From an uncultured bacterium (lineage in GTDB: Bacteria; Muiribacteriota; Ozemobacteria; Ozemobacterales; Ozemobacteraceae), in assembly GCA_964472075.1 (NCBI GenBank), contig CAYYIY010000002.1, forward strand, positions 23,771 through 87,770: a stretch of 64,000 nt of DNA, given 5' to 3'. Shown here in pieces: positions 1-64,000 of this stretch (positions are counted from its first letter, which is position 1; every line of letters starts with the position of its first letter). Both the position numbers and the translations under genes were made by a program. The notes beneath the pieces are model-generated. The model had not been told where the DNA came from. It saw nothing but the letters and a program-made list of their open reading frames with translations, and ran no database searches.

Positions 1-1570
1 GCGCGCGTTCCTGCCGCAGAGCCAGTTGTCGCATGCGAAGAACCTCAAAGAGAACATGGGCAAACCCTGCCCCATGATGGTCATGGAATTCGACCGCCGC
101 CGCAAGAACGTTGTCGTGTCTGAACGCGCGCTGGCCGAAGAAGCTCGCAACAAGCGCCGCGACGAAGTGTTCGCTCAGTGCAAGGTCGGCGACATGATCA
201 AGGGTGTGGTCTCCCGCATTGTCGAATACGGTGCGTTCGTCGATCTCGGCGGCGGCCTCGAAGGGCTGATTCACCGCAACGACATCAGCTGGTCGGTCAT
301 CGGCAATCCTCGTGAAGTGCTGCAGCCGGGCCAGGAAATCGAAGCCAAGATTCTGAAAATGGATACCGAAAAGGGCAAGATCGGTCTGGGCCTCAAGCAG
401 AAGAAGGAAGACCCGTGGGGCACCGTTGATCAGCGCTATGAAGTCGGTCGCCGCTATGAAGGCCGCGTCAAGAACATCATGGATTTCGGCGCATTCGTCG
501 AGCTGGAAGAAGGTGTCGAAGGTCTCGTTCACATCTCCGATCTTTCGTGGGCTCGCAATGTGCGACATCCCAGCGATATCGTGAAGTCCGGCGATCAGAT
601 CACCGTCGTGGTCAAAGAGATCGACAAGACCAAGAAGCGCATTTCCCTGTCCTACAAAGAAACGCAGCCCCACCCCTGGGATGACCTCGAAAAGAAGATC
701 AAGATCGGCGATGTCGTGAAGGGCAAGGTCAACAACCTGACCGACTTCGGCGCGTTCATCGATATTGGTGAAGGCATCGAAGGTTTGCTGCATATTTCCG
801 ACATGGATTGGGTGAAGAAGATCAATCACCCGAAGGAAGTCCTCGAGAAGGGCCAGGAAGTCGAAGTCAAGATCCTCAACATCGACTCCAAGGGTCGCCG
901 CCTGTCGCTGGGTCTCAAGCAGACGCAGAATGACCCGTGGGAAAACGTTGAAACCACCTATCATGTGGGCGAAACCGTCAGCGGCGTGGTGAAGAATCTC
1001 GTCAGCTATGGTGCGTTCATCCAGCTCGAGAGCGGACTCGAAGGCCTGCTGCATGTTTCCGAAGTTTCCTGGGAAAAGGAAATCAAGGACATCTCTGAAG
1101 TGCTCAAAGTCGGCGATCAGGTGCAGGTGACCGTGTATGAAGTCGACAAGAGCCGCCAGAAGATCGGCCTCTCGCTCAAGCGCCTCAGCGATGACCCCTG
1201 GAAGGGCATCGAGAAACGCTTCCCCGTGAACAGCATTCAGCCCTGCAAGGTGAAGACCATCGATAACAATGGCGTCGAAGTCGAGCTGGCCGAGAATATC
1301 TTCGGGTACATTCACATCTCTCAGATCGATGCCGAGCGGGTGCAGCACCCCAGCGAGAAGCTGAGCGTCGGTCAGGAGATCTTCGTGAAAGTGCTCGAAC
1401 TCGATCGCAAGAACCGCCGCATGAAACTCTCTCGGAAAGAAGCGATGCTTGATTCCGAGCAGCAGGAACTCCGCCGATTCCAGGTGCAGTCCAACCAGGG
1501 CTTCTCTGATTCCATCGGCGACCTGATGCGCGACAAGCTCGAAGCCATCAAGGAACAGCTCAAGGGGTAA
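1..1570 (+). CDS. rpsA: 30S ribosomal protein S1, 5'-truncated at the window edge
   Basis: Repeated S1 domains with the pattern 'G..V.G.V....GAFV.L..G.EGL.HIS' occur at least five times. The reading frame is open to nt 1, so the true start lies upstream. A stem-loop terminator follows the stop. Confidence 0.9.
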   Translation, partial: RAFLPQSQLSHAKNLKENMGKPCPMMVMEFDRRRKNVVVSERALAEEARNKRRDEVFAQCKVGDMIKGVVSRIVEYGAFVDLGGGLEGLIHRNDISWSVIGNPREVLQPGQEIEAKILKMDTEKGKIGLGLKQKKEDPWGTVDQRYEVGRRYEGRVKNIMDFGAFVELEEGVEGLVHISDLSWARNVRHPSDIVKSGDQITVVVKEIDKTKKRISLSYKETQPHPWDDLEKKIKIGDVVKGKVNNLTDFGAFIDIGEGIEGLLHISDMDWVKKINHPKEVLEKGQEVEVKILNIDSKGRRLSLGLKQTQNDPWENVETTYHVGETVSGVVKNLVSYGAFIQLESGLEGLLHVSEVSWEKEIKDISEVLKVGDQVQVTVYEVDKSRQKIGLSLKRLSDDPWKGIEKRFPVNSIQPCKVKTIDNNGVEVELAENIFGYIHISQIDAERVQHPSEKLSVGQEIFVKVLELDRKNRRMKLSRKEAMLDSEQQELRRFQVQSNQGFSDSIGDLMRDKLEAIKEQLKG

Positions 1571-1595
1571 GTCCCCACGTATGGTGATGAAGCAT

Positions 1596-1634
1596 ACCCG
1601 CCCTGGATCCCAACGGACCCGGGCGGGTTTTTTC
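1596..1634 (+). terminator. Rho-independent terminator after rpsA
   Basis: An 8-bp GC-rich inverted repeat, ACCCGCCC ... GGGCGGGT, is followed by a TTTTTT tract. Confidence 0.55.
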
Positions 1635-1646
1635 TTGTTCGTATAA

Positions 1647-2693
<1,047 letters not shown>

Positions 2694-2851
2694 GTGCGGT
2701 TCTCTCGCAGCGATCAGTGTTTTCGTCTGCGGAGGCCGGTTTGACCGTGAATTGAAGCGGGGCCTCGCAATCGGGGCTCCGCTTGTTTTTGTCTCCGAAA
2801 TGGTTTATTGATGTATGACACCTTCAGAAACAGGAGGAAATGAGGAATCCT

Positions 2852-4051
2852 ATGTTCCGAACGATTAAAGACATTCAGTTCAAAGGCAAGCGCACAATTG
2901 TTCGCGTCGACTTCAATGTTCCGCTCGACAAGAGCCTGAACATCACCGACGATACCCGCATCCGCGCCGCCGTTCCCACGCTCAAGCACATCATCGAGCA
3001 GGGCGGTCGGCTGATCATCATGTCGCATCTGGGTCGCCCCAAGGGCGGACCGGACCCGAAATATACGCTGAAGTCGGTTCTCAAACGCCTCGAAGAGCTG
3101 CTTGGTCGCAAGGTCGCTTTTGCGAGCGATTGTATCGGCGAAGAAGCTGAGAAGATGGCGAAGAGTCTGAAAGACGGCGAAGTGCTGCTGCTTGAGAATC
3201 TCCGCTTCCATGCGGAAGAAGAGAAGAACGAACCCGGCTTTGCCAAGAAGCTGGCCGGTCTCGCCGAGATCTATGTCAGCGACGCATTCGGCACCGCGCA
3301 TCGCGCGCATGCCTCGACCGCCGGCGTGGCCGATACGTTGCCCGCGTATGCCGGTTTCCTGATGGAAAAGGAAATCACCTATCTGAACAAGGTGACCCAG
3401 AACCCGGAACGCCCGTTCGTGGCTATCATGGGCGGAGCCAAGGTTTCCGACAAGATCAAGGTCATCGAGAACCTGCTCAAGAAGGTTGATGCGCTGCTCA
3501 TCGGCGGCGGCATGGCTTTCACGTTCATCAAGGCGATGGGCCACGAGATCGGCAAATCGCTGTGCGAAGCCGATCAGCTCGAAACCGCGAAGAAGATCAT
3601 GGCTTCGGCCAAATCAGCGGGCAAGACCTTGTTGTTACCCGTCGACGTGGTCTGTGCCCCTGAGATCAAAGAGGGCGTGGCAGTGAAAACGGTTGACGTC
3701 AAAGCGATGCCTGCTGACCAGCTCGGACTTGATATCGGCCCCAAGACCGTCGAGCTCTTCACCGCCGAACTGAAGAAGGCGCACACCGTTCTCTGGAACG
3801 GCCCGATGGGGGTTTTCGAAACCAAGCCGTTTGATGTCGGCACCCGAAAAGTGGCGGAAGCGCTTACCACGCTGAAGGCGACGACGGTCGTCGGCGGTGG
3901 TGATTCGGTGGCTGCCATCGAGCAGATGGGAGCCGCTGACAAGGTGAGCCACGTTTCGACCGGCGGCGGCGCATGTCTGGAGTATCTTGAAGGCCTGGTT
4001 CTGCCGGGCATCGAGATCTTCTCGCGCGATATCAAAAGTATGATGAAATGA
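2852..4051 (+). CDS. pgk: Phosphoglycerate kinase
   Basis: The protein begins MFRTIKDIQFKGKRTIVRVDFNVPLD, a typical PGK N-terminus, and has the GGGMAFTF hinge motif. An alternative ATG at 2840 is too close to the AGGAGG box, so 2852 is preferred. Confidence 0.9.
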   Translation: MFRTIKDIQFKGKRTIVRVDFNVPLDKSLNITDDTRIRAAVPTLKHIIEQGGRLIIMSHLGRPKGGPDPKYTLKSVLKRLEELLGRKVAFASDCIGEEAEKMAKSLKDGEVLLLENLRFHAEEEKNEPGFAKKLAGLAEIYVSDAFGTAHRAHASTAGVADTLPAYAGFLMEKEITYLNKVTQNPERPFVAIMGGAKVSDKIKVIENLLKKVDALLIGGGMAFTFIKAMGHEIGKSLCEADQLETAKKIMASAKSAGKTLLLPVDVVCAPEIKEGVAVKTVDVKAMPADQLGLDIGPKTVELFTAELKKAHTVLWNGPMGVFETKPFDVGTRKVAEALTTLKATTVVGGGDSVAAIEQMGAADKVSHVSTGGGACLEYLEGLVLPGIEIFSRDIKSMMK

Positions 4052-4061
4052 GGTGACTTGA

Positions 4062-4814
4062 ATGCCACGTCGACCGCTTATCGCGGCTAACTGGAAGATG
4101 CACAAGACCCAGGCGGATGCCCGGGCCTTCATGTCCGCTTTTATTCCGAAAGTTTCGGCGGTGAAAGACCGAGATATCCTGGTCTGCCCGCCGTATCCGC
4201 TGATCTCGGTGGTCGATGCCGCCCGCCGCGACACCAATATTTTTCTCGGGGCGCAGAACATGTACTTCGAGGAAAAAGGGGCATTTACCGGCGAGGTATC
4301 GCCGCTGATGCTGAAAGACCTGCACTGTGAATTCGTTATTCTGGGTCATTCCGAGCGGCGCTGGGTTTTCAACGAAACCGATGAACTCATCAATCGCAAG
4401 ACGCTGGCCGCCGTCGAGAAGGGCATTATTCCGATTCTCTGCGTCGGTGAGAAGCTCGATGAGCGCGAAAAGAATCTGACCGAGCAGGTGATTCTGAATC
4501 AGTGCGAGAAGGGCCTGCAGGGACTCAACGAGAAAACCGTCGGCGGCATGGTCATTGCCTATGAGCCGGTGTGGGCCATTGGTACGGGCAAGAATGCCTC
4601 GACCAAAGATGCCAAGGATGCGATTGCGCTGATTCGTGAATTCGTGCACAGTCGCTTCGGCGCTGATGCGGCCGCCAAGGTGCGCATTCTCTACGGCGGC
4701 TCGGTCAAACCCGAGAACTTCAAGACCTACATGGACCAGGAAGGCATCGATGGCGGTCTGGTTGGTGGCGCCAGCCTCGAGGCCGAGTCTTTCGCCAAGC
4801 TCGTCATGTACTAG
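4062..4814 (+). CDS. tpiA: Triosephosphate isomerase
   Basis: Motifs IAANWKMHKT, GHSERR, AYEPVWAIGTG and YGGSV are present. The gene completes a gap-pgk-tpiA operon. Confidence 0.95.
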   Translation: MPRRPLIAANWKMHKTQADARAFMSAFIPKVSAVKDRDILVCPPYPLISVVDAARRDTNIFLGAQNMYFEEKGAFTGEVSPLMLKDLHCEFVILGHSERRWVFNETDELINRKTLAAVEKGIIPILCVGEKLDEREKNLTEQVILNQCEKGLQGLNEKTVGGMVIAYEPVWAIGTGKNASTKDAKDAIALIREFVHSRFGADAAAKVRILYGGSVKPENFKTYMDQEGIDGGLVGGASLEAESFAKLVMY

Positions 4815-4837
4815 TTCCTCGGCTCTGCCGTCATTTC

Positions 4838-4876
4838 AAACCCCGCGAGGCCGTCGATCGGTTCGCGGGGTTTTCC
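4838..4876 (+). terminator. Rho-independent terminator after tpiA
   Basis: An 8-bp stem, CCCCGCGA ... TCGCGGGG, is followed by TTTTCC. Confidence 0.5.
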
Positions 4877-4924
4877 GTTTCGGACGATTACAGGGTATAA
4901 TGGCGACGTCGGAAAGGGGACTCC

Positions 4925-6697
4925 GTGGGCATTCGTTTGAAACTGGGCTTGGGCTTTGCCGCCCTGATCATCATTCTCAGCTCGCTGACCTGGTACTGGG
5001 GAGCGAGAAGCCTCGGGCTTTCCATCGACTCGTCCGATAGTCTGAAACTGATCAGTCTGCGAGAAGAGTGGCAGACTCACTGGCGACGCGAGCAAGAGAC
5101 TCTCAAGGGACTCGGCGTTGAAGTGGCAAAGGCGTTCGCCCCGTACGTCATGCCGAGAGTCGAACTCGACCCTGACCCTGACAAACCGGAAGCAACCTCA
5201 TCGAACGCCCTCGCTCCGGCTGCGCTTGACACTGCACGCCTGATCGCCGATCGTTTGCGCTCGCATCTGAAACTCGAATGGATCGAGTTGCGTCGAGACG
5301 GTCGATTGCTGCTGTATCCGGAAGTGACCATGACCGGGTTACCGGAGAACCCCCTGCCTGAACCCATTCGTCTGGCCACCGACGGCCCCCTGTCGTTACA
5401 CGGGTATATCGTAGCCGTGCAGCCGATTGCCGGTGCGAATATCGAAGTTGTTCTGGCTCGACAATCAGATTTGCCGCTGATTCCACTCTCTTGCTTCTGG
5501 GACACACGCGGCTATCTGGCCGGTGTGCCGAATGTGGTGAGCGAAGAGTGGTATCGCCGCGAGCGGTCCAGAACGGAGCCGGGTGACCCGGTGGTGGCAC
5601 AGATTCTCTTTCAGGGCCGTTTGTACCGGTTGCGCATCGAAGAACGTGCTGCTGGTGAAAAAAGACTGATGGTCGGTTACGAAGCAGATGCTTCCGTGCT
5701 GACTCGTGCCGGCGTCAGCGATCTGTTGATCCAGTTGGCGGTACTGCAGACAGCCGGCTTTCTGATTCTTGGCTACTTTCTCGGCCGTCGCCTGTTTCGT
5801 CCGCTTGAAAGCTTGCGCGAAGGGATGGAGAGGGTCGCGGCCGGTCAGTGGCAAAAGATTCCTGAAGACGGTGACGATGAGATCGGTCAGGTCGCACGCA
5901 GCTTCAATCGCATGGTTCAGGATCTGGCCCAGGCTCAAGCCCGTCTGCTCGAAGTACAGCGGGAACTGGTGGCCAAGGAAAAAATGGCCGTTCTCGGAAG
6001 ATTTTCTGCCGGAGTGGCGCACGAGATCAACAATCCGCTCGGAACCATTCTGATCTGCGCCGGCAACGCTCGCGAGCTGCTCGAAAGCTCCGGCAGAGTC
6101 GATGCCGAAGATCTCACCAGTATTATCGAAGAAACCAAGCGTTGTCGTCAGATTGTCGACTCGCTGCTCAACTATGCCAGAAATCGGCCTCCGGAAAGAA
6201 GCGACGTAAAACTGGCGGATCTGGTGCGCGAAGCCGTGAACCAGCTCAAGCCGGAACGCGATGCCGCTTCCGTCATGGAACCCGTGAGAGACTTCGGCGA
6301 TCTGACTCTGCAGGTCGACGGCCGGGCCATCATTCAGGTGCTGCGTAACCTGCTCGCGAATGCGTGCGATGCGGTGCAGGGGATCGAGCGACCTCGTGTG
6401 ACGATGGACGTTCGGACCCCCGAGCCCGGCTGGGTGGAAGTCAGTGTGCTGGATAACGGTCCTGGACTGCCGGGCGGGGAAAGCCATCTGTTCGAGCCGT
6501 TCTATTCGACGAAAAGCAAGGGAACCGGACTCGGCCTGGCGATCTCTCAATCGATTGTTGAAAGTCACGGCGGAAGGCTCTGGGCTGAGCGCCTTCACGA
6601 GGGGCGCACCGCTTTTCGTTTCACCGTCCCTTCTCAGTCGCCGAGTTTGTCGGTGCCTTCAGACAACAGACCGAATCGAAATGAGGCCTCACCATGA
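4925..6697 (+). CDS. Sensor histidine kinase with TM, HAMP, HisKA and HATPase domains
   Basis: The H-box is HEINNPLGTI. G1 and G2 boxes are DNGPGLP and GTGLGLAIS. An N-terminal TM helix is present. The start is a GTG preceded by AAAGGGGA. Confidence 0.85.
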   Translation: MGIRLKLGLGFAALIIILSSLTWYWGARSLGLSIDSSDSLKLISLREEWQTHWRREQETLKGLGVEVAKAFAPYVMPRVELDPDPDKPEATSSNALAPAALDTARLIADRLRSHLKLEWIELRRDGRLLLYPEVTMTGLPENPLPEPIRLATDGPLSLHGYIVAVQPIAGANIEVVLARQSDLPLIPLSCFWDTRGYLAGVPNVVSEEWYRRERSRTEPGDPVVAQILFQGRLYRLRIEERAAGEKRLMVGYEADASVLTRAGVSDLLIQLAVLQTAGFLILGYFLGRRLFRPLESLREGMERVAAGQWQKIPEDGDDEIGQVARSFNRMVQDLAQAQARLLEVQRELVAKEKMAVLGRFSAGVAHEINNPLGTILICAGNARELLESSGRVDAEDLTSIIEETKRCRQIVDSLLNYARNRPPERSDVKLADLVREAVNQLKPERDAASVMEPVRDFGDLTLQVDGRAIIQVLRNLLANACDAVQGIERPRVTMDVRTPEPGWVEVSVLDNGPGLPGGESHLFEPFYSTKSKGTGLGLAISQSIVESHGGRLWAERLHEGRTAFRFTVPSQSPSLSVPSDNRPNRNEASP

Positions 6698-8058
6698 GCA
6701 AGAAGATCCTGCTGATCGATGACGAAGTGAAGTTGCTGCAAGCCCTGAAGAAGGCTTTGGAGCGCGAAGGATACGAGGTGTTCGGTTTTTCAGACCCGGC
6801 GGCGGCGCTGGATTTCGCTTTGCAGCGCGATGTCGATCTGATCGTGTCGGATATCCGCATGCCCGGACTTTCCGGCCTGGAGCTCATGAGCAGACTTGGT
6901 GCCGCCGGACGAAACATCCAGACGATTCTCATGACGGCCTACTCATCAGTCGAGACAGCGGTTACGGCCGTGAAAATGGGTGCGCGTGATTATCTCATCA
7001 AGCCCTTCGAAGTGAGTGACTTCAAGCAGGCGGTACGCAAGGTTCTGGAAACGGCTGCGGCAAACGGCAGCGAGTCTTCCTCTTCAACACCCTATGAAAT
7101 CGTCGGACATTCACCCGCGATCAGACAGGTGCTCGATCTCATCGAACGAGTCGCCGACACGGAAAGCACGGTGTTGCTGCATGGAGAAAGCGGTACAGGC
7201 AAGGAACTGGTGGCTCGGGCACTGCATGCGCGTTCCAGAAGGCGAGATTGTCCGTTTGTTCCGGTCAACTGCAGCACGTTGCCCGAAACACTCTTTGAGA
7301 GCGAGGTGTTTGGTCACGTTCGGGGTAGTTTCACCGGTGCGGTTGGTGACAAGATCGGCCTGTTGGTCGAAGCGCAGGGTGGCACGCTCTTTCTCGATGA
7401 GATCGGGGATCTCGCTCCCGCGAACCAGGCGAAGCTGTTGCGGGTTTTGCAGGATGGAACCTTCAAGCGGGTCGGTGACTCGCGGACCATGACGGCGAAC
7501 GTTCGCGTGCTGGCGGCGACGAATCGTCAGTTGCGCCAGGAAGTCGGAGCCGGTCGTTTTCGTGAAGATCTATTGTACAGGTTAGCTGTTGTCGAGATCG
7601 GCCTGCCTCCTTTGCGTGAACGGTGTGATGATATGGCGGAACTGGTGGCGCATTTTCTGCGTCGAGCGGCCGTGAAACATCATCGCCCCCTGCCGACCTA
7701 TGATGAATCGCTGATTCGGCATCTGATGACACATGCCTGGCCCGGCAACATTCGCGAGCTGGAGAACTATCTGGAGCGGGCGATCATTCTGAACCGTGGA
7801 GACACGCTTTCACCGGAAGCCGTGCCCCTGCCGCGGCCGGCTGCGGAACAGCCGCAATCGACCCGAGAACAACCGCTGCCGGGAGTGGAGGGCAATCTGG
7901 GGGAAACCATCGATCGCATCGAACAGGAACTGGTCATGCGCGCTTTGGAAACGGCTCGCGGCAATCATTCCCGGGCCGCCGAGATTCTGGGGGTGACGCG
8001 GCAGAATTTGCATTACAAGATCAAGAAATACCGTCTGGGAGACTGGGGTCGCTCATGA
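6694..8058 (+). CDS. Sigma-54-dependent response regulator of the NtrC/AtoC family
   Basis: It has a receiver domain (LLIDDE ... D54-like). The AAA+ motifs are GESGTGKE and the GSFTGA (GAFTGA) sigma-54 contact. A C-terminal Fis-type HTH, ILGVTRQNLHYKIKKY, is present. There is a 4-nt overlap with the kinase. Confidence 0.9.
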   Translation: MSKKILLIDDEVKLLQALKKALEREGYEVFGFSDPAAALDFALQRDVDLIVSDIRMPGLSGLELMSRLGAAGRNIQTILMTAYSSVETAVTAVKMGARDYLIKPFEVSDFKQAVRKVLETAAANGSESSSSTPYEIVGHSPAIRQVLDLIERVADTESTVLLHGESGTGKELVARALHARSRRRDCPFVPVNCSTLPETLFESEVFGHVRGSFTGAVGDKIGLLVEAQGGTLFLDEIGDLAPANQAKLLRVLQDGTFKRVGDSRTMTANVRVLAATNRQLRQEVGAGRFREDLLYRLAVVEIGLPPLRERCDDMAELVAHFLRRAAVKHHRPLPTYDESLIRHLMTHAWPGNIRELENYLERAIILNRGDTLSPEAVPLPRPAAEQPQSTREQPLPGVEGNLGETIDRIEQELVMRALETARGNHSRAAEILGVTRQNLHYKIKKYRLGDWGRS

Positions 8059-9290
8059 ACGGTGCTCGCAGCCTGTGCTGGCTGCTGTTCCTCGGGTTGC
8101 AGTTCGTTTCTGTCTGCGAAGGACAGGGGTTGGCAACCTGGACTATTCGTCAAACCGCTTCGGGGGTGTCGCTGCTTTTCAGCGAACCGGTATCTCTCGA
8201 AGGCATACGCTTGCCGGCTGTCGCGCCCGAATTGTGGGGTCGCGGCCGCCGCGGGACAATTGCCGCATTGGAATCGAATCATGCCGTGGGCGTTGCGGTG
8301 CCGGAAACGGCTTCAATGACTCTGTTCGGCATCATCGCCGACGCTTCTGCGACACGCCTCGACATCGTACCGGTATACTCGGACCCGGAACCTGAATCGA
8401 TCAGCTCTGGCGAGGAAAAGAAAGTCGAGAGTCCATTCGGACAGATACAGGTTGTCGGCACCTCGGCCGAGCAGAAAAGACTGGAAATTGCGCTGAAATC
8501 GTGTCTGCAGGAAGAAGTCGACTGGCAACGTCGGCGCGGCTGTTTTTCGTGCCATCGCCTGTTGCCGTTGGGGCTGGCGGTAAAAACGGCATCTGAACGC
8601 AAGATGAACATTCCGCTGGAAGCCGTTCGAGAGCTGCTGCAGAATCTGACCGAATGGCAGAACTCGAACGGGGCCTGGTACTTTCGGCGTGAGCCGCAAT
8701 ACGGCACGCTGACCGGGACGCTGACCGCTGTGGCGGTCATGGGCTGGTGGGAAGAGTTGAACGAATCAGACGGGAGCGTGACGCTCCTGAAGGGACTCGC
8801 CTATCTTGCGGACAAGCAGCTGGACGACGGTGGTATGGTTTTTGACTTTTCGTTTCCGCCGCTGTTTTACGGGCGGGCCGCGGCCGGGTGGTTGCTGCTC
8901 AACGGGCTTGTTTTCGGCCGGAAGGAAGTCGAACGTTGCGGGCGCCTGTTTCCTGACCGTCTGCAGAGCGCTCAAAAAAAATTGCAGAACTGGTTTCCGC
9001 ATGCTGTCGACCATGCCTGGAGAAAGCTGCTGTTCATCATCATGGCCGGGCACCTGACAAAAGATGCCGGTGTCCCGTCAGGAAGCGGGCTGTCCGAATT
9101 TCTGATTCAGGAAGTCAGGCAGCTCGGCTTCCCGCCCGAACTGCCGATCAGTGCTCTGGTCAATCTGGCTCTTCGTGCCGAGGGGCGCACGTTGTTGCCG
9201 CGTCGGCTGTTTCTCGGCGATCGTCCGACGAATGCGGTCAGATTCTGGGAACTGCTCGACGGCCTGCTTCGAGAAGCTGAAGCGTGGTGA
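8055..9290 (+). CDS. Secreted hypothetical protein with prenyltransferase/squalene-cyclase-like (alpha/alpha-toroid) repeats
   Basis: A signal peptide is present. QxxxGxW and QxxDGG motifs are seen (QNSNGAW, KQLDDGGMVF). An ATGA overlap with the upstream regulator gene indicates translational coupling. Confidence 0.55.
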   Translation: MNGARSLCWLLFLGLQFVSVCEGQGLATWTIRQTASGVSLLFSEPVSLEGIRLPAVAPELWGRGRRGTIAALESNHAVGVAVPETASMTLFGIIADASATRLDIVPVYSDPEPESISSGEEKKVESPFGQIQVVGTSAEQKRLEIALKSCLQEEVDWQRRRGCFSCHRLLPLGLAVKTASERKMNIPLEAVRELLQNLTEWQNSNGAWYFRREPQYGTLTGTLTAVAVMGWWEELNESDGSVTLLKGLAYLADKQLDDGGMVFDFSFPPLFYGRAAAGWLLLNGLVFGRKEVERCGRLFPDRLQSAQKKLQNWFPHAVDHAWRKLLFIIMAGHLTKDAGVPSGSGLSEFLIQEVRQLGFPPELPISALVNLALRAEGRTLLPRRLFLGDRPTNAVRFWELLDGLLREAEAW

Positions 9291-10783
9291 CGGTGAAGAA
9301 AACGTCGAAGGCTGTCGATACTCGAGAGCGTATGATCTTCCATGCGCCCTTGTTGTCTTTGTCGGGTTCGCATACCGGCCTGCCTCGACACCTGCTGATC
9401 GTGGTTCTGTGCTGGGTTGTCATGGCGATGACGGCGTTCGCCGCTCCCATGGCCGGCAGAACCGAGGCGATGGTGACGGCCGGTCAGGAGAGGTCTGCGG
9501 TCGCCGGCAATACGGTTTCCGGCGCGTCGACGAAGCGTGAGCCGGTAGATCCGTCCATTCCGCGTGATATCGTGCGCGATTTCGAAGTGCTGCGGCAGCA
9601 GTTGTCGCAGCGGCCGCGCGATGTGGCGATTCTCAACTCACTTGGCATTCTCTATGCCCGCGTCGGTCAGCTGAATGATGCGCTTTCGGTCTGGCAGAGA
9701 GCGTTGGAATTTGATCCGAAGTATGTGCATTTGTACAACAACATCGGTTCGGCGCTGAAAACCCAGAGGCGTTTTGCCGAAGCGCGAGAGGTGTTCCAGC
9801 GCGGGTTGCAGGTTGCTCCCTCCTATTGGATCCATTACAATCTGGGTTTGCTCGAGAAAGAACTGGGACGATATTCCGAGGCGGTTGTCTGCTTTCAGCA
9901 GGCATTGCGGATGTATCCGACCTTTGAGCCCGCGCAACAGAAGATGCGCGAGATCGCCGCCCTCGTTTCAGGTCGCCCCGAGATGGGCGGAGCGAACCTT
10001 GCGCCTCCCGAACTTCCCTTTCCCTTTGAGGTGAAGCCGCCGGTGGGGCCGGGAGAGATGGCGCAGGCTGCCGAAGAAAATGAGGAAGAGGAAGGACAGA
10101 CCGGCCGTCGCTGGGGCGGGGCAAATCGAGGTTCGAATGATGTCGGCCCTGTATCGACGGTTGCCGAATGTGTCGCGATTCTCAGTCGTCATCAGCCGGG
10201 GCGTCTGGGGAAGACCATCGCACTGACCTTTGACGACGGGCCTCATCCTTCCTATACCGCGCAGCTGCTCGACTATTTGCGCTCTCAGGGGGCGAAGGCC
10301 ACTTTTTTCGTGCTGGGTTCGCGCGCCGAAGCCTACCCGCATCTGATTACGCGCATGAGCGACGAAGGGCATGAGTTGGCCAATCACACCTGGAGCCATC
10401 GCTCGCTGGCCAATCAGAACCAGGCGACCGCGCTGTCCGAGTTGCGCCGCACTTCAGAGCTTCTGGCCGGCCTGACCGGGCGTTCTCCACGACTGGTACG
10501 CCCGCCCTATGGTCATACGAATGCACGTGTCGCTCAGCTGATCAGAGGTCAGGGGTGGCACCAGATCATGTGGGATGCCGACAGTCGCGACTGGGCGGGA
10601 GGCAGCTCTCAAGCGATGTTGCAGCGTGTGCTGCGGCAGTTCATGCCGGGAGGCATTGTTCTGTTTCACGATATTCATTCCGGCATGTTGCGGGTGTTGC
10701 CGGTTCTGATTCCGGCTCTGAAACAGTGCGGCTATCGATTTGTCACCGTGTCCGAGCTGATGGCTCTCGATCCGGCCAACTGA
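9284..10783 (+). CDS. TPR-repeat protein with a C-terminal polysaccharide deacetylase (NodB/CE4) domain
   Basis: TPR repeats are visible, for example LNSLGILYARVGQLNDALSVWQRALEFDP. NodB motifs are TFDDGP and HTWSH. An N-terminal TM helix is present. The start is uncertain: a GTG at 9284 or an ATG at 9331. Confidence 0.75.
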   Translation: MVTVKKTSKAVDTRERMIFHAPLLSLSGSHTGLPRHLLIVVLCWVVMAMTAFAAPMAGRTEAMVTAGQERSAVAGNTVSGASTKREPVDPSIPRDIVRDFEVLRQQLSQRPRDVAILNSLGILYARVGQLNDALSVWQRALEFDPKYVHLYNNIGSALKTQRRFAEAREVFQRGLQVAPSYWIHYNLGLLEKELGRYSEAVVCFQQALRMYPTFEPAQQKMREIAALVSGRPEMGGANLAPPELPFPFEVKPPVGPGEMAQAAEENEEEEGQTGRRWGGANRGSNDVGPVSTVAECVAILSRHQPGRLGKTIALTFDDGPHPSYTAQLLDYLRSQGAKATFFVLGSRAEAYPHLITRMSDEGHELANHTWSHRSLANQNQATALSELRRTSELLAGLTGRSPRLVRPPYGHTNARVAQLIRGQGWHQIMWDADSRDWAGGSSQAMLQRVLRQFMPGGIVLFHDIHSGMLRVLPVLIPALKQCGYRFVTVSELMALDPAN

Positions 10784-10788
10784 AGCCT

Positions 10789-11025
10789 ATGGCAGCGGCA
10801 CTCTTTGACTTCTGTCTGATTCTCCTCCTGTTGGGATTTTTTCTCTACGGCCTGCGGGAGTGGGATCATCTGCTGGCCGACCCGGAGGACGAACATCGCG
10901 GCAAACCGGGAGGAGCGGTCGAACCTCTACCTGCCGGTCGGAAAATCGCGATCTGGGTTCTGGTTGCCGGTCTGGGGTTGGTCGCGCTGGCGACCGATCT
11001 GCTGAGCTGGTGGCGCGGCGAGTAA
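10789..11025 (+). CDS. Small two-TM membrane protein, hypothetical
   Basis: The 78-aa ORF has two hydrophobic helices and GC3-biased codons. The longer track ORF 10555..11025 overlaps the deacetylase gene, so it was trimmed to the first ATG after that gene's stop. There is no clear SD. Confidence 0.35.
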   Translation: MAAALFDFCLILLLLGFFLYGLREWDHLLADPEDEHRGKPGGAVEPLPAGRKIAIWVLVAGLGLVALATDLLSWWRGE

Positions 11026-11137
11026 GCCGCTTCTTTCAGAACTTTTTTCTCGAACCCTAAAGTCTTCGGCAGCTCCTGCCGATGAAAGAAGCGGGAAACT
11101 CTTTCCTGCTGACGGGAAAGACCCAAAGGAGCCTGCC

Positions 11138-12673
11138 ATGAACAATAAAACGGCAATCATCACCCTGGCTGCATTTCTGGCCGCCAGCGTGGCCTGGGGC
11201 CGCGAATTCATCGAGCCTTACACACAGACGCAACTTCGATCAGCAGGTTTCAGCAGCGCACTTATTTCCCGGGCTGCCAAAAATCCGGGGCAGGAATACA
11301 CGCGCACTGTCGATGCGCGAACCGTTCGTGGCCAGGGGGACAGCCTGCCTCCGATCTCGGATGGCGGAGCTGACGCAGCCGCGGGTAACACTGCGGGCGG
11401 TGCCGCGCCGGCGACTTCCGATTCCGGCGGCACGTCGTTCCCCGACCCGCTGTCTTCACCGCCGGCCCCTGCAACGACGGGAACCGGCGATGCAACAGCA
11501 GGCTCGACCTCAGCCTCGACCGCAGAAACACCCACCCAGACGAATAAGGATGCCGTGAAGAGTTCCACCAAGGAGAGCGGCACGAGCAAGTCGACGGGCA
11601 CGAAGAAAGCGACCACAAAGAAGAAGAAGAAAAAGAAGTCGACGGCTCCAGTCGTCAGTAACGGTGCCATTGCCGTGACCCAGGCGCCTCTGCTGCCTTC
11701 GCCTACCCCCTACACGGTCGGTCGCGCCCTGCCTGCGCCGCCTCCGCTCGCCATGGGCAGTGGACAGGAGATCTATTCGCAGGATCCGGTGCAGCTGCCT
11801 CCGGTGAGCGCGCTGCCCGAGCCGTCACGTCCGACCCTGCCCCCGGTGACGCGTGATCCGATCATGATGGCGCCGATTGGTGAAGCGGTTTCACGGGTAC
11901 TGGCCTGCAACTTCTCAGGTCTGACCGGTTTGAACATGACGACTTCGGCTGATATCAGCCGCGAAGGGTCGTTCAAGATGGGATTTCACACCAACTGGTT
12001 CACGCTTGACCGCGTGTATGACCGACCGCTGGCCAGCAACGAAAGCGGCGACCTGTTCGAAGCCCCCATCTTCTTTAACTATGCGGTCACCAACGATCTT
12101 GAGACGGCGATCATGCTGCCGATCCTGAACTATACGGTCAAATCGCGCATTCTCTGGTCTCGCGACTTCCGTGAGTCAGGGGTGGGTGATGCCAAACTGT
12201 CGTTCAAGTATCGTATCTTCGATAATGGTCAGTATCAGATGCGCGGGGCATTCGGAATGGGTTTCAAATTCCCTACCGGCAGCGATGCCAAGGGTCTGGG
12301 CACCGGGAAGACCGACTTCGAGACCTTCTGTGCCTTCAGCAAGAACTTCGAACGCATCATTGCGCACCTGAACCTTGGTTATGTCATGACGGGCGATCCG
12401 AACACGCAGTTCTATCCTGATGGTCTGGCCGACATCTTCTATTACAACATCGGGCTTGAATATCCGCATAACAACAATGTCACCATTGCGACTGAAATCG
12501 CCGGCCAGGATTGGGGCGCGGAAGGGCTGAAGCTCGATGTCATTCCGTCACTTCGCTATACGCCGACCGAAAACTTCTGCTTCGAGGTCGGAGTTCCCGT
12601 GAGCGTTTCCAACGACCAGCGTTTTGGTTATAACTACCGCATTACCTTCGGTGTAACCTCGTTCTTCCGCTGA
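11138..12673 (+). CDS. Outer-membrane beta-barrel protein, hypothetical
   Basis: A signal peptide is present (MNNKTAIITLAAFLAASVAWG). A roughly 150-aa low-complexity linker rich in S, T, A, G and K includes a K8 run. The C-terminal region has alternating hydrophobic residues and ends in an aromatic-rich motif, FFR. AAAGGAG precedes the start. Confidence 0.65.
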   Translation: MNNKTAIITLAAFLAASVAWGREFIEPYTQTQLRSAGFSSALISRAAKNPGQEYTRTVDARTVRGQGDSLPPISDGGADAAAGNTAGGAAPATSDSGGTSFPDPLSSPPAPATTGTGDATAGSTSASTAETPTQTNKDAVKSSTKESGTSKSTGTKKATTKKKKKKKSTAPVVSNGAIAVTQAPLLPSPTPYTVGRALPAPPPLAMGSGQEIYSQDPVQLPPVSALPEPSRPTLPPVTRDPIMMAPIGEAVSRVLACNFSGLTGLNMTTSADISREGSFKMGFHTNWFTLDRVYDRPLASNESGDLFEAPIFFNYAVTNDLETAIMLPILNYTVKSRILWSRDFRESGVGDAKLSFKYRIFDNGQYQMRGAFGMGFKFPTGSDAKGLGTGKTDFETFCAFSKNFERIIAHLNLGYVMTGDPNTQFYPDGLADIFYYNIGLEYPHNNNVTIATEIAGQDWGAEGLKLDVIPSLRYTPTENFCFEVGVPVSVSNDQRFGYNYRITFGVTSFFR

Positions 12674-12691
12674 ACTGACTCGTACTCTTCA

Positions 12692-12721
12692 CGAACGCCC
12701 GGCCTCTGTGCCGGGCGTTCG
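12692..12721. terminator. Bidirectional stem-loop between convergent genes
   Basis: A perfect 12-bp inverted repeat, CGAACGCCCGGC-ctctgt-GCCGGGCGTTCG, lies between the 3' ends of the OMP gene and the minus-strand membrane protein. Confidence 0.5.
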
Positions 12722-12742
12722 TGCGTGCGGTCACTTTGCCGG

Positions 12743-14803
12743 TCAGCGATAAGCCCAGACTTCTCCGAACTCGTCGGCATACAGGCGACGAGAGGGAGAC
12801 GCGAAGAACTCCGTCACGCGCTGTTTGTATCCAGGCTCTTCGATGATTTCGAGAAGGGTTCGATACCCGGTGCGCGGCAGATAGAGGAGGTCGATCTCGC
12901 ATCGTTCAAGATATTGCCTGACTTGATCGGCTTGGTCAGAGACGATCAGCGCCGAAATGAACGGGTACGGAATGAGTGACATCCAGGTAAACGGGCGGTG
13001 CAGATAATAGATGCGTTCTTCGAACAATGGCAATACACGCGTATGAGAGGCGGTTTCGCTGTTGATGAACTTGTACGATCCCATGAACGGAAGCTGCGCT
13101 CGCAGCAGTTCGTCGGCGCTTTGCTGCCCACGCGTATGCTCCGCAATCAAGGCATTCCGTGAGACGGAGAAGGCGACGGTCGTCGGTAATCCGGCGACGA
13201 GAACGGCGATGATCAGACGCCGGTATGAACTGTTGAATCCTGCCGTAACGCCGATCAGCACCGAAGCCAGGCCGATAGTGGGAAGAAGGAACCTGATCTG
13301 ATGAGAGCCGAGACTCCAGACCAGGCCGGAAAGGAGACACCCCCCAAACAGCAGGCGGTACCGGAGGTTCGCTGATGTGCCGGCGGCTTGCCAGAGGAGC
13401 AGGGGGAGGAGAGCAAGCGGCGCGAATCCGATCTGGCCGTCGAAGTAACGCAGAGATGTGCCCGCATCGTGAAGTCGGCCGTAGATCGTGACATCCCATG
13501 GAAGCCGCAGCAGCGAAAATAAGTCTCTTCCCATGCCGAAGCTTTCCAGCAGGAGTTCGTGACTGGACGCGAACGGCATCTCGACCTGGAAGGTATCGAG
13601 GAAAATCTGATGAAAGGCGGGAAGATACGGTCGGCTCGAGAAGAACCACCCGAGGTGCGGAAAGAACGGATTGCCGACCGTGAGCCAGTTGCGAATGTAC
13701 CAGGGACTTGCGAGCAGAATGACGGCAAGCCCGAACCAGAGAAGGGTTCGATGGGGGTGCGGGTCGCGTTTGCTCAGGAGTCCCGGCCAATGAAGAATTG
13801 CCGCAACACCCCCGATGGAAAAGACCGCCGGCAGAGCGCCTGAGGTTTTCACCTGGGCCGCATAACCGGCGAGAATCGAGAGACAAAGCAGTTGCGGGCG
13901 CATTTCATCGGGGGCGTGAACCGTAAGTTCAAAGAGGGCAAACAAGGCGGCGAGTACGAGATACAGGATGATGAGATCCGTGTAGGCGGTTCGCGTGAGC
14001 CAGGAAAGCTGCGGGTGCAGAAGAAATGCCAGGGCCGCACAATACCCGGCGGTGCGGTTCATTCGTCTGCCGATGATCAGTAATAGAAAACAGGCCGTCG
14101 TGAGCGGCAGAAGCCAGTTCAAGACGCGCATTGCCGAATCGTCACCTACCATGCCGACCCACGTCATGAAGAGGTGAAAGCTCTGGGGGCGATTGGCCGG
14201 AAAAAGATCGCCGAGAAAGCTCAACCGGCCGAGTTCGCGGTACAGCCGGGGAATGGCCAAATGATACACTTGATCGTCATACGCGAGGTCGGGGGCGGCG
14301 ACGCCGGGGAGATCGAGAGCAGCGATCAGAATGGCGAAGGCAAGCACGACACGGACGCCGAGCGGAGAGCAGAATCGGCCCAACTCCCCGAATATCTGCT
14401 TCCAGGGCGTACGCATGATACTGATCATCGAAAAACCGATGAGTACAAGTGCTGACACCATCGTGCTTGCGGGGGTAAAGCCGACCGTCGGTCCGAAAAG
14501 AAGTCCGCAGAGAGCGGCGGTCATGAGACCGGTGGGCAGGGCAGTCACGGCAGACAACAGGGTCTGTGGCGGGCAACCGAGCAGAATGAGCAGGCCATGC
14601 CCCGAGAACCAGCACAAACCGACAGCGGCGAAACCCGGCCACAGGCGCAGGATTGCCATGCTGTTCGGCAGCCTGAAGCCGTCTACAGGGAAGGAAAGCG
14701 GATGCCAGGCAAGATATGCGACAGCCACCACTGTGGCCCAGAGGGCGGTGAGCATGATGACCGCCGTCGGTGAGTGTCGATCGTCGCAGTGCTCTGTCAG
14801 CAT
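12743..14803 (-). CDS. Polytopic membrane protein, GT-C-like glycosyltransferase (ArnT/PMT-like)
   Basis: The 686-aa protein has 12 or more predicted TM helices. An acidic YDDQVYH motif lies in an early extracytoplasmic loop, and a large C-terminal soluble domain follows. The family assignment is tentative. Confidence 0.55.
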   Translation of the reverse strand: MLTEHCDDRHSPTAVIMLTALWATVVAVAYLAWHPLSFPVDGFRLPNSMAILRLWPGFAAVGLCWFSGHGLLILLGCPPQTLLSAVTALPTGLMTAALCGLLFGPTVGFTPASTMVSALVLIGFSMISIMRTPWKQIFGELGRFCSPLGVRVVLAFAILIAALDLPGVAAPDLAYDDQVYHLAIPRLYRELGRLSFLGDLFPANRPQSFHLFMTWVGMVGDDSAMRVLNWLLPLTTACFLLLIIGRRMNRTAGYCAALAFLLHPQLSWLTRTAYTDLIILYLVLAALFALFELTVHAPDEMRPQLLCLSILAGYAAQVKTSGALPAVFSIGGVAAILHWPGLLSKRDPHPHRTLLWFGLAVILLASPWYIRNWLTVGNPFFPHLGWFFSSRPYLPAFHQIFLDTFQVEMPFASSHELLLESFGMGRDLFSLLRLPWDVTIYGRLHDAGTSLRYFDGQIGFAPLALLPLLLWQAAGTSANLRYRLLFGGCLLSGLVWSLGSHQIRFLLPTIGLASVLIGVTAGFNSSYRRLIIAVLVAGLPTTVAFSVSRNALIAEHTRGQQSADELLRAQLPFMGSYKFINSETASHTRVLPLFEERIYYLHRPFTWMSLIPYPFISALIVSDQADQVRQYLERCEIDLLYLPRTGYRTLLEIIEEPGYKQRVTEFFASPSRRLYADEFGEVWAYR

Positions 14804-15098
14804 CGGTTCTGAACCCGCATCATTCCGTAGCTTCTCCGACTTGTCGGATACGGAAAACTATAGCGTACACATCATGATCTTGTCCTTTTTATTCCCCTCT
14901 CGCGAAATGTGCTACTATGAGTCGGCCACGGGCAGCGCCGGGCTGGTTCCGATCAGCGAACTGAAAACTGTCTGCGTCGGCGTTTCGCCGGCTTGGGTTC
15001 CGTCTCATGCGGGGAAATGTCCTGAACGTGAGTGGGAAAATTCGATAACCAGTGAAGCTGCCGCGATTTTCCGCAAATCAAATCCCCGGGAGAACAAC

Positions 15099-15890
15099 AT
15101 GAAGGTCGGATACAGAGCGGAGTTTGTGAAACGGTATCTCTTTGCCCTGCTGCGGATCCCCTTCCTCTTCAGTTTTGGGGTTGCGCAACGCAGCCATCGA
15201 CAACTCATCGCGGCGATTTGCCGACATTTCGGATATTTCACTCGCATGCAGGGTGTTTCCACCATCAAGCTGAAAGACCTGTTACCGGATTTTTCGCACG
15301 GTGAGATTTACGAACCGATCGGTACTTACGGTAGTCCGTGCGCAGAGGAGATCCTGATTATCAATGAGCTGGTCAAAAGGGCTCAGCCCAGAATGTTGTT
15401 TGAGTTCGGCACGTTCACCGGAAGAACGACCTTGAATCTGGCGGCGTGTTCCCCTGACGATGCGAGGGTGTTCACTCTCGACCTGAAGCATGAAGATCTT
15501 GGAAAGACGAAGTTCGCCATGTATGCAAGCGAAGAATTGTATGTGAACAAACCGGCATCGGGAACGAGCTTTGCAGCTTCGCCGTTTGCACGGAAAATTA
15601 CGCAACTGTATGGCGATTCCGCGGCCTTTGATTTTTCTCCGTGGCGAAACCAGATCGATTTCATTTTCATCGACGGCGCGCACACGTACGAGTATGTCTA
15701 CAACGATACCCGTCATGCCTTGGAGCTGCTGCGCGATGGTCGGGGAACGATCATCTGGCATGATTATCTGATGGTTGAAGGACTGACCCGCGCATTGAAC
15801 GAACTGGCCGCTCAAGAGCCGCGACTGAGAGGAATGAGGCATATTGAGGGAACGACCATGACCATCTGGCAAAGCGGGGTTCGTGACTGA
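15099..15890 (+). CDS. Class I SAM-dependent methyltransferase (O-methyltransferase-like, Methyltransf_24-type)
   Basis: Motifs LFEFGTFTGRTT, IFIDGAHTYEYV and TIIWHDY are present. The track ORF 14331..15890 was trimmed to the ATG at 15099 because its 5' part lies antisense inside the 12743..14803 gene. Confidence 0.75.
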   Translation: MKVGYRAEFVKRYLFALLRIPFLFSFGVAQRSHRQLIAAICRHFGYFTRMQGVSTIKLKDLLPDFSHGEIYEPIGTYGSPCAEEILIINELVKRAQPRMLFEFGTFTGRTTLNLAACSPDDARVFTLDLKHEDLGKTKFAMYASEELYVNKPASGTSFAASPFARKITQLYGDSAAFDFSPWRNQIDFIFIDGAHTYEYVYNDTRHALELLRDGRGTIIWHDYLMVEGLTRALNELAAQEPRLRGMRHIEGTTMTIWQSGVRD

Positions 15891-16124
15891 TACTCCGGCA
15901 TCTGCAACCGGGGTCCTGTACGCGGTGTGCGCGGCGGGGCGATTCTTTGCCATCGATGGGAGGTGTCGGCCGCACGAGATCTCTCGCGCCGGGTTGATGA
16001 CCGCTGTGTGCACGGGAAGCCGCCCTGCGCGGTAGAAGGCGTGATGCTGCTGTCGAATCGGCGTGATTTGGAGTATACTCACGCCGTCATATCAACGGAC
16101 TTTTCTGCGCAAGGGGTGAGCCGT

Positions 16125-17288
16125 ATGTCGCCTGTTCTTCGTCTTGTCGTCGTGCTGCTGTTGATCATCGGCGGGGTCTCGACACCATGTGTCAGCGCCG
16201 CTGAGCCGGCAGCGGAAGTGCGGATCGAGCGCGAGCTGTTTCCGCAGCCGTACCAGCGTTTGCTCGACGGATACGCGTATCCCGAAGATCGTCTTCTGGC
16301 ACTGTTTCGCTGCCTGTGCGTCGCTCGCAGTGATCCGCGGTTGAGTGAGGCCATCATCAGTCTCGAGCGGGCCATTGGCGAACTCATGCGTACCCAGAGC
16401 GCCCTGTTCCGTCATCAGATCATCATCGCCGAAAATCCGAAAGAGCGAATGAGAGAGTGGTTGACCTGGTGGTCGACCACGGCTCGCCGAGCCGAGACGG
16501 CGGCGTTTGCTCCGCTGTTTCAGATGATGACGGTTGATGAAAAGCGGCGTTTCGGCTTGGAAGAACTTGAAAAAGAGTCTCTGCAGCAGGAAAACGAACT
16601 GTATGACCCGGACTATCTTGCCGCGTATGCCGACGTGATTCCTGAACGTCACGAATTTACCAGGCAGATTCACAAGGTGTACTGGTGTGAAGAAAGCGTG
16701 ACTGATCCGCTTGAAAACCTGATGACACGATTGAAGTTCGCCTTTTCAACCGAGGAAGTGCTGCGTTACCTGGTGCGTCTGCGCGGTCGTATGACTGATG
16801 GGGCGCTGCGACAGGCTCTTGCGGCTTTGCAGGAGCGTCTGGTCGTGAATCTCATCGATGATATTGTTCATGAGAACAGTGTTTTGATCGACAATGGCCT
16901 GTACGGTTCGGAGATCGCCTTTATCGGAGTGACCTCGACCGGTAAACTGCTGATTCGCGAGTCGTTGATTCGCGGGCGATTGCAGCTGTTGGTGAAGCAT
17001 GCCCGGTCGATCGACACGAACATGGATAGAGAACTGTTTGTACCGATTGTCGAGCAGGTTGGGCGGCGCCTCGTCGAACTGGGGGCGAACTCAACCGAAT
17101 CCGTGAAACAGCATCTGCAGCATATGCGCGAACGATTGCTGGAAGTTGTGAGCGATATGAGTCGGGCAACCGCTCCCGCTGACAGCATGAACGATCTGGT
17201 ACTTTTTCGCAAAATGGGAGAGTATCTGGTCGCCGAAGATCGCAACACGCTGATGCGTGGCGCGCCCGTGTTGTTCGCCAAACCGTAA
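16125..17288 (+). CDS. Hypothetical secreted protein
   Basis: The in-frame ATG at 16125 precedes a signal peptide, MSPVLRLVVVLLLIIGGVSTPCVSAA. No recognisable domain was found. Confidence 0.5.
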   Translation: MSPVLRLVVVLLLIIGGVSTPCVSAAEPAAEVRIERELFPQPYQRLLDGYAYPEDRLLALFRCLCVARSDPRLSEAIISLERAIGELMRTQSALFRHQIIIAENPKERMREWLTWWSTTARRAETAAFAPLFQMMTVDEKRRFGLEELEKESLQQENELYDPDYLAAYADVIPERHEFTRQIHKVYWCEESVTDPLENLMTRLKFAFSTEEVLRYLVRLRGRMTDGALRQALAALQERLVVNLIDDIVHENSVLIDNGLYGSEIAFIGVTSTGKLLIRESLIRGRLQLLVKHARSIDTNMDRELFVPIVEQVGRRLVELGANSTESVKQHLQHMRERLLEVVSDMSRATAPADSMNDLVLFRKMGEYLVAEDRNTLMRGAPVLFAKP

Positions 17289-17333
17289 ACTGAAACCGTC
17301 GACTTTTCGTCAGTTGTCTTCAGGAGGAAGATC

Positions 17334-17876
17334 ATGAAAAGACCCGTGTTGTTTGTGATGTTCGCGATTGTCCTGGTTGTATCTGCGACTTTTTCCCTTT
17401 CAGCCGTAACTCCCGCGGAGTGGAATCTCGGAGATCTCGGAACGGTGAAAGTTCTCGAGGGCACCCCGGTTCCCGACGTGACGGGGCGGTTCGATAAGCT
17501 GGTTCTTGTCCCTGCGGATGGCAAGGAAGAGCAGAAGGTGATCTTCGAGACCGAAGGTCGCATTCTTGACAAGTGGGAAGTCGTCAGCCTCGATGGTAGC
17601 GGCACCAAACAGTTACTGTTGACCCTTGATCCTGGTGGAAACGGCGGATTCAAGGAGTTTGCCCTGCTCACCCCCGCGAACGGCAGCTTTGAGGTGATCT
17701 GGGAAGAAACCATGAAAATGGGTGCGGCGGAAGTGAAAGATGTGAATGGAGATCAGAAACCTGACCTCGTTCTTTCCGGGACAGAAATGGATCCGGCGAC
17801 CGGCAAGATAGGACCGAAGACTCTCGAGTTTGCCTGGAAGGACGGCAAACTGGTTGCTCTCTCTCAGCCTGAGTAA
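17334..17876 (+). CDS. Hypothetical secreted protein with an FG-GAP/VCBS-like motif
   Basis: A signal peptide is present. DVNGDQKPDLVLSG resembles an FG-GAP calcium-binding repeat. A strong terminator follows. Confidence 0.55.
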   Translation: MKRPVLFVMFAIVLVVSATFSLSAVTPAEWNLGDLGTVKVLEGTPVPDVTGRFDKLVLVPADGKEEQKVIFETEGRILDKWEVVSLDGSGTKQLLLTLDPGGNGGFKEFALLTPANGSFEVIWEETMKMGAAEVKDVNGDQKPDLVLSGTEMDPATGKIGPKTLEFAWKDGKLVALSQPE

Positions 17877-17896
17877 CCGAAACCCCAACGAAGCCG

Positions 17897-17929
17897 AAAA
17901 CCCGCCTCTCCTGGAAGAGGCGGGTTTTT
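17897..17929. terminator. Rho-independent, probably bidirectional, terminator
   Basis: AAAACCCGCCTCT-cctgga-AGAGGCGGGTTTTT is a 9-bp stem flanked by an A-run and a T-run. Confidence 0.7.
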
Positions 17930-17965
17930 CTTCGATCGGGCACTGAGACTTGAGGATGTCTCCGC

Positions 17966-18175
17966 TTATTCGGAGATCTGTTCCTTCTTGAGCTGGGTTG
18001 CCTTGCCGCTCTTGATATCGAGTTTGAAGGTAAATCGCGAACCTTCGGTCTCGTAGCGAAGGTTCACGGACTTACCGTCCTTCGATCGCTCGATCCATTC
18101 ATCGACACCGCACTTTGAGAGGCAAAACGAGGTTTGCGTCCGTGGCAGTTCACGATGAAGTGTTCTGCCGGGCAC
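17966..18175 (-). CDS. Small hypothetical protein (69 aa)
   Basis: The ORF ends just upstream of the bidirectional terminator. Its C-terminal half, DGKSVNLRYETEGSRFTFKLDIKSGK, looks protein-like. There is no clear RBS. Confidence 0.25.
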   Translation of the reverse strand: MPGRTLHRELPRTQTSFCLSKCGVDEWIERSKDGKSVNLRYETEGSRFTFKLDIKSGKATQLKKEQISE

Positions 18176-18238
18176 GTGTTTTACACCAAGAGAAACGGTC
18201 GCTCCGGACGAAACCGAAGATACTCCGCGTGGCGCGGA

Positions 18239-20641
18239 TTAGAACACGAACTGCGCTCTGACTCGTACCGTATCGGATTCCAAACGGCTGCCGCGGTTGA
18301 GAACGTTGTTCATGACAGTGACTCCCGGGGGTCTCCGGGGGGCGTTGTCGGGAAGCTCATATCGGATTTCCGTGAGCCGTAACGTGAGAGAGGCAGCCTC
18401 CGCGAGACTGCATGTCAGAAGCACGGGGCGCCCTGCGAGAATGGAGTAGTCGATATTCCACGTGTTTCCGCGAATCTCGAGCGGGCAGTGATCGATGGCG
18501 ATGGAGGTCAGTTGGGCGGTGGAAGAACCGTTCAGTAACAGTCGAGCCGCAGATTTCGTCGGCGTGATTTGAATGGTGAGTAATCGCGGTGTTTCACTGC
18601 CTGGTGATTCGCCCACAAGTTGAGCAACCGGGCCGCTTACATGACTGAGTACCGGTGAGCTCTGACGAAGAATCTTTTCCGGCGCTTCCGGCAGGGCGCC
18701 CCACACTTGTTCTCCGGAAAACAAGGACGCAGGATGGGAGTCGGACTCGACATTCAGACTGCACCATCGCAGTCGTTGCGTGTCGGCATCGATATCGCAG
18801 AGCAGGTGTGTCATGCGCGGGCAGTATATCGATGGCGACGAAGCGGCGATGGCGTATGCCAGGCAGAGCAAAGTCGCTGCTAACGCGATGAGCGCATGCT
18901 TTCGGTTGAAGGTGAGCAGCAAATCATCAAGCCATGGCAGACACAAGCCGGCGGTGAGAACGGTCCAGAAACCGATGAACGGCAGTGAAAAAACGCCGAT
19001 GGCTTCCCCGATGCCGTAGAAAAAGGGAGCCGAGATTGCCGTGATTACGACGACATTCAAAACAAATAGTACTAGTCGAATAGAATATAGAACTGCGTTT
19101 CGAAAGAGAAAGAGCATGATGTGAAATGAAAAAACAGAACTGAATAAAATCCATTGCCAGAGAAAGACGCCGCTGGGCACAAATACCTGAAAGGCTGTCA
19201 AAAAGAACATCCAGACGGCGATATATCCTTTGTGCATCCGGCAGGCAGAGATCTGAGATCGGTACTTTTTATGAACAGCGATTGCGACCACCGTGGAAAA
19301 GATCAGGCCGGAAAGAATGAACCACCAGTTGGCATACAGCAGATACGGCCCCCGGATAAAGAACCCCAGGATGGCGGGAATGCAGGCGGAAAATCCGGCG
19401 AGAAGGCAGGTGTTCACAATGGCTTTCAGAACCAGACGCGGGGAGGGCGTCGAATGTGCCGAGCCGTTTTCGGTGGTTGAAAGTGCAAAAGAACCGAAGA
19501 AAACAGCCTCTGTATCGTTATCACGTGTACGAAGAACCAGGACTCCGAGGGCGAGAAGCAACAGTGACAAACTGATACTGACGATCGAGGAATAGTGTAC
19601 AAGCATCGAGCCGCCACATGTGAACCAGACAAGGTCTGAGGTCGTCTGCGATGCCGGAAATGTCATCGAACCGAAGTGTCTCGCGAAGGCGAGCGCATAT
19701 TCTCCGTGGTGCTGCAGGCTGTCGGGATCAAGATGGTCGACGGTATCATCGGCTGAGTGATAGTACGGGAAGTGTCCGATGAACGCGGCATTCATTCCCG
19801 GAATGGTATCTCGCAGCATGTGGTAATCGGTACTGAAGGGCAGACGACGATACACATCGAACATCAGTGATGACGTGCGTAACGGCGCGCCTGAACGTGC
19901 CATTTCCTGGACCAGCCAGGCTTTCGGCGCGCCGAGTTCGAACAGATACGAAGGGCCGCAGACGCCTCGTGCCTCGAAGTTAAGCATGCATCCAATCGTT
20001 TTCGCCCATGGATGCCGGCTGAAAGCCTTCGCTCCGAGAAGACCGCATTCCTCGCCGTCGGTGAAAGCGATGACGAGATCGTTTTCGAGCGGCGGGCCTG
20101 CGGTGATGGCCCGCACGGCTTCGAGAATCGCCGCGACCCCTGCCAGATCATCGGCGGCGCCCGGCCCGTACGGAACGGAATCATAGTGAGCCATGAGCAG
20201 AAACGCAGTCGGTGTCTCGATACTGTTGACCGCATCCGAGGCAGTCTGCATGGTGGCAGATGCTGAAACCAGCTCTGATTCCGGCAGATCTGACGATGTG
20301 GTCGCAAGTTGTGAATGTCGGCCGGGAAGGCGCGCATAGATGTTGCGCGGGTTACCGACACGATTGCCGCGGCAGACCGTCGGTTCTTCGGTGACGACGC
20401 TCAGTCCGAGGGCTTTGAGGGCATCGATCAGCTTCAGGCGCAGCGCATCATTCGCAGCGGTACCGGCACGATGTGGCTGTACCGCATAATCACGGATCAG
20501 ACGTAATGCTCGATGGGCCGAAAACTCCTCGAACGGCGCCTCGGTGGGCTTCGCACGCGGTGGCTGCTCCAGGTGCCAGGCTGCGAAAAACAGCAGTGCC
20601 GGCACGATCAGAGTGAACAGATGACGCATCCGAACGGTCAT
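18239..20641 (-). CDS. M28-family metallopeptidase fused to a large polytopic membrane domain
   Basis: The N-terminal region carries the M28 motifs HYDSVPYGPGAADD and FTDGEECGLLGAKAF. A region of roughly 450 aa with about 9 TM helices follows, then a C-terminal soluble tail. Confidence 0.8.
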   Translation of the reverse strand: MTVRMRHLFTLIVPALLFFAAWHLEQPPRAKPTEAPFEEFSAHRALRLIRDYAVQPHRAGTAANDALRLKLIDALKALGLSVVTEEPTVCRGNRVGNPRNIYARLPGRHSQLATTSSDLPESELVSASATMQTASDAVNSIETPTAFLLMAHYDSVPYGPGAADDLAGVAAILEAVRAITAGPPLENDLVIAFTDGEECGLLGAKAFSRHPWAKTIGCMLNFEARGVCGPSYLFELGAPKAWLVQEMARSGAPLRTSSLMFDVYRRLPFSTDYHMLRDTIPGMNAAFIGHFPYYHSADDTVDHLDPDSLQHHGEYALAFARHFGSMTFPASQTTSDLVWFTCGGSMLVHYSSIVSISLSLLLLALGVLVLRTRDNDTEAVFFGSFALSTTENGSAHSTPSPRLVLKAIVNTCLLAGFSACIPAILGFFIRGPYLLYANWWFILSGLIFSTVVAIAVHKKYRSQISACRMHKGYIAVWMFFLTAFQVFVPSGVFLWQWILFSSVFSFHIMLFLFRNAVLYSIRLVLFVLNVVVITAISAPFFYGIGEAIGVFSLPFIGFWTVLTAGLCLPWLDDLLLTFNRKHALIALAATLLCLAYAIAASSPSIYCPRMTHLLCDIDADTQRLRWCSLNVESDSHPASLFSGEQVWGALPEAPEKILRQSSPVLSHVSGPVAQLVGESPGSETPRLLTIQITPTKSAARLLLNGSSTAQLTSIAIDHCPLEIRGNTWNIDYSILAGRPVLLTCSLAEAASLTLRLTEIRYELPDNAPRRPPGVTVMNNVLNRGSRLESDTVRVRAQFVF

Positions 20642-20966
20642 GACTCACATGATACGCATCTCGAAACCTGACAGGCAATACACAGACTTCCGGTATCGTG
20701 CAAGCCAACCCCATGTGTTCTATTCCGGGCTTTCTCATCAGCATCAGGAGCGGTTCGTCTCTTGCTCTTATTCGTACCCGGGCACGTTCCCAAATCTGAC
20801 TATTCCCGCTTGTCGGGCATTGTCTGGCGGCTACATGTGGCAATGACTGGCAATACTGCCGTTGATGCTGCGCTTGACGCTGGTTTTCCTGACGGCATAA
20901 GATGGGCGCGAAACAGCTGTGTGCAGAAATTCTGCGGCAACCTTTCGAAGAGGATGTGAGCGATTC

Positions 20967-22298
20967 ATGGAACTGACGACCGAATTGATGGTGCAGGGGG
21001 CGTATGCCCTGGGGATCGGCGTGCTGGTCGGTCTTGAACGCAGTGTCTTCGACCAGCCGGCAGGTGAAGTTGCGGCGGGTTCGGAAGAGACGAAGGCCTC
21101 TGAAGCCGCTGAGGAAATGGAAGCGTCCGAGCTCGAGGGTGGCGAACCGAGCGGTGTGCGCACGTTTGCGACCTTCTCTCTCGTGGGTTTTGCCGCTGCC
21201 GCGGTCAATGTGCATGTTCCGTTCGCCGGCCCGGTGATTCTCGCCGGGTTGATTCTGCTGGTTCTGGCTCTGTACCGGCACACGCTGGTCAACAGCCCGG
21301 GAATGACTACCGAAGCAGCCGCTATCGGCACGGCTGTGCTCGGGGCCATGTGCCACAGCAATCCGCATTTTGCCGCCGTTCTCGCGGTGGTTCTGACCGG
21401 TATTCTCAGTTCCAAACAGTTCATGCACGAGACGATCCGAAAAATGCGGCGCGTCGAAGTGACCGATACGCTCAAGTTTCTCGTCATCATTCTGATCATT
21501 GTGCCGTTGTTGCCGAATCGGGCACTTGATCCGTGGGGAGCGGTGAATCCGTATAAGATCGGCTGGCTGGTTGTCCTGATCTCGGGTATCAGTTTTGTCG
21601 GCTACTTTCTGACCCGCATCATGGGCGCTCAGAAGGGATTGGGGTTGACCGGACTGCTGGGCGGGTTAACCTCTTCGACCGCGGTGACGGCGGCGATGGC
21701 TGAAGAGTCGCAGGCGGCCCCTCATTTGAAGGCCATCTGCGCGTTTGCGACCGTGGTGGCGAATGCCACTTCCTTCATGCGTGTGCTGATGATGGTGTTG
21801 ATTCTCGATACGGCTCTGGCGCGACAGCTCGCCTGGTCGATCGGCGGCATGGCCCTTACGGCGATCATTGCCGCTGTCCTACTCTGGATGGCCGCCTCGC
21901 GTGACAAGGTCACGGAAATCAAGGAGCGAGAGGGCCAGGTGAAGCTGAAGAACCCCTTCGCCATCAGCCCGGCCCTCAAGTTTGCGGCGTTCTTCGTGCT
22001 CATCATCTTCGTGTCGAAGGTAGCGCGCGAAAAACTCGGCAACGCCGGAACCTATCTGGCTGCGGCTTTTTCCGGGCTGGCGGATGTAGATGCCATCACG
22101 CTTTCGATGGCCGAACAGACCGGAAACGGCTCGCTCGAAGCGACGGTGGCGGTGCTGGCGATCACGATTGCCGTGGTTTCGAATGCCGTGGTGAAATCGG
22201 GTATCGCCATGTTCACCGGGGGGCGTGAATTCGGACGACTGGTTGCCCTGTCTCTCGGGGTCTCGATTGCCGTCGGGTTAACCATGGCCTGTCTGTGA
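20967..22298 (+). CDS. MgtC/SapB-family plus DUF4010-like integral membrane protein
   Basis: The N-terminus LGIGVLVGLERS is typical of MgtC. Multiple TM helices follow throughout. The track ORF was trimmed to the ATG at 20967. Confidence 0.65.
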   Translation: MELTTELMVQGAYALGIGVLVGLERSVFDQPAGEVAAGSEETKASEAAEEMEASELEGGEPSGVRTFATFSLVGFAAAAVNVHVPFAGPVILAGLILLVLALYRHTLVNSPGMTTEAAAIGTAVLGAMCHSNPHFAAVLAVVLTGILSSKQFMHETIRKMRRVEVTDTLKFLVIILIIVPLLPNRALDPWGAVNPYKIGWLVVLISGISFVGYFLTRIMGAQKGLGLTGLLGGLTSSTAVTAAMAEESQAAPHLKAICAFATVVANATSFMRVLMMVLILDTALARQLAWSIGGMALTAIIAAVLLWMAASRDKVTEIKEREGQVKLKNPFAISPALKFAAFFVLIIFVSKVAREKLGNAGTYLAAAFSGLADVDAITLSMAEQTGNGSLEATVAVLAITIAVVSNAVVKSGIAMFTGGREFGRLVALSLGVSIAVGLTMACL

Positions 22299-22440
22299 AA
22301 ACTCTGAAAGTGTGCTTCCGAACCCGTTTTTGCCGCCGGAAAAATTTCTGTTACGCGGCGAAGTCGGGCGGTGGTATTGATGAGTGAAAGTTGGAAAGGT
22401 GAAGTAGTCTTGCATCGAGATTCCAGCAGGAGGAACGAGT

Positions 22441-23280
22441 ATGAGCATGCATAGATTGAGACGGCTCTGTAAAGGCGGATTGTTTCTGCTCTTCATCTGT
22501 CTGATGTCGATCAGTCTGACCGGGTGCGCCTGGTTGGCCGCTTTGGCTCCGATTCTGTCGGCGATTGGTTCGGTTACCGGCATGGTTGGATCAATCGTCA
22601 GTATCTTCAGCCCTGAGACCGGCAGCAAGATCAGTCAGGTCGGCAATGCGATCTCCAGTACTGGTCAGAGTTTGCAGGGAGTCGCGAACGAAACCGGCGG
22701 CCGGCAGACAGGGCAGACGACTTCGTCTGTTCCTACCGGTACGAGTGCCCCCACAACCTCAGAAGACGGAACGACGATTTCGAGCTCGGCTACGACAGGG
22801 ACCTCGTCGACTTCTTCCTCGTCTTCGACCGGTACGACGTCTGGTGCGACGAGTGCTCCCGCTGTTGCCGCCGGCGGAAGCGCCGCGTCAAACGCCCAGT
22901 CGATGCTGTCGAGCGGCTTCATCAATCGCGGCTCAAAGGCGTTCGACGGCCGTCTCAACATTACGCAGTACGGCGGGCCGAGCGATCGTACCAAGGACAA
23001 ATACACCGAAATGGGTCTGGGCAATCGGAACAACAAGCTGCGCCCGACATCTCTGGCTCTTTCCCCTGATCTCATTCGCAAATACGGGTTGAAGGGTGGC
23101 GAGTCGATCTACATCAAAACCCCCCAGGGAACCAGGTTTCTCGGTCATTATGACGACACGACCGGCAACAAGAGTGAACCGAACGTCATTGATATCTATG
23201 ACAAAACCGACAGTCTCGGTCAGGACAATTTTCTTGCGACTATTCCGAAGGGCCAGTGGGAACTGGTGATCGGTCGATAA
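22441..23280 (+). CDS. Lipoprotein with an S/T-rich linker and a C-terminal 3D-like (MltA/RlpA-type) domain
   Basis: The lipobox is LTGC. A glycine-zipper hydrophobic segment follows. The C-terminal region, LALSPDLIRKYGLKGGESIYIKT...GHYDDTTG...NVIDIYDK, resembles the 3D domain. AGGAGG precedes the start. Confidence 0.55.
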   Translation: MSMHRLRRLCKGGLFLLFICLMSISLTGCAWLAALAPILSAIGSVTGMVGSIVSIFSPETGSKISQVGNAISSTGQSLQGVANETGGRQTGQTTSSVPTGTSAPTTSEDGTTISSSATTGTSSTSSSSSTGTTSGATSAPAVAAGGSAASNAQSMLSSGFINRGSKAFDGRLNITQYGGPSDRTKDKYTEMGLGNRNNKLRPTSLALSPDLIRKYGLKGGESIYIKTPQGTRFLGHYDDTTGNKSEPNVIDIYDKTDSLGQDNFLATIPKGQWELVIGR

Positions 23281-23293
23281 AAGGAGAACGAAC

Positions 23294-23935
23294 ATGAACA
23301 GCAATTCAGTTACTGTAAATCGAATACCGTTATCAAATGCTCGTGTAGTCTTGTCTCGACTCGTACTCATGGTTTTCTGCATCGCTCTGCTCGCCTCGGC
23401 GAACGTCGCTCAGGCGGTTTCCGAAGGCAATCCCGTGCCGATGAAGATATTGCCGCCGTCCGTCGATGCACCGGGTTCGCTTGATCAGGTAAAGGCGCCT
23501 GCCGGTGATCTGACCATGTTCTATTTGTTCCAGCCGCCCGAAGCCGCTCGATTTGGAGTCGTTGGAAAAGACGGCGGCATTGTCTGGGAAAAGGTTGCCG
23601 GGTTCCGCCCCATGGTCGACTACTTCTGGTCGAAAGACGGCACGAAGATCTTCTATGTCACCGACTGTATTCAGCCCGAGGCCGAACTGCGGTCGGAGTC
23701 TGACAAGACCCGAAGCTGGTTTTTTGTCCTGGATGCCGAGAGCGGAAAAACGCTTGCGGAAGGCGATCTGGATACCGACCTTCTGAATCTGCCGAAACAG
23801 TTGCCTGACGCGGTTGGGGCGTCTCACCTCATCGAAGCGACCTTCGAAGGTGACGTCATTACCGTGACGATCGATCACCAGGGGAAGAAAGTCAGTGCCT
23901 CGAAAGCGCTGAAAGATCTCAAACCGAGCAAGTAA
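23294..23935 (+). CDS. Hypothetical secreted protein
   Basis: AAGGAG precedes the start and a signal peptide is present. No recognisable domain was found. Confidence 0.5.
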   Translation: MNSNSVTVNRIPLSNARVVLSRLVLMVFCIALLASANVAQAVSEGNPVPMKILPPSVDAPGSLDQVKAPAGDLTMFYLFQPPEAARFGVVGKDGGIVWEKVAGFRPMVDYFWSKDGTKIFYVTDCIQPEAELRSESDKTRSWFFVLDAESGKTLAEGDLDTDLLNLPKQLPDAVGASHLIEATFEGDVITVTIDHQGKKVSASKALKDLKPSK

Positions 23936-24035
23936 TTCCCGACCGGGAAGGGTGCAACAGCACCCTCCTGGAATGAGCGGAAGAAAACGGAAAGATCAGA
24001 CGGCGGTGCGCTGCCGAACGGTGGGCGCATCGCCG

Positions 24036-24446
24036 TCAGACTTTTTGGGCCTCGATGACGGCCTGTGCGAGAGTCGGTACAAGTTCGGCCTGTGGCACGA
24101 CTCCGGCCAGTTTGATGACTTTGAGGACCACCGGGCAGACACCGACGAGCAGCAGGTGACCGGCAAAATCCTCGATCGTGCGCACCGTCAACTCCAGCAG
24201 CTGGGCGACTCCCATACTGTTCATCACCGGGCAGGCGGACAAGTCGACGATTAATCGGGTCTTCCCCTTCACCAGCGCCGCATCGGCAAGAGTATTCAGT
24301 TCTTTGCCGAGGCCTTCATCGAAATATCCGTTGACGGTAAAGACCGGGATTCCTTCCTGTTCTCCCGCTTGAATGACTGCTTTCACGACGCCCTCCTGTA
24401 CTCTGTGTACCCGCTCAATCGCAGGACCCAGGTAAGGGAATATCAT
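24036..24446 (-). CDS. STAS-domain protein (anti-sigma-factor antagonist, SpoIIAA/RsbV-like)
   Basis: The 136-aa protein contains LIVDLSACPVMNSMGVAQLLEL...LVGVCPVVLKVIKLAG, which matches the STAS fold pattern. Confidence 0.7.
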   Translation of the reverse strand: MIFPYLGPAIERVHRVQEGVVKAVIQAGEQEGIPVFTVNGYFDEGLGKELNTLADAALVKGKTRLIVDLSACPVMNSMGVAQLLELTVRTIEDFAGHLLLVGVCPVVLKVIKLAGVVPQAELVPTLAQAVIEAQKV

Positions 24447-24577
24447 AATCCGCGCACCTCATCAATCCGATCCGGAGTGGTCAGACCGTCTTCAGTGCCA
24501 GGCGGGGAAAATGAGACCAAGAGGATGTGATATACTTTGCGAGCTTCAGACTTCTTCTGTCAGAGGGTTCCCATCCC

Positions 24578-26929
24578 ATGTCCGAACAGGAACACCTTCA
24601 ACACTTGCGCGAGCTGCAGGCTCCGTTGAAATCGTTTCGCCTGTTTGCCATCGAACACTTCATCCGCGAGGGGCAGAGCCGTGAGATTGCTGCTGCGCTC
24701 GATGCGGCACTCATGAACGAGACCGACGAAGAATGTCGTATTCTGCTGGGGCATGCGATTTCCGAGGTGAGACGGCGCCTGGCGGCCTCGCTCGAGCCGC
24801 CTGCACGGGGAATGGAGGAGGTCGGCGGCGCGGAGTTCCCGGCCCGTTTTGCCGCAGCGGATTCGGCGGATCGCCTTACCCTGCTTCGACAGTTGCGCAA
24901 GGCGGATCTGTCGGCGTTGGCCGAGTTTGCGGTCGGCGCCTTTCAGCGCGAAACTCATCCGTTGGTCGCCCGCGACCTGATTCGCTGTTTCACGCCTGCA
25001 TGGCCCCAGGAAGCTCGTTCGATTCTCGGTCGGGCGCTGGCCTCGGAATGGCAGACCGTGAGATTCGCGGCTCTCGAAGCGCTGATCGCCATCGCGCCGC
25101 GCGACCTGCTGGCGTATCTGCCCGGTCTTCTGCGGCATGCCGACCCGAGAGTTCGCAGTATGGCCATCCGAGCGCTTGCCGCGATCGATGCTCCTGAAGC
25201 CGCTCGGCATCTGGAAGCTCAGCTGCTGGGCGGGGAGCGCGAAGGGCGCTGGTCTGCCTTGCGTGAGTGTGCGCGACTTCCGTTTGAACTGACCCGCTCC
25301 GTTCTTTTCGCCTATCTCGAAACCGAAAAAGATCAGGAACTGCTTGAAGCTGCCGGAGCGATCATTCTGGCGAATCCGGAGGTCGAAACGCCTTTTCGTC
25401 TCGCGGACCTGCTGTCGCGGCGTTCCGATCTGGGGGCGTGGCTCGGCCCTGTTCTTCAGAACAGCATTGCCGTCCTTCGTGATTCCGGGCAGCTGACGGA
25501 GGATAGCGACTCGTACCGCACACGAGTGCAGCAGTATGTCGATCGGCTTGCGGCACGTCGCCTGGTGCATCGGGCCGTCTCGGCGCTGGCATCGGGCGAT
25601 TCAACGCAGCAGGCCGAAGGCGGGACGTTGTTGCGTCAGCATCTGAACCGGCCTGTCGTTCGACAACTGCTCGAGGAAACGGTGCGTCAGGAATTGCCCG
25701 CCTTGCTTCAGCAGCAGCTGAGTGAGATTCTGCAACCCGAAAGCATGTCGCCGGCCGCCCCTGAGCTGGATCAATGGCCGTCGTCTGCTCCCGAGTCCGA
25801 GCAGTTGCGGTGGCTGGCGACTCGGCAGGCGGAACAGGTTCAGCAGTGGAGGCCTGCGGTCGAGAAGCTCGTGACAGACAGCTCCATTCGTTCGACCCTG
25901 AAAATCGGCGCTCTGCGTGCCCTGACTCGGTGCCGAACGAGCGGTTCGGCGTCCGCCGTGTTCCCTCTTCTCAATCATGCAGACGACGGTGTTGCCGCCG
26001 CAGCACTCGAATATCTCGGCTTTGCCGCTCCAGACGAGGTAGTTCCGCTTATCGGCAAGTACTTGAAAGCTGCTCGCCCGCGCGTGAGACTGGCGGCGAT
26101 TCGAGTCCTGCGGTCGGTCGATCCGTTCCAGGCTGTTTCCTCTCTGTTCAAGCTTCTCGAAACCTGCACTCCCGACCAACGGTCTCTGACCATGCAGTGT
26201 CTGGTGCAGTTCGAGTTTTCCCTGATTCGCGACCGTCTGGCCAATCTGTTGGAAAGCGGAAAAGCGCCGGAGATTCTTGAAGATGCTCTTGCTCTCTTCG
26301 ATGCCAACCCGGATGTCGGCTCTCTCTACCTGCTCTTTCGCCTGGGCCGACGCCTGGGAGGCAAACATGAACAGCGAATCGACCAGGTGCGAGCACGAGT
26401 GTCGGAACTCTTGATCGCCTCCGGGCAGTTGACCCCGGAAACGCTGAAGACCCTCGAAAACGGATTCCCGCAGCGTCTGCAGCTTGAAGACATTCGACGT
26501 GCCGGCCCGCGACCGGCCTACGCTCTTGCCGAGCTGGAACAGGAACCGGAGCGCGTGTGGCCGGTTCTGCGCGACACGATGCGACAGATGTTTCGAGAAT
26601 ATGGTCGCCACCTGCTCATTGCTCTCGTCGTCGGTTTGATTCTCGCCTGGGCGTTCGGTTTGCGACAGGTGCCGGTCGAAGTGCGTGCACGCTCTGGAGC
26701 GCTCATCCAAAGCGAAGTGACACGGGGTGAAGGAATGCTTCTGCAGGTCACGGATTATGGGTGGAAGATTCGGCTCACGAATGGCGTGATTTGGCATCTG
26801 TCCCCGCCGCCTGGCGGATTCCCCTTTATCATCGAAGGCATGAAGGTTGTGGTCGAAGCATCTCTCTTCAGACGCACGTCCGAAGGTGTCTTTCAAGGGC
26901 GCTGTGTTTCGTTCAGAATCAGCTTCTAG
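24578..26929 (+). CDS. HEAT-repeat protein with a C-terminal TM helix
   Basis: Repeated motifs with the pattern '..D..VR..A..AL..I' (HEAT/PBS-lyase type) occur, for example DPRVRSMAIRALAAI and RPRVRLAAIRVLRSV. One TM helix lies near the C-terminus. The start was chosen as the ATG at 24578. Confidence 0.6.
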   Translation: MSEQEHLQHLRELQAPLKSFRLFAIEHFIREGQSREIAAALDAALMNETDEECRILLGHAISEVRRRLAASLEPPARGMEEVGGAEFPARFAAADSADRLTLLRQLRKADLSALAEFAVGAFQRETHPLVARDLIRCFTPAWPQEARSILGRALASEWQTVRFAALEALIAIAPRDLLAYLPGLLRHADPRVRSMAIRALAAIDAPEAARHLEAQLLGGEREGRWSALRECARLPFELTRSVLFAYLETEKDQELLEAAGAIILANPEVETPFRLADLLSRRSDLGAWLGPVLQNSIAVLRDSGQLTEDSDSYRTRVQQYVDRLAARRLVHRAVSALASGDSTQQAEGGTLLRQHLNRPVVRQLLEETVRQELPALLQQQLSEILQPESMSPAAPELDQWPSSAPESEQLRWLATRQAEQVQQWRPAVEKLVTDSSIRSTLKIGALRALTRCRTSGSASAVFPLLNHADDGVAAAALEYLGFAAPDEVVPLIGKYLKAARPRVRLAAIRVLRSVDPFQAVSSLFKLLETCTPDQRSLTMQCLVQFEFSLIRDRLANLLESGKAPEILEDALALFDANPDVGSLYLLFRLGRRLGGKHEQRIDQVRARVSELLIASGQLTPETLKTLENGFPQRLQLEDIRRAGPRPAYALAELEQEPERVWPVLRDTMRQMFREYGRHLLIALVVGLILAWAFGLRQVPVEVRARSGALIQSEVTRGEGMLLQVTDYGWKIRLTNGVIWHLSPPPGGFPFIIEGMKVVVEASLFRRTSEGVFQGRCVSFRISF

Positions 26930-27018
26930 ACAGGTGGCAAAAAGTTGTTACGTTTCTGAAGGCACTATCGGTATTGCTTGCAGAACGTCTCGAATTTCAA
27001 GATCGGGGAGGTTGAAGT

Positions 27019-27645
27019 ATGGATATGCGTCTCATGCGTCGGTGGTGTCGAGGCGGACTCTTCGTGGTGTTTCTGGTGTTCATGTCGGTCAGTTTGACGG
27101 GGTGTGCGTGGCTGGCGGCTCTGGTGCCGATTCTGAATGCGATCGGCGCTGTAACCGGTATGGTCGGGGCGATTGTCAGTATATTCAACCCGGAAATAGG
27201 CGGAAAGATTTCTCAGGTGGGTGGGGCGGTTCAGCAGGGTGCGGCATCGCTGGGTGAGGCGGCCGCGCAGTTTCCGCAGACTTCTCCCGGAGGTGCAGCT
27301 CAGACGTCCTCGGCAGTTCCTACCGGAACTTCGGCCTCGACCAACAGTGAAGACGGCGGCAATGCGGCCGGCGTGCCTGATTCGACGCCGATCAACGTCC
27401 GTCCGGCTTCCCCGGCGAATTCCGGCTCAACCGGTTCGAAACCTTCTGCCGCTGCCGCTGCGAAACCGGCTCCGAGACCCGAAGGCGGCGTGGATCTCTC
27501 GAACCCCAATCCTGGTCCGTTTCTGCCTGAGTACAAACCGGCCTTTGATCAGCCGAGCAAGCCGGCGGGTGGTGAAAAGCCGGCGGATGGGAACAAGCCG
27601 ATTGACCTGTGGAACCCCAATCCAGGAACCATTTTGAAGGATTGA
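27019..27645 (+). CDS. Lipoprotein, paralog of 22441..23280 over the N-terminal module, with a proline-rich tail
   Basis: About 70% identity to the 22441 product over the first ~110 aa: the LTGCAWLAAL lipobox, the glycine-zipper helix and the SSAVPTGTSASTNSEDG segment. The C-terminus diverges into a PxxP-rich tail. GGGGAGG precedes the start. Confidence 0.6.
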   Translation: MDMRLMRRWCRGGLFVVFLVFMSVSLTGCAWLAALVPILNAIGAVTGMVGAIVSIFNPEIGGKISQVGGAVQQGAASLGEAAAQFPQTSPGGAAQTSSAVPTGTSASTNSEDGGNAAGVPDSTPINVRPASPANSGSTGSKPSAAAAAKPAPRPEGGVDLSNPNPGPFLPEYKPAFDQPSKPAGGEKPADGNKPIDLWNPNPGTILKD

Positions 27646-27742
27646 GCGAACACCGTGCGACTTGTTCCTCCGACATCGGTTGTCGAGGAATGGGATGAAA
27701 CTTGACCCATGATGCAGGAAACTGAAGCGGAAAGGAGCGGGA

Positions 27743-28297
27743 ATGGACCGGGCGGCGACGCGAGTTGACGACGAACGGGCCGTTGCCGAGGTTCTTGCCG
27801 GTCGCCGCGAGGCTTTTGATCGACTGGTGGTGCGTTATCTGGGTCCGGTTCAGGGCTACTTTCGCGGGTTCGGGTGCGCCGATCGGGCCGATGACCTGAC
27901 GCAGGAAGTGTTTATTCGGGCTTTTCGCTACCTGGGTTCGTACCAGACGGAGAAGTCGTTTCTCAGCTGGCTGTTGGGAATTGCCCGCAATGTCAGAAGA
28001 GATCTCAAGCCCTCTCTCGCGACGCCCACGGCCCCTGAAACCATGCCCGAAAGGGCTGGCGAGGGGCCGTCGCTCGAAGAAACAGCGGTTGCCGGAACCG
28101 AGGTCGAGGCGATTCTGTCGGTATTCCCCGCTTCCGATCGGCTCATCATCGAGTTGCGTCTGTTTCAGGAACTGGCCTATGCCGAAATCGGCGAACTGCT
28201 CGACCAGACCGAGGCGAACGTGCGGGTCAGATACCATCGCGTTCTCGCCCGTCTGCGTCAGGTCGTCCAGGAACGCAGGAGCATGCAACATGTCTGA
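27743..28297 (+). CDS. ECF-type RNA polymerase sigma factor (sigma-70 regions 2 and 4)
   Basis: Region 2 is LTQEVFIRAFRYLGSY. Region 4 is an HTH, ELAYAEIGELLDQTEANVRVRYHRVLARLRQ. AAAGGAG precedes the start. Confidence 0.85.
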   Translation: MDRAATRVDDERAVAEVLAGRREAFDRLVVRYLGPVQGYFRGFGCADRADDLTQEVFIRAFRYLGSYQTEKSFLSWLLGIARNVRRDLKPSLATPTAPETMPERAGEGPSLEETAVAGTEVEAILSVFPASDRLIIELRLFQELAYAEIGELLDQTEANVRVRYHRVLARLRQVVQERRSMQHV

Positions 28298-28811
28298 ACC
28301 AACCATCTGTGAAGTGATTGCCGAGACTCTCGGCAGCGGGTCTACTCTGTCTCCGGCGCAGACGTCGCATGTGAATTCGTGCCCGGCCTGCCGCGATCTG
28401 CAGTCCGGGCTTGCTCAGGTGAAAGCCGCCGGGTCCGCGTTCCCGGCGGTCGCGGCCGGCTCACCGCTGCTGGCGCGGATTCGGCAGTCCGTGGCGACTG
28501 AACCGCTGCCGACGCCTGTCGTCTCCGGGACAACAGGGCCGGCGATTGCCACAGCCGGGCTGGGTGCGGGCATGCTGTTGCCGGCAATTGTGATATGCTT
28601 GCTGCTGGCGGCCTTGCTCTGGAATGCCGTGCCGCCGACGGTTCCTGCTGTGTCGCCCGGGAGCAGTGCCCCGGCAACGGCGGGGGCGGTGCTCGTCGAG
28701 ACCATCGAGTCCATGACACCGGCCTCGTCGTCGTTTGTGATCACTCCTCCGGCTTCCGGTGCGGCGTCTGCGTCCTCGGCTCCGACTCAGAGCGAAGAAG
28801 GGAACAGATAA
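28290..28811 (+). CDS. Anti-sigma factor (zf-HC2-like, single TM)
   Basis: An ATGTCTGA 8-nt overlap with the sigma gene. A CPACRD zinc-finger-like motif and a TM helix, GMLLPAIVICLLLAALLWNAV, are present. The track ORF was trimmed to the coupled ATG at 28290. Confidence 0.6.
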   Translation: MSEPTICEVIAETLGSGSTLSPAQTSHVNSCPACRDLQSGLAQVKAAGSAFPAVAAGSPLLARIRQSVATEPLPTPVVSGTTGPAIATAGLGAGMLLPAIVICLLLAALLWNAVPPTVPAVSPGSSAPATAGAVLVETIESMTPASSSFVITPPASGAASASSAPTQSEEGNR

Positions 28812-30894
28812 ATTGAATTATACGGGTCAATTAGCAAAGCGATTCTCATCAGGCGCGGCTTTGCAGCTGATTCTCTTTCTGGTGTTGATCGTTTCAGGGG
28901 TGACTCTGGCGTTTTTTCAGCTGTCAGCGCAGGCACAACGAACGGCTTTTCGACTCGAACGCGGCGAAGTTCTGCGGCAGATTGTCGAGGCCGCCGATGA
29001 AGAGGCATTTGCGGTACTGCTGGCGGCGCTTGAAAACCCAGGCAGCACTTCGTTTCAGTGGCTCCTCGATCAGGGACGGAATCCGAAGGTTCTTCCCATT
29101 CAGGCTCCACTGACCGCGCAGACGGCGGCGACCATGGTCAGGGCCAGGCAGAAAACGACCCTCACGGTGGAAGCCCGGGTGGTCGACTTTACCCCGCGCG
29201 ATTTTGAAGGTGTGCCCTATTCAAGCGACGTGCGCGAAGGGGTCGGACGGATAGAGCTGACGACCATCTGTCGCCTGACCGACACCGGCGGCGGTGGTGG
29301 CGATGCCATCTGTCGCCTGATTCGCCGCCGTGACTACAAGATGGCCGCCATCGTGACGCCGCGAGGTTCCGGTCGCACCGGCGCCTCTCAAAATGCCGCT
29401 CTCGACTATGCGCTGCTTGTACGCCAGGGCCTGCAGGAGTTTCAACAGACCGGGGGGTTGATGCTGAACCAGAATCGTGTCCGTCTGGTCATCGATGCGG
29501 CGGGCGTGCCGTCGGGAAAACGGGGCAAAATTCGCTTCGGCGGCGCAGACGGCGTGGGAAACGCGATCGTCTGGCTGCAGATCGACGAGGCACGAAAGTC
29601 CATGTTGCCGACCGCGAAAACCCCGATTGAAATCACGAACCCGGAGTGCGAAACCTTGTTCGATCTGGCCGGCTGGCGCCGGCAGGAGATCGAAGCGAAG
29701 ATCAAACAGGCGAAAGAAAAGCTCGGTTCGAATTACAACGGCGATATCGAAGATTACATCAAAGCCGATACGGTGAAAAAGTTTCGCGGTATCGTCGGGG
29801 AGTTCAAGACCGGCGTGGTTCCGCTGGCCGCGAACGGTCCGACCGAGGCTGCCGACAAGATTCGTCAGTATCTCTGGTCTGAAGAGTGGAAAAAGGCGGC
29901 CGGCGGGTTACGGAATGTTCCCGACCGGTATGATGTGCCAAGTCCGGGGTGTGCCATGTTGAGCGAGAATGCGGGCGATGTTACCGCCGCTCTCGCGCAG
30001 GAAGTGTTGGAAGGCGGCATTCGCCAGCGTTTTCTCTACCATGCGACAATGTTTCTCGATATCTCGTCACTTGAAGACAAAGACAAGGCCGATGAGATCG
30101 CGAAGAAGCCCTGGTACGGATTCAACCCCGCGCCGTCCGGTCTTTCCGGGGCGGCCGATCAACGGTTTTACGATCGGTTGCCGCAGGTCGATGCGGCGAA
30201 GGGGGGCGGTCACCCGTTGTTTTCGCGTTTTGATGCCTCGTTCCTGTTCGGTGTCGGCGGCGGCAGCCTGGATGCTGCTCCCACCGATGCCGCGTTCCCT
30301 ATCGGACCGCTCTTCAACCGCCGCGGCAGCAGGATCTCGCCGGACCAGACTGGGACTGAAGGGTTTCGACCGTATTCAGGGTTCGGGCTGTGGGCGCGAC
30401 GACTTGACCGCGCGGCCTTTCTGCGGAGCGGCATGTATGACGCACAGGCCGGGCGTCTCCATATCGATGGAATTGTACAAATCATGGGGGGTGCGGGCGA
30501 CATTCTGAGTCTCGGGTCTCCCGACAAGCCGCTTCTCATCAGCGGCCGCGGCGTGCTGGTCGCCCCCGGGTTTCAGATTCGCGGCGAGATTCGCAAGGCT
30601 GACCCGGCGCGTGACCTGCTGGTGCTGATGACAAGACGCGGCAACATTCTGATCGACACGTCGCAACCCGTCGAAGCGTCGCTGATCGCGGCCGGTGACG
30701 ACCTGCAGCGCTCCGTCATTCCGTTGAAACCGATGCAGGTGACCGGTGCCGTCGTCGTCGATCGACTGAACACGCATCAGTGGTGCGCCGGCGAACATCG
30801 CCTGCGTTATGACGAGCATCTGCAGGTGCCCGAACCGCTGTTTCGCCCCGCGATCAGCCGGTGGGTGGTCTTCGAAAGGCTGGCGGAAGAATGA
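28759..30894 (+). CDS. Large hypothetical protein with an N-terminal TM anchor
   Basis: A single N-terminal TM helix (ALQLILFLVLIVSGVTLAFF) is followed by a soluble region of ~650 aa with no recognisable motif. The real start may be the TTG at 28813, directly after the anti-sigma stop and preceded by GAAGGGA. Confidence 0.55.
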   Translation: MRRLRPRLRLRAKKGTDKLNYTGQLAKRFSSGAALQLILFLVLIVSGVTLAFFQLSAQAQRTAFRLERGEVLRQIVEAADEEAFAVLLAALENPGSTSFQWLLDQGRNPKVLPIQAPLTAQTAATMVRARQKTTLTVEARVVDFTPRDFEGVPYSSDVREGVGRIELTTICRLTDTGGGGGDAICRLIRRRDYKMAAIVTPRGSGRTGASQNAALDYALLVRQGLQEFQQTGGLMLNQNRVRLVIDAAGVPSGKRGKIRFGGADGVGNAIVWLQIDEARKSMLPTAKTPIEITNPECETLFDLAGWRRQEIEAKIKQAKEKLGSNYNGDIEDYIKADTVKKFRGIVGEFKTGVVPLAANGPTEAADKIRQYLWSEEWKKAAGGLRNVPDRYDVPSPGCAMLSENAGDVTAALAQEVLEGGIRQRFLYHATMFLDISSLEDKDKADEIAKKPWYGFNPAPSGLSGAADQRFYDRLPQVDAAKGGGHPLFSRFDASFLFGVGGGSLDAAPTDAAFPIGPLFNRRGSRISPDQTGTEGFRPYSGFGLWARRLDRAAFLRSGMYDAQAGRLHIDGIVQIMGGAGDILSLGSPDKPLLISGRGVLVAPGFQIRGEIRKADPARDLLVLMTRRGNILIDTSQPVEASLIAAGDDLQRSVIPLKPMQVTGAVVVDRLNTHQWCAGEHRLRYDEHLQVPEPLFRPAISRWVVFERLAEE

Positions 30895-31382
30895 AACGAC
30901 GCTTGCAGTCGAGACGCCGGAGCGCCGCCTTCACGCTGATCGAGATCGTCATCGCTCTCGCTTTCATGGCTCTGGCTCTGCTCGGCTTTCTCGTCGTGGC
31001 ATCGAGCGCCAATCGACAATCCATGGATGCCTACTACGAGTTTGCGGCGTTGCAGGCAGCGCTCGAGCCGATCGAGGTGTTTCGGGCCTGCGGATTCGAA
31101 CTGATGGAGTCGTATGTCTCACATCCGCTCGAGGAATACCCGCCTGGTCTGCATGAACTGAAGGACAAACCCGGGTCGGCGGTTCAACACCCGGTCGAAT
31201 GGGAGATGTTTCAACGCGAGATCACCGTCGAACCGCCGGTACAACTTCCCTCGGCCGGTAATCGCCGCGCCGTGCGCGTCAGAGTGCGCGTGCAACCGAT
31301 CGAATCCACTCGTGCGGCCGGTTGGCTGACCCGCCCGGGAGGCGTGGCCGTCGAGAGCCTGATTGTCGAGCTGCCACGATGA
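30891..31382 (+). CDS. Prepilin-type (type II secretion pseudopilin / type IV pilin-like) protein
   Basis: The N-terminus, RRRSAAFTLIEIVIALAFMALALLGFLVV, is a class III signal with the conserved E at +5. An ATGA overlap with the upstream gene is present. Confidence 0.7.
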   Translation: MKRRLQSRRRSAAFTLIEIVIALAFMALALLGFLVVASSANRQSMDAYYEFAALQAALEPIEVFRACGFELMESYVSHPLEEYPPGLHELKDKPGSAVQHPVEWEMFQREITVEPPVQLPSAGNRRAVRVRVRVQPIESTRAAGWLTRPGGVAVESLIVELPR

Positions 31383-32236
31383 AACAGACAACGGTGTCCG
31401 AGTTGAAAAAGTGTTTGACGTTGATAATGAGCGCGAGAACGCTCATCGTGATTGCTCGCCTGTCGAACGTGCGCAGCCGGAGACGAATCACCTCGCAATA
31501 TGGGGCCGGCGCCGGAGTGACCCTGGTCGAGCTGCTGGTGGCGATAATTTGCTTCATGCTGGTCATGCTTCCGGTGTTTCAGGCTTTTTTGTCTGGGACC
31601 CGCACATCACTGACCGGCATGATGCAGGTGGAGACCACCATGGAAGCTCGACGCGCCCTGCGTCAGATTCACGCCGATCTGAAAGCCGCCTGTCTGCCGT
31701 TCGACAATCGTGGTTTGCAGGTGACGCTCGATCAACTGCTCTCTTCGGCGCTGAGCGACTCAGGACAGATTGCCTATTCGTTTCATGCCTTTCCCCGACA
31801 TGTCGATCCGTCGCGCACCATTGTGACCGAAGCGAGTGGGTTGAAACCGCATGTCGCCAATCGCATCATCTATCGTCTCGAGGTTCGCAAGCCTGGAGAC
31901 CCGCGCAAACAGCTGATCAGGGAAGAACGACCGCATGCGGGAACCGGCGAGACGGTGCGCACGACGGTTCTGTCCGAACGGGTCAACCATTTCGAGATTC
32001 GCACGGTGAACTTTCGCGGCAAAGTGCCGAGGTCGGCGTTCTTCGTCACGCTGCAACTCGTCGACTCGACCGAGACCGGTGCTCTCGATCGTTTACAGCC
32101 GGGCAGCGCCGATAAGCCGCGTGGTGTCGTGCTTGCCGATTACTGCGATATGATCGCTCCGACCTTCGTCTCTTCAATGCTGGCGCAGGAGGGAGTGAAT
32201 CGTACTTGGTACTCTGAACTGAGAGGAGCGCCGTGA
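31379..32236 (+). CDS. Prepilin-like protein with an unusually long leader
   Basis: GAGAG|VTLVELLVAIICFMLVMLPV is a prepilin cleavage/methylation-like motif, but it begins about 47 aa after the ATGA-coupled start. Alternative internal starts are possible. Confidence 0.5.
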   Translation: MKQTTVSELKKCLTLIMSARTLIVIARLSNVRSRRRITSQYGAGAGVTLVELLVAIICFMLVMLPVFQAFLSGTRTSLTGMMQVETTMEARRALRQIHADLKAACLPFDNRGLQVTLDQLLSSALSDSGQIAYSFHAFPRHVDPSRTIVTEASGLKPHVANRIIYRLEVRKPGDPRKQLIREERPHAGTGETVRTTVLSERVNHFEIRTVNFRGKVPRSAFFVTLQLVDSTETGALDRLQPGSADKPRGVVLADYCDMIAPTFVSSMLAQEGVNRTWYSELRGAP

Positions 32237-35151
32237 CCTCGGGGGTGTCCTTTTCGACTTATTCACGCCTTCTGAAGTGGCTGGGTCAGATTCTGATCTT
32301 CTTCGCGATTCCGCTCATGGTCATTACCGCCGGGTTCGAACGGCTCTGGGATAGACAGGAACGAGACTGCCAGGAACAGACATTCACGCGCCTCGACCGC
32401 AATCTGGCTCTGCTGCGCAAGCGCTCGAATACGATCATCTATCTCGGACAGCAGTTTGAAGCCTTGAAGGAATACATGCGCCAGTCACCGGCTCGCGAAC
32501 GTCGCGAACGGGTGACCCGAGCCGTACGTACGCTTCACGCTCGCTTTCCCGGCATGTTGCGTATCGCCGTGTTTGATGGAAAAGGAAATCGTCTGGCCGG
32601 TGAACTTGATCCGACGATTCCCGAATCGATGGTGCGTCGCCTCAGCGAAGTTCTGTGCGGAGACAAGGCGAGCAGACAGGCTGCGGCTGCTCGTCACCGC
32701 CCCATTCTTGCGGCCTTCATGGGGCCGGGAGTCGACCCGGAACATCTGGCGACCACGGGCAGAATTCGCCCCCAGGATGCCAATCCGGGCGGTGAATGGC
32801 GCTGGGTCTCATATACCAGCGCCAAGTTCGGTGCATTCTGCATCCAGATTCGCTTCGTGCCCGACTGGGACCTCATTCCCGTTCGAGATCAAACGCGACT
32901 GTTACGCACTCTGCGACCGAAGCGACTGGTCGACTTCGGCCTCGTCGACATTCGGCGTCAGTCGCATGCGCCGGCCGACGTCGCTGCAGCGCTTCGACAA
33001 TATGCCGTCTCGACACGATCGCATCATGTTCTGCCGGCATCGCTCGTCGCTCTGCAGCAGATCGATGCGGGCGTGTTCATCTGGGCCTCTTTTCCGAGGA
33101 GACTGCTGGGGAACTTTGACGGCCGCCGACAGCAGCTGATTTTCTGGGTCGCGATCGCCTTCAGTATTCTCTCCGTTGTTTCTGCGCGCATCATGTTCGG
33201 ATCGTCCGGGTTCGTGCTTTCGATTCGCCCGCGTCTGATTCTGCTTTTTGCTTTTGCGGGAGGCGTTCCGCTTGTGTTGATCGCTTTCGTTCAATGGGAT
33301 TCCCTTCTGGATCTGGAAAAGCGCCGCAGCCGTGAGATGATGGAGGTTATGGAACGCCATCTGCAGGCGATGGACAGTCGTTATGCTGATCTGCGTGCCG
33401 AGATGGAACAGAAGCTGGGAAAGCTGCTTCGGCAGGATCGATTCGCGGAGCTTGAGGCCGGCAACGGCTGGCGAGACGTGCTGGAAATCGTTCGCCAGTC
33501 TTTTTCGCCACGCGAAATGTACCTGTTCACTCCGGCAGGGAAACCGCTTTTGCGCTATCAAGAGACCGGTAATCCTCCGTACACGGACAAAAACATTCGT
33601 GAGGAAGGATCGGTTCGCCTGCTCGGCAGCTTGATTCGCACGTTGTGTGCGCAACTGCAACCGGTTGAGAATCAGGGAAGCGGTGAGATGGCCATGACGA
33701 TCGCCGAACAGTTTACCGGCGGTGGTCTCCCGGTCGGCGAAATGGTTTCCAACCTCGGAAAAGTCTTTGAAATCAGCCTTTTTCGCGACCAGCACTGGGT
33801 CTATCTGCAGCCGCTGCGCAACGCAAACGGTCGTATCGAGCGCATGGTGAACATCTCCTGGAAGCGAGACTTACTCGAAGGCGTGTATCTCCAGCGCGTG
33901 ATTCCGGAATTCGAAAGGATCATGCCCGGTGTTCGATTGATGGCCTGGAGTCCGATGACATCACCCGTACCGATTCCGGCTTCCTTCCCTATGTACGGTT
34001 CCTTGAGGGCCTTTCTGGCTCAGGTTGAAGCGCAGGGGGGAACGGTGTTCGGCGATCATCAGATACGCGGCCGTCGCTATCTGCTGACGGGGTTGAAACC
34101 GCGACGACTCTCTGATTACCTGCTTCTTGCGCTCTGTGAAGACGATTTCATCAGAAACGAGCGAGCGAAAACGATTCGGCAGATGGCCGGGTTCACCTTC
34201 GGATTGTTCGCCGTCACGCTGTTTCTCGGCTATCTGCTGTCGCAGCGTTTTCTGCGGCCGATCGGACACCTGACCACCGGCATTGAGGCCATTTCTGCGC
34301 GTGAATTCAAACATCGATTGCCGGTTGAAGATCTGGATGAACTCGGACGATTGTCGCAGACGTTCAATCACATGATGGAAGGATTGTCCGACCTGGCGGT
34401 TGGTCGAATTGTCCAGGAAAGCCTGTTTCCAACGGAAGAACTGGTCGTCGGATCATACCACGCCTTCGGACAGACACATGCTGCTACCGAACTCGGCGGA
34501 GACTATTACGACATCAAGCGTTTGCCTGACGATCGAATTCTGCTGATCATCGGCGATGTCACCGGACACGGCGTCGGACCGGCGATGGTCATGGCGATGG
34601 CGAAGATCATGGTCGAATACTGTCTGAGCGACTTTGATCTCGAGAGATTCACGGTTGCCTTCAACGATGCGTTGTTCAAACTCATGAAACGCAGGCGCTT
34701 CATGAGCTGCTTTCTGGCTATTGTCGACACGAAGCGACACCTGATACAGATGGTGAATGCCGGCCACAATTTCCCTTATCTGGTTCATGGTTCGGCGAAA
34801 CTGCTCGAAGACCTCGGCAATAGTTATCCGATCGGCAGTCGGTCGACGCTCAAGCCGAAAGTGGTCGAAATGCCGATCGAACCCGGAGACACGCTCGTAT
34901 TCTACACGGATGGTTTGATCGAAACCGAAGCTGACAGTCGGCAGATCGGTTATGAGGGCGTCGCGGCGGTGTTGCCGACCTGTATTGACGCAAATGTGCC
35001 GGCCTCTTGCGAACGTATCTGGACCTGGAACCGCAATCAGGCTCGCGGACAACGCCAGGAAGACGACATCACGGTTCTGCTGTTGCAGAGACAAGCAGTA
35101 CCTGTTCTCGAAGATCAGGCGAAGGACTGCCAGGGGCCTGGCGTGTGCTGA
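32233..35151 (+). CDS. Sensor protein with a TM-flanked extracytoplasmic domain, HAMP, and a PP2C/SpoIIE-type serine phosphatase (RsbU-like)
   Basis: PP2C motifs are ELGGDYYD, IGDVTGHGVGPAMVMA and FYTDGLIE. A HAMP-like segment precedes them. Two TM helices flank a periplasmic domain of roughly 300 aa. A GTGA overlap with the upstream gene is present. Confidence 0.8.
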   Translation: MTSGVSFSTYSRLLKWLGQILIFFAIPLMVITAGFERLWDRQERDCQEQTFTRLDRNLALLRKRSNTIIYLGQQFEALKEYMRQSPARERRERVTRAVRTLHARFPGMLRIAVFDGKGNRLAGELDPTIPESMVRRLSEVLCGDKASRQAAAARHRPILAAFMGPGVDPEHLATTGRIRPQDANPGGEWRWVSYTSAKFGAFCIQIRFVPDWDLIPVRDQTRLLRTLRPKRLVDFGLVDIRRQSHAPADVAAALRQYAVSTRSHHVLPASLVALQQIDAGVFIWASFPRRLLGNFDGRRQQLIFWVAIAFSILSVVSARIMFGSSGFVLSIRPRLILLFAFAGGVPLVLIAFVQWDSLLDLEKRRSREMMEVMERHLQAMDSRYADLRAEMEQKLGKLLRQDRFAELEAGNGWRDVLEIVRQSFSPREMYLFTPAGKPLLRYQETGNPPYTDKNIREEGSVRLLGSLIRTLCAQLQPVENQGSGEMAMTIAEQFTGGGLPVGEMVSNLGKVFEISLFRDQHWVYLQPLRNANGRIERMVNISWKRDLLEGVYLQRVIPEFERIMPGVRLMAWSPMTSPVPIPASFPMYGSLRAFLAQVEAQGGTVFGDHQIRGRRYLLTGLKPRRLSDYLLLALCEDDFIRNERAKTIRQMAGFTFGLFAVTLFLGYLLSQRFLRPIGHLTTGIEAISAREFKHRLPVEDLDELGRLSQTFNHMMEGLSDLAVGRIVQESLFPTEELVVGSYHAFGQTHAATELGGDYYDIKRLPDDRILLIIGDVTGHGVGPAMVMAMAKIMVEYCLSDFDLERFTVAFNDALFKLMKRRRFMSCFLAIVDTKRHLIQMVNAGHNFPYLVHGSAKLLEDLGNSYPIGSRSTLKPKVVEMPIEPGDTLVFYTDGLIETEADSRQIGYEGVAAVLPTCIDANVPASCERIWTWNRNQARGQRQEDDITVLLLQRQAVPVLEDQAKDCQGPGVC

Positions 35152-35236
35152 AATCGATGGAATTCTTTGGTTGTTGGTTCCCCTGGTCGTTGTTCAACAT
35201 TGCGGCCTGTGCGAAGTTTCGTACCCAGGATCATGC

Positions 35237-35716
35237 ATGGAACCTGTGAACATGGAAATCGTCGAAGCCTGGTATCAGGAACTGGAGAGCTTTTCCTGCA
35301 TTGCGGGTTGTACGGCGTGTTGCAAAGGCGTTTTGTCCGTTTCAGTGCCTGAGTTGTGGCGCATGCACGAGTTCTTCGGAGCAGTGCCGGAGATGCAGTC
35401 GGGTTGCCCCTTTCGGGGTGAGGCCGGGTGCCGCGTGTACCCGGTGAGACCCTTCATGTGTCGGTTGTTCGGGTACCAGTTTCTGCACCCTGACATGACC
35501 ATTCAGCCCTACTGCACCCGCCGGCATCAGATGCGCCCCGGCGATCGACCGGCGATTCTGATGCAACAGTATCAGCGATTCTGCGAAGAACAGGGCTTTG
35601 TCATCATCGGCCGGCTCTCCGGCAACGAATCGTCTGCCGTGCTGAGCGCTGAGAACGACTCCACCCTGGCCCGCTTTCCCGAACTCGAACGTTTCCGCTC
35701 GATTCTCGCCCGCTGA
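35237..35716 (+). CDS. YkgJ/UPF0153-type cysteine-cluster (putative Fe-S/zinc-binding) protein
   Basis: Motifs CIAGCTACC and FMCRLFG are present. The track ORF was trimmed to the ATG at 35237. Confidence 0.55.
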   Translation: MEPVNMEIVEAWYQELESFSCIAGCTACCKGVLSVSVPELWRMHEFFGAVPEMQSGCPFRGEAGCRVYPVRPFMCRLFGYQFLHPDMTIQPYCTRRHQMRPGDRPAILMQQYQRFCEEQGFVIIGRLSGNESSAVLSAENDSTLARFPELERFRSILAR

Positions 35717-35833
35717 CAACCGTTAGAACCGACTATGAAAGCGTGACTTGCGCGCATAAAGCCAAGGCACTCCAGATCGCTCGCACCGCCGTTTGTTACG
35801 CATTCTCTCTCTTTGCCGAAATCGAGCTGGGGG

Positions 35834-38800
35834 TCACGGGGTGGAAGATACGAATGCCCCATCTGCGGTGCAGAAGTCGAGCCCGGTTTTGTTGAGCAGT
35901 TTCTCAATGGCACTTGAGACGTCGATGAGTTCAGGGGTCTTACTCAAACCTTCCGCGAAGTGAAAGAGAAGCACTCGGGAGAAGGAGAACTGTCTCTTGC
36001 CGTCCGACCCTTGACTTGAGACAAGAACGAGAGACGGTGACAGCCACTCGTGATAGGTATGTGCAACGTTAGGAACCTGGACAAATCGACCGTCACAGGA
36101 TTGAAAGTTCGAGGCCGTTGTGCTGATGGGCAGCGGCTGGGCGTCTTTGAAGCCGCCACCGTTACTCTGAAGCGCGTAGAGTCGCCCATCGCGAGAACTG
36201 GTGTAAGAGATGGTTCGACCGTCGGGGCTCGCTGCGGCGTGCCCGGCCCCGTTGGGCGGCGTAAGTTCAGAGAAGGCCGATCCGTCGAGGTTGATCAGAC
36301 CGAGTCCGGCTCCGCCGTCGCGCCCCTGCTTGCGGTGAAATGCCATCCGCTTGCCGTCGGCGAGAACCGACGGATCTTCGACCAGCATGGCACCATGTCT
36401 TTCGTCAGCCACGACTCGGACATTCGCCAATGCAGGCGTACCGTCCCGGCCGGTTGTGAAATCTCCGATGCAGATGCGCGATTTTCCCTGGCTTCGGAGC
36501 GAAAAGCACAGGCGAGAGGCATCGACGAAGCACGGGAAACGCGCGTCTTCCATCAACAGCGTGTCCTTTCCGGTGGGGAGGTGGATGATGCGCACTTCCT
36601 GCCGGGTCTGACGGCGATCTTCCGGCATGGTCGTGCGGTTGTAGGCCACCCAGACACCGTCGCCGGAAAGCGCAGGAAACCACTCGGCACTGTCAGCCTG
36701 ATGCGTGAGACGCTTCAAACCCGACGCCGTCTTTTTCTGCAGATCGATCTCAACGGAGTAAAGATCTGCGCCGCGTGGATCTTCTCGATAGCATCCGCCT
36801 TTGCTGTCGATGTTTGCCGCAAAAACGACCCGGACGATTCCTGTGGCCGTGGTTGGGGCATCGGCAGGAAGTGTTGCGGATGGTGGCGCGGGGCGATTTT
36901 GACGGCGTGAGGAAGAATCAATCTTCGCGTTCTGTGGCAGGGCACGTGCCGGCTTGACGGTCCAGAGCTGTCCATTCGTGTAGCAGAGAGGCTGGGTCGC
37001 CCGGGGCTTGAAGACGGACTGAAGGAGATCAGCATACGGAGGAAAGACGGTCGAAGGCTTCACGGAAACGGAGCCCGCGTCTCCCTGCGACCGTTGAGCG
37101 TATCCGGTGGCGAGGGCAGAGAGAAACTCGGCACAGTTCAAGGTTCGCGTTCCGACCTGAATCTGCGCCGGCACGAATCGATCGGTCTGGGCCTGCCACG
37201 AAGCGATGATCTTCTCGGCTGCCTGTGAAAGCTCTGCGAGCGAGATAACCTCGGAGGTAGGCAGCAACGCTCTGGGGTCTTTCAGGACGGGACCATACAA
37301 CGTCTTGTTGTCGGGCAGCGCAGTCTTGCCTGCGTTGGCATACGCAAGACAGAGATACTCGAACGCATCGGCAAGGGAAAAGACCCGGTCGGAGGTGACG
37401 ACAAGATCAGGCGGGCGTCCCTGCCAGTCACGCACGAGCGCTGCGGCGATCTGCGACAGGTCTTCGGAGGTCGGGTGGTAGGTCTTTTCGCCTTCGAAGT
37501 GGCTCATGATCGTTTCACCGGAAACCCACGCACTGCCGGGATTCTCGGCGAAGAACGCGTTCAGCCCGTTGACAGTTTCGGCGGCTGCGTCCTTCTTGAA
37601 CTTGCTGAAGCCCATAAGCAGAAGTCGGGGCTGGGAGCGGTCGAGTCGCTCGAGGTCGTGCAGTGTTTTCGGCACCCAGCTCGACTCACCGACATCGTCC
37701 CCTTTGTTGGTGAGACGCCCCATGAACCAGAACACGCTGACGTCCTTGCCCGCGATGGCCATGATCTGATCGGCGACATGACCGACTTTGAAGATGCGGA
37801 GCGCGTGAAGCGCGGTTGGAACGGCGGGTTGATCAAGCGGAAACGTGCTCATCTTTCGAAATGCGAACCCGACCGGCGCGCTCTCAAGACCGTGACTCGG
37901 CATGAACGAAATGTCCCGGCCGAAGGTTTCCTGAACCAGCTTCAATCCTCCAACAAGCGGCAGATGATTCGGCGTTTCCGTGCGTCGATCGATCATGCGA
38001 GTCTTCTCGTCGATCACCCAAGGCAGAGCATGAGAATACCGTTCTTGAACGGCCTTGACCGCCGCATCCCAGTCCTTACCGGTGGTGAGTGACCAAGTGC
38101 CCTGGTAGCCCTGCGCTTCCTTCAGCGGATAGACTTCGGCGAAGAGGTCTGACGGCACGGGATACGGACCGTGCGTCTCTTCGCCGTGATAGCCGATAGC
38201 CAGCTTGTACTCGTTGACGAGATTCAGAACCGACGGATCTTCCTTCTTCAGGCGCTCGATGTGGATTCCATCGAAGAACATGGTTCCCGGTAACTGGTAC
38301 TTGTGAAAGAACTCGGCTAGAGCGCGTACCTCGGATGCCGGTGCGTAGTAGCCGCCCGGCCCGTTGTAATGATGAGCGAACGGAAGGACGAATACCGGAG
38401 CGGAGCCGTTGTTCGGTGTTCGCCTTGTCTGGTCCTGCTGTCGAGGGCGTTTTTCAGGCCGTTCCCCGCCTCGGGGACCGGGCCGGGGAGGTCGATCTCC
38501 TTGAATTTGTTGGCCCTGGCGCGGGGAAGGTTGGGCTGAAGGGCTGTCATTCGCGGGCGAGGCGGCAGTCGGATGGGATGCTGACTCTCGAAGCTGGCGA
38601 AGAGCCTGCATGAGAAGTTCCTGCGCTCGTTGGTGGTTTCCGCTTTGGGCTGCTTGTCGTGACTGCAGATTCAAGCGCTCTGCCGCGGAAGTGTCTACCC
38701 CTTGTTGTTGCTTCTCGGCCAGGAGTTGTTGAAACTCCCGAACCTGCCGCATCAATCCTCCACCTCCCGGTCGAGGTTGCGCGGAGAGTTGGCCGGCGAT

Positions 38801-38863
38801 GACGAAGAGAAAGCCGAGCAGTATAGCGACGAAACGACGGATGCGCACAGGAAACACCTCCAC
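35834..38863 (-). CDS. Large secreted protein with a C-terminal TolB-like beta-propeller
   Basis: A signal peptide is followed by a Q/P/R-rich low-complexity region and a central domain of unknown function. C-terminal repeats (SGDGVWVAYNRT, ADGKRMAFHRKQ, PDGRTISYTSSRDG) match the TolB/WD40-like PD40 pattern. Confidence 0.6.
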   Translation of the reverse strand: MEVFPVRIRRFVAILLGFLFVIAGQLSAQPRPGGGGLMRQVREFQQLLAEKQQQGVDTSAAERLNLQSRQAAQSGNHQRAQELLMQALRQLRESASHPTAASPANDSPSAQPSPRQGQQIQGDRPPRPGPRGGERPEKRPRQQDQTRRTPNNGSAPVFVLPFAHHYNGPGGYYAPASEVRALAEFFHKYQLPGTMFFDGIHIERLKKEDPSVLNLVNEYKLAIGYHGEETHGPYPVPSDLFAEVYPLKEAQGYQGTWSLTTGKDWDAAVKAVQERYSHALPWVIDEKTRMIDRRTETPNHLPLVGGLKLVQETFGRDISFMPSHGLESAPVGFAFRKMSTFPLDQPAVPTALHALRIFKVGHVADQIMAIAGKDVSVFWFMGRLTNKGDDVGESSWVPKTLHDLERLDRSQPRLLLMGFSKFKKDAAAETVNGLNAFFAENPGSAWVSGETIMSHFEGEKTYHPTSEDLSQIAAALVRDWQGRPPDLVVTSDRVFSLADAFEYLCLAYANAGKTALPDNKTLYGPVLKDPRALLPTSEVISLAELSQAAEKIIASWQAQTDRFVPAQIQVGTRTLNCAEFLSALATGYAQRSQGDAGSVSVKPSTVFPPYADLLQSVFKPRATQPLCYTNGQLWTVKPARALPQNAKIDSSSRRQNRPAPPSATLPADAPTTATGIVRVVFAANIDSKGGCYREDPRGADLYSVEIDLQKKTASGLKRLTHQADSAEWFPALSGDGVWVAYNRTTMPEDRRQTRQEVRIIHLPTGKDTLLMEDARFPCFVDASRLCFSLRSQGKSRICIGDFTTGRDGTPALANVRVVADERHGAMLVEDPSVLADGKRMAFHRKQGRDGGAGLGLINLDGSAFSELTPPNGAGHAAASPDGRTISYTSSRDGRLYALQSNGGGFKDAQPLPISTTASNFQSCDGRFVQVPNVAHTYHEWLSPSLVLVSSQGSDGKRQFSFSRVLLFHFAEGLSKTPELIDVSSAIEKLLNKTGLDFCTADGAFVSSTP

Positions 38864-38893
38864 TCTCAGGTTCGTAGTTATGAACGATGTGGC

Positions 38894-39700
38894 TTAATCG
38901 CGTGTCTTTGATAGCCTGGAACTCGGCGCCCCGAGCCAGATTGCCCCGCCGATAATGACGAGCAGAATGCCTGGGGGAACGCCGAGAACGGCTTCCTTAC
39001 AATGATTTCCCTGCGTGGTGACCAGGACAATCGAAGTCACGATGGTGACCAGCCCGGCGACCATGAGGGCGATGCCGATGCCGCGCCGGCCGATCGTTGT
39101 TTTGGCCCCGACGAGAATAACGAGTGAGCCGGCGAGGGTCATGCCGCCGAAAGTAACCGACAGAATGCCGATGCCGCTCCACTCACCGCTCATCAGCGTG
39201 AAGATCATGATCCAGATCGACCACTCACAGGCGCGCTCGACGGTCGGCAGCCACCGGGCGCAGAACCCTTCCTCGATTGCCGGTTCTGAGGGCTCTGCCT
39301 CAAGCTGCAGGTTGCGCCGATGTATCTGCAAGCCCTTCCAGCCCAGGAAAAGCAAACCGAAGCCAGGGATCAGGCCGATCCCGAACGTGATCAGGAATGG
39401 CTCGAGCTGTAAGTGACGCGGATGGAAAAACAGCGGAGACGAGAGACCCATCACCAGCGGAGTTCCCACCCCGAGAATCATCAGGCCGCGGAAAAAGTCG
39501 ACAATTTGTCCGAGCACGATGAATCTGGTAATCGCCAACAGAGCCATTTCGGCGCCTTTGACGATCTGAAAATCATCTCGCGCCCAGACGGAGTACACGG
39601 CAGCCGTCCCCAGCCCGAGAAACAGCAGCAGATAGCTGAAGAACGGTTTCTGGACAAAACGCCGCCAGGCCTCTTGCCAGTCTGAGAGAGCAAAGGTCAC
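38894..39700 (-). CDS. Polytopic membrane protein, hypothetical
   Basis: It has 7 to 8 predicted TM helices and GC3-biased codons. Confidence 0.5.
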   Translation of the reverse strand: MTFALSDWQEAWRRFVQKPFFSYLLLFLGLGTAAVYSVWARDDFQIVKGAEMALLAITRFIVLGQIVDFFRGLMILGVGTPLVMGLSSPLFFHPRHLQLEPFLITFGIGLIPGFGLLFLGWKGLQIHRRNLQLEAEPSEPAIEEGFCARWLPTVERACEWSIWIMIFTLMSGEWSGIGILSVTFGGMTLAGSLVILVGAKTTIGRRGIGIALMVAGLVTIVTSIVLVTTQGNHCKEAVLGVPPGILLVIIGGAIWLGAPSSRLSKTRD

Positions 39701-39710
39701 CTGAAAAGTC

Positions 39711-40736
39711 CTATTTTCCGGCGGCCCATTTGATTATAGGTTCAGCACGCCAGGGTAGTGACATCTGATTATGGCTGCGCAGGTTCTTGTGAAAGGCGGA
39801 CACTTCCGACAGTTTCTTCCAGTCGATGCGACCGCCGCGCAGGCCGTCGAAAGCGAGCAGCGTCAGTTCGTTCCAGGACTTGATCCACTGGCAGGCGAGA
39901 GCAGGGTTCCATTCCTGAAACTCGTCGACATCCTTTCGTACCAGCTGTTTGGCAAAGTGATGATACGCCGGGCGAATGGAGCGGGTCAGGTTCTGAATAC
40001 CAGATGAAACGCAGTTGGCCCCAAGAAAATGATATTTTTGCACTTCGGGCATGTCTGTCTTTTCGGGGTATTCGGCGCGCAGAGCGCGAATGGCCGTGAG
40101 AGCCGCCAGACGCGCCGCTTCTTCCGCTTCGGCGAGAAAGAACCCTACGATGTCGACGCGCTCGGGGTTCAGACGATTTCGCACTTTCGCTTCGAGCGGC
40201 TTTTTCCCTTGAAACGCCTCGAGAGAACTCGCGCGCATCTGTAACAGCTGAAAGCCGATCGTACCATCGATGCTGAACGCTTTCTCAGGACCAGTGCCCA
40301 TAATCAACTCGCGAATCTGCGTGGAACGGTTGCCGCGCTGATACAGGGTGATGCCTCTCTCGCCGAAATCAAACAGGGCGCCGAAATGAAACACCTTGGG
40401 CGCGATCGGCTGATTGATGACTTCAGCCGCAACGATCAATAGCGGGTCGATATCTGCCGACCACAGTTCATTCTTGTGAAAGATGTTGTCGATGCGGATT
40501 CTTCCGTCGGAAAGCAGGGACGCATGAGTTACGGCCCGGTCTCCCTTGGCGAAGATCAAACGATAGGCATACGGGTGCTTGAGAATGAACGGCGGGATCT
40601 CGACGCCGCAGACCGTCAGGGCCGGAAGATCGGAGGTCGGCGAGGGGCTGACCGAGCGCGCCAGAAGAAGCTGAGAGGGTGACGTCAGCGCGAGAGATAA
40701 CACGAGGATCAGGGTGGTGAGCGAAAGCCTTGGCAT
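39711..40736 (-). CDS. Hypothetical secreted protein
   Basis: A signal peptide is present (MPRLSLTTLILVLSLALTSPS). No recognisable motif was found. Confidence 0.5.
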   Translation of the reverse strand: MPRLSLTTLILVLSLALTSPSQLLLARSVSPSPTSDLPALTVCGVEIPPFILKHPYAYRLIFAKGDRAVTHASLLSDGRIRIDNIFHKNELWSADIDPLLIVAAEVINQPIAPKVFHFGALFDFGERGITLYQRGNRSTQIRELIMGTGPEKAFSIDGTIGFQLLQMRASSLEAFQGKKPLEAKVRNRLNPERVDIVGFFLAEAEEAARLAALTAIRALRAEYPEKTDMPEVQKYHFLGANCVSSGIQNLTRSIRPAYHHFAKQLVRKDVDEFQEWNPALACQWIKSWNELTLLAFDGLRGGRIDWKKLSEVSAFHKNLRSHNQMSLPWRAEPIIKWAAGK

Positions 40737-40738
40737 GA

Positions 40739-41104
40739 TTATCTACCTCCTTGGTTGCAGTCGCTGGATTGATGCAGTTGCGCGGGCGGCGTGCGATGGC
40801 GGCCGGTGTAAAAATCGAGTGAGCAGAAAGGGCAGGAATCGGCGGAAAGTTTGGTCATGGGTTTTCCGCAACTCGGACAGGTGATTCGTTTGTGGACCTG
40901 CAACAGAAGCCAGATCATCACCAGAAACAGAGGCAGAACGGGCCATGGGTCGCCGCCGCTGAAGCCGGTGAGATGTTCCGCGCCGATGAGCAGGAAAGGC
41001 AGACCGACAAGAATGACGAGGTTGCTGAACAACCAGAGTCGTCGTCGCCTGGCGGCTTCCTCTGCCAGATACTGATGTTTGCCGTCATCGTGTGTCTCAT
41101 CCAT
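40739..41104 (-). CDS. Small membrane protein with a C-terminal zinc-ribbon-like CxxC...CxxC
   Basis: Two TM helices are followed by CPSCGKPMTKLSADSCPFC. Confidence 0.45.
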   Translation of the reverse strand: MDETHDDGKHQYLAEEAARRRRLWLFSNLVILVGLPFLLIGAEHLTGFSGGDPWPVLPLFLVMIWLLLQVHKRITCPSCGKPMTKLSADSCPFCSLDFYTGRHRTPPAQLHQSSDCNQGGR

Positions 41105-41120
41105 GTTCGGCTACGTCGGC

Positions 41121-42266
41121 CTACTCGTCCAACACGTCGAGCAGCCAGTCGGCCGACGCCTCGGCAGATTCACCGTCGGGGCCGGTCCAGGTGCTGTCTC
41201 GAGAAACCTGGTTGCCGTCCTTTCCCCAGGTCACGTCATGCTGCGCGGTTTTCCCGGCGTCGTTTGTCCAGGTTGTCTGTTTCTTCCCGTCGCTCCAGGT
41301 CGTGCTTCCGTCCAATGTCTTCACTTTTCCATCTGGTCCGGTGACCGTGACGTCCTTGTCGACCTGTTTCCCGTCAACGGTGGTCACGGTCTGTACCGTA
41401 GTGGTCTTTCCCTCGGGCCCGGTCCAATGGCCGGTGGTCTGATACTGGTTTCCTTGTTTGGTCGTCGTACGGTCGAGATCGACGGTTTTGCCCTGCTGAT
41501 TTGTCCAGGTTTTGTCGGTATTCCAGGTGTTGCCCTCTCGGACGGTTTGTCCTTTCACATCCACCTGCCCGCCCTGGGGTCCGTTCCATTGGCCGGTCGT
41601 ATTCACGGTGTTGCCGTCGCGTGTCGTCGTCGACTGGTGCGTGACCTGCTTTCCCTGTTCGCCGGTCCAGGTTTTCTGCTCGTTGACGGTGTTGCCGTCT
41701 CGGGTGCGGGTGCCGTTGACCTGCGTTTCATGCCCCTTGGGGCCTGTCCAGGTGCCCTGCTGGTTCCAGGTGGTGCCGTTACGGGTGGTCGTGCCGCCGT
41801 AGGTGCTGGTGTTGCCGGCCGGACCGGTCACCTGTCCCTGGTTGTTCCATTGTTTCCGGCCGCCTCCGAGGGCTTCGAGCCGTTTCGCGATTTCCGGCAG
41901 GTTCTGTTGCAGGGAAGAGCGTGCTTCAGGATTCATGCCCTGAAAGTGGGCTTTCAGTTCGCCGAGCTTCTGCTGAAAAGCCGCCTGATCTCCGCTTTGC
42001 CTGGCCTCTCGCAACGCTTTGAGGCGTTCCTGAAACCCTTGAAACTGCGGGTTCGACTGCTGCATCTGCTGCCAGCGCTCGCGAAAGGCCTGCATCTTCT
42101 CGGCGTTTCCTTCGCCCCATTTGGCTTTCCACTGTTGCATCCGTTCCTGCCAGGTCCCTTGAGCGCCTTCGCCTTGTTGCCGGTTCTGCCGCTTCTCTTT
42201 CATCTTCTCGCGCCAGGTCCCGTCTTCGGCGTTTCCCTGTTGTCGGTTCTGCCACTTTTCCTTCAT
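41121..42266 (-). CDS. Tandem-repeat protein (Q/W-rich coiled region plus about 8 TWTGP-type repeats), downstream part
   Basis: Repeats of ~27 aa occur, for example GTWTGPKGHETQVNGTRTRDGNTVNEQ, KTWTGEQGKQV..., GHWTGPEGK... and VTVTGPDGK.... The N-terminal part has WxEKxQxRQQ repeats. This ORF is in the same frame as 42276..42491 and is separated from it only by a single TGA. Confidence 0.55.
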   Translation of the reverse strand: MKEKWQNRQQGNAEDGTWREKMKEKRQNRQQGEGAQGTWQERMQQWKAKWGEGNAEKMQAFRERWQQMQQSNPQFQGFQERLKALREARQSGDQAAFQQKLGELKAHFQGMNPEARSSLQQNLPEIAKRLEALGGGRKQWNNQGQVTGPAGNTSTYGGTTTRNGTTWNQQGTWTGPKGHETQVNGTRTRDGNTVNEQKTWTGEQGKQVTHQSTTTRDGNTVNTTGQWNGPQGGQVDVKGQTVREGNTWNTDKTWTNQQGKTVDLDRTTTKQGNQYQTTGHWTGPEGKTTTVQTVTTVDGKQVDKDVTVTGPDGKVKTLDGSTTWSDGKKQTTWTNDAGKTAQHDVTWGKDGNQVSRDSTWTGPDGESAEASADWLLDVLDE

Positions 42267-42440
42267 CCTGTCTCGTCAGGTCCCGCCTTCAGCGCTTTCG
42301 GTCTGCTGGTTTTGCCTGCGCTCCTGCAGCTTTTCCTTCCAGGCCGCCTGCCCGGAACCGCTTTGCTGACGGTTCTGCAACCTTTCCTTCCAGGCTCCGC
42401 GGCCGGCATTCTGTGCCGGCAGGTTGGTGATCGTGCCCAG
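41180..42440 (-). repeat. Coding tandem repeats of ~54-81 nt
   Basis: Repeated DNA units such as GGACCTGGCGCGAGAAGATGAAAGAGAAGCGGCAGAACCGGCAACAAGG and GGCC..GGTCCAGGTG.. appear on the complementary strand. They correspond to the peptide repeats. Confidence 0.6.
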
Positions 42441-42491
42441 AATCAGGCTGCATACAATGACGCTCAACAGAAGACAACGGTTCATGATCAA
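42276..42491 (-). CDS. Signal peptide plus first WKE(K/R)LQ repeats, the N-terminal fragment of the same repeat protein
   Basis: MIMNRCLLLSVIVCSLILGTITNLPAQNA is a signal peptide. It is followed by AWKERLQNRQQ and AWKEKLQERRQNQQ repeats that continue beyond the in-frame TGA into 41121..42266. Confidence 0.5.
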   Translation of the reverse strand: MIMNRCLLLSVIVCSLILGTITNLPAQNAGRGAWKERLQNRQQSGSGQAAWKEKLQERRQNQQTESAEGGT

Positions 42492-42758
42492 CCTCCGCGC
42501 ATAGGTATTCCGCTTGGCGAGGACTTGTACGTAGTATAGCCGCTGCCGGCTCGAGAGAAAAGAGCGGCGTTCACTTCATAAGGTCATTTCGTGCTCCATC
42601 GTTTTTCCGTCGGCAACGACGAATCGCTGAGCGATGCCGGCGGGAAAACAGAGTTTCGAGAGAACGAAAATGACCTTGTCATACGCACTGGGACAACGTG
42701 GTCCCTTCGCCCGCCGAGAGAACGCCCCTTTGTCATGCAATTCTCAGAGCGTGCGAGA

Positions 42759-43241
42759 TCAGGAAAACGATTGTTCGAGAAGCTCGAAGAAGGTCTGCAT
42801 GCGGCTGGTGATGCGATCGGCCGCCTCTCGCGCGATGCCGCTGATGCGGACGGTATAGGTGGGAAAGAGCTGATTATCGCTTTCGATACCGACTTGTACG
42901 CCGGCAGGAAGGTTGCGGAACTCGCGAACGAAGACCGGGCGTTCGGTCGACTGCCAGTTTTCGCTCATGTGTTCCAGCGATTCGTAACGAAAGACGAGGT
43001 GAGGAGTGCGTATCTCATAGTGAATCTCGGTCGATGCCATACCAATATTGCGCACCAGACAATGAAACGTGCCGGGGTGATCATCGAGTCCGCCGACGAT
43101 ATCCCATGCGAGAAGCGCCCAGGCAATGCATTGGTCGGTCTCGTCTTTCAGGGTCTCAAACAAGTCTGTGCGCGACTCGACCGCAGCCGGCGAGGGAGAG
43201 GGCAATCGCCGACAACGTACGAATAGATGTGAGCCTGACAC
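42759..43241 (-). CDS. Hypothetical protein, strand assignment uncertain
   Basis: The minus ORF (160 aa) has stronger GC3 bias than the overlapping plus ORF 42591..43226. Neither has recognisable motifs. Confidence 0.3.
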   Translation of the reverse strand: MSGSHLFVRCRRLPSPSPAAVESRTDLFETLKDETDQCIAWALLAWDIVGGLDDHPGTFHCLVRNIGMASTEIHYEIRTPHLVFRYESLEHMSENWQSTERPVFVREFRNLPAGVQVGIESDNQLFPTYTVRISGIAREAADRITSRMQTFFELLEQSFS

Positions 43242-43251
43242 CGCTCTGTGA

Positions 43252-45558
43252 CTAGAACAACGGCTTCAGGAAGCCGAGTTTCGAGCAGAGCTTCACCAGC
43301 CACATCTTCTTTGACTCGATGTTCTCGGGCCCGAATTCAGGGGTGGTCGCCGTCGCTAACCGGTACTCTTTCGACTTCGCCATCGCGGCCATGATGTCAC
43401 GACGCACTTCGCGAGCGAACTCCACCGACTTGATAACGGCCACAACCTCGCTGTTTACCTTCTCGCTGAGAAAATCGAAGTTGTACGTACCGATGATACT
43501 GATCTGTCCGTCGAAGACGAAGTTCTTGGCGTGCAACTGCCCGGCGCTGACGCGAGCGAACATGCGGCAGGTCGGCATGTTCTTGAGCATGGTGCGCCAT
43601 TCACTCATGATGATGCCTTCCGTCGGGAAACTGTCGGAAGTCTCCGGGCTGTTGGTATGGATGTAGATCGGTACACCGCGTCGCGCCGCGCGTTTGAGCG
43701 CCGCTTCAGCACGTGGGGTCAGTACGATGTACGGGTTCTGAATGATGATCTCTTTCTTGCTGCCGTCGATGAAGCGAATGAGCGCTTCGGTGATGTCATT
43801 ACGCGGACCCGAGAGCGAATGCTTGTCGAGAATCTTGACCGGGCAGCGATGGGCGCTGCCGAACGGGTCGAACGTCGGATACCCGATCATGTTCTTATAC
43901 TGAGTGAGCTTGTCGTTGAACTCTTTGAGTTTGTCGGCGATCTCGCGACCGGCTTTGGCCGGATTGAGCAGTGGCCGTCGGTTCAGGGCGGCATTCATCG
44001 TGGTATAGGCGGCATCGAGCAGCCGCAGCTTGCTGTCATGAGATTCATCCTTGCCGACCTCGTAGGCTTTCAGCAGGCTGAACTCTTCGACGAAAGCCCG
44101 GTCGAGTTGCCCGGCGACAGCCTCGCTGTCAATGACGACGTCGCAATCGAGCCAGGCGGCTTTGTCGTCGATCGGGTCGACCAGATACTCGTCGGCGATG
44201 TTGCGTCCGCCGATGATGGCATATCGACCGTCGACCACCACGATCTTGTCATGGTTGCTGGAAACGATGCGGCGGATGTCGGTGAACATCGAGACCAGAT
44301 TGCTCTGAATTGGGTTGTACACCTTGATCTCGACGTTCGGAAAGCGCAGCATGACCCGCAGATAATCTCGCGCCCAGAGCGGGGTTGCGAATTTCGTGGT
44401 GCCGCGCGCGTCGACCATCAGCCTGATCTTAACGCCCTGCCGTGCTTTTTGTACCAGGTGTCCGAGGAACGAATAGCCGAAAATATCGTTTTCAATGATG
44501 AAATACTGAATGTCGATGCTCTCGCGCGCCTCGCTGAGAAACTTCCAGCGGGCATACCAGGCATCATAGTTGTTATACAGCAGTTTTATCGAGGCTTGAT
44601 CATCTGATACCAGCCCGTTGTTATCATTCACCGACTGGTACTCATCGAAAACCTTGTCGACCGGCGGCGCGAACGGAGCACCCATCTCCTCAAACCAGAG
44701 TTGGAAATCGCTTTCCTTGTTCTGCGCGCGAATGAAAGAAACGGATGTGGCGAGATATCTGGTCCAGCGAGCGAGCTTCACCGGCAGGGCCAGCCAGGAA
44801 GTCTCCTTGTACTTCTTGAAGGCCTCGTTCATGGCGGCGGCCTTGTCGTTGACCGACTTCTTCCAGACCAGGCGATCGCCCATGGCGTTGTTGTATTTGA
44901 TGCGCAGTTTCGCATAGATGCCCCAGCGGCCTGAATCCGGGTCGTCCGCGACTTCCTGATACAGTTTATTGGCCAGCGCACGACTGCCGAGAACCTCGTC
45001 ACAGGCTTTCGCCAGCTCATACTTGATGCGACTGCGATCAGGCAGGTTCGGATTGGCGGCCAGATATGCGGTGATCTGTCCGACAATGGCTTCGGCATAC
45101 TGCTGTGAAGGTCGGGCTTTCAGGGCATTCATCAGTTGCTGAATGTTCGCGCTGAACGTGGCGGGGTCGTCGTCTCTAAACCCGGTGGCCGATGATTGGT
45201 TCGGAGAATCAGGGATTCCAAGGGTCGAAGCGGAATCGTCGGACGCTCCGGCGTCGGCCGAAGACAGGTGGGAGCCGGTCGAGGCAAGGGCCGTTCCAGC
45301 CCCCGCGGACGGCAGCGACTGAATATAGGTTTCCTTGGCGACCTGGTAGTCGCGCAGGGCCTTTTCGATCTCGGCGGCGGGTGCCTGGCGTGCGATGGCG
45401 CTCTGATATGCCTGATACGCGCTCGAATACGCCCGAAATGCCTGCGTGGAACTATCTTCCGCCCAGGCGACTGAGAAGATCGAAACGACCATCAGGAGCA
45501 TTGTCAGTAGTCGATTTTTCCGCATCATAAACGCCTCTTTTGCCACAGACTGTCTCAT
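43252..45558 (-). CDS. Phospholipase D-family protein (two HKD motifs) with a signal peptide and a TPR-like N-terminal region
   Basis: HKD motifs are NHDKIVVVDGRYAIIGGRN and LHAKNFVFDGQISIIGTYNFD. The signal peptide is MMRKNRLLTMLLMVVSIFSVAWA. Confidence 0.8.
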   Translation of the reverse strand: MRQSVAKEAFMMRKNRLLTMLLMVVSIFSVAWAEDSSTQAFRAYSSAYQAYQSAIARQAPAAEIEKALRDYQVAKETYIQSLPSAGAGTALASTGSHLSSADAGASDDSASTLGIPDSPNQSSATGFRDDDPATFSANIQQLMNALKARPSQQYAEAIVGQITAYLAANPNLPDRSRIKYELAKACDEVLGSRALANKLYQEVADDPDSGRWGIYAKLRIKYNNAMGDRLVWKKSVNDKAAAMNEAFKKYKETSWLALPVKLARWTRYLATSVSFIRAQNKESDFQLWFEEMGAPFAPPVDKVFDEYQSVNDNNGLVSDDQASIKLLYNNYDAWYARWKFLSEARESIDIQYFIIENDIFGYSFLGHLVQKARQGVKIRLMVDARGTTKFATPLWARDYLRVMLRFPNVEIKVYNPIQSNLVSMFTDIRRIVSSNHDKIVVVDGRYAIIGGRNIADEYLVDPIDDKAAWLDCDVVIDSEAVAGQLDRAFVEEFSLLKAYEVGKDESHDSKLRLLDAAYTTMNAALNRRPLLNPAKAGREIADKLKEFNDKLTQYKNMIGYPTFDPFGSAHRCPVKILDKHSLSGPRNDITEALIRFIDGSKKEIIIQNPYIVLTPRAEAALKRAARRGVPIYIHTNSPETSDSFPTEGIIMSEWRTMLKNMPTCRMFARVSAGQLHAKNFVFDGQISIIGTYNFDFLSEKVNSEVVAVIKSVEFAREVRRDIMAAMAKSKEYRLATATTPEFGPENIESKKMWLVKLCSKLGFLKPLF

Positions 45559-45820
45559 AATTATACTGACGGTACCCCCCTTCCGTCCATGAAACGGGGC
45601 GGATATCTTTGTATCCTGGTGAAGTCAGACGATGAGTTTCCTGTTGTTGAGCCATGCAGGAATTTCTTTCTGACGTGTCGACCAAAACGCTTGTGCGCCG
45701 AGCGGCAGACAGAGAGGCCGTAAAAGGGAACAAACGAGAACGGGAGTGCCGACCAAACGGGAGCGGTGTGGAAATCGCCGTAAAAGGCAGGGTGCGGCGG
45801 CGACTCGAGGTCGAGCGGTT

Positions 45821-46446
45821 CTAGAGCAGCAGCGTTTCGACTTTTCCGGCCAGGCCTTTGCAGAAGGCGTCGGCATCGTTTTTGGTGCCGACGACCGAGC
45901 CGAAGTGCATCGGAATCGCCAGCTTCGGGCGCATGGCGAGAGCGGCCTGCACGGCTTCATCGGCGGTCATCACGTAGGTTCCCGACACCGGCAGCAGCGC
46001 GATATCGGTGCGCAGGGTTTTCATCTCTGGAATAAAATCCGTGTCGCCGGCGTGGTAGAGGCGAATCCCGTCGAGATTGAGAATGTACCCGACCCACGCG
46101 TTCAGTCGCGGATGAAATTTCTTGCCCACATTGTATGAAGGTACGGCCTCGATCTCGATTCCGTGAACCTGCATCTTCATGCCGGGTTTTACCGATCGTA
46201 CATTGCCGCTCAGCTTTCCAAGGCAGTCTTCAGGCGCGACGATAACGGTGCTTTCCTGCTGAATCCTGGCGATATCCTCGGGGGAACAGTGATCGAAATG
46301 CTCATGCGTGATCAGAATGATATCAGCCGGCTTGCCGTCGGTGATTTGATACGGATCGATGTAAATGGTTTTTTCGGCGTCGATTCGAAAACTGTCGTGA
46401 CCAAGCCAGGTGAGGTGTTTGCGGGCAAATTCCTTGAGGTCGGGCA
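45821..46446 (-). CDS. MBL-fold metallo-hydrolase
   Basis: Motifs ILITHEHFDHC (HxHxDH) and HAGDT are present. The start was trimmed to the ATG preceded by GGAGG (MPDLKEF...). Confidence 0.75.
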
Positions 46447-46562
46447 TGAGTCCTCCGGGGAAAAATCGTGTGATACGGCGGCTATTGTAACACCCTTTTG
46501 TCCGAAGGAAAACGTTTACGGGAGTGGCGAACTGATGCGTGTTTGCGATATCCTGACCCATC

Positions 46563-49500
46563 ATGAGTGATGAGCGCCTGCCCTTGATCGAAGCCACCCC
46601 CTCCGCTGACGAACCTGCGGCGGCTTCTCAAACTTGTACAAACGACACAGGTTCTTCCGAGCCTTCAACAGCAGTCGAACCGCCGACGTCAGCTCAGACA
46701 ACATCTCACGTCCCTGCTTCCGCTCTGCCGACGGTCGAACCAGAGCCGGGTTCCGTGCCGGAAGACGCTCGAAAACCGGTTGAGGCCGCTGCCACCAAGG
46801 CTCCACTCGAAATCGAACTGGATCTTGATACGCGCCTAAGCTGGGCGATGGAATGCAACGGGGTTCCGCTGATTCGCCGCCTGACGGTGCGGCATTGCGG
46901 TTCGGACCCGTTCACATCACTCCACGTCGAAATCACCCTGGGAGATCTGGCACGACCATTGTCGCTGAAGATCAGCCGGCTGGAGCCGGGAAACACCTGG
47001 ACGGTCGAAGCGCCGAACCTGATCCTCGCCGGAGGGCGTCTACGCTCTCTCAGCGAACGGGAACGCGCGCATCTGACGGTGCGTTGCCTTGACGGAGAGC
47101 GTGAGTTGACCCAGGTCGAGCACCCGATCGACGTTTTGGCCGGCAACGAATGGGACCGCACGCGATTACCCGAACTTCTCGCGGCGTTCGTCACGCCGAA
47201 CCACCCTTTCATTTCATCGCTCTTGCAGCAGGCGCGTCGAATTCTCGAACGTGAGACCGGTGATGCCGGTTTTCGCGGGTATGCGGGTCGATCGAGAGAG
47301 CCTGTCTATGCGGCGGCGCAGGCTGTCTACGAAGGGCTGGCCGAACTCGATCTGACCTACGTTCCGGCTCCGGTCTCGTTTGAAACGAGCGGGCAAAAGA
47401 TTCGTCTGGTCGACGATCTCGAGCGCCACCGGCTCGGCAACTGTCTCGACGTTTCCCTGGCGGTCGCTGCCGCGCTCGAACTGGCTGGATTGCACCCTGT
47501 TCTGGTGCTGTTACGCGGTCACGTGGTGCCGGGAGTCTGGCTGATCAACGAATGGCTGCCGATCACCGTCAGCGACGATCGCCTGATTGCCGAAAAACTG
47601 GTCAAATGCGGCGATCTGCTGCTGTTCGAGGCGACGGCCGCCCTGCAGAGACCGCTCCCGTCCTTCGAGTCGGCTGTACAGCATGCCGAAGAACTGTTGC
47701 GTTCAGGCGAAGCGTTCGAACTGCTGCTCGACATTCGGGCGGCCCGTCTGGCACGCCTGTTGCCCCTGCCGCTGCGTCGCTCTGATGAAACGGTTTCCAA
47801 TCGCCCGGATGAGAGCGGCACACCGACGCTCGATCACGGAACCTCGCGTTTTGAGAAGACGGCCGATCAATCAGACCCGGCTTTCCGCGTCGCGACCCCG
47901 GCTGCACCTCGCATCGAGTCCTGGAAGGAACGGTTGCTCGACCTTTCCCTGCGCAATCGTCTGCTGCATTATCGTCCGAGTCGTGAAAAGACAATCCCGC
48001 TGTCGGTACAGGATCTCCCGACCCTGGAAGATCGTCTGGCGGACGGCAGATCGTTGACGCTCGAACCATTACCCGAACTGTCCGCCGCTGAACCGCGCGC
48101 GGCGGATCTGGTTGAAGATCGAGGCGGCGATCGACAGTTTGAGACAGAGTGTCGTCGGCTTCTGGAGCATGATCGGTTGCTATGCAGCCTGGACGAATCA
48201 GAACTGCAGCGGCGCTGCCGCGCCATTTTTCGTCAGGCCCGCACCGAGCTGGAAGAGACCGGCAGCAGTACGTTGTTTCTGGCTCTCGGCTTTCTGCGCT
48301 GGTACGAGTCCGAGCAGTCGACCATGCCGCGTCTTGCCCCGATTCTGCTCTACCCTGTCGAAATGATCCGGCCCGTGCTGCGCGGGCGTTATGTCGTGCG
48401 TCTGCGCGATGACGATCCGCGACTGAACGACACGCTGATTGAAAAACTGCGGCGTGAGTTCCAGCTCGACTTTTCGCCGCTGAAGACGCTGCCGCTCGAC
48501 GAATCTGGGATTGATCTGGCGGTGGTATTGAGCCTGCTGCGACAGGTGACGGCGCGCCTGCCCCGTTTCGACGTTCTCGATCAGGCGGTGCTCGGGTTCT
48601 TTTCCTTCACCAAGTTTCTGATGTGGCGCGATCTGACCTCAAACCTCGACGATCTGATGCGCAACGAACTGGTTCGCCACATGGTCGAGGGAAAGGCGAA
48701 CGCGGTGTTCGCCGGGCAGACGTTCACGGATGAAGCACATCTCGATGCCGACTACTCACCCGACCAGCCCCCGATCATCCTCGATGCCGACGGCAGCCAG
48801 CTGACGGCTATCGACGCGGCCTTGCGCGGCCACACGTTTGTGCTGCAGGGCCCGCCGGGTACGGGCAAGTCCCAGACGATCGCGAACATCATCGCGGCAA
48901 GCATGGCGGCAGGGCGACGGGTACTGTTCGTCGCCGAGAAACGCGCGGCACTCGAAGTCGTGGCGAAACGCCTGCGAGCCGTCGGGCTGGGCGATGCCTG
49001 CCTCGAGCTGCATAGCAACCGCGCCAACAAGCGCGAAGTGGCGCTCGAGTTATTCCGCGTTTACCAGATGAGGCCGGAAGCCGCCGTCCCGGATTCGACA
49101 GCTCTGATTCGTGAGCTTTCCACCGATCGCGAGACCCTGAATGCTCATGCGGCTCTCATGAACGGCGCGACGCCGCTGGGACCGACGCACCATGAACTGC
49201 TGGGGCGACTTGTACGAACGACCATCGACGGCGAACCCGGCCTGCTCGGAGTGTCAGCGGATCGCCCCGGAACGATGATTTCACAGGCACTCGATGTCGA
49301 TGCCGGTCTCTGGCGTACCTGGAAGCAGTTGATACGCGAAGCAGCTGACGCGGCTTTCCCGTTTTTCCCTCCGAGTTCGCATGCCCTGCATGCCTGTCGT
49401 GTCACGGAATGGACTCCCGCGCTCGAACAGGAGCGCGAGGCTGAGATGCGAGCATTTCAATCTGCCGCAGAGCTTCTGCGACAGTGCGTCATAAAAGTAC

Positions 49501-52500
49501 AAACAGCGCTGGGGTGTCGTTTCGAGGTGCAGGTGAAACATCTGCGGGTGCTCGACCGTCTGTTGCAGATTCTGGAAACCCCCGTTCGTGACGGGGTGTC
49601 CGGCCTGCTGCAACGTAACGATGTCGAGCAGGTTCTCGAACGTCTCGATCGATTGCTGGCCTGGTCGGTCGAGCGCGAAACACTGTGGAAGAGCCTCGAG
49701 TCTACGTTCCTGCCGACGTTGCTTGACTGCGATCTGCTACGATTGCAACGTGAGATGTTATCGTATCGTGACTCATTCGTCCTCTGGCGCTGGTGGAACC
49801 TGCGCAGCTGCTGGTCCGAACTGGCGGCGGTCTCGCGCGCGCCGTTGCCCGATCTGCCGCAGGTTCTGGCGTGTCTGGCTTCGGCACTGCGTATTCAGGA
49901 GCTGGATCGCAACATGGGCGGCGAAGAAGAGCTGCTGGTCGCCTTGCTCGGCCCGTCTCTGCATCGGCGACTTCCCGATCACACCGAGATCGCGACTCTG
50001 GTTTGTACGGTTCGCGACTGGCGATCGGCTGCCGAACAACTGCCGCTCGACCATCTGGTGATACTGTCTGAGACGACGAGTGCCGCCGAGCGTTGGGCGC
50101 TGCGTCCTGGTGAGTCCGGAACCCTTGCTGCAATATCTGCTCAACAGGCTGGTGAACTACGTCGCGAACTCGGACAAGCGATTCACAGGTTCGGCGAGAG
50201 TTGGGCCGTTGCCGCCGTTGGATGGCGAATTCGAGCCGTCGAGGCGTTTCAGGCGGAAGGCGATGAGCTGGTTCCGGAGCGCATGCTGGCCCAGAGTCGG
50301 GCCTGGCTCGATCAGACACGGAATCTGAGAGACTGGAGCCGGTGGGTGCGTGCGCTTGAAGCTCTCGAACAGCATGGTTTGCTCGGGGTGACCCAGCGGC
50401 TGGCCGCCGGCAGAGTACCGATCGATGTCTGGGAGACAACCTTTGACAACTGGCTGGCGCACGAGCGATACAATGCGCTTTGTGTTCGATATCGCTCTGT
50501 GGCCGAGTTTTCTGGGCGTCGCCATGACCGTGTCGTTGAGCGCTTTCGGGCGAACGATCGTGAACTGCTCGAGCGTCGTCGTCGTGAAATCCGTGCGGCC
50601 CTTGCCGCGCGGCGACCCTCTTTCGGTGCGACGGTCAGCGAGTTTTCCGAAGTCGGGATTCTGCAGAAGGAAGCGCGCCGCAAGCGCGGCCACCTGCCGG
50701 TGCGCCGCCTGCTGGAGCGGATTCCGCATCTGCTCGGTCGACTGAAACCATGTCTGCTGATGAGCCCTCTTTCGATTGCTCAGTATCTGCCGCCCGGAGG
50801 CGAACCGTTCGACCTGGTCATCTTCGATGAAGCCTCGCAGATTGCGGTTCACGACGCGGTCGGCGCCATTGCCCGCGGTCGTCAGGTCATCGTCGTCGGT
50901 GACAGCAGACAGCTGCCCCCGACCTCGTTTTTCCAGGCGGATACCGACACCGGCGTTGAGGATGCCGCCGACCTCGATGCCGAACAGCTGCTGGCCCGCG
51001 ACCTCGAAAGCATTCTCGAGGAAACCGCCGCCGCGCTCGTTCCCAGCCTGATGCTGCGTTGGCACTATCGCAGTCGCGATGAAAGGCTGATTGCCTTCAG
51101 CAATAACCGGTACTATGGGGGCAATCTGCAGACGTTTCCGGCAGCCGTGGGAATGGCGGAATCGGGGGTGCAGCTGGTACCTGTTGCCGGGGTGTTTCAG
51201 CGCGGTACGAGTCGGACAAACCCGGCAGAAGCCATGGCAACGGCACATGCCGTGGTGGAATTCCTGCGTGACGAATCGAAACGTCATCTCTCGCTTGGAG
51301 TGGTCACCTTCAATCAGCCGCAACAGATGCTGATCGAAGATCTCCTGGACGATGCGCGGGCCCGATACCCCGAGATCGAGCCGTATTTCAGCGAACGAGT
51401 GCCTGAGCCGGTGTTCGTTAAAAATCTTGAAAATGTGCAGGGTGATGAACGCGATGTGATGCTGTTTTCCGTGACGTATGGCCCGGACGAATCCGGGAAC
51501 GTGTCGATGAACTTCGGGCCGCTGAATCGAGCGGGAGGCGAAAGACGCCTGAATGTCGCCATCACGCGTGCTCGCCGCAACCTGCTGGTGTTTTCAAGTC
51601 TGAACCCCGAAACGATCGACCTGAATCGTACGGCTGCGGTGGGTGTTCATCATCTGCGGGACTTTCTACGATATGCCGCGGGGCGCGATATCGGCGTCGT
51701 GGTTCCGGTGAATCGGGCCGAAGAGGGCATTCATGGCGATCACCGTGAGAACTTCCTGGCGAGCACGATCGCGAGTTTCCTGCGTGCGCAAGGGTATCGT
51801 GTGAAAGAACGGGTCGGTTGTGCCCGCTACAGGCTTGATCTTGCCGTCTACGACCCGGACAATGGCAGAGTCCTGATGGGTATCGAGACCGACGGAACGG
51901 CTTATGGTGCCCCAGGCCCGGCGAGAGATCGTGAACGGCTGCGAGCCGAAGTGCTGCGGGATCTCGGGTGGCGACTGTGCCGCTGCTATCTGCTGGACTG
52001 GCTCATTCACCCCGAAATCGAACAGGAACGTCTGATCGCGCTTCTGGAAAAAGCGCGACGTGAACCCGCCGACCCACTGCCGCCCGGTATGAATGCCCAT
52101 TGGACACCGGAATCGCCGGAAGGTCCCGCGGAAGATGCGCCGGCGGACATCCCGGCATCCGGTCAGCCTGTCGTTGAGGCTTCGGTCACCGAATCCGGCG
52201 CTTCTGATGCCGTCGTCGAACCTGCGAAGACAGCGAACGGACTGCCGCCCTTTGTCTTTTTCAGCATCGATAAACTCGGCGAACCGGAGGCGTTCACGCG
52301 CAGAGACCAGACGGAACGGCTGAAACAACTGCTGGTGAAGCTTATCGATCTTGAAGGACCGGTTCATGTTGATCGGGTCGGCAAAGTGCTGACTCAGGCA
52401 TACGGTATGACCAGGGTTGGCTCTCGCGCTGCACAGCGGGTCGACGAACTTGTACAAATGCTCTGTGCCGACAACAGGGTGCGAATAGCGGAGGAGTTTC

Positions 52501-52832
52501 TCTGGCCGGCGACGCTTGATCCGCTGCAGGACTTGCCGCCGGCACGCGGGCCGGCCGTGGATGGCAGCGTGCGCCCCGCCGAACAGATCGCACCAGAGGA
52601 AATGGCCGCAGCGGCACTGCGATTGCTTGAGCAGGCTGTGAGTCTGCCGCGGGGCGAACTCATGCGCGGTACGGCATCGGCGATGGGGTATCGGCGACTG
52701 ACACCGAGAACTCAGCCGTTCTTTCAGGCGGGAATTCAACTGCTGCTTGATCGAGGCAGGGCCGAGATCAACGGCGAAGCCATTCGCCTGCCGAACCTCT
52801 CGCCCGGCACGGTGACACCAGGTTCACGGTAA
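46563..52832 (+). CDS. Giant (2089 aa) helicase-nuclease protein: DUF4011-like N-terminus with a transglutaminase-like motif, a Upf1/DNA2-family SF1B helicase, a PD-(D/E)xK (Vsr/DUF559-like) endonuclease-like domain and a DUF3320-like C-terminus
   Basis: Walker A is VLQGPPGTGKSQTIANII and Walker B is VIFDEASQ. Further helicase motifs are VVGDSRQLPPT, DERDVMLFSVTYG and LNVAITRARRNLLVFSS. A later segment, RYRLDLAVYD...GIETDGTAYG, is endonuclease-like. The N-terminal segment LGNCLDVS...RGHVVPGVW is a Cys-His transglutaminase-like pattern. Confidence 0.85.
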   Translation: MSDERLPLIEATPSADEPAAASQTCTNDTGSSEPSTAVEPPTSAQTTSHVPASALPTVEPEPGSVPEDARKPVEAAATKAPLEIELDLDTRLSWAMECNGVPLIRRLTVRHCGSDPFTSLHVEITLGDLARPLSLKISRLEPGNTWTVEAPNLILAGGRLRSLSERERAHLTVRCLDGERELTQVEHPIDVLAGNEWDRTRLPELLAAFVTPNHPFISSLLQQARRILERETGDAGFRGYAGRSREPVYAAAQAVYEGLAELDLTYVPAPVSFETSGQKIRLVDDLERHRLGNCLDVSLAVAAALELAGLHPVLVLLRGHVVPGVWLINEWLPITVSDDRLIAEKLVKCGDLLLFEATAALQRPLPSFESAVQHAEELLRSGEAFELLLDIRAARLARLLPLPLRRSDETVSNRPDESGTPTLDHGTSRFEKTADQSDPAFRVATPAAPRIESWKERLLDLSLRNRLLHYRPSREKTIPLSVQDLPTLEDRLADGRSLTLEPLPELSAAEPRAADLVEDRGGDRQFETECRRLLEHDRLLCSLDESELQRRCRAIFRQARTELEETGSSTLFLALGFLRWYESEQSTMPRLAPILLYPVEMIRPVLRGRYVVRLRDDDPRLNDTLIEKLRREFQLDFSPLKTLPLDESGIDLAVVLSLLRQVTARLPRFDVLDQAVLGFFSFTKFLMWRDLTSNLDDLMRNELVRHMVEGKANAVFAGQTFTDEAHLDADYSPDQPPIILDADGSQLTAIDAALRGHTFVLQGPPGTGKSQTIANIIAASMAAGRRVLFVAEKRAALEVVAKRLRAVGLGDACLELHSNRANKREVALELFRVYQMRPEAAVPDSTALIRELSTDRETLNAHAALMNGATPLGPTHHELLGRLVRTTIDGEPGLLGVSADRPGTMISQALDVDAGLWRTWKQLIREAADAAFPFFPPSSHALHACRVTEWTPALEQEREAEMRAFQSAAELLRQCVIKVQTALGCRFEVQVKHLRVLDRLLQILETPVRDGVSGLLQRNDVEQVLERLDRLLAWSVERETLWKSLESTFLPTLLDCDLLRLQREMLSYRDSFVLWRWWNLRSCWSELAAVSRAPLPDLPQVLACLASALRIQELDRNMGGEEELLVALLGPSLHRRLPDHTEIATLVCTVRDWRSAAEQLPLDHLVILSETTSAAERWALRPGESGTLAAISAQQAGELRRELGQAIHRFGESWAVAAVGWRIRAVEAFQAEGDELVPERMLAQSRAWLDQTRNLRDWSRWVRALEALEQHGLLGVTQRLAAGRVPIDVWETTFDNWLAHERYNALCVRYRSVAEFSGRRHDRVVERFRANDRELLERRRREIRAALAARRPSFGATVSEFSEVGILQKEARRKRGHLPVRRLLERIPHLLGRLKPCLLMSPLSIAQYLPPGGEPFDLVIFDEASQIAVHDAVGAIARGRQVIVVGDSRQLPPTSFFQADTDTGVEDAADLDAEQLLARDLESILEETAAALVPSLMLRWHYRSRDERLIAFSNNRYYGGNLQTFPAAVGMAESGVQLVPVAGVFQRGTSRTNPAEAMATAHAVVEFLRDESKRHLSLGVVTFNQPQQMLIEDLLDDARARYPEIEPYFSERVPEPVFVKNLENVQGDERDVMLFSVTYGPDESGNVSMNFGPLNRAGGERRLNVAITRARRNLLVFSSLNPETIDLNRTAAVGVHHLRDFLRYAAGRDIGVVVPVNRAEEGIHGDHRENFLASTIASFLRAQGYRVKERVGCARYRLDLAVYDPDNGRVLMGIETDGTAYGAPGPARDRERLRAEVLRDLGWRLCRCYLLDWLIHPEIEQERLIALLEKARREPADPLPPGMNAHWTPESPEGPAEDAPADIPASGQPVVEASVTESGASDAVVEPAKTANGLPPFVFFSIDKLGEPEAFTRRDQTERLKQLLVKLIDLEGPVHVDRVGKVLTQAYGMTRVGSRAAQRVDELVQMLCADNRVRIAEEFLWPATLDPLQDLPPARGPAVDGSVRPAEQIAPEEMAAAALRLLEQAVSLPRGELMRGTASAMGYRRLTPRTQPFFQAGIQLLLDRGRAEINGEAIRLPNLSPGTVTPGSR

Positions 52833-53030
52833 CAGGCTTAACCGTTTTCTCTCGACGAACTGATACTCAGAGAGCTTGAAGCGGCCTGAAGAACGGAAGT
52901 TCAAAGGTCCGTCCCGCGCTGCGGATGCTTCCGTTTGCCCTGACTGACGATGTGAACGCTCGCTGTCTCTGTCGCTTTGTCTGTTTCCAGTCAGGAATCG
53001 GCCTCAAAGACATTGTTGATACGAATTTTC

Positions 53031-53059
53031 TTGATTCGACTCATCTGCTCAATTATGAT
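53031..53059 (+). promoter_or_regulatory. Putative sigma-70 promoter for the FadL-like gene
   Basis: TTGATT, a 17-nt spacer, then TATGAT. It lies ~45 nt upstream of the ATG at 53104. Confidence 0.4.
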
Positions 53060-53103
53060 CGACTACCACTATGTACCGTATCACTTTTCAGCGGGAGAGA
53101 ATC

Positions 53104-54456
53104 ATGATGCGTTTCGTTCGTTGGAGCCTGGTGTTGTTTTTGTTTCTGCAGTCTGTCAGTTCGTTCGGCGCCGGATTCATGGTTCGCGAACATTCGCAGG
53201 CTTCTCTCGGTAGTGCGTTTGCCGGAGTTCATGCCGGCTCTCATGACCTTGCCGACATGTTTTTCAACCCTGCTGCATTGTACTATCAACCCGACCGGGC
53301 AGCGTTGGTCGGTATGGCCGGCATGATGCCGAAAGCGAAGTTCCGCCTTTCCTCAGCGACGACCTTCAACGGTACGGCCGTGACCGGAACCCCCGGCGGG
53401 GAAAACATCGGTGAGGATGCCGTGATTCCTTCGTTGTATCTGGCTCAACCTTCCTGCAAGGGCTGGCGACTCGGACTTTCGGTGAATGCTCCCTGGGGGC
53501 TTTCCACCAAGTGTGACCCGAATTGGGTGGGCCGCTATTATGCGATCGATTCGAAGTTGACGTCGCTGAACGTCATGCCGACCCTGGCGCGTCGACTCAG
53601 CCCTCGCTGGGTGGGCGGGTTCGGCCTGCAGATGCAGAAGCTTGATGCGAAGCTCACCAACGCGATCGATTACGGAACCATCGGCGCGGCTGTGCCGCCG
53701 GCGCAGGGAGGGCCGATTCCCGGTGCCGTGCCGACGACACAGGACGGTCTGGCTGAGTTGAAGGGTGACGACTGGGGATACGGGTTTGTGCTTGGTTTCA
53801 TGTATGAGGCCTCGCCGAAGACGCGCCTCGGGTTCTCGTATCGTTCGAAAGTTGATCAGAATCTGAAGGGAACGGCGACTTTCTACCCCGATGCCGCCGG
53901 GATCAAGAACGTACTTACGGCTGCCGGCGGCGCGTTCGCGACCACCGGGGCGCAGGCCGCCGTGACTACGCCCGAAGTCGTGGGGTTCGGCATGAAGCAC
54001 GAGATGACCGCCTCTCTGACCATGGTTCTCGACGCGGTCTGGAACCGCTGGAGCCGGTACAAGGGATTGACCGTGTATTTCGACAATCCGTCGCAGGCGT
54101 CGTCTCGTGTTCAGGAAGACTGGCACGATGTCTGGTTGACGTCGATCGGCTTCTTGTACAAACTCGCTCCAAAATGGACGCTGCGTGCCGGGTATGCGGT
54201 CGATCGTTCTCCGATTCCTGATGAGCACCGCGTCCCCCGCATTCCCGGCTCGGACGGACGCTTCGCTTCGATCGGCGCCCGCTACCAGGCGTCGCCGCGG
54301 TGTCATGTCGATGTCGGCTACATGCACATCAATTACGACAAAGCTCCGATCATGCTGAAAAGCACCGATCCGGACAGCCTGTTCCGTGGCAATCTGAGCG
54401 GCAGCTTTTCAAACAGCTTCAGGATTCTGGGCGCGCAGATCGCCTGGAACTGGTAG
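53104..54456 (+). CDS. Outer-membrane transport protein of the FadL/TodX (OmpP1) family
   Basis: The signal peptide is MMRFVRWSLVLFLFLQSVSSFGA. The N-terminus AGFMVREHSQASLGSAFAGVHA plus NPAAL is typical of FadL. A beta-barrel pattern follows. The track start was trimmed to 53104. Confidence 0.75.
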   Translation: MMRFVRWSLVLFLFLQSVSSFGAGFMVREHSQASLGSAFAGVHAGSHDLADMFFNPAALYYQPDRAALVGMAGMMPKAKFRLSSATTFNGTAVTGTPGGENIGEDAVIPSLYLAQPSCKGWRLGLSVNAPWGLSTKCDPNWVGRYYAIDSKLTSLNVMPTLARRLSPRWVGGFGLQMQKLDAKLTNAIDYGTIGAAVPPAQGGPIPGAVPTTQDGLAELKGDDWGYGFVLGFMYEASPKTRLGFSYRSKVDQNLKGTATFYPDAAGIKNVLTAAGGAFATTGAQAAVTTPEVVGFGMKHEMTASLTMVLDAVWNRWSRYKGLTVYFDNPSQASSRVQEDWHDVWLTSIGFLYKLAPKWTLRAGYAVDRSPIPDEHRVPRIPGSDGRFASIGARYQASPRCHVDVGYMHINYDKAPIMLKSTDPDSLFRGNLSGSFSNSFRILGAQIAWNW

Positions 54457-54466
54457 CACGAACCCC

Positions 54467-55366
54467 TCAGTTCTTCGTTTCCTCGTCGGCGAGAAAGCCC
54501 TCGTAGCCGCGCCGGGCTTTCATGTGCTGCATGGTTTCGAGACCGCCCGGATACTGGCCGATGTTGATGAACAGATCTTTCAGGCGGGCTCGGGTTTCCG
54601 CCGGAAGTTCGCGACTGGCGACGATCGGGTCGGTGGGAATCCATTGCACCCAGCTGAGGCATCGCGTCCCAGTCGGAATGCCGGATTCGTCGCCGGAATC
54701 GATGAAAATGGCGGCAGCATCGGCCGTGCCCGATAGCAGAGCGTCAAGGCTGCGGCTGTGATTGCCGCTGAACAGCACCTCTGAGAACGAGGCAACCGGA
54801 TCCATGCCATGCTCGCGTAACAAGCGAGCCGGGTACAGAAAACCGCTACCGGAAAATCGGTCGACGTATGCCATGCGATGACCGCCGAGATCCTCGACGG
54901 AATGATACGGACTATCACTACGCACGAGAATGGCGGAACGATAGTGGGCGCGCCCGCGTTGAATCGGGTGGCAGAGAATCTCCACCATATCTCGCCTCTT
55001 CCAGGTCTCGAGAAGCGCGGTGCCGAGCCAGGCAACCTGGACTTTTCCGGCTTCGATCAATTGAATGAGAGAGCGGTAGTCATCGGCAACCAGAATTCTG
55101 ACCTGAATACCGAGATGGCGGCTGAGAAAGGCCATCAGCAGAGAAAAATGTTCCGCCAGTTCCTCGTCGGTCTGATACGGCAGAATGCCGAAGTTGATCA
55201 GACGGTCGGCCGAGTGCTGCCAGGTGATCTTCATGTTTCCGTCGTTGGCATGCTCGAGGCCGATCAATTGCCGGAACAAGGGTGACGCCGACCAGGACTC
55301 CGGATGCAGGACGGCAAAAAACGCGAGAGGAATGACGAGAAGGAGAACGAGGAATAGCCATTTCAT
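54467..55366 (-). CDS. PhnD/SsuA-type periplasmic substrate-binding protein (phosphonate/phosphite-binding-like)
   Basis: A signal peptide is present. Motifs AVLPYQTDEEL-like, IQVRILVADDY and RMAYVDRFSGSGFLYP are typical of the PhnD family. No ABC permease or ATPase gene is adjacent. Confidence 0.65.
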   Translation of the reverse strand: MKWLFLVLLLVIPLAFFAVLHPESWSASPLFRQLIGLEHANDGNMKITWQHSADRLINFGILPYQTDEELAEHFSLLMAFLSRHLGIQVRILVADDYRSLIQLIEAGKVQVAWLGTALLETWKRRDMVEILCHPIQRGRAHYRSAILVRSDSPYHSVEDLGGHRMAYVDRFSGSGFLYPARLLREHGMDPVASFSEVLFSGNHSRSLDALLSGTADAAAIFIDSGDESGIPTGTRCLSWVQWIPTDPIVASRELPAETRARLKDLFINIGQYPGGLETMQHMKARRGYEGFLADEETKN

Positions 55367-58056
55367 GGAAGAGATTCCTTTTCCGGCAGAAGTTCATGGT
55401 CGGCCAGACGACGCGGATCAAGAAAACCGGCTTCGATGACCGCAGAGCGAAGTTTTTCCGGTGCGCGAGCGGCGAATAGAATGGCGCTGAGCATGGCGAA
55501 AGTCGTCTCGGGAAGGAAGGGATGCAGAAGTTCGAGCGCGAGAGCCGAGGTCTGCGGATCGTCTGGAATCAGCTTGCGAAAGGTCTCGGGAGAGCAGGCT
55601 TCTCGCGGGCACAACAGTGCCAACAGCGGCGTGAAGTTGCTCCAGCGAATATCCAGCGTCTTCTGCAGCTTCCGCACTTCTTCAGCTTGTACGGACGCGC
55701 GCTCACGAATCTCCAGCAAACGGGCGAAATCCCACATAAAGCCTGAAAGTTGCGAGTGCAACCACCCGCGTATCATCTGATTGTCGGGTGTTGTCAGAGC
55801 GAGAAGGAGCGGCAATGACTCAACCGGCTGAAGCAGGGTCTCCCGTCGCACCTGCTCGAGCAGCGGGGTGTCGTTCAAGACCAGGCTGCCGTCTGCCTGT
55901 TCGATCAGGCACGAGTCAAGAATCGTGTTCAGTGTCGGTGATGATTCAGACAATGATTCCAGAATGCCCGGCAGGCGATCGGCGGGCTGCAGTCGAAGAA
56001 GACGCTGCAACAGAGAGGGGGAGAGACGACTGCGCAGGGCGCGGAGCCAGATGCCCGTGCGGTGCCGTTCTTCCAGAGACATGCCTGCCAACGCTCTTTG
56101 CAGGCTGGTCTGCAGTTGTCCGGAAAGTTCGTTCCAGCAGGTGCGGGCGAAGGTGCCGCGCACCCCCGTTTGCGACAGGCGTTTGCTGACAAACTCGAGA
56201 ACCGGCTGCGTGCCGACCGACGCCAGCGCGTGATAGGCACAGCGGGCGACATCTTCGCTGGGGTCATCGACCAATCGGAAGAGCGCGTCGGCGAAAACCG
56301 GGAATCCGAGGCGCCCCATGACGACGGCGGCGGTCGAACGATCGCGGGCGGAATGACCTTCACGCAGACCCGCAAGGGCTTCAAGTGCCTGGGGAATCAG
56401 GCGACGGCCGACTCCGTGTCGAAGATAGGAGAGAACGGCGCTGCCGCGCACCCGATGGTGAGGGTGATCGAAGAACGATGAGAACATCCATTCAAAATCG
56501 GGGTGCATGGTCTGATCAGCCGCATCGAGAACGTCGGCGATGCGTCGTGGGTTTGTACAAGAACCCAGATAGGCAGACAACGGTTGCACTTGATCGGCCG
56601 AGCGCAGCATGAACCGGGTCATGCCGGCGACCAGTGTGGCATCGTTGACCTGCGGCAATCGTTCGCGAATCAACTCGTGCAACTCGGGAAGATTGAGAGG
56701 ACCGAGTCGCAGCAACGCCTTGAGTTGGACATCACGATCTGAATCCTGAAAGAGGCGTTGCAGCATTTGTCGTCGTGCCGTCGGCGGGAGCAGTTTGAAT
56801 CCGTCGAGGCTGGTGGTCGGCACGTCAGAACCGTCGGTGAGCGTTTCACGGATCATTTCTGGATACAGGTTGAGCAGCGATCGGTTGAAACGCAGAGTCA
56901 GCAGAGCGATGATCGAGATGACGAGAAAAACGACGGGCTGTGCTCCGCTGTTGTAACTGTTCCAGGCAGCGAGTGCCAGGCCGAGTGAGGTGAGCGTGAC
57001 GCAATCGATCAGGTTGAGCAGGCGTCGAACGTACGAGCGAATCTGCAATGGAAGAGGTTCAAGAAGCAGAACCCAGACTGGTGACATGAAAACAAAGGTG
57101 AGCGTGCGTGACAGATACTGAAACCCGGTGATGTTCCAGAAACTCGGCAGAAGCCAGGTGATCACGCCGAAAATTCCGAGAAGCACGGGCCTCAGCGCAA
57201 GAATCGACCCGAGAGAGAGATGCGTGAAAAACCAGCGTCCGGCAAAGGCCTGCAACATCAGGGTCGTTACCTCGATGACGGCATTCAGCGTTCCCAGCAG
57301 GGCGGCGATTCGAGCGGGTCGATCGGCGATCCCCGCATAGAGATCCGGCAGGCCGGCGTTGAACTGAAAATCGACGAGATTGACGACCAGACTGCCCATG
57401 ACCGAAATGACAAACACCATGGAAGAGTACCGGCGATGTACCGGAGAAATCGTGGCCCAGCTGGTGAGAGACGGTATGGTACTTGATGCAGAACTCGACG
57501 TCGGTTGTTCCGGTCGATAACGGGAAAGAATCAGCCACGAGGCGAACCCGACCAGCGGAACCAGCACCAGAAGCGGAAAAAAGCCGGTGGTCGGCAGCAG
57601 AAGACGCAGGCTGACGCCTGCCAGGATCGAGCCGAGAGTGCCGGCGGCCAGCAGCGTGGGCAGGTGCAGGCGAGATTCCTGCAAGGCCCAGGTCTTGCCG
57701 ACCAGATCATAAAACGATTGCGTTGCATGCAGATCCCAGCTGCGATACAGAATCAGGGCGGGAAAGGTGATCCAGCCGGTCGGGTGCGGGAAGAGAACGG
57801 CAAGCAGCAGGGTCAACAGGAACATTGGCGGAAGCGCTCGATGCAGAAACGGCTCTCCGTGCAGATGGGGGCGAGCGAGCAGATAACCCTGGGTGGTCAC
57901 GAAGAGAATCGAGAAACCCACGTAGTACCAGGGCCAGCCTCCTGATCCGAATGATTCAAGAAACAGAGAAGAAAACGCAAGAATCAGAAACGTGTTGAAC
58001 CCGCGCAGGCAGAAGAAAAAGCCCGCGAGGATCGGAAACGCCGAAAGGGAACTCAT
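55363..58056 (-). CDS. Polytopic membrane protein (about 12 TM, MFS/TLC-like) fused to C-terminal HEAT-like repeats
   Basis: The N-terminal ~430 aa are strongly hydrophobic. The C-terminal half has repeated 'D..VR..A..AL' motifs. A 4-nt overlap with the downstream substrate-binding protein gene is present. Confidence 0.55.
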   Translation of the reverse strand: MSSLSAFPILAGFFFCLRGFNTFLILAFSSLFLESFGSGGWPWYYVGFSILFVTTQGYLLARPHLHGEPFLHRALPPMFLLTLLLAVLFPHPTGWITFPALILYRSWDLHATQSFYDLVGKTWALQESRLHLPTLLAAGTLGSILAGVSLRLLLPTTGFFPLLVLVPLVGFASWLILSRYRPEQPTSSSASSTIPSLTSWATISPVHRRYSSMVFVISVMGSLVVNLVDFQFNAGLPDLYAGIADRPARIAALLGTLNAVIEVTTLMLQAFAGRWFFTHLSLGSILALRPVLLGIFGVITWLLPSFWNITGFQYLSRTLTFVFMSPVWVLLLEPLPLQIRSYVRRLLNLIDCVTLTSLGLALAAWNSYNSGAQPVVFLVISIIALLTLRFNRSLLNLYPEMIRETLTDGSDVPTTSLDGFKLLPPTARRQMLQRLFQDSDRDVQLKALLRLGPLNLPELHELIRERLPQVNDATLVAGMTRFMLRSADQVQPLSAYLGSCTNPRRIADVLDAADQTMHPDFEWMFSSFFDHPHHRVRGSAVLSYLRHGVGRRLIPQALEALAGLREGHSARDRSTAAVVMGRLGFPVFADALFRLVDDPSEDVARCAYHALASVGTQPVLEFVSKRLSQTGVRGTFARTCWNELSGQLQTSLQRALAGMSLEERHRTGIWLRALRSRLSPSLLQRLLRLQPADRLPGILESLSESSPTLNTILDSCLIEQADGSLVLNDTPLLEQVRRETLLQPVESLPLLLALTTPDNQMIRGWLHSQLSGFMWDFARLLEIRERASVQAEEVRKLQKTLDIRWSNFTPLLALLCPREACSPETFRKLIPDDPQTSALALELLHPFLPETTFAMLSAILFAARAPEKLRSAVIEAGFLDPRRLADHELLPEKESLP

Positions 58057-59186
58057 TGGTCCGGACGTTCGCGCTGGCGCCAGAGGTCTTCGATCAGTCG
58101 ATTGCGTTCAAGCCGATCGGCCATGGCGTTGAACGCTCGCCCGGCGTCGCCGAGTTCATCGTCACCGACTTCGGAAATGCGCCAGGAAAGCACCCCGTCG
58201 CCGACCTTGCGAATGCCCTCGATCAGTTTCGGAATCTGCGTGATGAAACGATCGGCCATGACCAGACTGATGGCCATCGCGACGACCACGGCGGCCAGCA
58301 CCATCAGCAGCAGTTGTTGTGAAAGCTCGTTCACGCGGCCGAGAACGGCTTCTCGCGTGCGTCCGACGATGAGCGCGGCCTGCAGGTCGGGGAACGAACG
58401 GGCGAACACGAGAAAGGAACGACCTTTCAAGGTGGTCCAGGTCGACTGCGGGGTCGCCTCATCAGGCCATGGATCGAGCAGAATGCCGCTCAGCGTGCTT
58501 GGCATGCCGGACCCGGCTCTGGCGATGATCTCGCCTTTCCGATCGATGAGAGCGAGAAACCCGTCGGGCGGCGCATAGCGGGTGAGAGTGTGCTGCAGAA
58601 TGGCGCCGTTGAGATGAATACCCAGACTGAGTACGCGTACGACCTGATCGGGTTGATCGAGAGCGCGCACCGGGAACTTCATGACCACCAATGGCCCCTG
58701 GCGAACAGACGAGACCGCGTCGCTGATGACCGGTTGATTGGTGTCGACCACCGTCTTGAAAGCATCAATCAGCTTCTGATACGCGGCCCCTGCTTTCATC
58801 AGGTTTTTCCCGATAAGCCGGTCAGCCACCGGTGAATGGTTACGGTAAACGGCGGTCAGTACGGTTCCATTGCGATCATAAAGAATCGCGCTGAAGAAAA
58901 GGGGATTCTGTTCGAGAAACTCGGACAATCGGGGTTTGCAGCGTGCGGCATCGGGGTTCAGCAGTGACGGGTGCTCGGCGACATACTGAAGATGCAGGCG
59001 AATCTCTTCGAACTTCATCGCCAGCCCTTGTTTGAGCGCGTTGCTGAGGTGTCGTTGTGCGGTCATCGCGTCTTCTGTCAGATTCGTATGAATACGATAC
59101 AGGATGAACCCGCCGATGAACACGGCCGCGAGCAGGACCACGCCGACGATCAGGATCAGCAGTTGGAAACGAATCTGACGAAACAT
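58053..59186 (-). CDS. Membrane sensor protein with a periplasmic domain and HAMP, and no output domain
   Basis: The order is TM helix, extracytoplasmic domain of ~270 aa, TM helix, then a HAMP-like segment (ISEVGDDELGDAGRAFNAMADRL). The protein ends after HAMP. A 4-nt overlap with the downstream gene is present. Confidence 0.6.
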   Translation of the reverse strand: MFRQIRFQLLILIVGVVLLAAVFIGGFILYRIHTNLTEDAMTAQRHLSNALKQGLAMKFEEIRLHLQYVAEHPSLLNPDAARCKPRLSEFLEQNPLFFSAILYDRNGTVLTAVYRNHSPVADRLIGKNLMKAGAAYQKLIDAFKTVVDTNQPVISDAVSSVRQGPLVVMKFPVRALDQPDQVVRVLSLGIHLNGAILQHTLTRYAPPDGFLALIDRKGEIIARAGSGMPSTLSGILLDPWPDEATPQSTWTTLKGRSFLVFARSFPDLQAALIVGRTREAVLGRVNELSQQLLLMVLAAVVVAMAISLVMADRFITQIPKLIEGIRKVGDGVLSWRISEVGDDELGDAGRAFNAMADRLERNRLIEDLWRQRERPDQ

Positions 59187-59257
59187 GGATGGATGTCCTC
59201 GCGTGATGATGCGTCAGGGTACTGTAAAAAACCGTCGATGAAAAGCGCGGCAATCAA

Positions 59258-60067
59258 TCAGTGCTTGCGCAGATGTTCGATCTCATCGTCGGTGAGAAGA
59301 GAAACGCCGCTGCTCGGTCGTCGGGGCGGTGCGGTATCGGTGTCTGGGAGCGACGAAGCGCCCTCGGCCTGACGTCGCCGTTCCTTCTGCCAGAACCGGG
59401 TGAGCGGAGTCGAAGCCGGAACGAGGACGGAACGGTAAAGTTGAAGCGCCTTTTCAGGGCCGAGCGCGTAACGGAAGACCCAGAACTCAAACGGAAAGAA
59501 AGAGATGGCGCCCAGGTCCGGGTATGGTTTGAATGATTCCGAGTTGCTCATCACCTTGATCTGAAGATCTTCGACCTGAGACCGCTGCAGTGAAGAACCG
59601 GGCAGCAACGGGAACACGCGATCGCACTCGGGCGGTGCCCCCTCGATGTTTTGGCCGAACAGGCGACAGCAGAAGGGCCGTGATTGGTGAATCAGGCACG
59701 AGCGCGACTCGGACGATCGAAACGCGCAACGCAGACGATATTCGCCGCTGACCTTCGTCAGGCGGCGCTCGAGATGCAGAACCTCATGCATGATCTGTCT
59801 GATCCGGCGTGGGGGCATGCCGGCCAGCATATCGCGAACGATCAGGTGATACTCGAGCGAATAAATCGACACTGAATTGCAGCAAGAACCGCAGTTGTCG
59901 CATCTGGTTTCGGGAATCTGCTGGTACAAGGTTCTCAGCAGGTTCATACCGTACATGCCGTGATCGGCAGAAGCCTGCAGTACCCTATTTAACAGGGCCT
60001 CTTCCTTCTGCTCGATCTCGCGAGCTGTCAGCTCTTTCAGAAACGACAGCGGATTCTCGTGTGACAT
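59258..60067 (-). CDS. YkgJ/UPF0153-type cysteine-cluster protein (second copy)
   Basis: Motifs CDNCGSCC and FCCRLFG are present. The same family signature occurs in 35237..35716. Confidence 0.55.
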   Translation of the reverse strand: MSHENPLSFLKELTAREIEQKEEALLNRVLQASADHGMYGMNLLRTLYQQIPETRCDNCGSCCNSVSIYSLEYHLIVRDMLAGMPPRRIRQIMHEVLHLERRLTKVSGEYRLRCAFRSSESRSCLIHQSRPFCCRLFGQNIEGAPPECDRVFPLLPGSSLQRSQVEDLQIKVMSNSESFKPYPDLGAISFFPFEFWVFRYALGPEKALQLYRSVLVPASTPLTRFWQKERRRQAEGASSLPDTDTAPPRRPSSGVSLLTDDEIEHLRKH

Positions 60068-60175
60068 GGGTCAACAAACCAAAGAAACGACAAACCCCTC
60101 AAACGCCCGGTTCACGGGCGCTTGAGGGTCGATGGGGACAGCGTCGGAGTTCAGCCGACAGGCCGAACGGCCGAA

Positions 60176-60469
60176 TTACATGTCCTGTGAGCGCTCGCGG
60201 CGGGGGCCGTTGGGGCCGGTGCCCTGTGACTTGGCAATACTGACGGTCAGGGGGCGGCCATCCATATTCTGCCCGTTCATTCCCGCAACGGCGGCGTCAG
60301 CCGCAGCCTGGTCGGCGAATTCAACGAAGCCGTAGCCGCGAGAGCGGTTGGTGTGCTTGTCGGTGACGACGCGAGCGGACTCGACGGCACCAAACTTCGA
60401 GAATTCCTCTTTCAGGCGGTTGTCATCGGTAGCAAACGGGAGATTGCCAACAAACAGTTTCACGGACAT
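60176..60469 (-). CDS. RRM-type RNA-binding protein
   Basis: RNP2 is KLFVGNL and RNP1 is RGYGFVEF. The start was trimmed to the ATG preceded by GGAGGAA. Confidence 0.8.
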   Translation of the reverse strand: MSVKLFVGNLPFATDDNRLKEEFSKFGAVESARVVTDKHTNRSRGYGFVEFADQAAADAAVAGMNGQNMDGRPLTVSIAKSQGTGPNGPRRERSQDM

Positions 60470-60613
60470 GGACAGGTTCCTCCAGGAAATAATACTTACG
60501 GCTCGTTTCAACACGAACCATCGTGAAGAGCAGAAGCGAGCCGAAACTATTTTCCCGCACCTCGTACGGATTTGCAAGTCTTTTCTTCTCTCTCCTGTTG
60601 AGAGGGAAAACTT

Positions 60614-60646
60614 GACCGAATTTCCCTGTCTCTGTTATGATGCGCC
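60614..60646 (+). promoter_or_regulatory. Putative sigma-70 promoter upstream of mtnA
   Basis: TTGACC, an 18-nt spacer, then TATGAT. It lies ~30 nt upstream of the ATG at 60674. Confidence 0.4.
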
Positions 60647-60673
60647 GGCATCTGCGGGGTATCCCGTTTCAGC

Positions 60674-61795
60674 ATGAAACCCCGCATGCAGAAAGAGTTG
60701 CGCATGATCCCGACCGTTCAGTATCAACCAGAGACCGATACGGTGTCTTTGCTCGATCAAACCCGACTTCCCTGCGAACGGGTGATGATGACGTGCCGTA
60801 CAGTCGACGAGATGTGCGAGGCCATACGTTCTCTGCGGGTTCGCGGCGCGCCGGCCATCGGGGTCGCCGCAGCGTTCGGGTTGTACATCGGCTTGCGCGA
60901 ATACACGGGCGGCGCGGAAAACGTATCGGCCTGTGTCGACGAAGTTGCCGCACGACTCGCGCAGACGCGTCCGACGGCGGTCAATCTGTTCTGGGCGCTG
61001 AACCGCGCGACCAGAGCGATTCATCAGGCTATTGCCGCCGCGGCTCCGGCCGCCCGCCTGGAAGCCGCCCGCGCTGAGGCTCTGCATCAGGCGCAGGTGA
61101 TCATGCGCGAGGATATCGAGATGTGTCGGGCGATCGGTTTCTACGGTGCCGCGTATCTGCTCGACGGCGACACCTGGCTGACCCATTGCAACGCCGGCGC
61201 CCTCGCCACCGGCGGGTACGGAACCGCGCTCGGGGTATTCCGTGCCGCGAAAGAGCAGGGAAAACGCTTTTCGGTATTTGTCGACGAAACCCGGCCGTTG
61301 CTGCAGGGGGCCCGCCTCACCGCCTGGGAACTCAGGGAAGAAGGCATCGATGCCGTGCTGATCTGCGACAACATGGCCGCGTCTCTGATGGGTGCCGGGA
61401 AAATTCACGGGATTGTCGTCGGCGCTGATCGCATTACGGCCGAAGGCTGGGTGGCCAACAAGATCGGTACGTACGGCCTGGCGGTTCTCGCGCATTATCA
61501 CCGAGTGCCGTTCTATGTTGCCGCGCCCGTTTCCACTTTTGATCTCGGTATTCGCCACGGGCGCGAAATCGCCATCGAACAGCGGGCGGCCGATGAAGTG
61601 ACGCACTGGGGCGGAGTACAAACCGCTCCGCACGGAATGCCCGTCTACAACCCGGCTTTCGATGTGACCCCCCCGGAGCTGATTACGGCGATCTTCACGA
61701 ATCTCGGCGTTCTGAAAGCCCCGTATGAGATCTCAATTCGTGAAACGCTGCAGGGTGCCGGTCTTGATCATCTGCACGGAGTCGGCAAGGCATGA
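60674..61795 (+). CDS. mtnA: S-methyl-5-thioribose-1-phosphate isomerase (eIF-2B alpha/beta/delta family)
   Basis: Family-typical motifs are RGAPAIGVAAAFG and RPTAVNLFWAL. The start may instead be the ATG at 60704. Confidence 0.75.
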   Translation: MKPRMQKELRMIPTVQYQPETDTVSLLDQTRLPCERVMMTCRTVDEMCEAIRSLRVRGAPAIGVAAAFGLYIGLREYTGGAENVSACVDEVAARLAQTRPTAVNLFWALNRATRAIHQAIAAAAPAARLEAARAEALHQAQVIMREDIEMCRAIGFYGAAYLLDGDTWLTHCNAGALATGGYGTALGVFRAAKEQGKRFSVFVDETRPLLQGARLTAWELREEGIDAVLICDNMAASLMGAGKIHGIVVGADRITAEGWVANKIGTYGLAVLAHYHRVPFYVAAPVSTFDLGIRHGREIAIEQRAADEVTHWGGVQTAPHGMPVYNPAFDVTPPELITAIFTNLGVLKAPYEISIRETLQGAGLDHLHGVGKA

Positions 61796-62385
61796 ACATA
61801 CTGCGCGACTTTCAACAGGTCGGTGCCGATCTGTTCGCGGCTCGTCTCAACAACACCCATTCCGGCAATCTCAGCGTGCGCTTGAATCGCATGCTGGCCA
61901 TCACCCGTACCGGTTCCATGCTGCACCGACTCGGACACAACGACATCGTGGAGACGCTCATTGACGGCGACGACCTCGAGACGCCGCGCGCCTCGCGTGA
62001 AATTCCAGTGCATCGGGCCGTCTATCGCCACATCGACACGCAGGCGGTGGTGCACGCGCACCCGCCTCATGTGATTGCACTCTCGCTTCTCGTTGATCGA
62101 ATCATGCCTCTCGATGGTGAGGGCCGGTACTATTTCCCCCACGGCGTGCCGATTCTGACCGTCGACAACCCCGTCGGTTCGGAAGAAGTCGCTCGCGGGT
62201 TGCCGCCGCTGCTCAAAACGTCGCCGATCGTCGTCGTGCGCGGCCATGGCACCTTCGCCATCGGCAACGATCTTGAATCGGGCCTGCACTGGACGAGCAG
62301 TCTGGACAATATCGCCCAGATCATCCTGCTCAGTCGCCTCGGCATGCAGATCGCTCCGGCCGGTCGCGCCTGTTCACCTTCATGA
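61792..62385 (+). CDS. mtnB: Class II aldolase/adducin-family protein, probably methylthioribulose-1-phosphate dehydratase
   Basis: Motifs HSGNLS and HAHPPHVIALS are present. An ATGA overlap with mtnA is present. The function is inferred from family plus context. Confidence 0.65.
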   Translation: MNILRDFQQVGADLFAARLNNTHSGNLSVRLNRMLAITRTGSMLHRLGHNDIVETLIDGDDLETPRASREIPVHRAVYRHIDTQAVVHAHPPHVIALSLLVDRIMPLDGEGRYYFPHGVPILTVDNPVGSEEVARGLPPLLKTSPIVVVRGHGTFAIGNDLESGLHWTSSLDNIAQIILLSRLGMQIAPAGRACSPS

Positions 62386-62422
62386 CCACGCTTTCATACC
62401 CTCGATAAGGACACCATTACCT

Positions 62423-64000
62423 ATGTTGTTCCAGAAAACCTCAACCTCGATCTCACCCAAGCGCGAAGAAGAAATTCTCGAATTCTGGCGGAAGGAAGAC
62501 ACGTTCCGACAGACCATCAGGAACCGCGAGGGCTGTCCCGATTTCGTGTTTTTCGAGGGGCCGCCGACGGCGAATGGAACTCCGCACCCCGGACATGTGC
62601 TCACCAAGGCCATGAAAGATTTGATTCCCCGGTACAAAACCATGTGCGGCTATCGGGTCGGGCGTAAGGCCGGCTGGGACACCCACGGTCTGCCGGTCGA
62701 ACTGGAAGTTGAAAAACAGCTCGGCATCAGCTGCAAGCAGGATATCGAAAAGTTCGGCATCGAGAACTTCATCAAGAAATGTCGCGAAAGCGTGTTCAAA
62801 TACGAGGCCGAGTGGCGGCGCATGTGCGAGCGCGGCGGTTTCTGGGTCGATATGGACGACCCGTATATCACCTGCACCGATCAATACATCGAAACCGGCT
62901 GGTGGGTACTCGGACAACTCTGGAAGAAGGGCATGCTCTATGAAGGCCACAAGGTCGTTCCGTACTGCCCGCGCTGCGGCACCGCGCTTTCGTCACACGA
63001 GGTCGCCCAGGGATACGATGAAGCGGAAGACCCATCGGTCTACGTGCGCTTCAAGATCAAGAACCAGGCCGATACCTGGTTTCTGGTCTGGACGACCACT
63101 CCCTGGACGCTGCTGTCGAACGTGGCGCTCGCGGTGGGTCGCGATATCGAGTACGCGAAGGTGAAGCATAACGGGCAGACGCTGATCATGGCGGCCGCCC
63201 GGGTTGAACCGGTGCTGCAGAAAGACTTTGAGATTGTCGGCACCGTCAAGGGCGCCGAACTGCTCGGCGTCGAATACGAGCAGATGTATACCTATGTTGC
63301 GCCGAAGAAACGTGCGCATTACGTGATCGCTGCCGACTTTGTTTCGACGGAAGATGGTACTGGTATTGTCCATATTGCGCCGGCCTTTGGTGAGGATGAC
63401 TACCGCGTCGGCCAGGCCCACGATCTGCCTGTCATGCAGCCGGTGAATCTTGACGGCAAATTCACCGACGAGGTCACCCCCTGGAAGGGCCGCTTCGTGA
63501 AGGATGCCGACAAGGACATCATCAAGGACATGAAGGCGAAGGGTATTCTGCTGTCGTCCGGTACCATCAAGCATACCTACCCGTTTTGCTGGCGCTGCGA
63601 CAGCCCGCTGCTCTACTACGCCCGACATTCCTGGTTCATCAAGACGACGGCGTTCAAGGACGAGATTCTCGCCAACAACGAGAAGATCAACTGGTTCCCC
63701 GATCATATCAAGCACGGTCGATTCAAGAACTTTCTCGATAACATGATTGACTGGGCCATCTCACGTGACCGTTACTGGGGCACCCCGCTGCCGATCTGGC
63801 AGTGCGAGTGCGGTAAGCAGGAATGCATCGACAGTCGCGAGATGCTCTGCAAGCGGGGGAAAAACGTCGACCCGAAGATCGAGCTTCACAAGCCGTATGT
63901 CGACGATATCACCCTGGACTGCCCGGATTGCGGCAAGCAGATGAAGCGCGTGCCCGAGGTCATCGACTGCTGGTTCGATTCAGGCATCATGCACACCGCG
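62423..64000 (+). CDS. ileS: Isoleucine--tRNA ligase, 3'-truncated at the window edge
   Basis: Read directly from the sequence, because the ORF is open to the window end and is absent from the track. The HIGH-region is EGPPTANGTPHPGH. GWDTHGLPVE and a zinc-binding CPRCGT motif are present. Confidence 0.9.
   Translation, partial: MLFQKTSTSISPKREEEILEFWRKEDTFRQTIRNREGCPDFVFFEGPPTANGTPHPGHVLTKAMKDLIPRYKTMCGYRVGRKAGWDTHGLPVELEVEKQLGISCKQDIEKFGIENFIKKCRESVFKYEAEWRRMCERGGFWVDMDDPYITCTDQYIETGWWVLGQLWKKGMLYEGHKVVPYCPRCGTALSSHEVAQGYDEAEDPSVYVRFKIKNQADTWFLVWTTTPWTLLSNVALAVGRDIEYAKVKHNGQTLIMAAARVEPVLQKDFEIVGTVKGAELLGVEYEQMYTYVAPKKRAHYVIAADFVSTEDGTGIVHIAPAFGEDDYRVGQAHDLPVMQPVNLDGKFTDEVTPWKGRFVKDADKDIIKDMKAKGILLSSGTIKHTYPFCWRCDSPLLYYARHSWFIKTTAFKDEILANNEKINWFPDHIKHGRFKNFLDNMIDWAISRDRYWGTPLPIWQCECGKQECIDSREMLCKRGKNVDPKIELHKPYVDDITLDCPDCGKQMKRVPEVIDCWFDSGIMHTA

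Follow-up and report, generated by a model that had tools for sequence, protein, structure and literature searches.

In Braun's lipoprotein (Lpp), a hydrophilic helix that forms a trimeric coiled coil follows directly after the lipid-modified cysteine. The lipoproteins SlyB, YfgH, OsmB and YiaD (Pfam 'glycine zipper 2TM' and Gly-zipper_Omp) combine a lipobox with a Gly-rich helix of small-xxx-small spacing for membrane-associated packing, and they belong to envelope-stress regulons. The operons of ECF sigma factors can also encode lipoproteins or periplasmic proteins that modulate signalling, as do CseA (Streptomyces sigE-cseABC) and RseB (rpoE-rseABC). Here, we focus on two lipoprotein genes, A and B, from a Candidatus Ozemobacteraceae (Riflebacteria) genome, found in a stretch of 64 kb that was analysed as a whole and is termed the window (features in table 1). 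Their products share an N-terminal module (N-module) that, if correctly interpreted, is a new and very rare lipoprotein element related in kind to the glycine-zipper lipoproteins.

The N-module resembles the SlyB group in its lipobox and Gly-rich small-xxx-small helix, and the likeness would extend to the envelope-stress regulons if the sigma control that we infer for A and B holds. It differs in having no HMM match, in its one helix immediately after the Cys as opposed to a 2TM hairpin further in, in the addition of a conserved amphipathic GxK(I/L)(S/Q)Q.G segment and unrelated payloads, and in its confinement to Riflebacteria, where it is tied to one gene cluster. As in Lpp, the helix begins at once after the Cys, but here it is aliphatic with a Gly/Ser face. 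Like CseA and RseB, B is a small exported protein whose gene lies next to sigma and anti-sigma genes and is probably co-transcribed with them; it has no homology to either, however, and is the first gene of its putative operon.

Table 1. Features of the A–B region of the window, with position, strand and supporting evidence.
Feature	Position	Strand	Evidence or remark
Motif copy 1, TGTTAC-N18-GGTAT after A-rich tract	22349..22377	+	64 nt upstream of A ATG
Gene A: 279-aa lipoprotein (N-module, S/T-rich linker, double-psi beta-barrel domain)	22441..23280	+	ORF
A residues 1-29: basic n-region, h-region, lipobox L-T-G-C29	22441..22527	+	lipobox conserved in 17 family members
A residues 30-57: post-Cys helix, conserved Gly/Ser face, ends IF-S/N-P	22528..22611	+	dN vs dS, periodicity, insertion energy
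A residues 58-85: Gly-punctuated amphipathic segment (PE.G.KISQVG...)	22612..22695	+	conserved residues, hydrophobic moment, AF2
A residues 98-110: conserved linker motif PT...SEDG	22732..22770	+	alignment of A-/B-type proteins
A residues 146-279: double-psi beta-barrel domain	22876..23277	+	invariant YDDTTG (237-242), NVID.YD (248-254)
213-aa secreted protein, obligate partner gene of barrel protein	23294..23935	+	adjacency in 6/6 loci
Terminator-like hairpin closing A-213 bicistron	24018..24036	+	consensus scan
STAS-domain protein (anti-sigma-antagonist type)	24036..24446	-	Pfam STAS E=4.6e-10
800-aa HEAT-repeat protein, C-terminal TM helix, ~80-aa extracytoplasmic domain	24527..26929	+	HEAT_2 E=5e-19
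Motif copy 2, TGTTAC-N18-GGTAT	26946..26974	+	45 nt upstream of B ATG
Gene B: 208-aa lipoprotein (N-module, residues 1-113, and Pro-rich tail)	27019..27645	+	ORF
B residues 30-57: post-Cys Gly/Ser-face helix	27106..27189	+	BLASTP alignment, dN/dS, periodicity
B tail repeat 1: VDLSNPNPGPFL	27490..27525	+	read from sequence
B tail repeat 2: IDLWNPNPGTIL	27601..27636	+	read from sequence
ECF sigma factor	27743..28297	+	Sigma70_r2/r4, TIGR02937 E=7e-20
Anti-sigma factor, HxxxCxxC, one TM helix	28290..28811	+	read from sequence; homologs L001, L005, L011
Cluster remainder: 711-aa protein (hydrophobic N-terminus), two N_methyl pseudopilin-like proteins, HAMP-SpoIIE phosphatase	28759..35151	+	Pfam

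A strong Shine-Dalgarno sequence (AGGAGG / GGGAGG) stands 7-8 nt before the ATG of both genes. BLASTP aligns the two products at 61% identity over 113 aa (E=1e-43); the figure of ~70% over residues 1-110 given by an earlier sequence-only reading is close for residues 1-75 (67%) but too high for the full span. The segments quoted in that reading (LTGC lipobox, AWLAAL.PIL.AIG.VTGMVG.IVSIF and SS.VPTGTSA.T.SEDG) are present, and the C-termini diverge completely as it described, with no similarity detected by BLASTP. When the comparison is limited to the mature sequences, after Cys29, identity is still 62% over 84 aa (E=1e-29), so the similarity extends beyond the signal peptide, as had been argued, and generic signal-peptide similarity is ruled out. 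No third copy of the N-module was found in the window by tblastn, and about 20 relatives exist among 5.8 billion proteins. These include full-length orthologs of A (P0002-P0005, 53-72% identity) and positional orthologs of B (P0015, P0016 and P0017; the tail of P0016 carries GVDLSKN.P twice), while the exact B sequence is absent from the protein collection. No curated family was recovered when A, B and their sub-segments were scanned against Pfam and NCBIfam; the only matches, both sub-threshold, were Mucin (to the low-complexity linker) and DUF6944. A profile scan of genome contigs with the short N-module alignment returned no relatives; related contigs were found by a HEAT-protein alignment scan. 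A literature search on Ozemobacter and Riflebacteria found ecology papers only, none of them dealing with the envelope or with these genes.

Lipoprotein signals were defined by a basic n-region, a hydrophobic h-region and a lipobox [LVI][ASTVI][GAS]C near residues 15-35. This signal peptidase II signature is present in A as RLRRLCK, GGLFLLFICLMSIS and LTGC29, with an equivalent in B, and in the 17 family members, distant ones included, G-C is invariant and L nearly so. Residues S40, G43, S44, G47, G50, S51 and S54 of the post-Cys helix all fall inside a 120-degree arc, and small-residue periodicity peaks at 105 degrees. The sequence-only reading had proposed a glycine zipper in a membrane-embedded or oligomerizing module. 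The small-xxx-small spacing on one face agrees with this, but hydrophobicity is marginal (approximate insertion energy +1.9 kcal/mol for A 30-57) and hmmscan of both N-modules at E≤10 gave no match to the Pfam glycine-zipper models, only DUF6944 (E=3e-4, which does not reach its cut-off) and chance matches. The N-module also lacks the hairpin of two successive Gly-zipper membrane helices. The HMM scans supported neither a likeness between GxKISQVGNAIS and entericidin nor one between the helix and Gly-zipper families.

The segment that follows (residues 58-85 of A) has the highest hydrophobic moment in the module, and its P58, G61, I64 and S65 are invariant. An AF2 model of the mature N-module, whose pLDDT of 49.5 is good for rough secondary structure only, makes this segment helical. 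This second helix is amphipathic, with a mean hydrophobicity of ~0.1, leaving residues 30-57 as the one hydrophobic helix of the module. The P, T, E, D and G of the linker motif PT...SEDG are invariant in seven Ozemobacteraceae A-/B-type proteins with variable flanks, and S replaces G in P0016 and P0017.

The N-module is old and is maintained by purifying selection. Between A and B, synonymous sites are saturated (dS~1.9), so the duplication, which the sequence-only reading had suggested dating, is not recent; dN/dS is ~0.13 overall and falls to ~0.06 in the post-Cys helix (dN 0.11 vs dS ~2). At least three Candidatus Ozemobacteraceae genomes, namely that of the window, GCA_049305675.1 and GCA_029547365.1, have orthologs of both types.

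The C-terminus of A has a double-psi beta-barrel fold. The domain had been described as 3D-like, which is upheld at the level of fold but not of sequence: neither Pfam 3D nor DPBB matches any of 14 family members at E≤10, and nothing meaningful came up when PDB sequences were searched with A or with a barrel-domain profile. Compared with the 3D/MltA-YuiC lytic transglycosylases and RlpA-like DPBB proteins, A shows no profile match to Pfam 3D, DPBB_1 or a PDB chain. At the sequence level, D238 and D239 (YDDTTG) and D251 and D254 (NVID.YD) are invariant, whereas Ser (LALSP, reading ALSP in A) appears to stand where the 3D domain has its first Asp. Non-enzymatic barrels (kiwellin, papain inhibitor) give structural scores that are just as good. 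Among homologs of the barrel, P0006 has an SH3 domain, and P0008, P0009 and P0011-P0014 have ordinary lipoprotein or Sec signals, so the domain is extracytoplasmic. The barrel, which is of the MltA/YuiC/RlpA/expansin type, presumably binds or cuts glycan or peptidoglycan. The 213-aa gene adjoins the barrel gene in all six loci at 48-60% identity. One of these, L019, has a barrel protein without the N-module and also lacks the TGTTAC-N18-GGTAT motif. If correctly assigned, the domain represents a new sequence family of double-psi beta-barrels with an obligate partner protein.

Module-bearing genes always lie in one conserved cluster, which comprises STAS, HEAT-TM, pseudopilin-like and SpoIIE phosphatase genes and often an ECF sigma/anti-sigma pair. 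The STAS gene is conserved in six related loci (L001, L005, L007, L011, L012 and L015), HEAT homologs adjoin N-module genes in five (L001, L005, L007, L011 and L012), and homologs of the stretch encoding the 711-aa, pseudopilin-like and SpoIIE proteins occur in four (L001, L005, L007 and L012). Even at 25-38% identity, L012 retains HEAT, 711-like and pseudopilin-like homologs beside its N-module gene. In the window, B lies directly upstream of the sigma/anti-sigma pair, as had been stated, with a gap of 97 nt; the sigma gene overlaps the anti-sigma gene, whose zinc-finger-type product contains HVNSCPAC. Among the related loci, the N-module gene is beside sigma/anti-sigma in L011, but stands without any sigma gene in L007 and L012.

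Both genes are preceded by the promoter-like motif TGTTAC-N18-GGTAT. A strict scan of its 11 positions on both strands of the window, with one mismatch at most, gave two matches only (chance ~0.07), while a looser scan with two substitutions per half-site gave noise. At the same stringency the motif lies upstream of seven of the eight Ozemobacteraceae N-module genes from four genomes, the eighth having two mismatches, and is found nowhere else in ~202 kb on both strands; two of the matches were out-of-sample predictions. The A orthologs of L005, L016 and L017 keep it in their upstream DNA, that of L018 has a two-mismatch variant, and it also precedes the B orthologs of L005 (no mismatches) and L001 (one mismatch). 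L007, which has no sigma/anti-sigma pair, carries a degenerate motif. The motif is a candidate target of the sigma factor, on which A and B may depend.

The explanation that we favour, at about even confidence, is that the shared ~75-113 residues form a lipoprotein module dedicated to tethering or docking, co-regulated in both genes and probably acquired by A through grafting. The Sec/signal-peptidase-II signal with its canonical lipobox would yield a lipid-modified Cys29 as first residue, followed directly by a 27-residue alpha-helix with bulky aliphatics on one face and conserved Gly/Ser opposite, then by a Gly-punctuated amphipathic helix and a presumably disordered linker ending in PT...SEDG. 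The first helix appears too weakly hydrophobic and wrongly oriented for a normal transmembrane span, and would most likely lie at the membrane interface, next to the acyl chains, and pack its small-residue face against another helix, be it that of a second N-module (A with B) or the TM helix of a cluster partner. Two different periplasmic payloads would thereby be held at the same membrane site: in A the barrel, acting with its obligate 213-aa partner, and in B a Pro-rich tail with two short repeats. The shared promoter-like element is probably read by the adjacent ECF sigma factor, which would make B–sigma–anti-sigma an autoregulated operon and A-213 a member of its regulon. Gene A most likely arose when promoter and N-module were grafted onto a pre-existing barrel gene.

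Other explanations were weighed against this one. An outer-membrane element like SlyB, YfgH or OsmB, forming homo-oligomeric rings or nanodomains under envelope stress with the C-termini as decorations, has precedent in such lipoproteins and would suit both the Gly-rich small-xxx-small helix and the apparent stress-type sigma control. It is nevertheless unlikely, given the missing Gly-zipper Pfam match even at E≤10, the single helix from +1 of the Cys in place of a 2TM hairpin, the marginal hydrophobicity of a helix that is clearly amphipathic in the distant relatives P0021 and P0024 (approximate insertion energies +9.3 and +6.7), and the strict linkage to the HEAT/pseudopilin-like cluster, which points to one particular partner. 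The hydrophobicity means (Kyte-Doolittle 1.6-1.9 over 19 residues; Eisenberg <H> 0.68-0.74 over 27 residues) are borderline for a true transmembrane helix, whether in a two-helix hairpin with an uncleaved signal or in a mature protein crossing from outside to inside, both with cytoplasmic C-terminal parts. Such a span is rejected on topology and is highly improbable: homologs of the A barrel are clearly exported, the approximate insertion energy is positive, the invariant lipobox argues for processing, no positive-inside cluster follows the helix, and helix length varies by insertions of 3-7 residues in P0003-P0005.

An Lpp-like periplasmic stalk, in which a soluble coiled-coil oligomer spaces the payload from the membrane, would explain why the helix starts right after the Cys and is followed by a second, amphipathic helix. 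We consider it very unlikely, because the first helix is nearly devoid of charged or polar residues (Ser/Thr/Asn only) and so would not be soluble, and the second has no heptad pattern (power peak at 155 degrees). There is similarly little to expect from a purely historical account, in which recent duplication or gene conversion of the 5′ gene end produced a likeness whose function is limited to export. The N-core of the window's B groups with A-types and not with B orthologs (bootstrap 100; six of seven diagnostic columns), which indicates that sequence exchange has occurred, but which would also follow if the two modules had to fit a common partner. Synonymous sites are saturated while amino acids are kept, which rules out a recent duplication; both paralogs retain the module in several genomes, as do distant relatives, and conservation reaches 45-85 residues past the cleavage site.

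A broader form of the docking explanation, which we regard as doubtful, is that the N-module serves as the address tag of an undescribed Riflebacteria envelope machine composed of the HEAT-repeat TM protein, three pseudopilin-like proteins, a STAS/SpoIIE partner-switch and an optional ECF sigma factor with its zinc anti-sigma. The Gly/Ser-face helix might then dock lipoproteins with interchangeable payloads, for example on pseudopilin or HEAT TM helices, with promoter and tag moving as a cassette that recruits proteins such as the barrel enzyme.

No long-standing open question is touched by these findings, and every function proposed here is one that we infer. If true, they would provide a clean natural case of proteins evolving by modules, from a candidate phylum that has hardly been studied, in which a promoter and a membrane-docking tag were copied to a second gene and a cell-wall-type enzyme domain thereby joined the regulon and membrane site of a signalling cluster. 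The module, the barrel family and the motif would offer testable handles on an uncharacterized HEAT/pseudopilin-like/partner-switch system.

The window encodes two lipoproteins, A (ORF 22441..23280, 279 aa) and B (ORF 27019..27645, 208 aa), at the positions proposed by a sequence-only reading, and each ATG is preceded by a strong Shine–Dalgarno sequence 7–8 nt upstream. In BLASTP, A and B are 61% identical over 113 residues (E=1e-43), and their C-terminal parts, proposed to be unrelated, show no similarity. The claimed identity of ~70% over residues 1–110 is reached for residues 1–75 (67%) but not over the 113 residues. The likeness persists beyond the signal peptide and Cys: over 84 residues of the mature parts, identity is 62% (E=1e-29), which rules out a likeness limited to a generic signal peptide. 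A tblastn search found no third copy of this shared N-terminal part (the N-module) in the 64-kb window. The earlier observation is confirmed and its interpretation supported in part, as set out below.

No Pfam or NCBIfam model matches the N-module, even at E<=10; models of the glycine-zipper and entericidin families were likewise without a match at this threshold. When 1.84 billion representatives were searched exhaustively with a profile, 13 proteins matched at E<=1e-3; two word-indexed searches, covering 5.8 billion proteins, added only a few further relatives, none of them named. All are small lipoproteins with differing C-termini. On these results, the N-module is real, rare and lineage-restricted.

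The N-module begins as a lipoprotein signal (table). All 17 relatives, the very distant ones among them, keep the G-C of the lipobox, and the L before it is almost unvarying, a pattern in favour of genuine processing by signal peptidase II. Small residues (S40, G43, S44, G47, G50, S51 and S54) of the helix that follows (residues 30–57) share one face, their periodicity peaking at 105 degrees with five times mean power, and conserved bulky aliphatics line the opposite face. Its length varies, with insertions of 3–7 residues in the related proteins P0003–P0005. Insertion energies were approximated with a biological hydrophobicity scale that takes no account of position (values of Hessa et al. 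2005). On this scale, the best 19-residue window scores +1.9 kcal/mol in A and +1.7 in B, and up to +9 kcal/mol in distant relatives, whose helices are plainly amphipathic; scores for the transmembrane (TM) helices of the anti-sigma, 711-aa and pseudopilin-like proteins encoded nearby are -1.8 to -4.3 kcal/mol. A low-confidence AF2 model of the mature module (pLDDT 49.5) contains just helix, break, helix and then disorder. In the terminal PT...SEDG motif (22732–22770 and 27319–27357), P, T, E and D are invariant in 9/9 Ozemobacteraceae A-/B-type proteins, S replaces the final G in P0016 and P0017, and the surrounding linker varies.

The module had been suggested to be membrane-embedded or oligomerising. 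If Cys29 carries its lipid at the outer face of the membrane, a full span by residues 30–57 would place the C-terminal double-psi beta-barrel of A in the cytoplasm, but barrel homologues are clearly exported. This export, the marginal hydrophobicity and the varying length of the helix fit best with residues 30–57 being an interfacial or partner-packed helix beside the lipid anchor.

The first 210 nt of A and B are 67% identical as DNA, and third codon positions 50%. By the Nei–Gojobori method, pS=0.69 (dS~1.9, saturated) and dN=0.25, falling to dN=0.11 in the post-Cys helix (codons 30–57). The similarity is therefore old and kept by purifying selection, and comparing DNA with protein identity, as had been suggested, cannot date the duplication because synonymous sites are saturated. 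At least three genomes, annotated as Candidatus Ozemobacteraceae, carry A-type as well as B-type genes (the window, GCA_049305675.1 and GCA_029547365.1); farther relatives are Candidatus Riflebacteria MAGs. Over residues 1–75, the B module of the window is 56–67% identical to A-type modules vs 45–53% to its positional orthologues, which cluster together at 56–68%. A bootstrapped NJ tree groups both window modules with P0002_A at 100%, and window B has the A-type state in 6/7 diagnostic columns, while its tail keeps B-type features, including two VDLS.N.P-like repeats common to P0016. These patterns suggest that the paralogues exchanged the N-module long ago, by gene conversion or recombination, or that it co-evolved with a partner common to both.

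The regions upstream of A and B align solely at TGTTACG-N17-GGTATTG, with identical spacing. Allowing <=2 mismatches, this 14-position motif matches the window only at 22349 and 26946 (0.16 expected). Because the pattern came from these two sites, it was tested in loci from related genomes using TGTTAC-N18-GGTAT as a strict core and allowing <=1 mismatch in the 11 positions. The core lies upstream of the A and B orthologues in L005 and of the B orthologue in L001, with no other match within either locus. Of three further A-orthologue loci, L016 and L017 have a single perfect match each, 68 and 98 nt before the ATG, and L018 has a variant with 2 mismatches in the same place; no further match occurs on either strand of ~202 kb (chance ~0.07 per 64 kb). 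The site is degenerate in L007, which lacks sigma/anti-sigma, and absent from L019, where the barrel gene lacks the N-module. The motif shows no sigma-70-consensus likeness. A terminator-like hairpin follows the pair formed by A and the adjacent gene for a 213-aa secreted protein (A-213); none lies between B and the sigma gene. The core stands before 7 of 8 Ozemobacteraceae N-module genes at <=1 mismatch and before the eighth at 2. Together with the conserved A-rich tract that precedes it, the core is a candidate ECF-sigma target promoter. On the most economical reading, B, sigma and anti-sigma would form an autoregulated ECF operon, A-213 would be a second target of this sigma, and promoter and N-module would have been copied together onto the barrel gene; the sigma dependence we infer.

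Elements of the N-module, promoter-like sites and genes for the ~213-aa secreted protein and its homologues
Feature	Locus	Position	Description
N-module, element order			basic n-region, h-region, lipobox L-T-G-C29, residues 30-57
N-module helix		residues 30-57	AWLAALAPILSAIGSVTGMVGSIVSIF
N-module, next segment		after the helix	break at (S/N)-P-E, then Gly-punctuated amphipathic segment G.KISQVG...
N-module end			variable Q/S/T-rich linker, then conserved PT...SEDG
Promoter-like motif	window	22349-22377, 26946-26974	A-rich tract + TGTTAC-N18-GGTAT
Promoter-like motif	L005	9870-9898, 15011-15039	same
Promoter-like motif	L001	9899-9927	same
Promoter-like motif	L016	4905-4933	same
Promoter-like motif	L017	498-526	same
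213-aa protein	window	23294-23935	after barrel gene
213-aa protein	L005	10914-11561	same
213-aa protein	L016	5869-6534	same
213-aa protein	L017	1532-2173	same
213-aa protein	L018	1957-2604	same
213-aa protein	L019	4313-4924	same

A and B both belong to one conserved cluster. Gene order in L005 matches the window exactly: A, a 215-aa protein, STAS (opposite strand), HEAT-TM protein, B, ECF sigma, anti-sigma, a ~700-aa protein, two N_methyl pseudopilin-like proteins and HAMP-SpoIIE. Distantly related module-bearing genes retain this association. L011 carries the C-terminus of HEAT, then STAS, a small lipoprotein, P0024, ECF sigma (40% identical) and an anti-sigma of the zinc type; in L012, P0022 comes after SpoIIE, STAS, HEAT, 711-like, 173-like and 304-like genes (25–38% identity), without sigma; and in L007, HEAT is followed by P0017 and directly by the 711-like gene. 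Constant partners are therefore the HEAT, ~700-aa, pseudopilin-like, STAS and SpoIIE genes, with sigma/anti-sigma as a frequent insertion.

Window positions 24036–35151 form a conserved Riflebacteria cluster, an uncharacterised system. Its products are STAS; a HEAT-repeat protein of 800 aa that has a C-terminal TM helix and a small outer domain; ECF sigma and its zinc-type anti-sigma (HVNSCPAC); a protein of 711 aa whose hydrophobic N-terminus is PilX/GspK-like; two N_methyl pseudopilin-like proteins; and a HAMP-SpoIIE phosphatase of 972 aa. Neither an ATPase nor a secretin lies nearby. The block of spermine synthase, a 229/255-aa gene, A and the 213-aa partner lies upstream of STAS or downstream of SpoIIE by genome (L016 compared with L005 and the window), A and its partner standing at the opposite end of the cluster in GCA_049305675.1 (L016); in the window, a DUF4010/MgtC gene (20919–22298) precedes A instead. 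In L010 219–959 (= L012 20052–20792), four near-identical copies at 237 bp spacing lie inside a 532-aa gene of Riflebacteria MAG nHGRbin4, so its product is internally repetitive. L013 (JADFZL010000015.1 24210–46627) is a second HEAT-protein paralogue locus in the same Riflebacteria genome, with ECF sigma on the opposite strand and no N-module lipoprotein within 10 kb.

At 6/6 loci, a homologue of the 213-aa protein (48–60% identity) comes after the barrel gene; L019 is no exception, although its barrel protein has a Sec signal and no N-module. The 213-aa protein has no known domain and could be a partner or an inhibitor. The Pro-rich tail of B has two copies of [VI]DL[SW]NPNPG[PT][FI]L (27490–27525 and 27601–27636), P0016, a B orthologue, has two GVDLSKN.P repeats, and P0015 and P0017 share LED.F.PILP..V....W.AA instead; by these comparisons, the tails evolve by swapping short linear motifs.

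The '3D-like domain' ascribed to A is a barrel resembling MltA/YuiC/RlpA-type domains in fold only. Among known systems, the closest functional counterparts of the N-module are SlyB, YfgH, OsmB and YiaD, all glycine-zipper lipoproteins; it has in common with them a lipid anchor, a one-sided small-residue helix and likely stress-type regulation. It differs in matching no glycine-zipper sequence model, in having no 2TM hairpin, in beginning at +1 of the Cys and in being joined to unrelated payloads. CseA and RseB are operon-encoded modulators, analogous in gene position only. N-module proteins are rare lipoproteins with a membrane-proximal glycine-zipper helix, whose mechanism we infer. Their interest is that the module is selectively maintained and has probably been exchanged between paralogues, travels with a conserved gene-specific promoter-like motif that is new here, and marks genes as members of a Riflebacteria envelope-signalling cluster, itself uncharacterised.

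Follow-up and report, generated by a model that had tools for sequence, protein, structure and literature searches.

A pilin-like gene trio packaged with ECF sigma and PP2C/STAS regulators belongs to a multi-copy module in Riflebacteria

A recurrent gene set

Because the gene set described here recurs, in shuffled order and in many copies, across the Riflebacteria, we conclude that it is a real functional module, present in multiple copies in that phylum, found here in that phylum only and not previously described. We read it, with a probability of roughly 0.55, as the core minor-pilin (tip or priming) set of a type IV filament packaged with its own regulators. The window, the 64-kb stretch of DNA that was analysed, comes from an uncultured Candidatus Ozemobacteraceae (Riflebacteria) bacterium, and the evidence is all computational and drawn from uncultured organisms.

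Open reading frames and direct reading of the DNA confirmed the seven plus-strand genes of the first-pass annotation, together with an 8-nt overlap between the sigma and anti-sigma genes (ATGTCTGA, 28290-28297) and three 4-nt stop/start overlaps (ATGA at 30891-30894, ATGA at 31379-31382 and GTGA at 32233-32236). Since stop and start codons overlap, coupled translation is favoured. The trio of pilus-tip-type genes, the sigma/anti-sigma pair and the sensor phosphatase probably form one operon (27019-35151). The block is not limited to seven genes, as had been proposed, but also takes in a STAS gene, the gene at 24527-26929 for a HEAT-repeat membrane protein of 800 aa, and probably the genes at 22441-23935.

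Partners were counted in 19 non-redundant loci with enough flanking sequence. The pilin trio was contiguous and had the same internal order in all 19, and its most constant partner was the HEAT-repeat membrane protein (19/19), absent from the earlier account, followed by the ECF sigma factor and the ZAS-type anti-sigma (15/19 each), STAS (14/19) and the sensor-HAMP-PP2C protein (10/19). The module families co-occur at 25-45% identity; gene content and trio order are kept, while order and strand of the whole set vary between loci. Paralogous loci are found within single genomes (four in nHGRbin4, three in nDJH14bin3 and two in Ca. Ozemobacter sibiricus), and the genes flanking the module differ between orthologous loci. 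Inter-copy distances of the large pilin and the sensor were only weakly correlated (Spearman 0.12), a point against our reading.

If the pilin-like genes were a stray or decaying T2SS/T4P fragment lying by chance among unrelated regulators, it would fit that machinery genes are absent nearby (a scan of the window ORFs detected neither a pilus or T2SS ATPase nor a platform, secretin, prepilin peptidase or major pilin gene) and that the globular parts of the pilin-like proteins were not recognised by Pfam. This explanation is contradicted by the comparative data and is very hard to credit: in diverged, rearranged loci the HEAT-repeat protein is kept in 19/19 and the other partners in 10-15/19, Glu5 is invariant, the predicted folds are confident, most of the 162 representatives of the large-subunit family are full length, and a promoter motif is shared. 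A lone adjacency without function likewise disagrees with a gene content that is repeated in dozens of diverged loci, and the sequence comparisons support a functional coupling of the pilin-like genes with the regulators. Among related loci, a T2SSE-type ATPase adjoins the module in L020 only, and this scarcity of linked machinery genes also counts against our own reading. The premise that prepilin-type genes normally lie beside ATPases is also too strict, as minor pilins are often encoded in operons of their own, such as fimU-pilVWXY1E (PMC5979040).

The three pilin-like proteins

The large subunit (28813..30894, plus strand) is a PilX/GspK-type pilin-like protein of 693 aa. Its ORF is open from GTG 28759 (711 aa), and TTG 28813, one base past the anti-sigma stop, is most likely the start, because the leader length then resembles that of the orthologues. 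The N-terminus (RG↓AALQ) is without Glu5, and the model predicts, besides a long alpha-1 helix and the beta-sheet of a pilin, a helical insert and, at the C-terminus, a beta-solenoid. According to fold prediction, a pilin domain and a beta-solenoid are combined as in ComZ, and GspK is also similar. The second protein (163 aa; 30891..31382, plus strand; RRRSAA↓FTLIE) is type IV pilin-like, with an N_methyl motif and Glu5, and its size and position suggest that it is the GspI/PilV equivalent; NCBIfam gave weak PilV/XpsI matches at the N-terminus only. The third, also type IV pilin-like (285 aa; 31379..32236, plus strand; G↓VTLVELLV), has a predicted GspJ fold. In both smaller proteins the prepilin signal is canonical ((G/A)↓F/V-T-L-x-E), and across their two families the N_methyl motif was present in 28/29 and 17/18 members, the latter being the 163-aa family, which together with invariant Glu5 and confident fold models of the large and the 285-aa protein argues against degenerate copies, a possibility that had been raised earlier. 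A fourth minor pilin of the GspH kind is missing, which speaks against the reading as a tip set. Taken together, the three genes, formerly annotated as unknown or prepilin-like, resemble a core minor-pilin set.

Compared with the T2SS tip complex GspK-GspI-GspJ (PDB 3CI0; XcpX-V-W, 5VTM), the order is K-I-J here instead of I-J-K, GspG and GspH are missing, T2SS genes are absent nearby, and the set is many-copy and regulator-linked. At twice the size of GspK, the large subunit has a beta-solenoid in place of the GspK alpha-domain, and the gspJ TIGR01711 and Pfam T2SSK HMMs were not reached by the window proteins. No sequence similarity was detectable to ComZ-PilA2 of Thermus thermophilus or to cyanobacterial beta-solenoid PilX; those sets are part of pilin clusters, and a private ECF sigma/anti-sigma pair, STAS, PP2C sensor and HEAT membrane protein have not been reported for them. 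ComZ has been argued to fit at the pilus tip only (PMC6561018), and in cyanobacteria, where PilX subunits carry a beta-solenoid, two core minor-pilin sets prime different filaments (bioRxiv 10.64898/2026.02.12.705559).

The long leader (46 aa) of the 285-aa product, to which the first-pass annotation had drawn attention, is real as an ORF but is no family trait, since leaders are 3-25 aa long in 29 homologues and the closest relative (L024) reads MKPKIRLG↓VTLIELL. Alignments with L001, L003 and L024 place about 38 extra in-frame codons (31386..31499, plus strand, boundaries approximate) directly after the conserved ATGAAAC start; a perfect inverted repeat of 7 bp (ATGAGCG-N6-CGCTCAT, 31427-31446) lies within them. 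No further copies occur in the window or the loci, and the long leader is a genome-specific insertion instead of a meaningful feature.

The sigma factor, the sensor phosphatase and their partners

The first gene of the probable operon encodes a 208-aa envelope protein (27019..27645, plus strand) whose family recurs in modules; beyond a signal/lipobox-like LTGC motif the protein has another hydrophobic segment and a tail rich in P/A/S/G, and there was no Pfam or NCBIfam match. The ECF sigma factor (27743..28297, plus strand) matched Pfam Sigma70_r2 and r4 and TIGR02937 (71.4 bits; cutoff 42.9). Its neighbour is a ZAS-type membrane anti-sigma (28290..28811, plus strand) with an N-terminal C...HxxxCxxC zinc-binding motif, kept in 11/11 family members, a single TM helix and a short periplasmic tail rich in S/A/P. 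An ECF-type promoter-like motif, TGTTACGTTTCTGAAGGCACTATCGGTA (TGTTAC-N17-CGGTA; 26946..26973, plus strand), lies 73 nt ahead of the 27019 start codon and is the single match in the window (chance expectation 0.04). Among non-redundant loci, 15/23 matches lay within 200 nt upstream of lipoprotein-like (LIPO) or ECF genes and none upstream of about 220 other module genes. The motif precedes LIPO/ECF genes in the window and its two orthologues, and also LIPO-STAS operons in other loci, suggesting that the sigma factor has the sensor phosphatase and, elsewhere, STAS among its own outputs. With a relaxed pattern, a near-match (TGTTAC-N17-TGGTA; 22349..22376, plus strand) was found 65 nt upstream of the 22441 gene (22441..23280, plus strand), which encodes a 279-aa low-complexity, P/A/S-rich paralogue of the lipoprotein-like gene (the LIPO and U279 HMMs cross-match) and accompanies the module in the orthologous loci L001 and L003. 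The adjacent 213-aa protein (23294..23935, plus strand), with no assigned function and no Pfam match, is kept beside it in orthologous loci only.

The sensor phosphatase (972 aa; 32233..35151, plus strand) has, according to hydropathy and Pfam, four predicted TM helices that bound two extracytoplasmic domains (~265 and ~290 aa), followed by HAMP and PP2C (SpoIIE) domains; the metal-binding Asp residues are kept, with D757, D775, D893, D944 and D945 invariant. A sequence search returned no solved-structure relatives of the sensor region. The STAS gene, correctly placed upstream on the opposite strand by the first reading (24036..24446, minus strand; Pfam STAS, E 4.6e-10), encodes a single-domain protein of the anti-sigma-antagonist type, probably starting some 20 codons inside the ORF, and the phosphorylatable Ser of the N-S-x-G motif is kept in 16/16 module STAS proteins. 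The HEAT-repeat membrane protein (~785-800 aa; 24527..26929, plus strand; Pfam HEAT_2), with a probable start at ATG 24578, has one C-terminal TM helix (residues 697-715) and a beta-rich extracytoplasmic tail of ~85 aa, and a PDB sequence search gave HEAT-repeat matches only. As reported before, no RsbW-type kinase was found among the window ORFs scanned, and no STAS-phosphorylating kinase is linked to the module, aside from a HATPase_c_2 protein near it in L008 only, which is a further point against our reading.

STAS was found in 12/12 adequately flanked loci with the PP2C sensor and in 0/5 loci with a cyclase output, one clade having a nucleotide cyclase in place of PP2C and lacking STAS. 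The sensor input persists where the output domain has been exchanged, which suggests that the link between sensor and trio lies in the input. A tentative alternative to our reading is that the trio does the sensing: the four-TM phosphatase, and perhaps the anti-sigma as well, would monitor a short pseudopilus in the periplasm or the subunits pooled in the membrane, with PP2C acting through STAS on a cytoplasmic output and with no separate adhesive or secretory job for the pilins. The persistence of the sensor N-terminal region beside the trio agrees with this, as do the stop/start overlap of the sensor gene with the GspJ-fold gene in the window type, a diffusible cNMP output that resembles outward reporting to the cell, and the FecR-like periplasmic domains of some paralogous anti-sigmas, as in cell-surface signalling. 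There is precedent in P. aeruginosa, where minor pilins and PilY1 feed back on the neighbouring FimS-AlgR sensor system (PMC5979040), and in Synechocystis, where pilus assembly triggers cAMP-dependent surface sensing (bioRxiv 10.64898/2026.02.12.705559). However, sensor-PP2C is missing in 9/19 and STAS in 5/19 well-flanked modules that keep the trio, so that neither is obligatory, the position of both genes under an ECF-type promoter would make them outputs of the first switch, and the elaborate beta-solenoid of the large subunit is a usual feature of adhesin or receptor subunits at the tips of real filaments.

Possible working of the module and comparison with known systems

In the reading that we prefer, a regulated tip set, the ZAS-type anti-sigma would hold the ECF sigma factor at the membrane, and the released sigma would transcribe from the motif at 26946-26973, giving an operon transcript that runs from the envelope protein through the sigma factor itself, its anti-sigma and the pilin-like trio to the sensor phosphatase. 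Judging from GspK-GspI-GspJ and ComZ-PilA2, the three pilin-like proteins may come together as a ternary complex to prime and cap a filament (pilus or pseudopilus) whose assembly machinery would be encoded at another locus, with the beta-solenoid displayed at the tip. The four-TM sensor, through its two periplasmic domains and HAMP, would control the PP2C domain, which would dephosphorylate the conserved serine of STAS. In the weakest step of the scheme, STAS would switch partner, the HEAT-repeat membrane protein being the best local candidate, and this switch might control whether the tip set is used or inform the cell of its state. The sigma factor would thus set when the tip set is made, while phosphatase, STAS and HEAT-repeat protein would provide a second, post-translational checkpoint or a feedback loop. 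If the sensor phosphatase and STAS are sigma outputs, such a downstream role fits at least as well as pilins acting as input. The earlier idea of an envelope-signalling device therefore stands insofar as pilin-like, ECF/anti-sigma, HAMP-PP2C and STAS genes form one conserved module, but the analysis does not support its direction, with pseudopilins feeding a partner switch.

The arrangement resembles P. aeruginosa fimU-pilVWXY1E, a minor-pilin/tip operon apart from the pilus motor genes that adjoins a dedicated membrane sensor system (PMC5979040). That operon is single-copy, its sensor is a two-component system whereas an ECF sigma factor and a PP2C/STAS partner switch are found here, and a beta-solenoid pilin stands here in the stead of PilY1. 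In Bordetella, the ECF sigma BtrS, its anti-sigma BtrA and the PP2C/kinase/STAS proteins BtrU/W/V jointly control a secretion machine and, as here, are encoded beside an envelope-spanning filament machine (PMC7498569). There the machine is a T3SS and here type IV filament proteins, the kinase BtrW has no linked counterpart, BtrA is secreted whereas the present anti-sigma is a ZAS-type membrane protein, and BtrU is without the four-TM, dual-periplasmic-domain layout of the 972-aa sensor. The TM sensor, HAMP and PP2C order and a STAS-type substrate with a conserved serine are shared with SiaA of P. aeruginosa SiaABCD and RsbU-type proteins. SiaA was also the best NCBIfam match, in the HAMP region only, and at 51 bits against a cutoff of 700 membership in that family was rejected; for the N-terminal 650 aa of the sensor, relatives occur in the module only, and, in contrast to SiaABCD, no kinase or diguanylate cyclase is linked.

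The Bordetella direction is also that of an account in which regulation is purely upstream, the phosphatase sensing an external ligand through its two periplasmic domains and the sigma/anti-sigma pair envelope or redox stress, so as to select which of several alternative tip sets is expressed or used, while the pilins never signal. Multiple paralogous modules per genome, each with its own divergent sensor and sigma factor, and alternative minor-pilin sets that prime specialised filaments (bioRxiv 10.64898/2026.02.12.705559) fit this account, but it leaves unexplained the position of the sensor inside the ECF-driven operon (window type), the cyclase substituting for PP2C and STAS, and the invariant HEAT membrane protein, and we think it improbable. 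In the regulated tip set that we favour, several modules per genome would allow alternative tips on one filament machine.

Extent of the gene block and a candidate promoter motif

All seven plus-strand ORFs described in the first-pass annotation were recovered at their positions. The string opens with a 208-aa lipoprotein-like protein (27019-27645, +), which combines a lipobox-like LTGC motif with a further hydrophobic segment and a tail rich in P/A/S/G and matched no family, followed by an ECF sigma factor (27743-28297, +) with regions 2 and 4 only in Pfam and a TIGR02937 score of 71.4 bits against a cutoff of 42.9. The next gene (28290-28811, +) encodes a protein with one TM helix and a C...HxxxCxxC motif (C...HVNSCPAC in the window), and matched no Pfam model. 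This motif was kept in 11/11 members of its family, some paralogues of which carry FecR-like periplasmic domains; judged by the zinc motif and by its position directly after the sigma gene, the product is a predicted ZAS-type anti-sigma. Three genes follow, here called the trio, encoding a 693-aa large protein (28813-30894), a 163-aa small protein (30891-31382) and a 285-aa protein with a predicted GspJ fold (31379-32236), and the string closes with a 972-aa HAMP-SpoIIE/PP2C protein (32233-35151, +) with four predicted TM helices and two extracytoplasmic regions of ~265 and 290 aa. The 8-nt overlap claimed between the sigma and anti-sigma genes is present (ATGTCTGA), and the remaining overlaps were read directly from the DNA as ATGA at 30891-30894, ATGA at 31379-31382 and GTGA at 32233-32236. 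A STAS gene was confirmed on the minus strand at 24036-24446.

When the large protein was taken as the 711-aa ORF, its close relatives (63-72% identity) were confined to Candidatus Ozemobacteraceae MAGs. Two of these presented an identical order, namely STAS (minus strand), a HEAT-repeat membrane protein (HEAT; 24527-26929, +, in the window), a protein of ~200 aa, ECF sigma, anti-sigma, proteins of ~690, ~154 and ~250 aa, and HAMP-PP2C, while the genes outside differed, indicating that the conserved block runs from STAS through the phosphatase. The proposed string is therefore conserved, but the block is wider than had been claimed. All evidence is computational and the source genomes are MAGs; at the level of sequence, gene content, overlaps, motifs and the conserved neighbourhood are established.

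At four diverged loci a motif, TGTTATC-N16-CGTA, was noticed ahead of the sigma gene and generalized to TGTTA[CT]-N16-18-[CT]G[GT]?TA. This pattern, derived post hoc from part of the same data, occurred 23 times in 606 kb of non-redundant loci (both strands), and 15 of the 23 occurrences lay at most 200 nt upstream of genes of the lipoprotein-like family (LIPO; 10/26) or of ECF genes (5/21), with none upstream of ~220 other module genes. The sites upstream of LIPO genes are an independent check on the post hoc pattern. In the 64-kb window there was one strict match (TGTTACGTTTCTGAAGGCACTATCGGTA, 26946-26973; 0.04 expected), 73 nt before the 27019 start, and two orthologues have the motif at the same place. 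The conserved -35 block and CGT-containing -10 block give the motif the shape of ECF promoters. Its position upstream of 27019 supports the earlier suggestion that the 'lipoprotein' is the first gene of one transcription unit, and at other loci the motif would make a LIPO-STAS operon part of this regulon. A generic sigma-70 promoter and terminator scan gave results at chance level. The 279-aa mucin-like product of 22441-23280 and that of 27019-27645 are paralogues within one uncharacterized, low-complexity envelope-protein family that recurs in modules, often in several copies; a one-mismatch copy of the motif (TGTTAC-N17-TGGTA, 22349-22376) lies ahead of the 22441 gene, so that both window copies are preceded by TGTTAC-N17-[CT]GGTA.

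Elsewhere in the window, a tight four-gene run (4925-10783, +) encodes a HAMP-HisKA-HATPase sensor kinase and a sigma-54-dependent response regulator (NtrC/PilR-like), then a 411-aa uncharacterized protein and a TPR-polysaccharide deacetylase. A 2089-aa protein (46563-52832, +) combines DUF4011, AAA_11/AAA_12 helicase, MTES_1575 restriction-endonuclease-like and DUF3320 domains and looks by architecture like a helicase-nuclease. Two CxxCxxCC proteins (putative zinc/iron-chelating, PF03692) are encoded at 35231-35716 (+) and 59258-60067 (-); the former gene lies directly 3' of the sensor phosphatase and is not kept there in orthologous loci. tRNA and Rfam scans of the window were both empty.

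The pilin-like trio

An exhaustive HMMER search for the large-protein family gave 162 cluster representatives, mostly full length at 640-730 aa; word-indexed homologue searches returned four matches for the large protein, three for the sensor region and four with a 99-sequence profile. All members with an organism name belong to Riflebacteria; JGI annotates one of them as PilX. The family N-termini share an RRG[FMVI]xL consensus and a hydrophobic helix with no Glu at +5, which is the PilX/GspK pattern, and the window protein, with the N-terminus RFSSG|AALQLILF, likewise lacks Glu5. Its model contains a helix (13-73) and a sheet (113-181), and the best Foldseek match was ComZ. In the predicted structure a beta-solenoid domain is joined to the pilin framework, as in ComZ-like pilins. 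ComZ itself, a pilin bearing a grafted beta-solenoid, has been argued to have a place at the pilus tip only (PMC6561018), and beta-solenoid PilX subunits of cyanobacterial core minor-pilin sets have recently been proposed as a tip plug (bioRxiv 10.64898/2026.02.12.705559).

The 163-aa and 285-aa proteins form two families; both show the canonical prepilin motif, [G/A]|F-[ST]-L-x-E, and an invariant Glu5. Pfam N_methyl was detected in 17/18 and 28/29 members, respectively, and the window copies scored 18.2 bits, just under the Pfam cutoff of 21.2. The model of the 285-aa protein (helix 14-67 plus sheets) has the three-dimensional fold of GspJ, and it shares with that of the 693-aa protein a long alpha-1 helix on an antiparallel beta-sheet, so that two of the trio have this arrangement. 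Both folds, pilin plus beta-solenoid and GspJ, are confident predictions. Against the gspJ model TIGR01711, the 285-aa protein reached 19 bits (cutoff 64.85) over the N-terminus only, and there are no gsp genes nearby. The assignment of the 163-aa protein as a GspI/PilV equivalent rests on its size, position and weak N-terminal matches. The trio thus resembles a core minor-pilin set of the GspK-GspI-GspJ type with a ComZ-like large subunit, at scores below the sequence-model thresholds of the GspK/GspI/GspJ/ComZ-type families. In PDB sequence-profile searches neither the large protein nor the sensor region had a significant match, and the matches obtained were confined to pilin N-terminal helices and HEAT repeats.

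The window contains no gene for a prepilin peptidase or a PilB/GspE-type motor, and Pfam detected no ATPase, platform protein, secretin, prepilin peptidase or major (pseudo)pilin among the window ORFs scanned. The sole filament-motor gene beside any module was found at a related locus, L020, where a divergent gene for a GAF-MshEN-T2SSE (PilB/MshE-like) ATPase (1925-4327, -) adjoins the HEAT gene.

The ~47-aa leader of the GspJ-fold protein had been singled out as a notable trait. It measures 46 residues here, but it is specific to this genome, since leaders are 8-18 residues long in orthologues and 3-25 across the 29 family members. In the closest relative the leader reads ATGAAACCG...MKPKIRLG|VTLIELL, and the window keeps ATGAAAC followed by ~38 additional in-frame codons; a search of the window and the loci found no second copy of this insertion that would mark it as a repeat or mobile element. 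Because the stop/start-overlapped ATG is kept in all loci, translation of the 285-aa predicted product probably starts at 31379. The insertion contains a perfect 7-bp inverted repeat at 31427-31446 (ATGAGCG-CGAGAA-CGCTCAT), and the bases before it (TTGATAATGAG) bear a loose likeness to a Fur-box half-site.

Recurrence of the module in Riflebacteria

Scanning genomes with the small-pilin alignment yielded 15 loci, all in Riflebacteria MAGs and with up to four paralogous loci per genome, and a metagenome scan added 31 further loci; an initial genome scan with the large-protein alignment had found none. We annotated the loci with HMMs built from the window proteins, and all counts rest on these HMMs and on 10-kb flanks. 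Among 29 non-redundant copies, the 19 with at least 6 kb on either side were used for counting. The large, small and GspJ-fold genes were contiguous in that order at every locus. The HEAT-repeat membrane protein (~785-800 aa) was present in 19/19 well-flanked modules, ECF sigma and anti-sigma in 15/19 each, STAS in 14/19 and a homologous sensor-HAMP-PP2C protein in 10/19.

Across these loci gene content recurs, but order and strand vary widely, as in LIPO, trio, HEAT(-), STAS, PP2C; ECF, anti-sigma, trio, HEAT, STAS, PP2C; or trio, PP2C(-), STAS(-), HEAT(-). Since content is conserved while order is shuffled, at 25-45% identity, the comparison provides strong evidence that the gene set is a functional unit. 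The alternatives that the trio is a T2SS remnant or stands here by chance adjacency were rejected on the comparative data. Distances between components correlated positively, but the correlations were driven by close orthologues and were weak for the sensor, and we set them aside as evidence of co-evolution.

Some loci depart from the usual layout. At L018, two complete trios (255-3708 and 7954-11337) are separated by 4 kb and have a single HEAT/STAS/PP2C set in common, and two genes of unassigned function between them are found again in L012 and L022, paralogous loci of the same genome. At L007 (13507-17616), two DDE transposase genes follow the GspJ-fold gene directly, in the usual position of the sensor phosphatase; no PP2C occurs within 10 kb, and this module may be disrupted. 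A large-pilin paralogue outside the window (P0045, 682 aa, 30% identity) was also recorded, and a second module is probably present elsewhere on the window's contig. Within the window, a second HEAT-plus-sensor pairing occurs at 55363-59186 (-), where the gene for an 897-aa HEAT-repeat protein, which does not match the module HEAT HMM, overlaps that for a 377-aa dCache-HAMP membrane protein without an output domain, adjoining a phosphonate-type periplasmic binding protein.

Sensor outputs and proposed signalling

The PP2C domain of the sensor matched Pfam SpoIIE (E 7.9e-39), with metal-binding Asp residues D757, D775, D893, D944 and D945 invariant. The STAS protein matched its Pfam model, and the Ser of N-S-x-G was kept in 16/16 members. 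As the first-pass annotation had noted, no RsbW-type kinase/anti-sigma (HATPase_c_2) was found among the window ORFs scanned, and among the related loci a HATPase_c_2-GAF-GGDEF gene lay nearby at L008 only. Clustering of the unassigned locus ORFs revealed no recurrent family, kinase or other; it joined only unrelated GAF proteins, which were not taken as a sign of a conserved kinase.

STAS was present in 12/12 adequately flanked loci with a PP2C sensor. In a clade of five loci (L016, L028, L029, L032 and L035), the adjacent sensor has a homologous ~700-aa N-terminal region and HAMP but ends in a class III nucleotide cyclase, not PP2C, and STAS is absent; these sensor-HAMP-cyclase proteins are ~960-1030 aa long and sometimes occur two in tandem. 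Because STAS tracks PP2C and the cyclase clade keeps the sensor N-terminus, PP2C and STAS go together, and what links the sensor to the trio is its input.

In the mechanism that we propose, the sigma factor, once released from the ZAS anti-sigma, would drive the operon from 26946-26973, and the trio would assemble into a tip/priming complex of K-I-J type, on a filament machine whose genes lie elsewhere. The four-TM sensor would control the PP2C domain, which would in turn dephosphorylate STAS. In the last and weakest step, STAS may act on a further protein, the best local candidate being the invariant HEAT membrane protein. That the sensor, and elsewhere STAS, lies behind an ECF-type promoter speaks for a phosphatase layer that comes into play after the sigma switch. 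This matches the Bordetella btr locus, in which an ECF sigma, an anti-sigma and a PP2C/kinase/STAS set jointly control a secretion machine (PMC7498569).

The first-pass annotation had gone further, with pseudopilin-like proteins feeding a partner-switching cascade, and FimS-AlgR offers a precedent for a sensor that reads pilins (PMC5979040); alternatively, the sensor here may respond to an external ligand. With the pilins as the input, the modules could be private signalling channels, a tentative reading to which we would give roughly one chance in five. A short type IV filament would carry a ligand-specific beta-solenoid pilin cap as extracellular receptor, and transfer at the inner membrane would reach the ZAS/FecR-type anti-sigma as transcriptional output and the four-TM sensor as PP2C-STAS or cNMP output, with the HEAT membrane protein as cytoplasmic scaffold. 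With many such channels per cell, their role would resemble that of TonB-dependent transducer/FecR/ECF systems or of Bacteroides PUL sigma/anti-sigma pairs.

Each part is of a known kind, whether core minor pilins, beta-solenoid tip pilins, ECF/ZAS pairs or PP2C/STAS switches, and a full-text literature search for pseudopilins or minor pilins with partner-switching, ECF or SpoIIE did not find the combination described. What is new is that a minor-pilin set is invariably associated with a HEAT membrane protein and frequently linked to its own sigma/anti-sigma pair and to a sensor with two periplasmic domains and a swappable output, and that the module, so far seen in one candidate phylum only, occurs in multiple copies.

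Core minor-pilin sets determine whether, and which, type IV filament a cell builds, and the choice between alternative sets and feedback from the filament are questions so far studied in few model species. The module is a natural experiment on them, with dozens of diverged copies that each wire a tip set to a sigma/anti-sigma pair, to a membrane sensor with two domains whose output is swappable between phosphatase plus STAS and cyclase, and to an uncharacterized HEAT membrane protein. It also brings two families that neither Pfam nor NCBIfam recognizes, namely the beta-solenoid pilin of 693 aa (162 representatives) and the sensor region of 650 aa, together with a candidate ECF promoter consensus (TGTTAC/T-N16-18-CGTA) and, in the HEAT protein, a candidate STAS partner that is not a kinase. 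Should the pilins prove to be the sensing element, the module would represent a new route of trans-envelope signalling.

What the first reader, a model, noticed from the sequence alone, without database searches (positions are those of the whole stretch)
41121..42491. Secreted tandem-repeat protein whose repeat array reads straight through an in-frame TGA
On the minus strand, the 71-aa ORF 42276..42491 (signal peptide plus AWKERLQNRQQ / AWKEKLQERRQNQQ repeats) and the 381-aa ORF 41121..42266 (MKEKWQNRQQ..., WREKMKEKRQNRQQ..., then about 8 TWTGP(D/E/K)GK-type 27-aa repeats) are in the same frame. They are separated by a single TGA at 42276-42278 and three sense codons (R-D-R). The peptide repeat periodicity continues uninterrupted across the stop. 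This indicates one ancestral gene of ~456 codons that now carries either a nonsense mutation, a sequencing error within tandem DNA repeats, or a recoded or read-through TGA. The repeat composition, rich in W, Q, T, G and N with TWTGP, resembles no family I can name.
Basis: seen in the sequence. Interest (0 to 1): 0.6.

Follow-up and report, generated by a model that had tools for sequence, protein, structure and literature searches.

The report
Secreted-protein gene broken by one stop codon
One gene for a secreted repeat protein of unknown function has had a tryptophan codon (TGG) turned into a stop (TGA) by a single, very recent base change; this is an ordinary broken gene, or possibly an assembly error, and not a recoding signal.

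Summary
On the minus strand, 42485..41121 is one reading frame with a single TGA at 42276-42278. That TGA lies inside a 63-nt tandem repeat.

The interpretation "one ancestral gene" is also right. A close relative (L003, 82% amino-acid identity) has one unbroken 455-codon gene with TGG (Trp) exactly where the window has TGA. At least 16 more distant family members are each a single reading frame with a signal peptide and no internal stop.

The next repeat unit in the window itself also has TGG at that position. The cause is therefore one G-to-A transition in a Trp codon.

Recoding is not supported:
- TGA is the commonest normal stop in the window.
- There is no SECIS-like hairpin and no Rfam match.
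- The stop is not conserved in relatives.

The rest of the gene is undecayed (dN/dS 0.06, no frameshifts). The change is therefore very recent, or it is a consensus error in this metagenome-assembled genome.

Leaky reading of UGA-C by tRNA-Trp would restore the original residue, so some full-length protein may still be made. This is inference, not shown.

The protein belongs to a rare, unannotated family, probably from Ozemobacteraceae/Riflebacteria. It has a signal peptide, Trp-periodic helices, nine 27-residue Thr-rich hairpins predicted as an 18-strand barrel, and a C-terminal DWxxDxL motif followed by one or two acidic residues.

The parts
42492..42496 (-). Shine-Dalgarno GGAGG, six bases upstream of the start codon.
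   Evidence: Read from the sequence.
42483..42485 (-). True ATG start of the gene. The TTG at 42491 listed by the ORF tool is an upstream in-frame alternative.
   Evidence: The 69-aa product from this ATG is in the public protein collection for the 191,456-bp source contig; the 71-aa version is not.
42414..42485 (-). Signal peptide MNRCLLLSVIVCSLILGTITNLPA, with predicted cleavage before Q25 (an A-Q site).
   Evidence: Sequence. Orthologs have the same layout ending in ...A-Q or ...G-Q. The cleavage site is inferred, not tested.
42153..42392 (-). Variable N-terminal region of four Trp-initiated, K/Q/R-rich helical units of 18-22 residues (AWKERLQNRQQ..., AWKEKLQERRQNQQ..., *RDRMKEKWQNRQQ..., WREKMKEKRQNRQQ...).
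   Evidence: Predicted helical but with low confidence (pLDDT about 60). Length and sequence differ among orthologs.
42157..42299 (-). 63-nt tandem DNA repeat (2.2 copies, 77% matches) that contains the stop codon.
42276..42278 (-). In-frame TGA (context ACC TGA CGA) replacing the Trp codon TGG of repeat unit 3.
   Evidence: L003 has TGG at the aligned codon. Repeat unit 4 in the window has TGG.
42264..42266 (-). ATG (Met) 9 nt after the stop. It is a possible re-initiation codon, but only AGG lies directly against it as a ribosome-binding site, and the product would lack the signal peptide.
   Evidence: It is CTC (Leu) in L003. Repeat unit 4 has Met at the same position in the window and Leu in L003, so it was not created as a start.
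41868..42152 (-). Conserved helical core (WQERMQQWKAKWGEGNAEKMQ...QSNP...SGD...MNPE...LPEIAKRLEAL); five to six amphipathic helices.
   Evidence: Conserved in all family members. pLDDT 80-92.
41142..41858 (-). Nine 27-residue Thr/Gly/Asn/Gln-rich beta-hairpin repeats (G-N-T-[WVY]-N-x-x-[GK]-T-W-T-G-P-x-G-K-x-V-x...T-T-T-R-D), making 18 strands.
   Evidence: The model matches 18-19-strand barrels. Strand faces are polar.
41124..41150 (-). Conserved C-terminal motif DWLLDVLDE (family pattern: D/E-W-x-x-D/E-x-L or I, followed by one or two acidic residues).
   Evidence: Modelled as disordered (pLDDT 29-41).
41121..41123 (-). Normal TAG stop of the gene.

Best explanation
Window 42485..41121 (minus strand) is one gene of 454 sense codons for a Sec-exported protein. 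One G-to-A transition changed the Trp codon TGG of the third N-terminal repeat unit into TGA.

The organism uses the standard code, so RF2 normally ends translation there. That yields only a 69-residue pre-peptide (signal peptide plus 45 residues). The 381 downstream codons hold every conserved part of the protein and are no longer joined to the signal peptide. This allele is therefore a loss-of-function or strongly reduced allele, that is, a nascent pseudogene.

The change is evolutionarily very young, because the downstream part shows no decay.

Inferred, not shown: UGA followed by C is a weak terminator, and the near-cognate tRNA that misreads UGA is tRNA-Trp. A small fraction of ribosomes should therefore read through and produce the exact ancestral protein, which would soften the defect. 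Re-initiation at ATG 42266 could also occur, but its product would stay in the cytoplasm.
For: Shown:
- One frame with a single TGA.
- The TGA lies in a 63-nt tandem repeat whose neighbouring unit has TGG at the same place.
- The closest relative, L003 (82% amino-acid identity), has one unbroken 455-codon ORF with TGG at the aligned codon.
- At least 16 further relatives are single ORFs with an N-terminal signal peptide and no internal stop.
- TGA is the commonest stop in the window (45 of 74 long open frames). It ends pgk and the sigma-54 activator at their normal C-termini.
- A crude screen for same-frame open stretches on both sides of one stop, with one candidate pair inspected, turned up no other interrupted gene.
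- Between the window and L003, the 381 downstream codons have dN/dS 0.063 at dS 1.33, with no frameshift.
- In a three-sequence comparison of the last 143 codons, the window branch has dN/dS 0.089, against 0.088 and 0.128 for the other two branches.
- ATG 42266 has no spaced Shine-Dalgarno and is Leu in L003.
- The source's own gene call stops at the TGA: the 69-aa product is in the protein collection.

From the literature: Trp-tRNA-Trp competes with RF2 at UGA (PMC10570021). That UGA-C is the weakest E. coli stop signal is from my memory of Poole, Brown and Tate 1995, which is listed in the references of PMC9841425. I could not read that paper.
Against: No reads and no second assembly of the same species were available, so a true mutation cannot be separated from a consensus error. 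The complete lack of decay downstream is also what an error or a tolerated, functional stop would give. Readthrough and re-initiation are inferred from E. coli knowledge and were not measured in this lineage.
Confidence: 0.68

Rival explanations
1. Assembly or consensus artefact. The real genome has TGG and the gene is intact. The A at the third codon position is a base-call or polishing error, or a minority variant picked up in a metagenome-assembled genome.
For: - The source appears to be a metagenome-derived contig of an uncultured Ozemobacteraceae-type bacterium.
- The site lies within tandem repeats.
- The rest of the gene is perfectly conserved (dN/dS 0.06), which is what an intact gene would show.
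- The truncated 69-aa product occurs in only one record among about 15 billion proteins.
Against: - The two repeat units are only 77% alike, so read mis-placement is unlikely. Copying from the neighbouring unit would give TGG, not TGA.
- The limited screen showed no other broken gene, which suggests good consensus quality.
- From general knowledge, real nonsense alleles are commoner per genome than consensus substitutions that create stops in short-read assemblies.
Confidence: 0.17
2. Functional leaky stop or site-specific Trp decoding. The organism reads this UGA as Trp at useful efficiency, for example through the weak UGA-C context or a tRNA-Trp variant with a 4-bp anticodon stem. The stop then acts as an expression throttle rather than a lesion.
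For: - The stop replaces Trp, which is exactly the residue that UGA misreading inserts.
- The next base is C.
- The downstream ORF is undecayed.
- Bacterial tRNA-Trp variants with a 4-bp anticodon stem are reported to be widespread, and one was shown to read through UGA in E. coli (PMC13092985).
Against: - The stop is not conserved. The closest relative has TGG, and no family member read here has an in-frame stop.
- No stimulatory RNA structure follows it: the fold z-score is -1.67 and 14 of 200 shuffles fold as well.
- There is no Rfam match.
- TGA is the main ordinary stop in the window.
- No tRNA gene lies in the window to examine.
Confidence: 0.08
3. Selenocysteine codon. The UGA is decoded as Sec with the help of a downstream SECIS hairpin.
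For: The only support is that the in-frame stop is UGA.
Against: - The homologous residue is Trp, not Cys or Sec, both in the neighbouring repeat unit and in the ortholog.
- No hairpin starts in the 10-40 nt after the UGA.
- There is no Rfam hit at E up to 1.
- The site is in a low-confidence, variable helical repeat of a secreted protein, not in a redox motif.
Confidence: 0.01
4. Two genuine genes: a small secreted peptide (69 aa) and a separate 381-aa protein started at ATG 42266 by translational coupling.
For: An ATG lies 9 nt after the stop. The source's gene call has the 69-aa product.
Against: - Every ortholog is one gene.
- The ATG is Leu in L003.
- There is no spaced ribosome-binding site.
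- The 381-aa product would lack the signal peptide found in every family member whose N-terminus is present.
- No start variant of the downstream ORF is in the protein collection.
Confidence: 0.03

Closest known systems
Nonsense-mutation pseudogene (a gene annotated with an 'internal stop')
   Same: A single in-frame stop at a codon that is a sense codon in orthologs. It separates the export signal from the functional part, and the standard code applies.
   Different: There is no second lesion and no relaxation of selection, so it is at the very start of pseudogenisation, or is not real.
Near-cognate UGA readthrough by tRNA-Trp in bacteria (RF2 versus Trp-tRNA-Trp competition; Engelberg-Kulka 1981, Poole et al. 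1995, PMC10570021)
   Same: The stop is UGA, the following base is C, and the ancestral residue is Trp. Background readthrough would therefore rebuild the wild-type protein.
   Different: Nothing shows that readthrough is selected or efficient here. The stop is not conserved and has no stimulatory element.
Eighteen- to nineteen-stranded membrane beta-barrels (VDAC1 3emn, Tom40, OccD/OprD porins 3t24)
   Different: There is no hydrophobic lipid-facing belt: GRAVY is -1.38 and LIFVMYW make up 15%, against 33% in the window's own FadL. The C-terminus is acidic rather than an aromatic beta-signal. Sequence identity is 3-10% and no porin Pfam matches.
Beta-flower / Tubby C-terminal clan (Pfam CL0395; PF21784-PF21786; Durairaj et al. 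2023, PMC10584680)
   Same: A soluble barrel built from tandem beta-hairpin 'petals'. Hairpin tips resemble the [DNEQ]xxG motif (here R-D-G-N and G-P-x-G), and helices could be enclosed. One family member gives a weak hit to PF21786 (E 8.6e-5).
   Different: There are nine hairpins and 18 long strands, against 4-6 hairpins and 8-12 short strands. Only 1 of 23 members hits, and its score relative to Pfam's cut-off was not shown.

Membership tests
Nonsense-disrupted gene (pseudogene) | In-frame stop where orthologs have a sense codon. | tested here: met
   TGA in the window against TGG in L003. At least 16 other relatives are uninterrupted.
Nonsense-disrupted gene (pseudogene) | Relaxed selection or further lesions downstream of the stop. 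| tested here: not met
   dN/dS is 0.063 over 381 codons, with no frameshift. The window branch has dN/dS 0.089, the same as sister branches. The lesion is therefore recent, or is an error.
Selenoprotein gene (bacterial Sec-UGA) | SECIS hairpin immediately 3' of the UGA. | tested here: not met
   The fold of 42200-42290 has only a 4-bp stem that includes the UGA plus a weak, bulged distal stem (z -1.67). Rfam gives no match at E up to 1.
Selenoprotein gene (bacterial Sec-UGA) | Cys or Sec at the aligned position in homologs. | tested here: not met
   Trp in L003 and in the neighbouring repeat unit.
UGA-to-Trp or UGA-to-Gly reassigned code (tables 4 and 25) | UGA is not used as a terminator, and in-frame UGAs occur across many genes. 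| tested here: not met
   TGA ends 45 of 74 long open frames, including pgk and the sigma-54 activator at their normal ends. A limited screen found no other interrupted gene in 64 kb. G+C is 54-62%.
Programmed stop-codon readthrough | The stop codon is conserved among orthologs. | tested here: not met
   TGG in the closest relative, and no in-frame stop in any other relative read here.
Programmed stop-codon readthrough | Leaky context or a stimulatory downstream structure. | tested here: inconclusive
   The UGA-C context is present. No significant structure follows.
Outer-membrane beta-barrel porin (OprD/Occ-like, VDAC-like) | Closed barrel of 16-19 antiparallel strands. | tested here: met
Outer-membrane beta-barrel porin (OprD/Occ-like, VDAC-like) | Alternating hydrophobic, lipid-facing residues and aromatic girdles. 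| tested here: not met
   In nearly every strand one face is T/N/Q/D and the other is V/W mixed with K/R/G. Mean hydropathy is mostly below zero.
Outer-membrane beta-barrel porin (OprD/Occ-like, VDAC-like) | C-terminal beta-signal ending in an aromatic residue. | tested here: not met
   The protein ends ...SADWLLDVLDE, and most full-length family members read end in one or two acidic residues after a D/E-W-x-x-D/E-x-L/I motif.
Beta-flower / Tubby clan CL0395 | Significant match to PF21784, PF21785 or PF21786. | tested here: inconclusive
   Only 1 of 23 family members matches PF21786 (E 8.6e-5). The window protein does not match.
Beta-flower / Tubby clan CL0395 | Barrel encloses a hydrophobic helix. 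| not testable with these tools
   Model coordinates could not be inspected. Only secondary structure and fold matches were returned.

The most novel reading that the evidence does not exclude
The UGA is kept and read as Trp at a useful rate in this Ozemobacteraceae/Riflebacteria-type bacterium, through the weak UGA-C context or a UGA-reading tRNA-Trp variant. It would then act as a throttle on a secreted protein.

Separately, that protein's family may be a previously undescribed water-soluble 18-strand, Thr-coated hairpin-repeat barrel wrapped around amphipathic helices, like a greatly enlarged Tubby or beta-flower fold.
Probability: 0.07. Interest if true: 0.55.

Novelty: new member of a known kind. 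Interest (0 to 1): 0.22.

Why it matters
As a recoding candidate it matters little. It is a textbook single-base nonsense change at a Trp codon, and annotation should join the two ORFs into one gene marked 'internal stop'.

It has two modest uses:
- It is a clean natural case where background UGA misreading by tRNA-Trp would regenerate the wild-type protein. That makes it a convenient test for residual expression from a young nonsense allele.
- It draws attention to a rare, unannotated secreted protein family. Only 62 representatives score E up to 0.001 among 1.84 billion proteins. Its predicted porin-sized but fully polar barrel is unusual and would be worth a structure.

Tried and rejected
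- **Selenocysteine:** rejected. No hairpin, no Rfam hit, and Trp in homologs.
- **Alternative genetic code:** rejected from stop usage and normal gene ends.
- **Other interrupted genes in the window:** 146 same-frame pairs of open stretches were listed. The one pair of two long ORFs that I inspected (14331-15890 and 15927-17288) is simply two adjacent genes. The rest were judged by eye to be gene boundaries or shadow frames.
- **Function from gene neighbourhood:** only the 341-aa downstream gene is shared, and only with the close relatives L003 and L013. Distant loci share no neighbours.
- **Membrane porin:** rejected on composition.
- **A second assembly of the same species, to check the base:**
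  - The window's own contig is not retrievable.
  - Members of the 90%-identity cluster of the neighbouring gene (L009-L012) are only about 79% identical in DNA and extend away from the locus.
  - L013 covers only the last 144 codons.
  - Neither the intact 454-aa version nor any of nine start variants of the downstream ORF is in the protein collection.
- **P0001/L001:** useless for the N-terminus. That 1.5-kb contig joins what looks to me like the C-terminus of a glutamate dehydrogenase (not checked with a tool) in frame to the repeat.
- the afdb50 fold library was unavailable. Poole et al. 1995 could not be read. The last profile search added nothing. No taxonomy entry was found for Ozemobacter.

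Full report
**1. The observation**

On the minus strand, translating 42491..41121 gives one frame with one internal stop. The sequence ruler places the TGA at 42278..42276. It is preceded by GGG ACC and followed by CGA GAC AGG ATG.

The ORF tool starts the upstream ORF at TTG 42491 (71 aa). However, GGAGG lies six bases before ATG 42485. The 69-aa product from that ATG is the one present in the public protein collection for a 191,456-bp NCBI contig. ATG 42485 is therefore the start.

Tandem Repeats Finder reports a 63-nt repeat at 42157-42299 (2.2 copies, 77% matches) that contains the stop. As peptides, the two units read AEGGT*RDRMKEKWQNRQQ and AEDGTWREKMKEKRQNRQQ. The stop therefore sits exactly on the periodic Trp, and TGA differs from TGG by one G-to-A transition.

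Downstream there are nine, not eight, 27-residue units in register.

**2. Relatives**

The word-indexed protein search found only two homologs. One of them, P0001, lies on a 1.5-kb contig. Its 5' end joins what looks to me like the C-terminus of a glutamate dehydrogenase to the repeat, so it says nothing about the N-terminus.

Scanning genome contigs gave L002. There the same species' gene starts with a signal peptide and AWREK/AMQEQ repeats and has no stop.

Scanning metagenome contigs gave L003. It holds one 455-codon ORF, 82% identical to the window protein over its whole length, with TGG at the codon aligned to the window's TGA. The same scan gave four more distant loci, L004-L007, each with a single ORF and a signal peptide.

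An exhaustive HMMER search of 1.84 billion representatives found 62 proteins at E up to 0.001, 10 of them at E up to 1e-30. Of the twelve I read, ten have an N-terminal signal peptide. The other two are P0005, which lacks its N-terminus, and P0014, which I did not assess. All twelve are uninterrupted.

L003 has CTC where the window has that ATG.

**3. What the TGA is**

The genetic code is standard:
- TGA closes 45 of 74 long open frames in the window.
- It ends pgk and a sigma-54 activator at their normal C-termini.
- G+C is 54-62%.
- A coarse screen found no other interrupted gene.

Selenocysteine is not supported:
- Homologs have Trp, not Cys.
- The 90 nt around and after the stop fold no better than 14 of 200 shuffles (z -1.67).
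- Rfam gives nothing at E up to 1.

Programmed readthrough is not supported, because the stop is not conserved.

What remains is a one-base TGG-to-TGA change, either real or introduced during assembly.

**4. Age of the change**

Between the window and L003, the 381 codons after the stop have dN/dS 0.063 at dS 1.33, with no frameshift. The mature part before the stop has dN/dS 0.17.

A third close sequence, L013, allows a branch comparison over the last 143 codons. The window branch has dN 0.076 and dS 0.857 (ratio 0.089). The sister branches have ratios of 0.088 and 0.128.

By my estimate, a neutral phase of more than a few percent of that branch would have raised the ratio visibly. The stop is therefore very young, or not real, or tolerated.

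**5. Consequences (inferred)**

Termination at the TGA leaves a 69-residue pre-peptide. The conserved helical core, the hairpin repeats and the C-terminal motif are cut off from the signal peptide.

ATG 42266 lies 9 nt downstream, but only AGG sits directly against it. Any re-initiation product would be cytoplasmic.

UGA is read at low frequency by Trp-tRNA-Trp in competition with RF2 (PMC10570021). From my own knowledge of Poole, Brown and Tate 1995, UGA-C is the weakest stop signal in E. coli. That paper is listed in PMC9841425 but could not be read.

Readthrough here would restore the ancestral Trp, so a little wild-type protein may persist. None of this has been measured.

**6. Real mutation or error**

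The neighbouring 341-aa protein is 100% identical to P0063, which lies on a 191,456-bp NCBI contig. A member of its 90%-identity cluster is named 'MAG TPA ... Candidatus Ozemobacteraceae bacterium', and more distant relatives are named Riflebacteria. The source is thus most likely a metagenome-assembled genome.

No second assembly of the same species could be found, so this question stays open.

I favour a real allele, at roughly 4 to 1, for three reasons:
- The two repeat units are only 77% alike.
- Copying from the neighbouring unit would give TGG, not TGA.
- No other broken gene turned up in the rest of the window.

**7. The protein**

Pfam and NCBIfam give no family. A profile search of PDB sequences gives only chance-level hits.

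AlphaFold2 with a 23-sequence alignment gives mean pLDDT 86 and pTM 0.60. The model has:
- eight helices in residues 1-133. The variable Trp-repeat part scores about 60 and the conserved core 80-92;
- 18 antiparallel strands in residues 138-375, with pLDDT 91-98 over most of them and 81-89 in the first and last few.

The strands are polar, however. In nearly every strand one face is T/N/Q/D and the other mixes V/W with K/R/G. GRAVY is -1.38. Only 15% of residues are LIFVMYW, against 33% in the window's own FadL homolog. The C-terminus is acidic. Membership of the membrane porins therefore fails.

My best guess is a soluble, exported hairpin-repeat barrel with a Thr-rich outer surface. Its V/W face may pack on the amphipathic helices, resembling the beta-flower/Tubby arrangement (PMC10584680) on a larger scale. 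This is inference, supported only by a weak PF21786 hit in one member. The model may also over-close a hairpin array.

Function is unknown. The only conserved neighbour is the uncharacterised 341-aa secreted protein, and it is shared only with close relatives.

**8. Verdict**

The explanation is ordinary: a very recent nonsense change, or a consensus error, at a Trp codon in one gene of an unannotated secreted repeat-protein family. Interest is low. The residual novelty lies in the protein family and in the small chance that the stop is functionally leaky.

Noticed in passing
window 40739-41104 (minus strand): A 121-aa ORF with two predicted membrane helices and a CxxC...CxxC zinc-ribbon sits between the target gene and the 341-aa gene. 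In the close relatives L003 and L013 the two genes are directly adjacent, so about 370 bp is an insertion in the window lineage or a deletion in the others. The product is in the protein collection as a singleton.
   Followed up: partly
L001 1-140 (GCA_022711295.1, JAKLFI010001383.1): This 1.5-kb contig joins what looks to me like the C-terminus of a glutamate dehydrogenase, in frame, to the ortholog at an 'AARKAAW' repeat. L002, from the same species, shows the true N-terminus. It is probably an assembly chimera caused by the repeat, and it produces a false 357-aa protein (P0001) in public databases.
   Followed up: partly
L009-L012, position 1-3 of each: Four contigs from different assemblies (ENA, two JGI metagenomes, one NCBI MAG) all begin at the same point inside the homolog of the 341-aa gene. 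This suggests a recurrent assembly break there, from a repeat or strain variation. They are only about 79% identical in DNA to the window.
   Followed up: no
window 41079-42539 (plus strand): A 486-aa antisense ORF with no stop runs across the whole target gene, and equivalents exist opposite the orthologs. It is a shadow frame of the biased Q/K/T/G codon content and could mislead gene callers. No product for the downstream 381-aa ORF was found in the protein collection.
   Followed up: partly
window 41124-41150 and the C-termini of L003-L007 and most of P0003-P0016: Most full-length family members read end in a short conserved motif: D/E-W-x-x-D/E-x-L or I, followed by one or two acidic residues. 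It is modelled as disordered. It may be a docking or sorting signal.
   Followed up: no
window 43252-45558 (minus strand) and 53059-54456 (plus strand): A secreted 768-aa protein with two phospholipase-D domains lies 0.8 kb upstream of the target, and a FadL/TodX outer-membrane transporter lies 10 kb away. The helical part of the target gives chance-level hits to apolipoprotein A-I. A lipid-related role is a thought only, and the synteny is not conserved in distant relatives.
   Followed up: partly
window 14331-15890 and 15927-17288 (plus strand): Two long ORFs lie in the same frame, separated by a single TGA at 15888-15890. The second has its own signal-peptide-like start well downstream. The first overlaps a 686-aa gene on the other strand at its 5' end. 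They look like ordinary adjacent genes, not a second interrupted gene.
   Followed up: partly
window 39711-40736 (minus strand): This 341-aa secreted protein has no Pfam or NCBIfam match. It has 23 homologs in Ozemobacteraceae/Riflebacteria-type assemblies, and lies directly downstream of the target in L003 and L013. It is a possible functional partner.
   Followed up: partly

Follow-up and report, generated by a model that had tools for sequence, protein, structure and literature searches.

The question raised by this locus is what is done by a single polypeptide of 2089 amino acids that carries both a helicase and a nuclease, encoded within the 64,000-nucleotide stretch of DNA analysed here (the window). 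The best explanation overall, to which we assign a probability of about 0.75, is that it is a stand-alone giant helicase-nuclease of the ProA family, anti-phage according to NCBI curators and acting by a mechanism that we infer. The gene is a single unbroken open reading frame on the plus strand, running from ATG 46563 to the stop at 52832 (ORF list and translation), and its parts are as follows.

46563..52832, plus strand: complete ProA-family gene, 2089 aa, stop codon included (ORF list, translation, NCBIfam NF058533.1, PADLOC PDC-S37)
46563..46814, plus strand: Pro/Ser/Thr/Ala/Glu-rich low-complexity N-terminal stretch, aa 1-84, unconserved (chiefly gaps in the alignment of 120 homologs)
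46815..47162, plus strand: predicted beta-sandwich (Ig-like) domain, aa ~85-200
47163..47777, plus strand: predicted transglutaminase/papain-like fold domain, aa ~201-405, with Cys294, His320 and Asp390; GNCLDVS at 47436-47456, RGHVVPGVW at 47514-47540
47931..48449, plus strand: DUF4011 domain, aa 457-629, motif W..LLDLSxRNRLL
48789..49073, plus strand: N-terminal part of SF1B helicase RecA1 (Pfam AAA_11, AAA_30, AAA_19); Walker A GPPGTGKS (aa 763-770) at 48849-48872
49110..50732, plus strand: ~540-aa insertion within RecA1, aa ~850-1390, poorly conserved (low column conservation)
50760..51596, plus strand: remaining helicase core with Walker B DEASQ (aa 1422-1426), motif III GDxxQLPP and RecA2 (Pfam AAA_11, AAA_12); DEASQ at 50826-50840, LNVAITRARR at 51549-51578
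51765..52043, plus strand: Vsr-type PD-(D/E)xK endonuclease (MTES_1575 REase, Pfam PF18741), aa 1735-1827; RYRLDLAVYD at 51825-51854, GIETDG at 51879-51896
52260..52787, plus strand: DUF3320 C-terminal tail (Pfam PF11784, aa 1915-1955)

The identical protein at NCBI (P0001) has its start placed at GTG 46755 and is 2025 residues long. ATG 46563 is probably the correct start, because in alignment it coincides with the ATG called for an ortholog of 63% identity; that ortholog lacks residues ~12-84 of the window protein, which are of low complexity and not conserved.

Family membership carries most of the argument. The NCBIfam equivalog model 'anti-phage protein ProA' (NF058533.1) scored 1813.7 bits against a curated cut-off of 1500, with profile positions 2-1903 of 1903 aligned to aa 94-2045, and the same cut-off is also passed by relatives from P. 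aeruginosa, Geomonas, Myxococcus and Riflebacteria. PADLOC PDC-S37 matched aa 449-2074 over profile positions 8-1544 of 1550 (E 0, 1230.7 bits), a profile score taken without PADLOC's own system rules. The ATPase, helicase and nuclease motif residues are conserved throughout, and the open reading frame encodes a ProA-family member that is of full length and apparently functional. The family is already known, its architecture having been described in 2013 and its NCBI name being anti-phage protein ProA; the cluster names still read 'DUF3320 domain-containing protein'. For the defence role we rely on the curated name, since the primary ProA paper was not found: the literature search yielded no paper naming ProA and no text on PDC-S37, and the PDC systems in the cold-seep validation paper are other ones. 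A 'ProA' in PMC12642450 proved to be 'Proaerolysin' within a reference.

The order of domains from the N terminus is a beta-sandwich, a transglutaminase-like domain with a Cys-His-Asp set, DUF4011, a split Upf1-like SF1B helicase, a Vsr-type PD-(D/E)xK endonuclease and DUF3320. The initial annotation had described three modules in one chain (transglutaminase-like, SF1B helicase, and nuclease with tail), and each of them held on testing; all of its cited motifs were recovered where it had placed them, and the profile searches it proposed matched DUF4011 (aa 457-629, E 1e-42), DUF3320, AAA_11/AAA_12 and a nuclease domain. Its assignment of the motor to the Upf1-type SF1B helicases is borne out by AAA_11 (aa 743-837 and a second stretch), by AAA_12, which covers RecA2 (aa 1483-1678, with QGDERD and LNVAITRAR), and by the best PDB sequence matches, which were Upf1/NAM7 for the N-terminal part of RecA1 and IGHMBP2 and Sen1 for the remainder. 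Across 120 homologs the helicase motifs (Walker A, DExx, GDxxQLPP, V/VI) are 97-100% conserved, Walker A and Walker B at 100%, and the RecA1 insertion contains no domain recognisable by Pfam at E<=10. The nuclease had been called Vsr/DUF559-like. Its Vsr-type character stands, in the form of Pfam MTES_1575 REase (E 2.5e-22; 79.2 bits against a cut-off of 38.2), while DUF559 itself does not; the motif residues Y1756-R-x-D1759, G-I-E1775-x-D1777-G and R1788-D-R are 90-100% conserved in the same 120 homologs. The DUF3320-like tail expected after the nuclease matched PF11784 with E 6e-7 in the whole protein and E 5e-8 as an isolated tail, which also gave a weak Mnd1 HTH match. Two winged-helix (wHTH) domains overlap DUF3320 (Anantharaman 2013, PMC3710099).

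The N-terminal region demands a different kind of evidence. For aa 85-405 the high-confidence predicted fold is a beta-sandwich followed by a transglutaminase/papain-like domain, whereas Pfam searches of aa 1-456 at E<=10 gave no match to the Transglut_core clan and a domain profile run against PDB sequences recovered no transglutaminase. Because these sequence-level tests gave nothing relevant, the transglutaminase-like assignment, including the Cys-His pattern first noticed in the initial annotation, rests on the predicted fold. Cys294-His320-Asp390 is retained in 256 of 265 relatives (~97%). In the model, the Cys lies at a helix N-terminus and the His and Asp lie on following strands, as the papain/transglutaminase fold would have them. 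The N-terminal domain is carried by 7599 clusters at 50% identity. It might be a non-catalytic scaffold for DNA or protein partners, comparable to the transglutaminase-fold domain of Rad4/XPC, a reading that we hold to be distinctly unlikely: Cys294, His320 and Asp390 are each ~99% conserved, and the sole relative without the Cys is also without the His, a pattern which fits a working catalytic dyad or triad instead; the predicted position of the Cys at the helix N-terminus and of the His at the start of a strand is that of active fold members. Thiol-hydrolase or transferase chemistry, or else protein-ligand binding, is most likely for so nearly invariant a Cys-His-Asp domain. More tentatively, and with appreciably less than an even chance, we propose that it is an active enzyme which carries out sensing or licensing in immunity and that DUF4011, for which the model is confident and no solved structural relative was found, is a fold that binds nucleic acid or a partner. 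A peptidase, isopeptidase, deamidase or transamidase could be envisaged, and cleavage or modification of a phage protein, or self-processing of ProA, might then release the helicase-nuclease. If this is true, chemistry on proteins and the destruction of DNA would be linked within one polypeptide.

The neighbours of the gene are those that had been described, namely a PLD-family protein, an MBL-fold hydrolase and FadL, and the features of the locus that matter here are the following.

43252..45558, minus strand: PLD-family protein
46449..46562, no strand assigned: divergent intergenic region between the MBL-fold gene and the ProA gene (pairwise DNA alignment with ortholog locus L082)
53071..54456, plus strand: FadL

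The true start of the MBL gene is ATG ~46448, with a GGAGGA Shine-Dalgarno sequence. The intergenic region shares long identical runs with L082, e.g. TATTGTAACACCCTT and GAGTGGCG, and no sigma-70 consensus was found within 46449..46562; from the alignment, it is a probable shared promoter or regulatory region. The MBL neighbour is a small Lactamase_B_3/PRK00685-type hydrolase without a protease partner, which sets it apart from the MBL-protease defence module (PMC12642450), and across 80 other loci no MBL gene turns up repeatedly next to ProA. The PLD neighbour was discounted as a DrmC-like partner, since its similarity is only of the generic PLD kind and it is missing from the other loci.

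The locus of the 63%-identical ortholog is syntenic (MBL, 71% identity; FadL, 74%; PhnD, 69%; HEAT, 59%), suggesting that it has long been inherited vertically. When eight neighbours within ~10 kb were scanned with PADLOC, no defence match appeared beyond generic PLD/DrmC-like similarity; the profiled neighbours over the same distance contain no mobile-element domains, no tRNA genes are present and the GC content shows no anomaly. Residence in a variable defence island, which the initial annotation had entertained, is thus not borne out, since the closest ortholog sits among the same ordinary-looking neighbours and defence models went unmatched within ~10 kb, generic PLD similarity apart; this ProA member is kept at a fixed chromosomal locus outside any such island. 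All of this would suit a housekeeping protein that serves replication or repair intermediates, or R-loops, in this lineage in the manner of a DNA2/Sen1-like helicase-nuclease, as would the identity of the closest solved helicases (Upf1, IGHMBP2, Sen1) and the report that the core genes of P. aeruginosa include a large DUF4011 gene (PMC10250203). We nevertheless consider a housekeeping role very improbable. A more distant Riflebacteria ortholog sits among entirely different genes, the family is distributed very patchily across phyla and is not universal inside them, some copies are carried by conjugative plasmids and ICEs, the 80 loci show no recurrent partner from a repair or replication operon, curators have named the family anti-phage, and a Vsr-type REase combined with wHTH domains is an architecture typical of conflict systems (PMC3710099). 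The lack of a defence island here and the synteny with the 63%-identical ortholog were counted against the defence reading, as were the P. aeruginosa core gene and the ProA cut-off margin of ~300 bits.

The wider distribution of the family points toward defence. Related loci were sought with an alignment of eight sequences as query. The family is spread over at least 576 species in many phyla and is essentially absent from phages; full-length copies are found on conjugative plasmids and as ICE cargo, adjoining ParDE and a bacteriocin, and Gabija, OLD or PARIS-type ATPases are among the neighbours at some loci. Across 80 loci there is no conserved neighbour or partner gene. Patchy spread, plasmid and ICE copies, absence from phages, the lack of a fixed neighbour and the proximity of defence ATPases are features expected of a defence gene, and the earlier suggestion, that a single protein acts against phages without a partner, is in keeping with the matches to NCBIfam ProA and PADLOC PDC-S37 as well as with the unconserved neighbourhood.

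Upf1-like helicases are established 5'->3' translocases on single strands. By analogy, the SF1B motor of the ProA-family protein would move 5'->3' along one strand at the expense of ATP, once the C-terminal winged-helix pair and/or DUF4011 had engaged nucleic acid, and would carry the Vsr-type nuclease onto invading DNA or the replication intermediates of that DNA, for the nuclease to cut. The logic would be that of other single-polypeptide helicase-nuclease defences, and the Cys-His-Asp domain may be a module for sensing or licensing through which host DNA is spared. The helicase-nuclease Hna reportedly behaves abortively, and it is listed among Abi-type systems (PMC13276650). Abortive infection would mean here that a phage cue triggers indiscriminate degradation of nucleic acid, host DNA included, so that the cell dies or arrests. 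The 80 loci contain no methyltransferase or other self/non-self partner, and the extra non-catalytic or sensor-like modules (beta-sandwich, transglutaminase-like, DUF4011 and wHTH) could restrain the nuclease until it is triggered. However, neither Nhi nor Hna is among the ten PADLOC families matched at E<=0.01, and because these models went unmatched, homology gives no grounds for extending the Hna phenotype to this protein; we regard abortive infection as a possibility on the unlikely side. On the same PADLOC matches at E<=0.01, the protein is also not a member of the Nhi family, which the initial annotation had mentioned for its Upf1-like helicase.

Comparison with known systems places the ProA-family protein more closely. 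With Upf1/NAM7, IGHMBP2, Sen1 and the Mokosh proteins MkoA and MkoC it has helicase motifs I, II, III, V and VI in common (PADLOC MkoA and MkoC, E 1e-28 to 1e-31; TIGR00376, the IGHMBP2 family, E 2e-25), but the likeness is confined to the motor: these proteins lack its nuclease, transglutaminase-like and wHTH modules, and the ~540-aa RecA1 insertion is a feature of the window protein. Hhe (DUF4011 domain-containing anti-phage protein) shares DUF4011, the C-terminal half of a Upf1-like helicase and the Vsr-type nuclease, yet NCBIfam NF042953.1 scored 773.8 bits, far under its equivalog cut-off of 2000, and the best stretch was restricted to the C-terminal third (aa 1239-1836; PADLOC Hhe, 562 bits, aa ~1240-1836), so that Hhe is, on these profile scores, a sister family distinct from that of the window protein. 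The DUF4011/DUF3320 family, which had been said to be without assigned function, has two curated anti-phage names, ProA and Hhe, and an architecture published in 2013. A PDB sequence search found no solved structure for the ProA/Hhe group, which makes the family reasonable to pursue by structural and biochemical means.

That architecture was set out by Anantharaman, Makarova, Burroughs, Koonin and Aravind (Biol Direct 8:15, PMC3710099), who defined the MTES_1575 REase domain and assigned by prediction to R-M-like conflict systems proteins that combine a transglutaminase-like peptidase, an SF-I helicase, a Vsr-family REase and two wHTH domains. The window protein shares with these giants the Vsr-family REase of the MTES_1575 type and, as modelled, a transglutaminase-like domain that precedes the SF-I helicase. 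An extra Swt1/Abi2-type HEPN RNase domain (Rx4-6H motif) distinguishes the Microbacterium and Brachybacterium prototypes, whereas Pfam found no HEPN domain in the whole window protein at E<=0.1 or in aa 1-456, 850-1410 and 1830-2089 at E<=10. The PDC-S37 profile spans DUF4011, helicase, nuclease and tail as the window protein does, but it begins at DUF4011 and leaves outside the N-terminal module of aa 85-405, which lies inside the ProA model. Within ProA, about 120 close relatives have the same domain set and length; the window protein is a divergent member of a Riflebacteria/Ozemobacteraceae-like lineage, 35-45% identical to most relatives, with an extra low-complexity N-terminal stretch of ~60 aa and a score near the low end of the members tested, ~300 bits above the cut-off. 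The annotation should read anti-phage protein ProA (PADLOC PDC-S37-like), 'DUF3320 domain-containing protein' being outdated, and the broader value of the locus, a modest one, is that it gives the ProA family a further, divergent representative, from an uncultivated Riflebacteria-like lineage.

The 2089-aa product of the ProA gene matches the NCBIfam equivalog NF058533.1 ("anti-phage protein ProA") at 1813.7 bits over residues 94-2045, covering the entire 1903-position profile, for which the curated cut-off is 1500 bits. Because four tested relatives, from a P. aeruginosa conjugative plasmid (2372 bits), Geomonas (2416 bits), Myxococcus (1989 bits) and another Riflebacteria MAG (1721 bits), all score above this cut-off, the profile comparison identifies the window protein as a divergent but valid member of the family. 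NCBIfam names both ProA and Hhe as anti-phage proteins, which overturns the statement in the initial annotation that the DUF4011/DUF3320 family has no assigned function. The gene type is already known, its architecture having been described in 2013, its family named as anti-phage by NCBI and its core listed as a candidate by PADLOC. Because the primary paper behind the name ProA was not found in a literature search, the defence function rests on the NCBI curated name.

The open reading frame runs uninterrupted on the plus strand from an ATG at 46563 to a stop at 52832 (ORF list and translation). The reading of this frame as a helicase with nuclease and transglutaminase-like modules is supported, and the motifs on which it was built were located in the sequence within a few bases of where they had been placed:

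47436-47456, plus strand: GNCLDVS
47514-47540, plus strand: RGHVVPGVW
48849-48872, plus strand: Walker A, GPPGTGKS
50826-50840, plus strand: DEASQ
51549-51578, plus strand: LNVAITRARR
51825-51854, plus strand: RYRLDLAVYD
51879-51896, plus strand: GIETDG

For the identical protein (P0001), NCBI places the start at a GTG at 46755; in an alignment with a 63%-identical ortholog, that protein's called start falls on the ATG at 46563. Positions 46596-46814 (residues ~12-84) encode a low-complexity stretch of ~60-70 aa rich in Pro, Ser, Thr, Ala and Glu, which is missing from the closest syntenic ortholog and is left out by the GTG start.

Pfam profiles resolve the remainder of the protein as follows:

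aa 457-629, plus strand: DUF4011 (E 1e-42)
aa 743-837 and a second stretch, plus strand: AAA_11
aa 1483-1678, plus strand: AAA_12
aa 1735-1827, plus strand: MTES_1575 REase, Vsr-type (E 2.5e-22)
aa 1915-1955, plus strand: DUF3320

Residues 1-456 and 850-1410 gave no Pfam match even at E<=10. Across 120 aligned full-length homologs, conservation is 97-100% in helicase motifs I, II, III, V and VI and 90-100% at nuclease residues Y1756, R1757, D1759, E1775, D1777, G1778, R1788, D1789 and R1790; the ~540 aa separating Walker A from Walker B are weakly conserved. By sequence, the closest proteins of solved structure are IGHMBP2, Upf1/NAM7 and Sen1, all Upf1-like SF1B helicases, and no solved structure of a ProA or Hhe relative occurs among the PDB sequence matches. 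The Upf1-like SF1B helicase and the C-terminal Vsr-type nuclease proposed at the outset are thus both borne out, the former by AAA_11/AAA_12, conserved motifs and nearest PDB sequences, the latter by Pfam and the conserved motif residues.

The N-terminal region (aa 85-405) is found in 120/120 homologs. AF2, given an alignment of 29 sequences, models it with confidence (pLDDT 92.6, pTM 0.89). The model has two halves, of which the initial ~115 residues form a beta-sandwich resembling the sandwich domains of factor XIII, TG2, TG3, HAP2 and GH2 enzymes. The best Foldseek matches are 3kd4 (a putative protease), TG2 and factor XIII; further structural matches are axonemal-doublet transglutaminase-like proteins, PNGase, TglA, LapG, PeiW, Rad4/XPC and 3isr. 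In the model Cys294 begins a helix and His320 a strand, the usual placement in a transglutaminase/papain-like fold, and Asp390 ends a later strand, past an inserted helical sub-domain. The Cys-His-Asp set is kept in 256/265 domain instances. Sequence profiles detected no transglutaminase, either with Pfam on aa 1-456 at E<=10 or with the domain profile against PDB sequences. The structure matches, the Cys/His placement and the conservation of the three residues support the predicted fold and a putative triad, in agreement with the transglutaminase-like core originally claimed. In one relative alone, a homolog of 44% identity (P0008), Gly stands in place of the putative catalytic Cys, and there Gln also takes the place of the putative catalytic His; this joint loss suggests an inactivated domain in that lineage. 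That the fold is purely structural, as in Rad4, with no enzymatic role, we consider unlikely.

The ATPase, helicase and nuclease motifs of ProA are intact, the Cys-His-Asp domain is conserved, the tail contains wHTH, and there is no partner gene. Upf1-like SF1B helicases translocate 5′ to 3′ along single-stranded nucleic acid. The ProA motor would move in this direction and carry the Vsr-type endonuclease to its target, invading DNA or the replication intermediates of that DNA, with nucleic-acid contact made through the winged-helix pair and perhaps DUF4011. The transglutaminase-like domain would be a module for sensing or licensing, working either as an enzyme or by binding a ligand. Abortive infection in place of direct attack on phage DNA is the less favoured alternative, to which we would give about one chance in four.

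The neighbours of the gene are as initially described:

43252..45558, minus strand: PLD-family protein with two HKD motifs, 767 aa (profile matches)
true start ATG ~46448, minus strand: small MBL-fold hydrolase, preceded by GGAGGA
53071..54456, plus strand: FadL/Toluene_X outer-membrane protein, downstream of ProA

The PLD-family protein scores under the cut-offs of the cardiolipin synthases, which it resembles, and has a weak likeness to DISARM DrmC and NucT; no profile matches its N-terminal ~300 aa. Three sizeable ORFs at 39711-43226 (340 aa, minus strand; 486 aa, plus strand, TTG start; 211 aa, plus strand, GTG start) have no Pfam, NCBIfam or PADLOC match, and some may not be real genes. 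A defence island had been raised as a possible setting; ProA does not lie in one here, as the neighbours within ~10 kb match no defence model apart from a generic PLD likeness, no tRNA genes were found in the window and the GC content of the locus is unremarkable.

The locus of the 63%-identical ortholog (L082, an ENA contig) has the same gene arrangement, with identities of 71% (MBL), 74% (FadL), 69% (PhnD-like) and 59% (HEAT-repeat); around a more remote Riflebacteria ortholog (45%) the neighbours are different. The FadL-like porin, PhnD-like periplasmic binding protein and ~900-aa HEAT-repeat protein (53071-58056) keep their order and orientation at L082 6997-11973, where a dCache/HAMP sensor gene follows. 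In the 114-bp divergent region that separates the MBL-fold gene from ProA (46449-46562), conservation against L082 ~620-732 is about that of the adjoining coding sequence, with long identical runs such as TATTGTAACACCCTT, GAAACGTT and GAGTGGCG; no sigma-70 consensus was found in the region, which may be a shared regulatory one. The conserved synteny would suit a housekeeping repair enzyme in the window lineage, as would the P. aeruginosa DUF4011 gene being a core gene (PMC10250203); we regard such a role as very improbable.

Defence by a stand-alone gene is the reading we prefer. In 80 other loci, ProA is flanked by none of the window's neighbour genes, in line with the earlier remark that no partner is evident. 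ProA is a stand-alone gene, because no flanking family is common to more than 6 of these loci or holds a fixed position. About 5-6 of 130 flanking genes encode OLD, GajA, AriA or PtuA-type ATPases, the remainder being heterogeneous (e.g. catalase, tRNA synthetase, sulfatases). Among named relatives, the nearest belong to Candidatus Ozemobacteraceae (70% identity) and Riflebacteria (45%), so that the window probably derives from this lineage. The N-terminal domain is encoded in at least 576 species (one genome per species), including Planctomycetota, Bacteroidota, Bacillota, Myxococcota, Geobacter and Verrucomicrobiota; its profile matches 7599 clusters at 50% identity, and in the best 150 of these the domain is nearly always N-terminal in ~2000-aa proteins. 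The family is essentially absent from phages. Full-length ProA is plasmid-borne in Paraburkholderia, Rhizobium, Mesorhizobium and Paracoccus, and a 54-kb conjugative P. aeruginosa plasmid carries it adjoining ParDE, PaeM bacteriocin and ICE genes:

pHPA0875-2, NZ_CP137496.1, 10307-16972: ProA of locus L081, 2221 aa, 2372 bits (NCBIfam model)

This copy is cargo of a conjugative MOBH/MPF_G element. Its neighbours are a further ATP-dependent helicase, the gene for the bacteriocin PaeM and the toxin-antitoxin pair ParDE. The accession of the P. aeruginosa ICE copy with 2372 bits is WP_003086141.1.

Among known systems, the suggested likeness to Nhi did not hold, as neither the Nhi nor the Hna PADLOC models matched at E<=0.01. 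The match to Hhe, the sister DUF4011 anti-phage protein, is confined to the C-terminal third of the window protein, and its 774 bits are far below the equivalog cut-off of 2000. From DUF4011 onward, the window protein aligns with the PADLOC candidate PDC-S37 end to end (1230.7 bits); the profile of PDC-S37 is without the N-terminal module. Anantharaman et al. 2013 (Biol Direct 8:15) assigned to R-M-like conflict systems the giant proteins in which an SF-I helicase occurs together with a transglutaminase-like peptidase, a Vsr-family REase (MTES_1575_REase) and a pair of wHTH domains that overlap DUF3320. Their MTES_1575-type prototypes bear a HEPN domain, whereas the window protein has no Pfam match to HEPN (whole protein at E<=0.1; aa 1-456, 850-1410 and 1830-2089 at E<=10).
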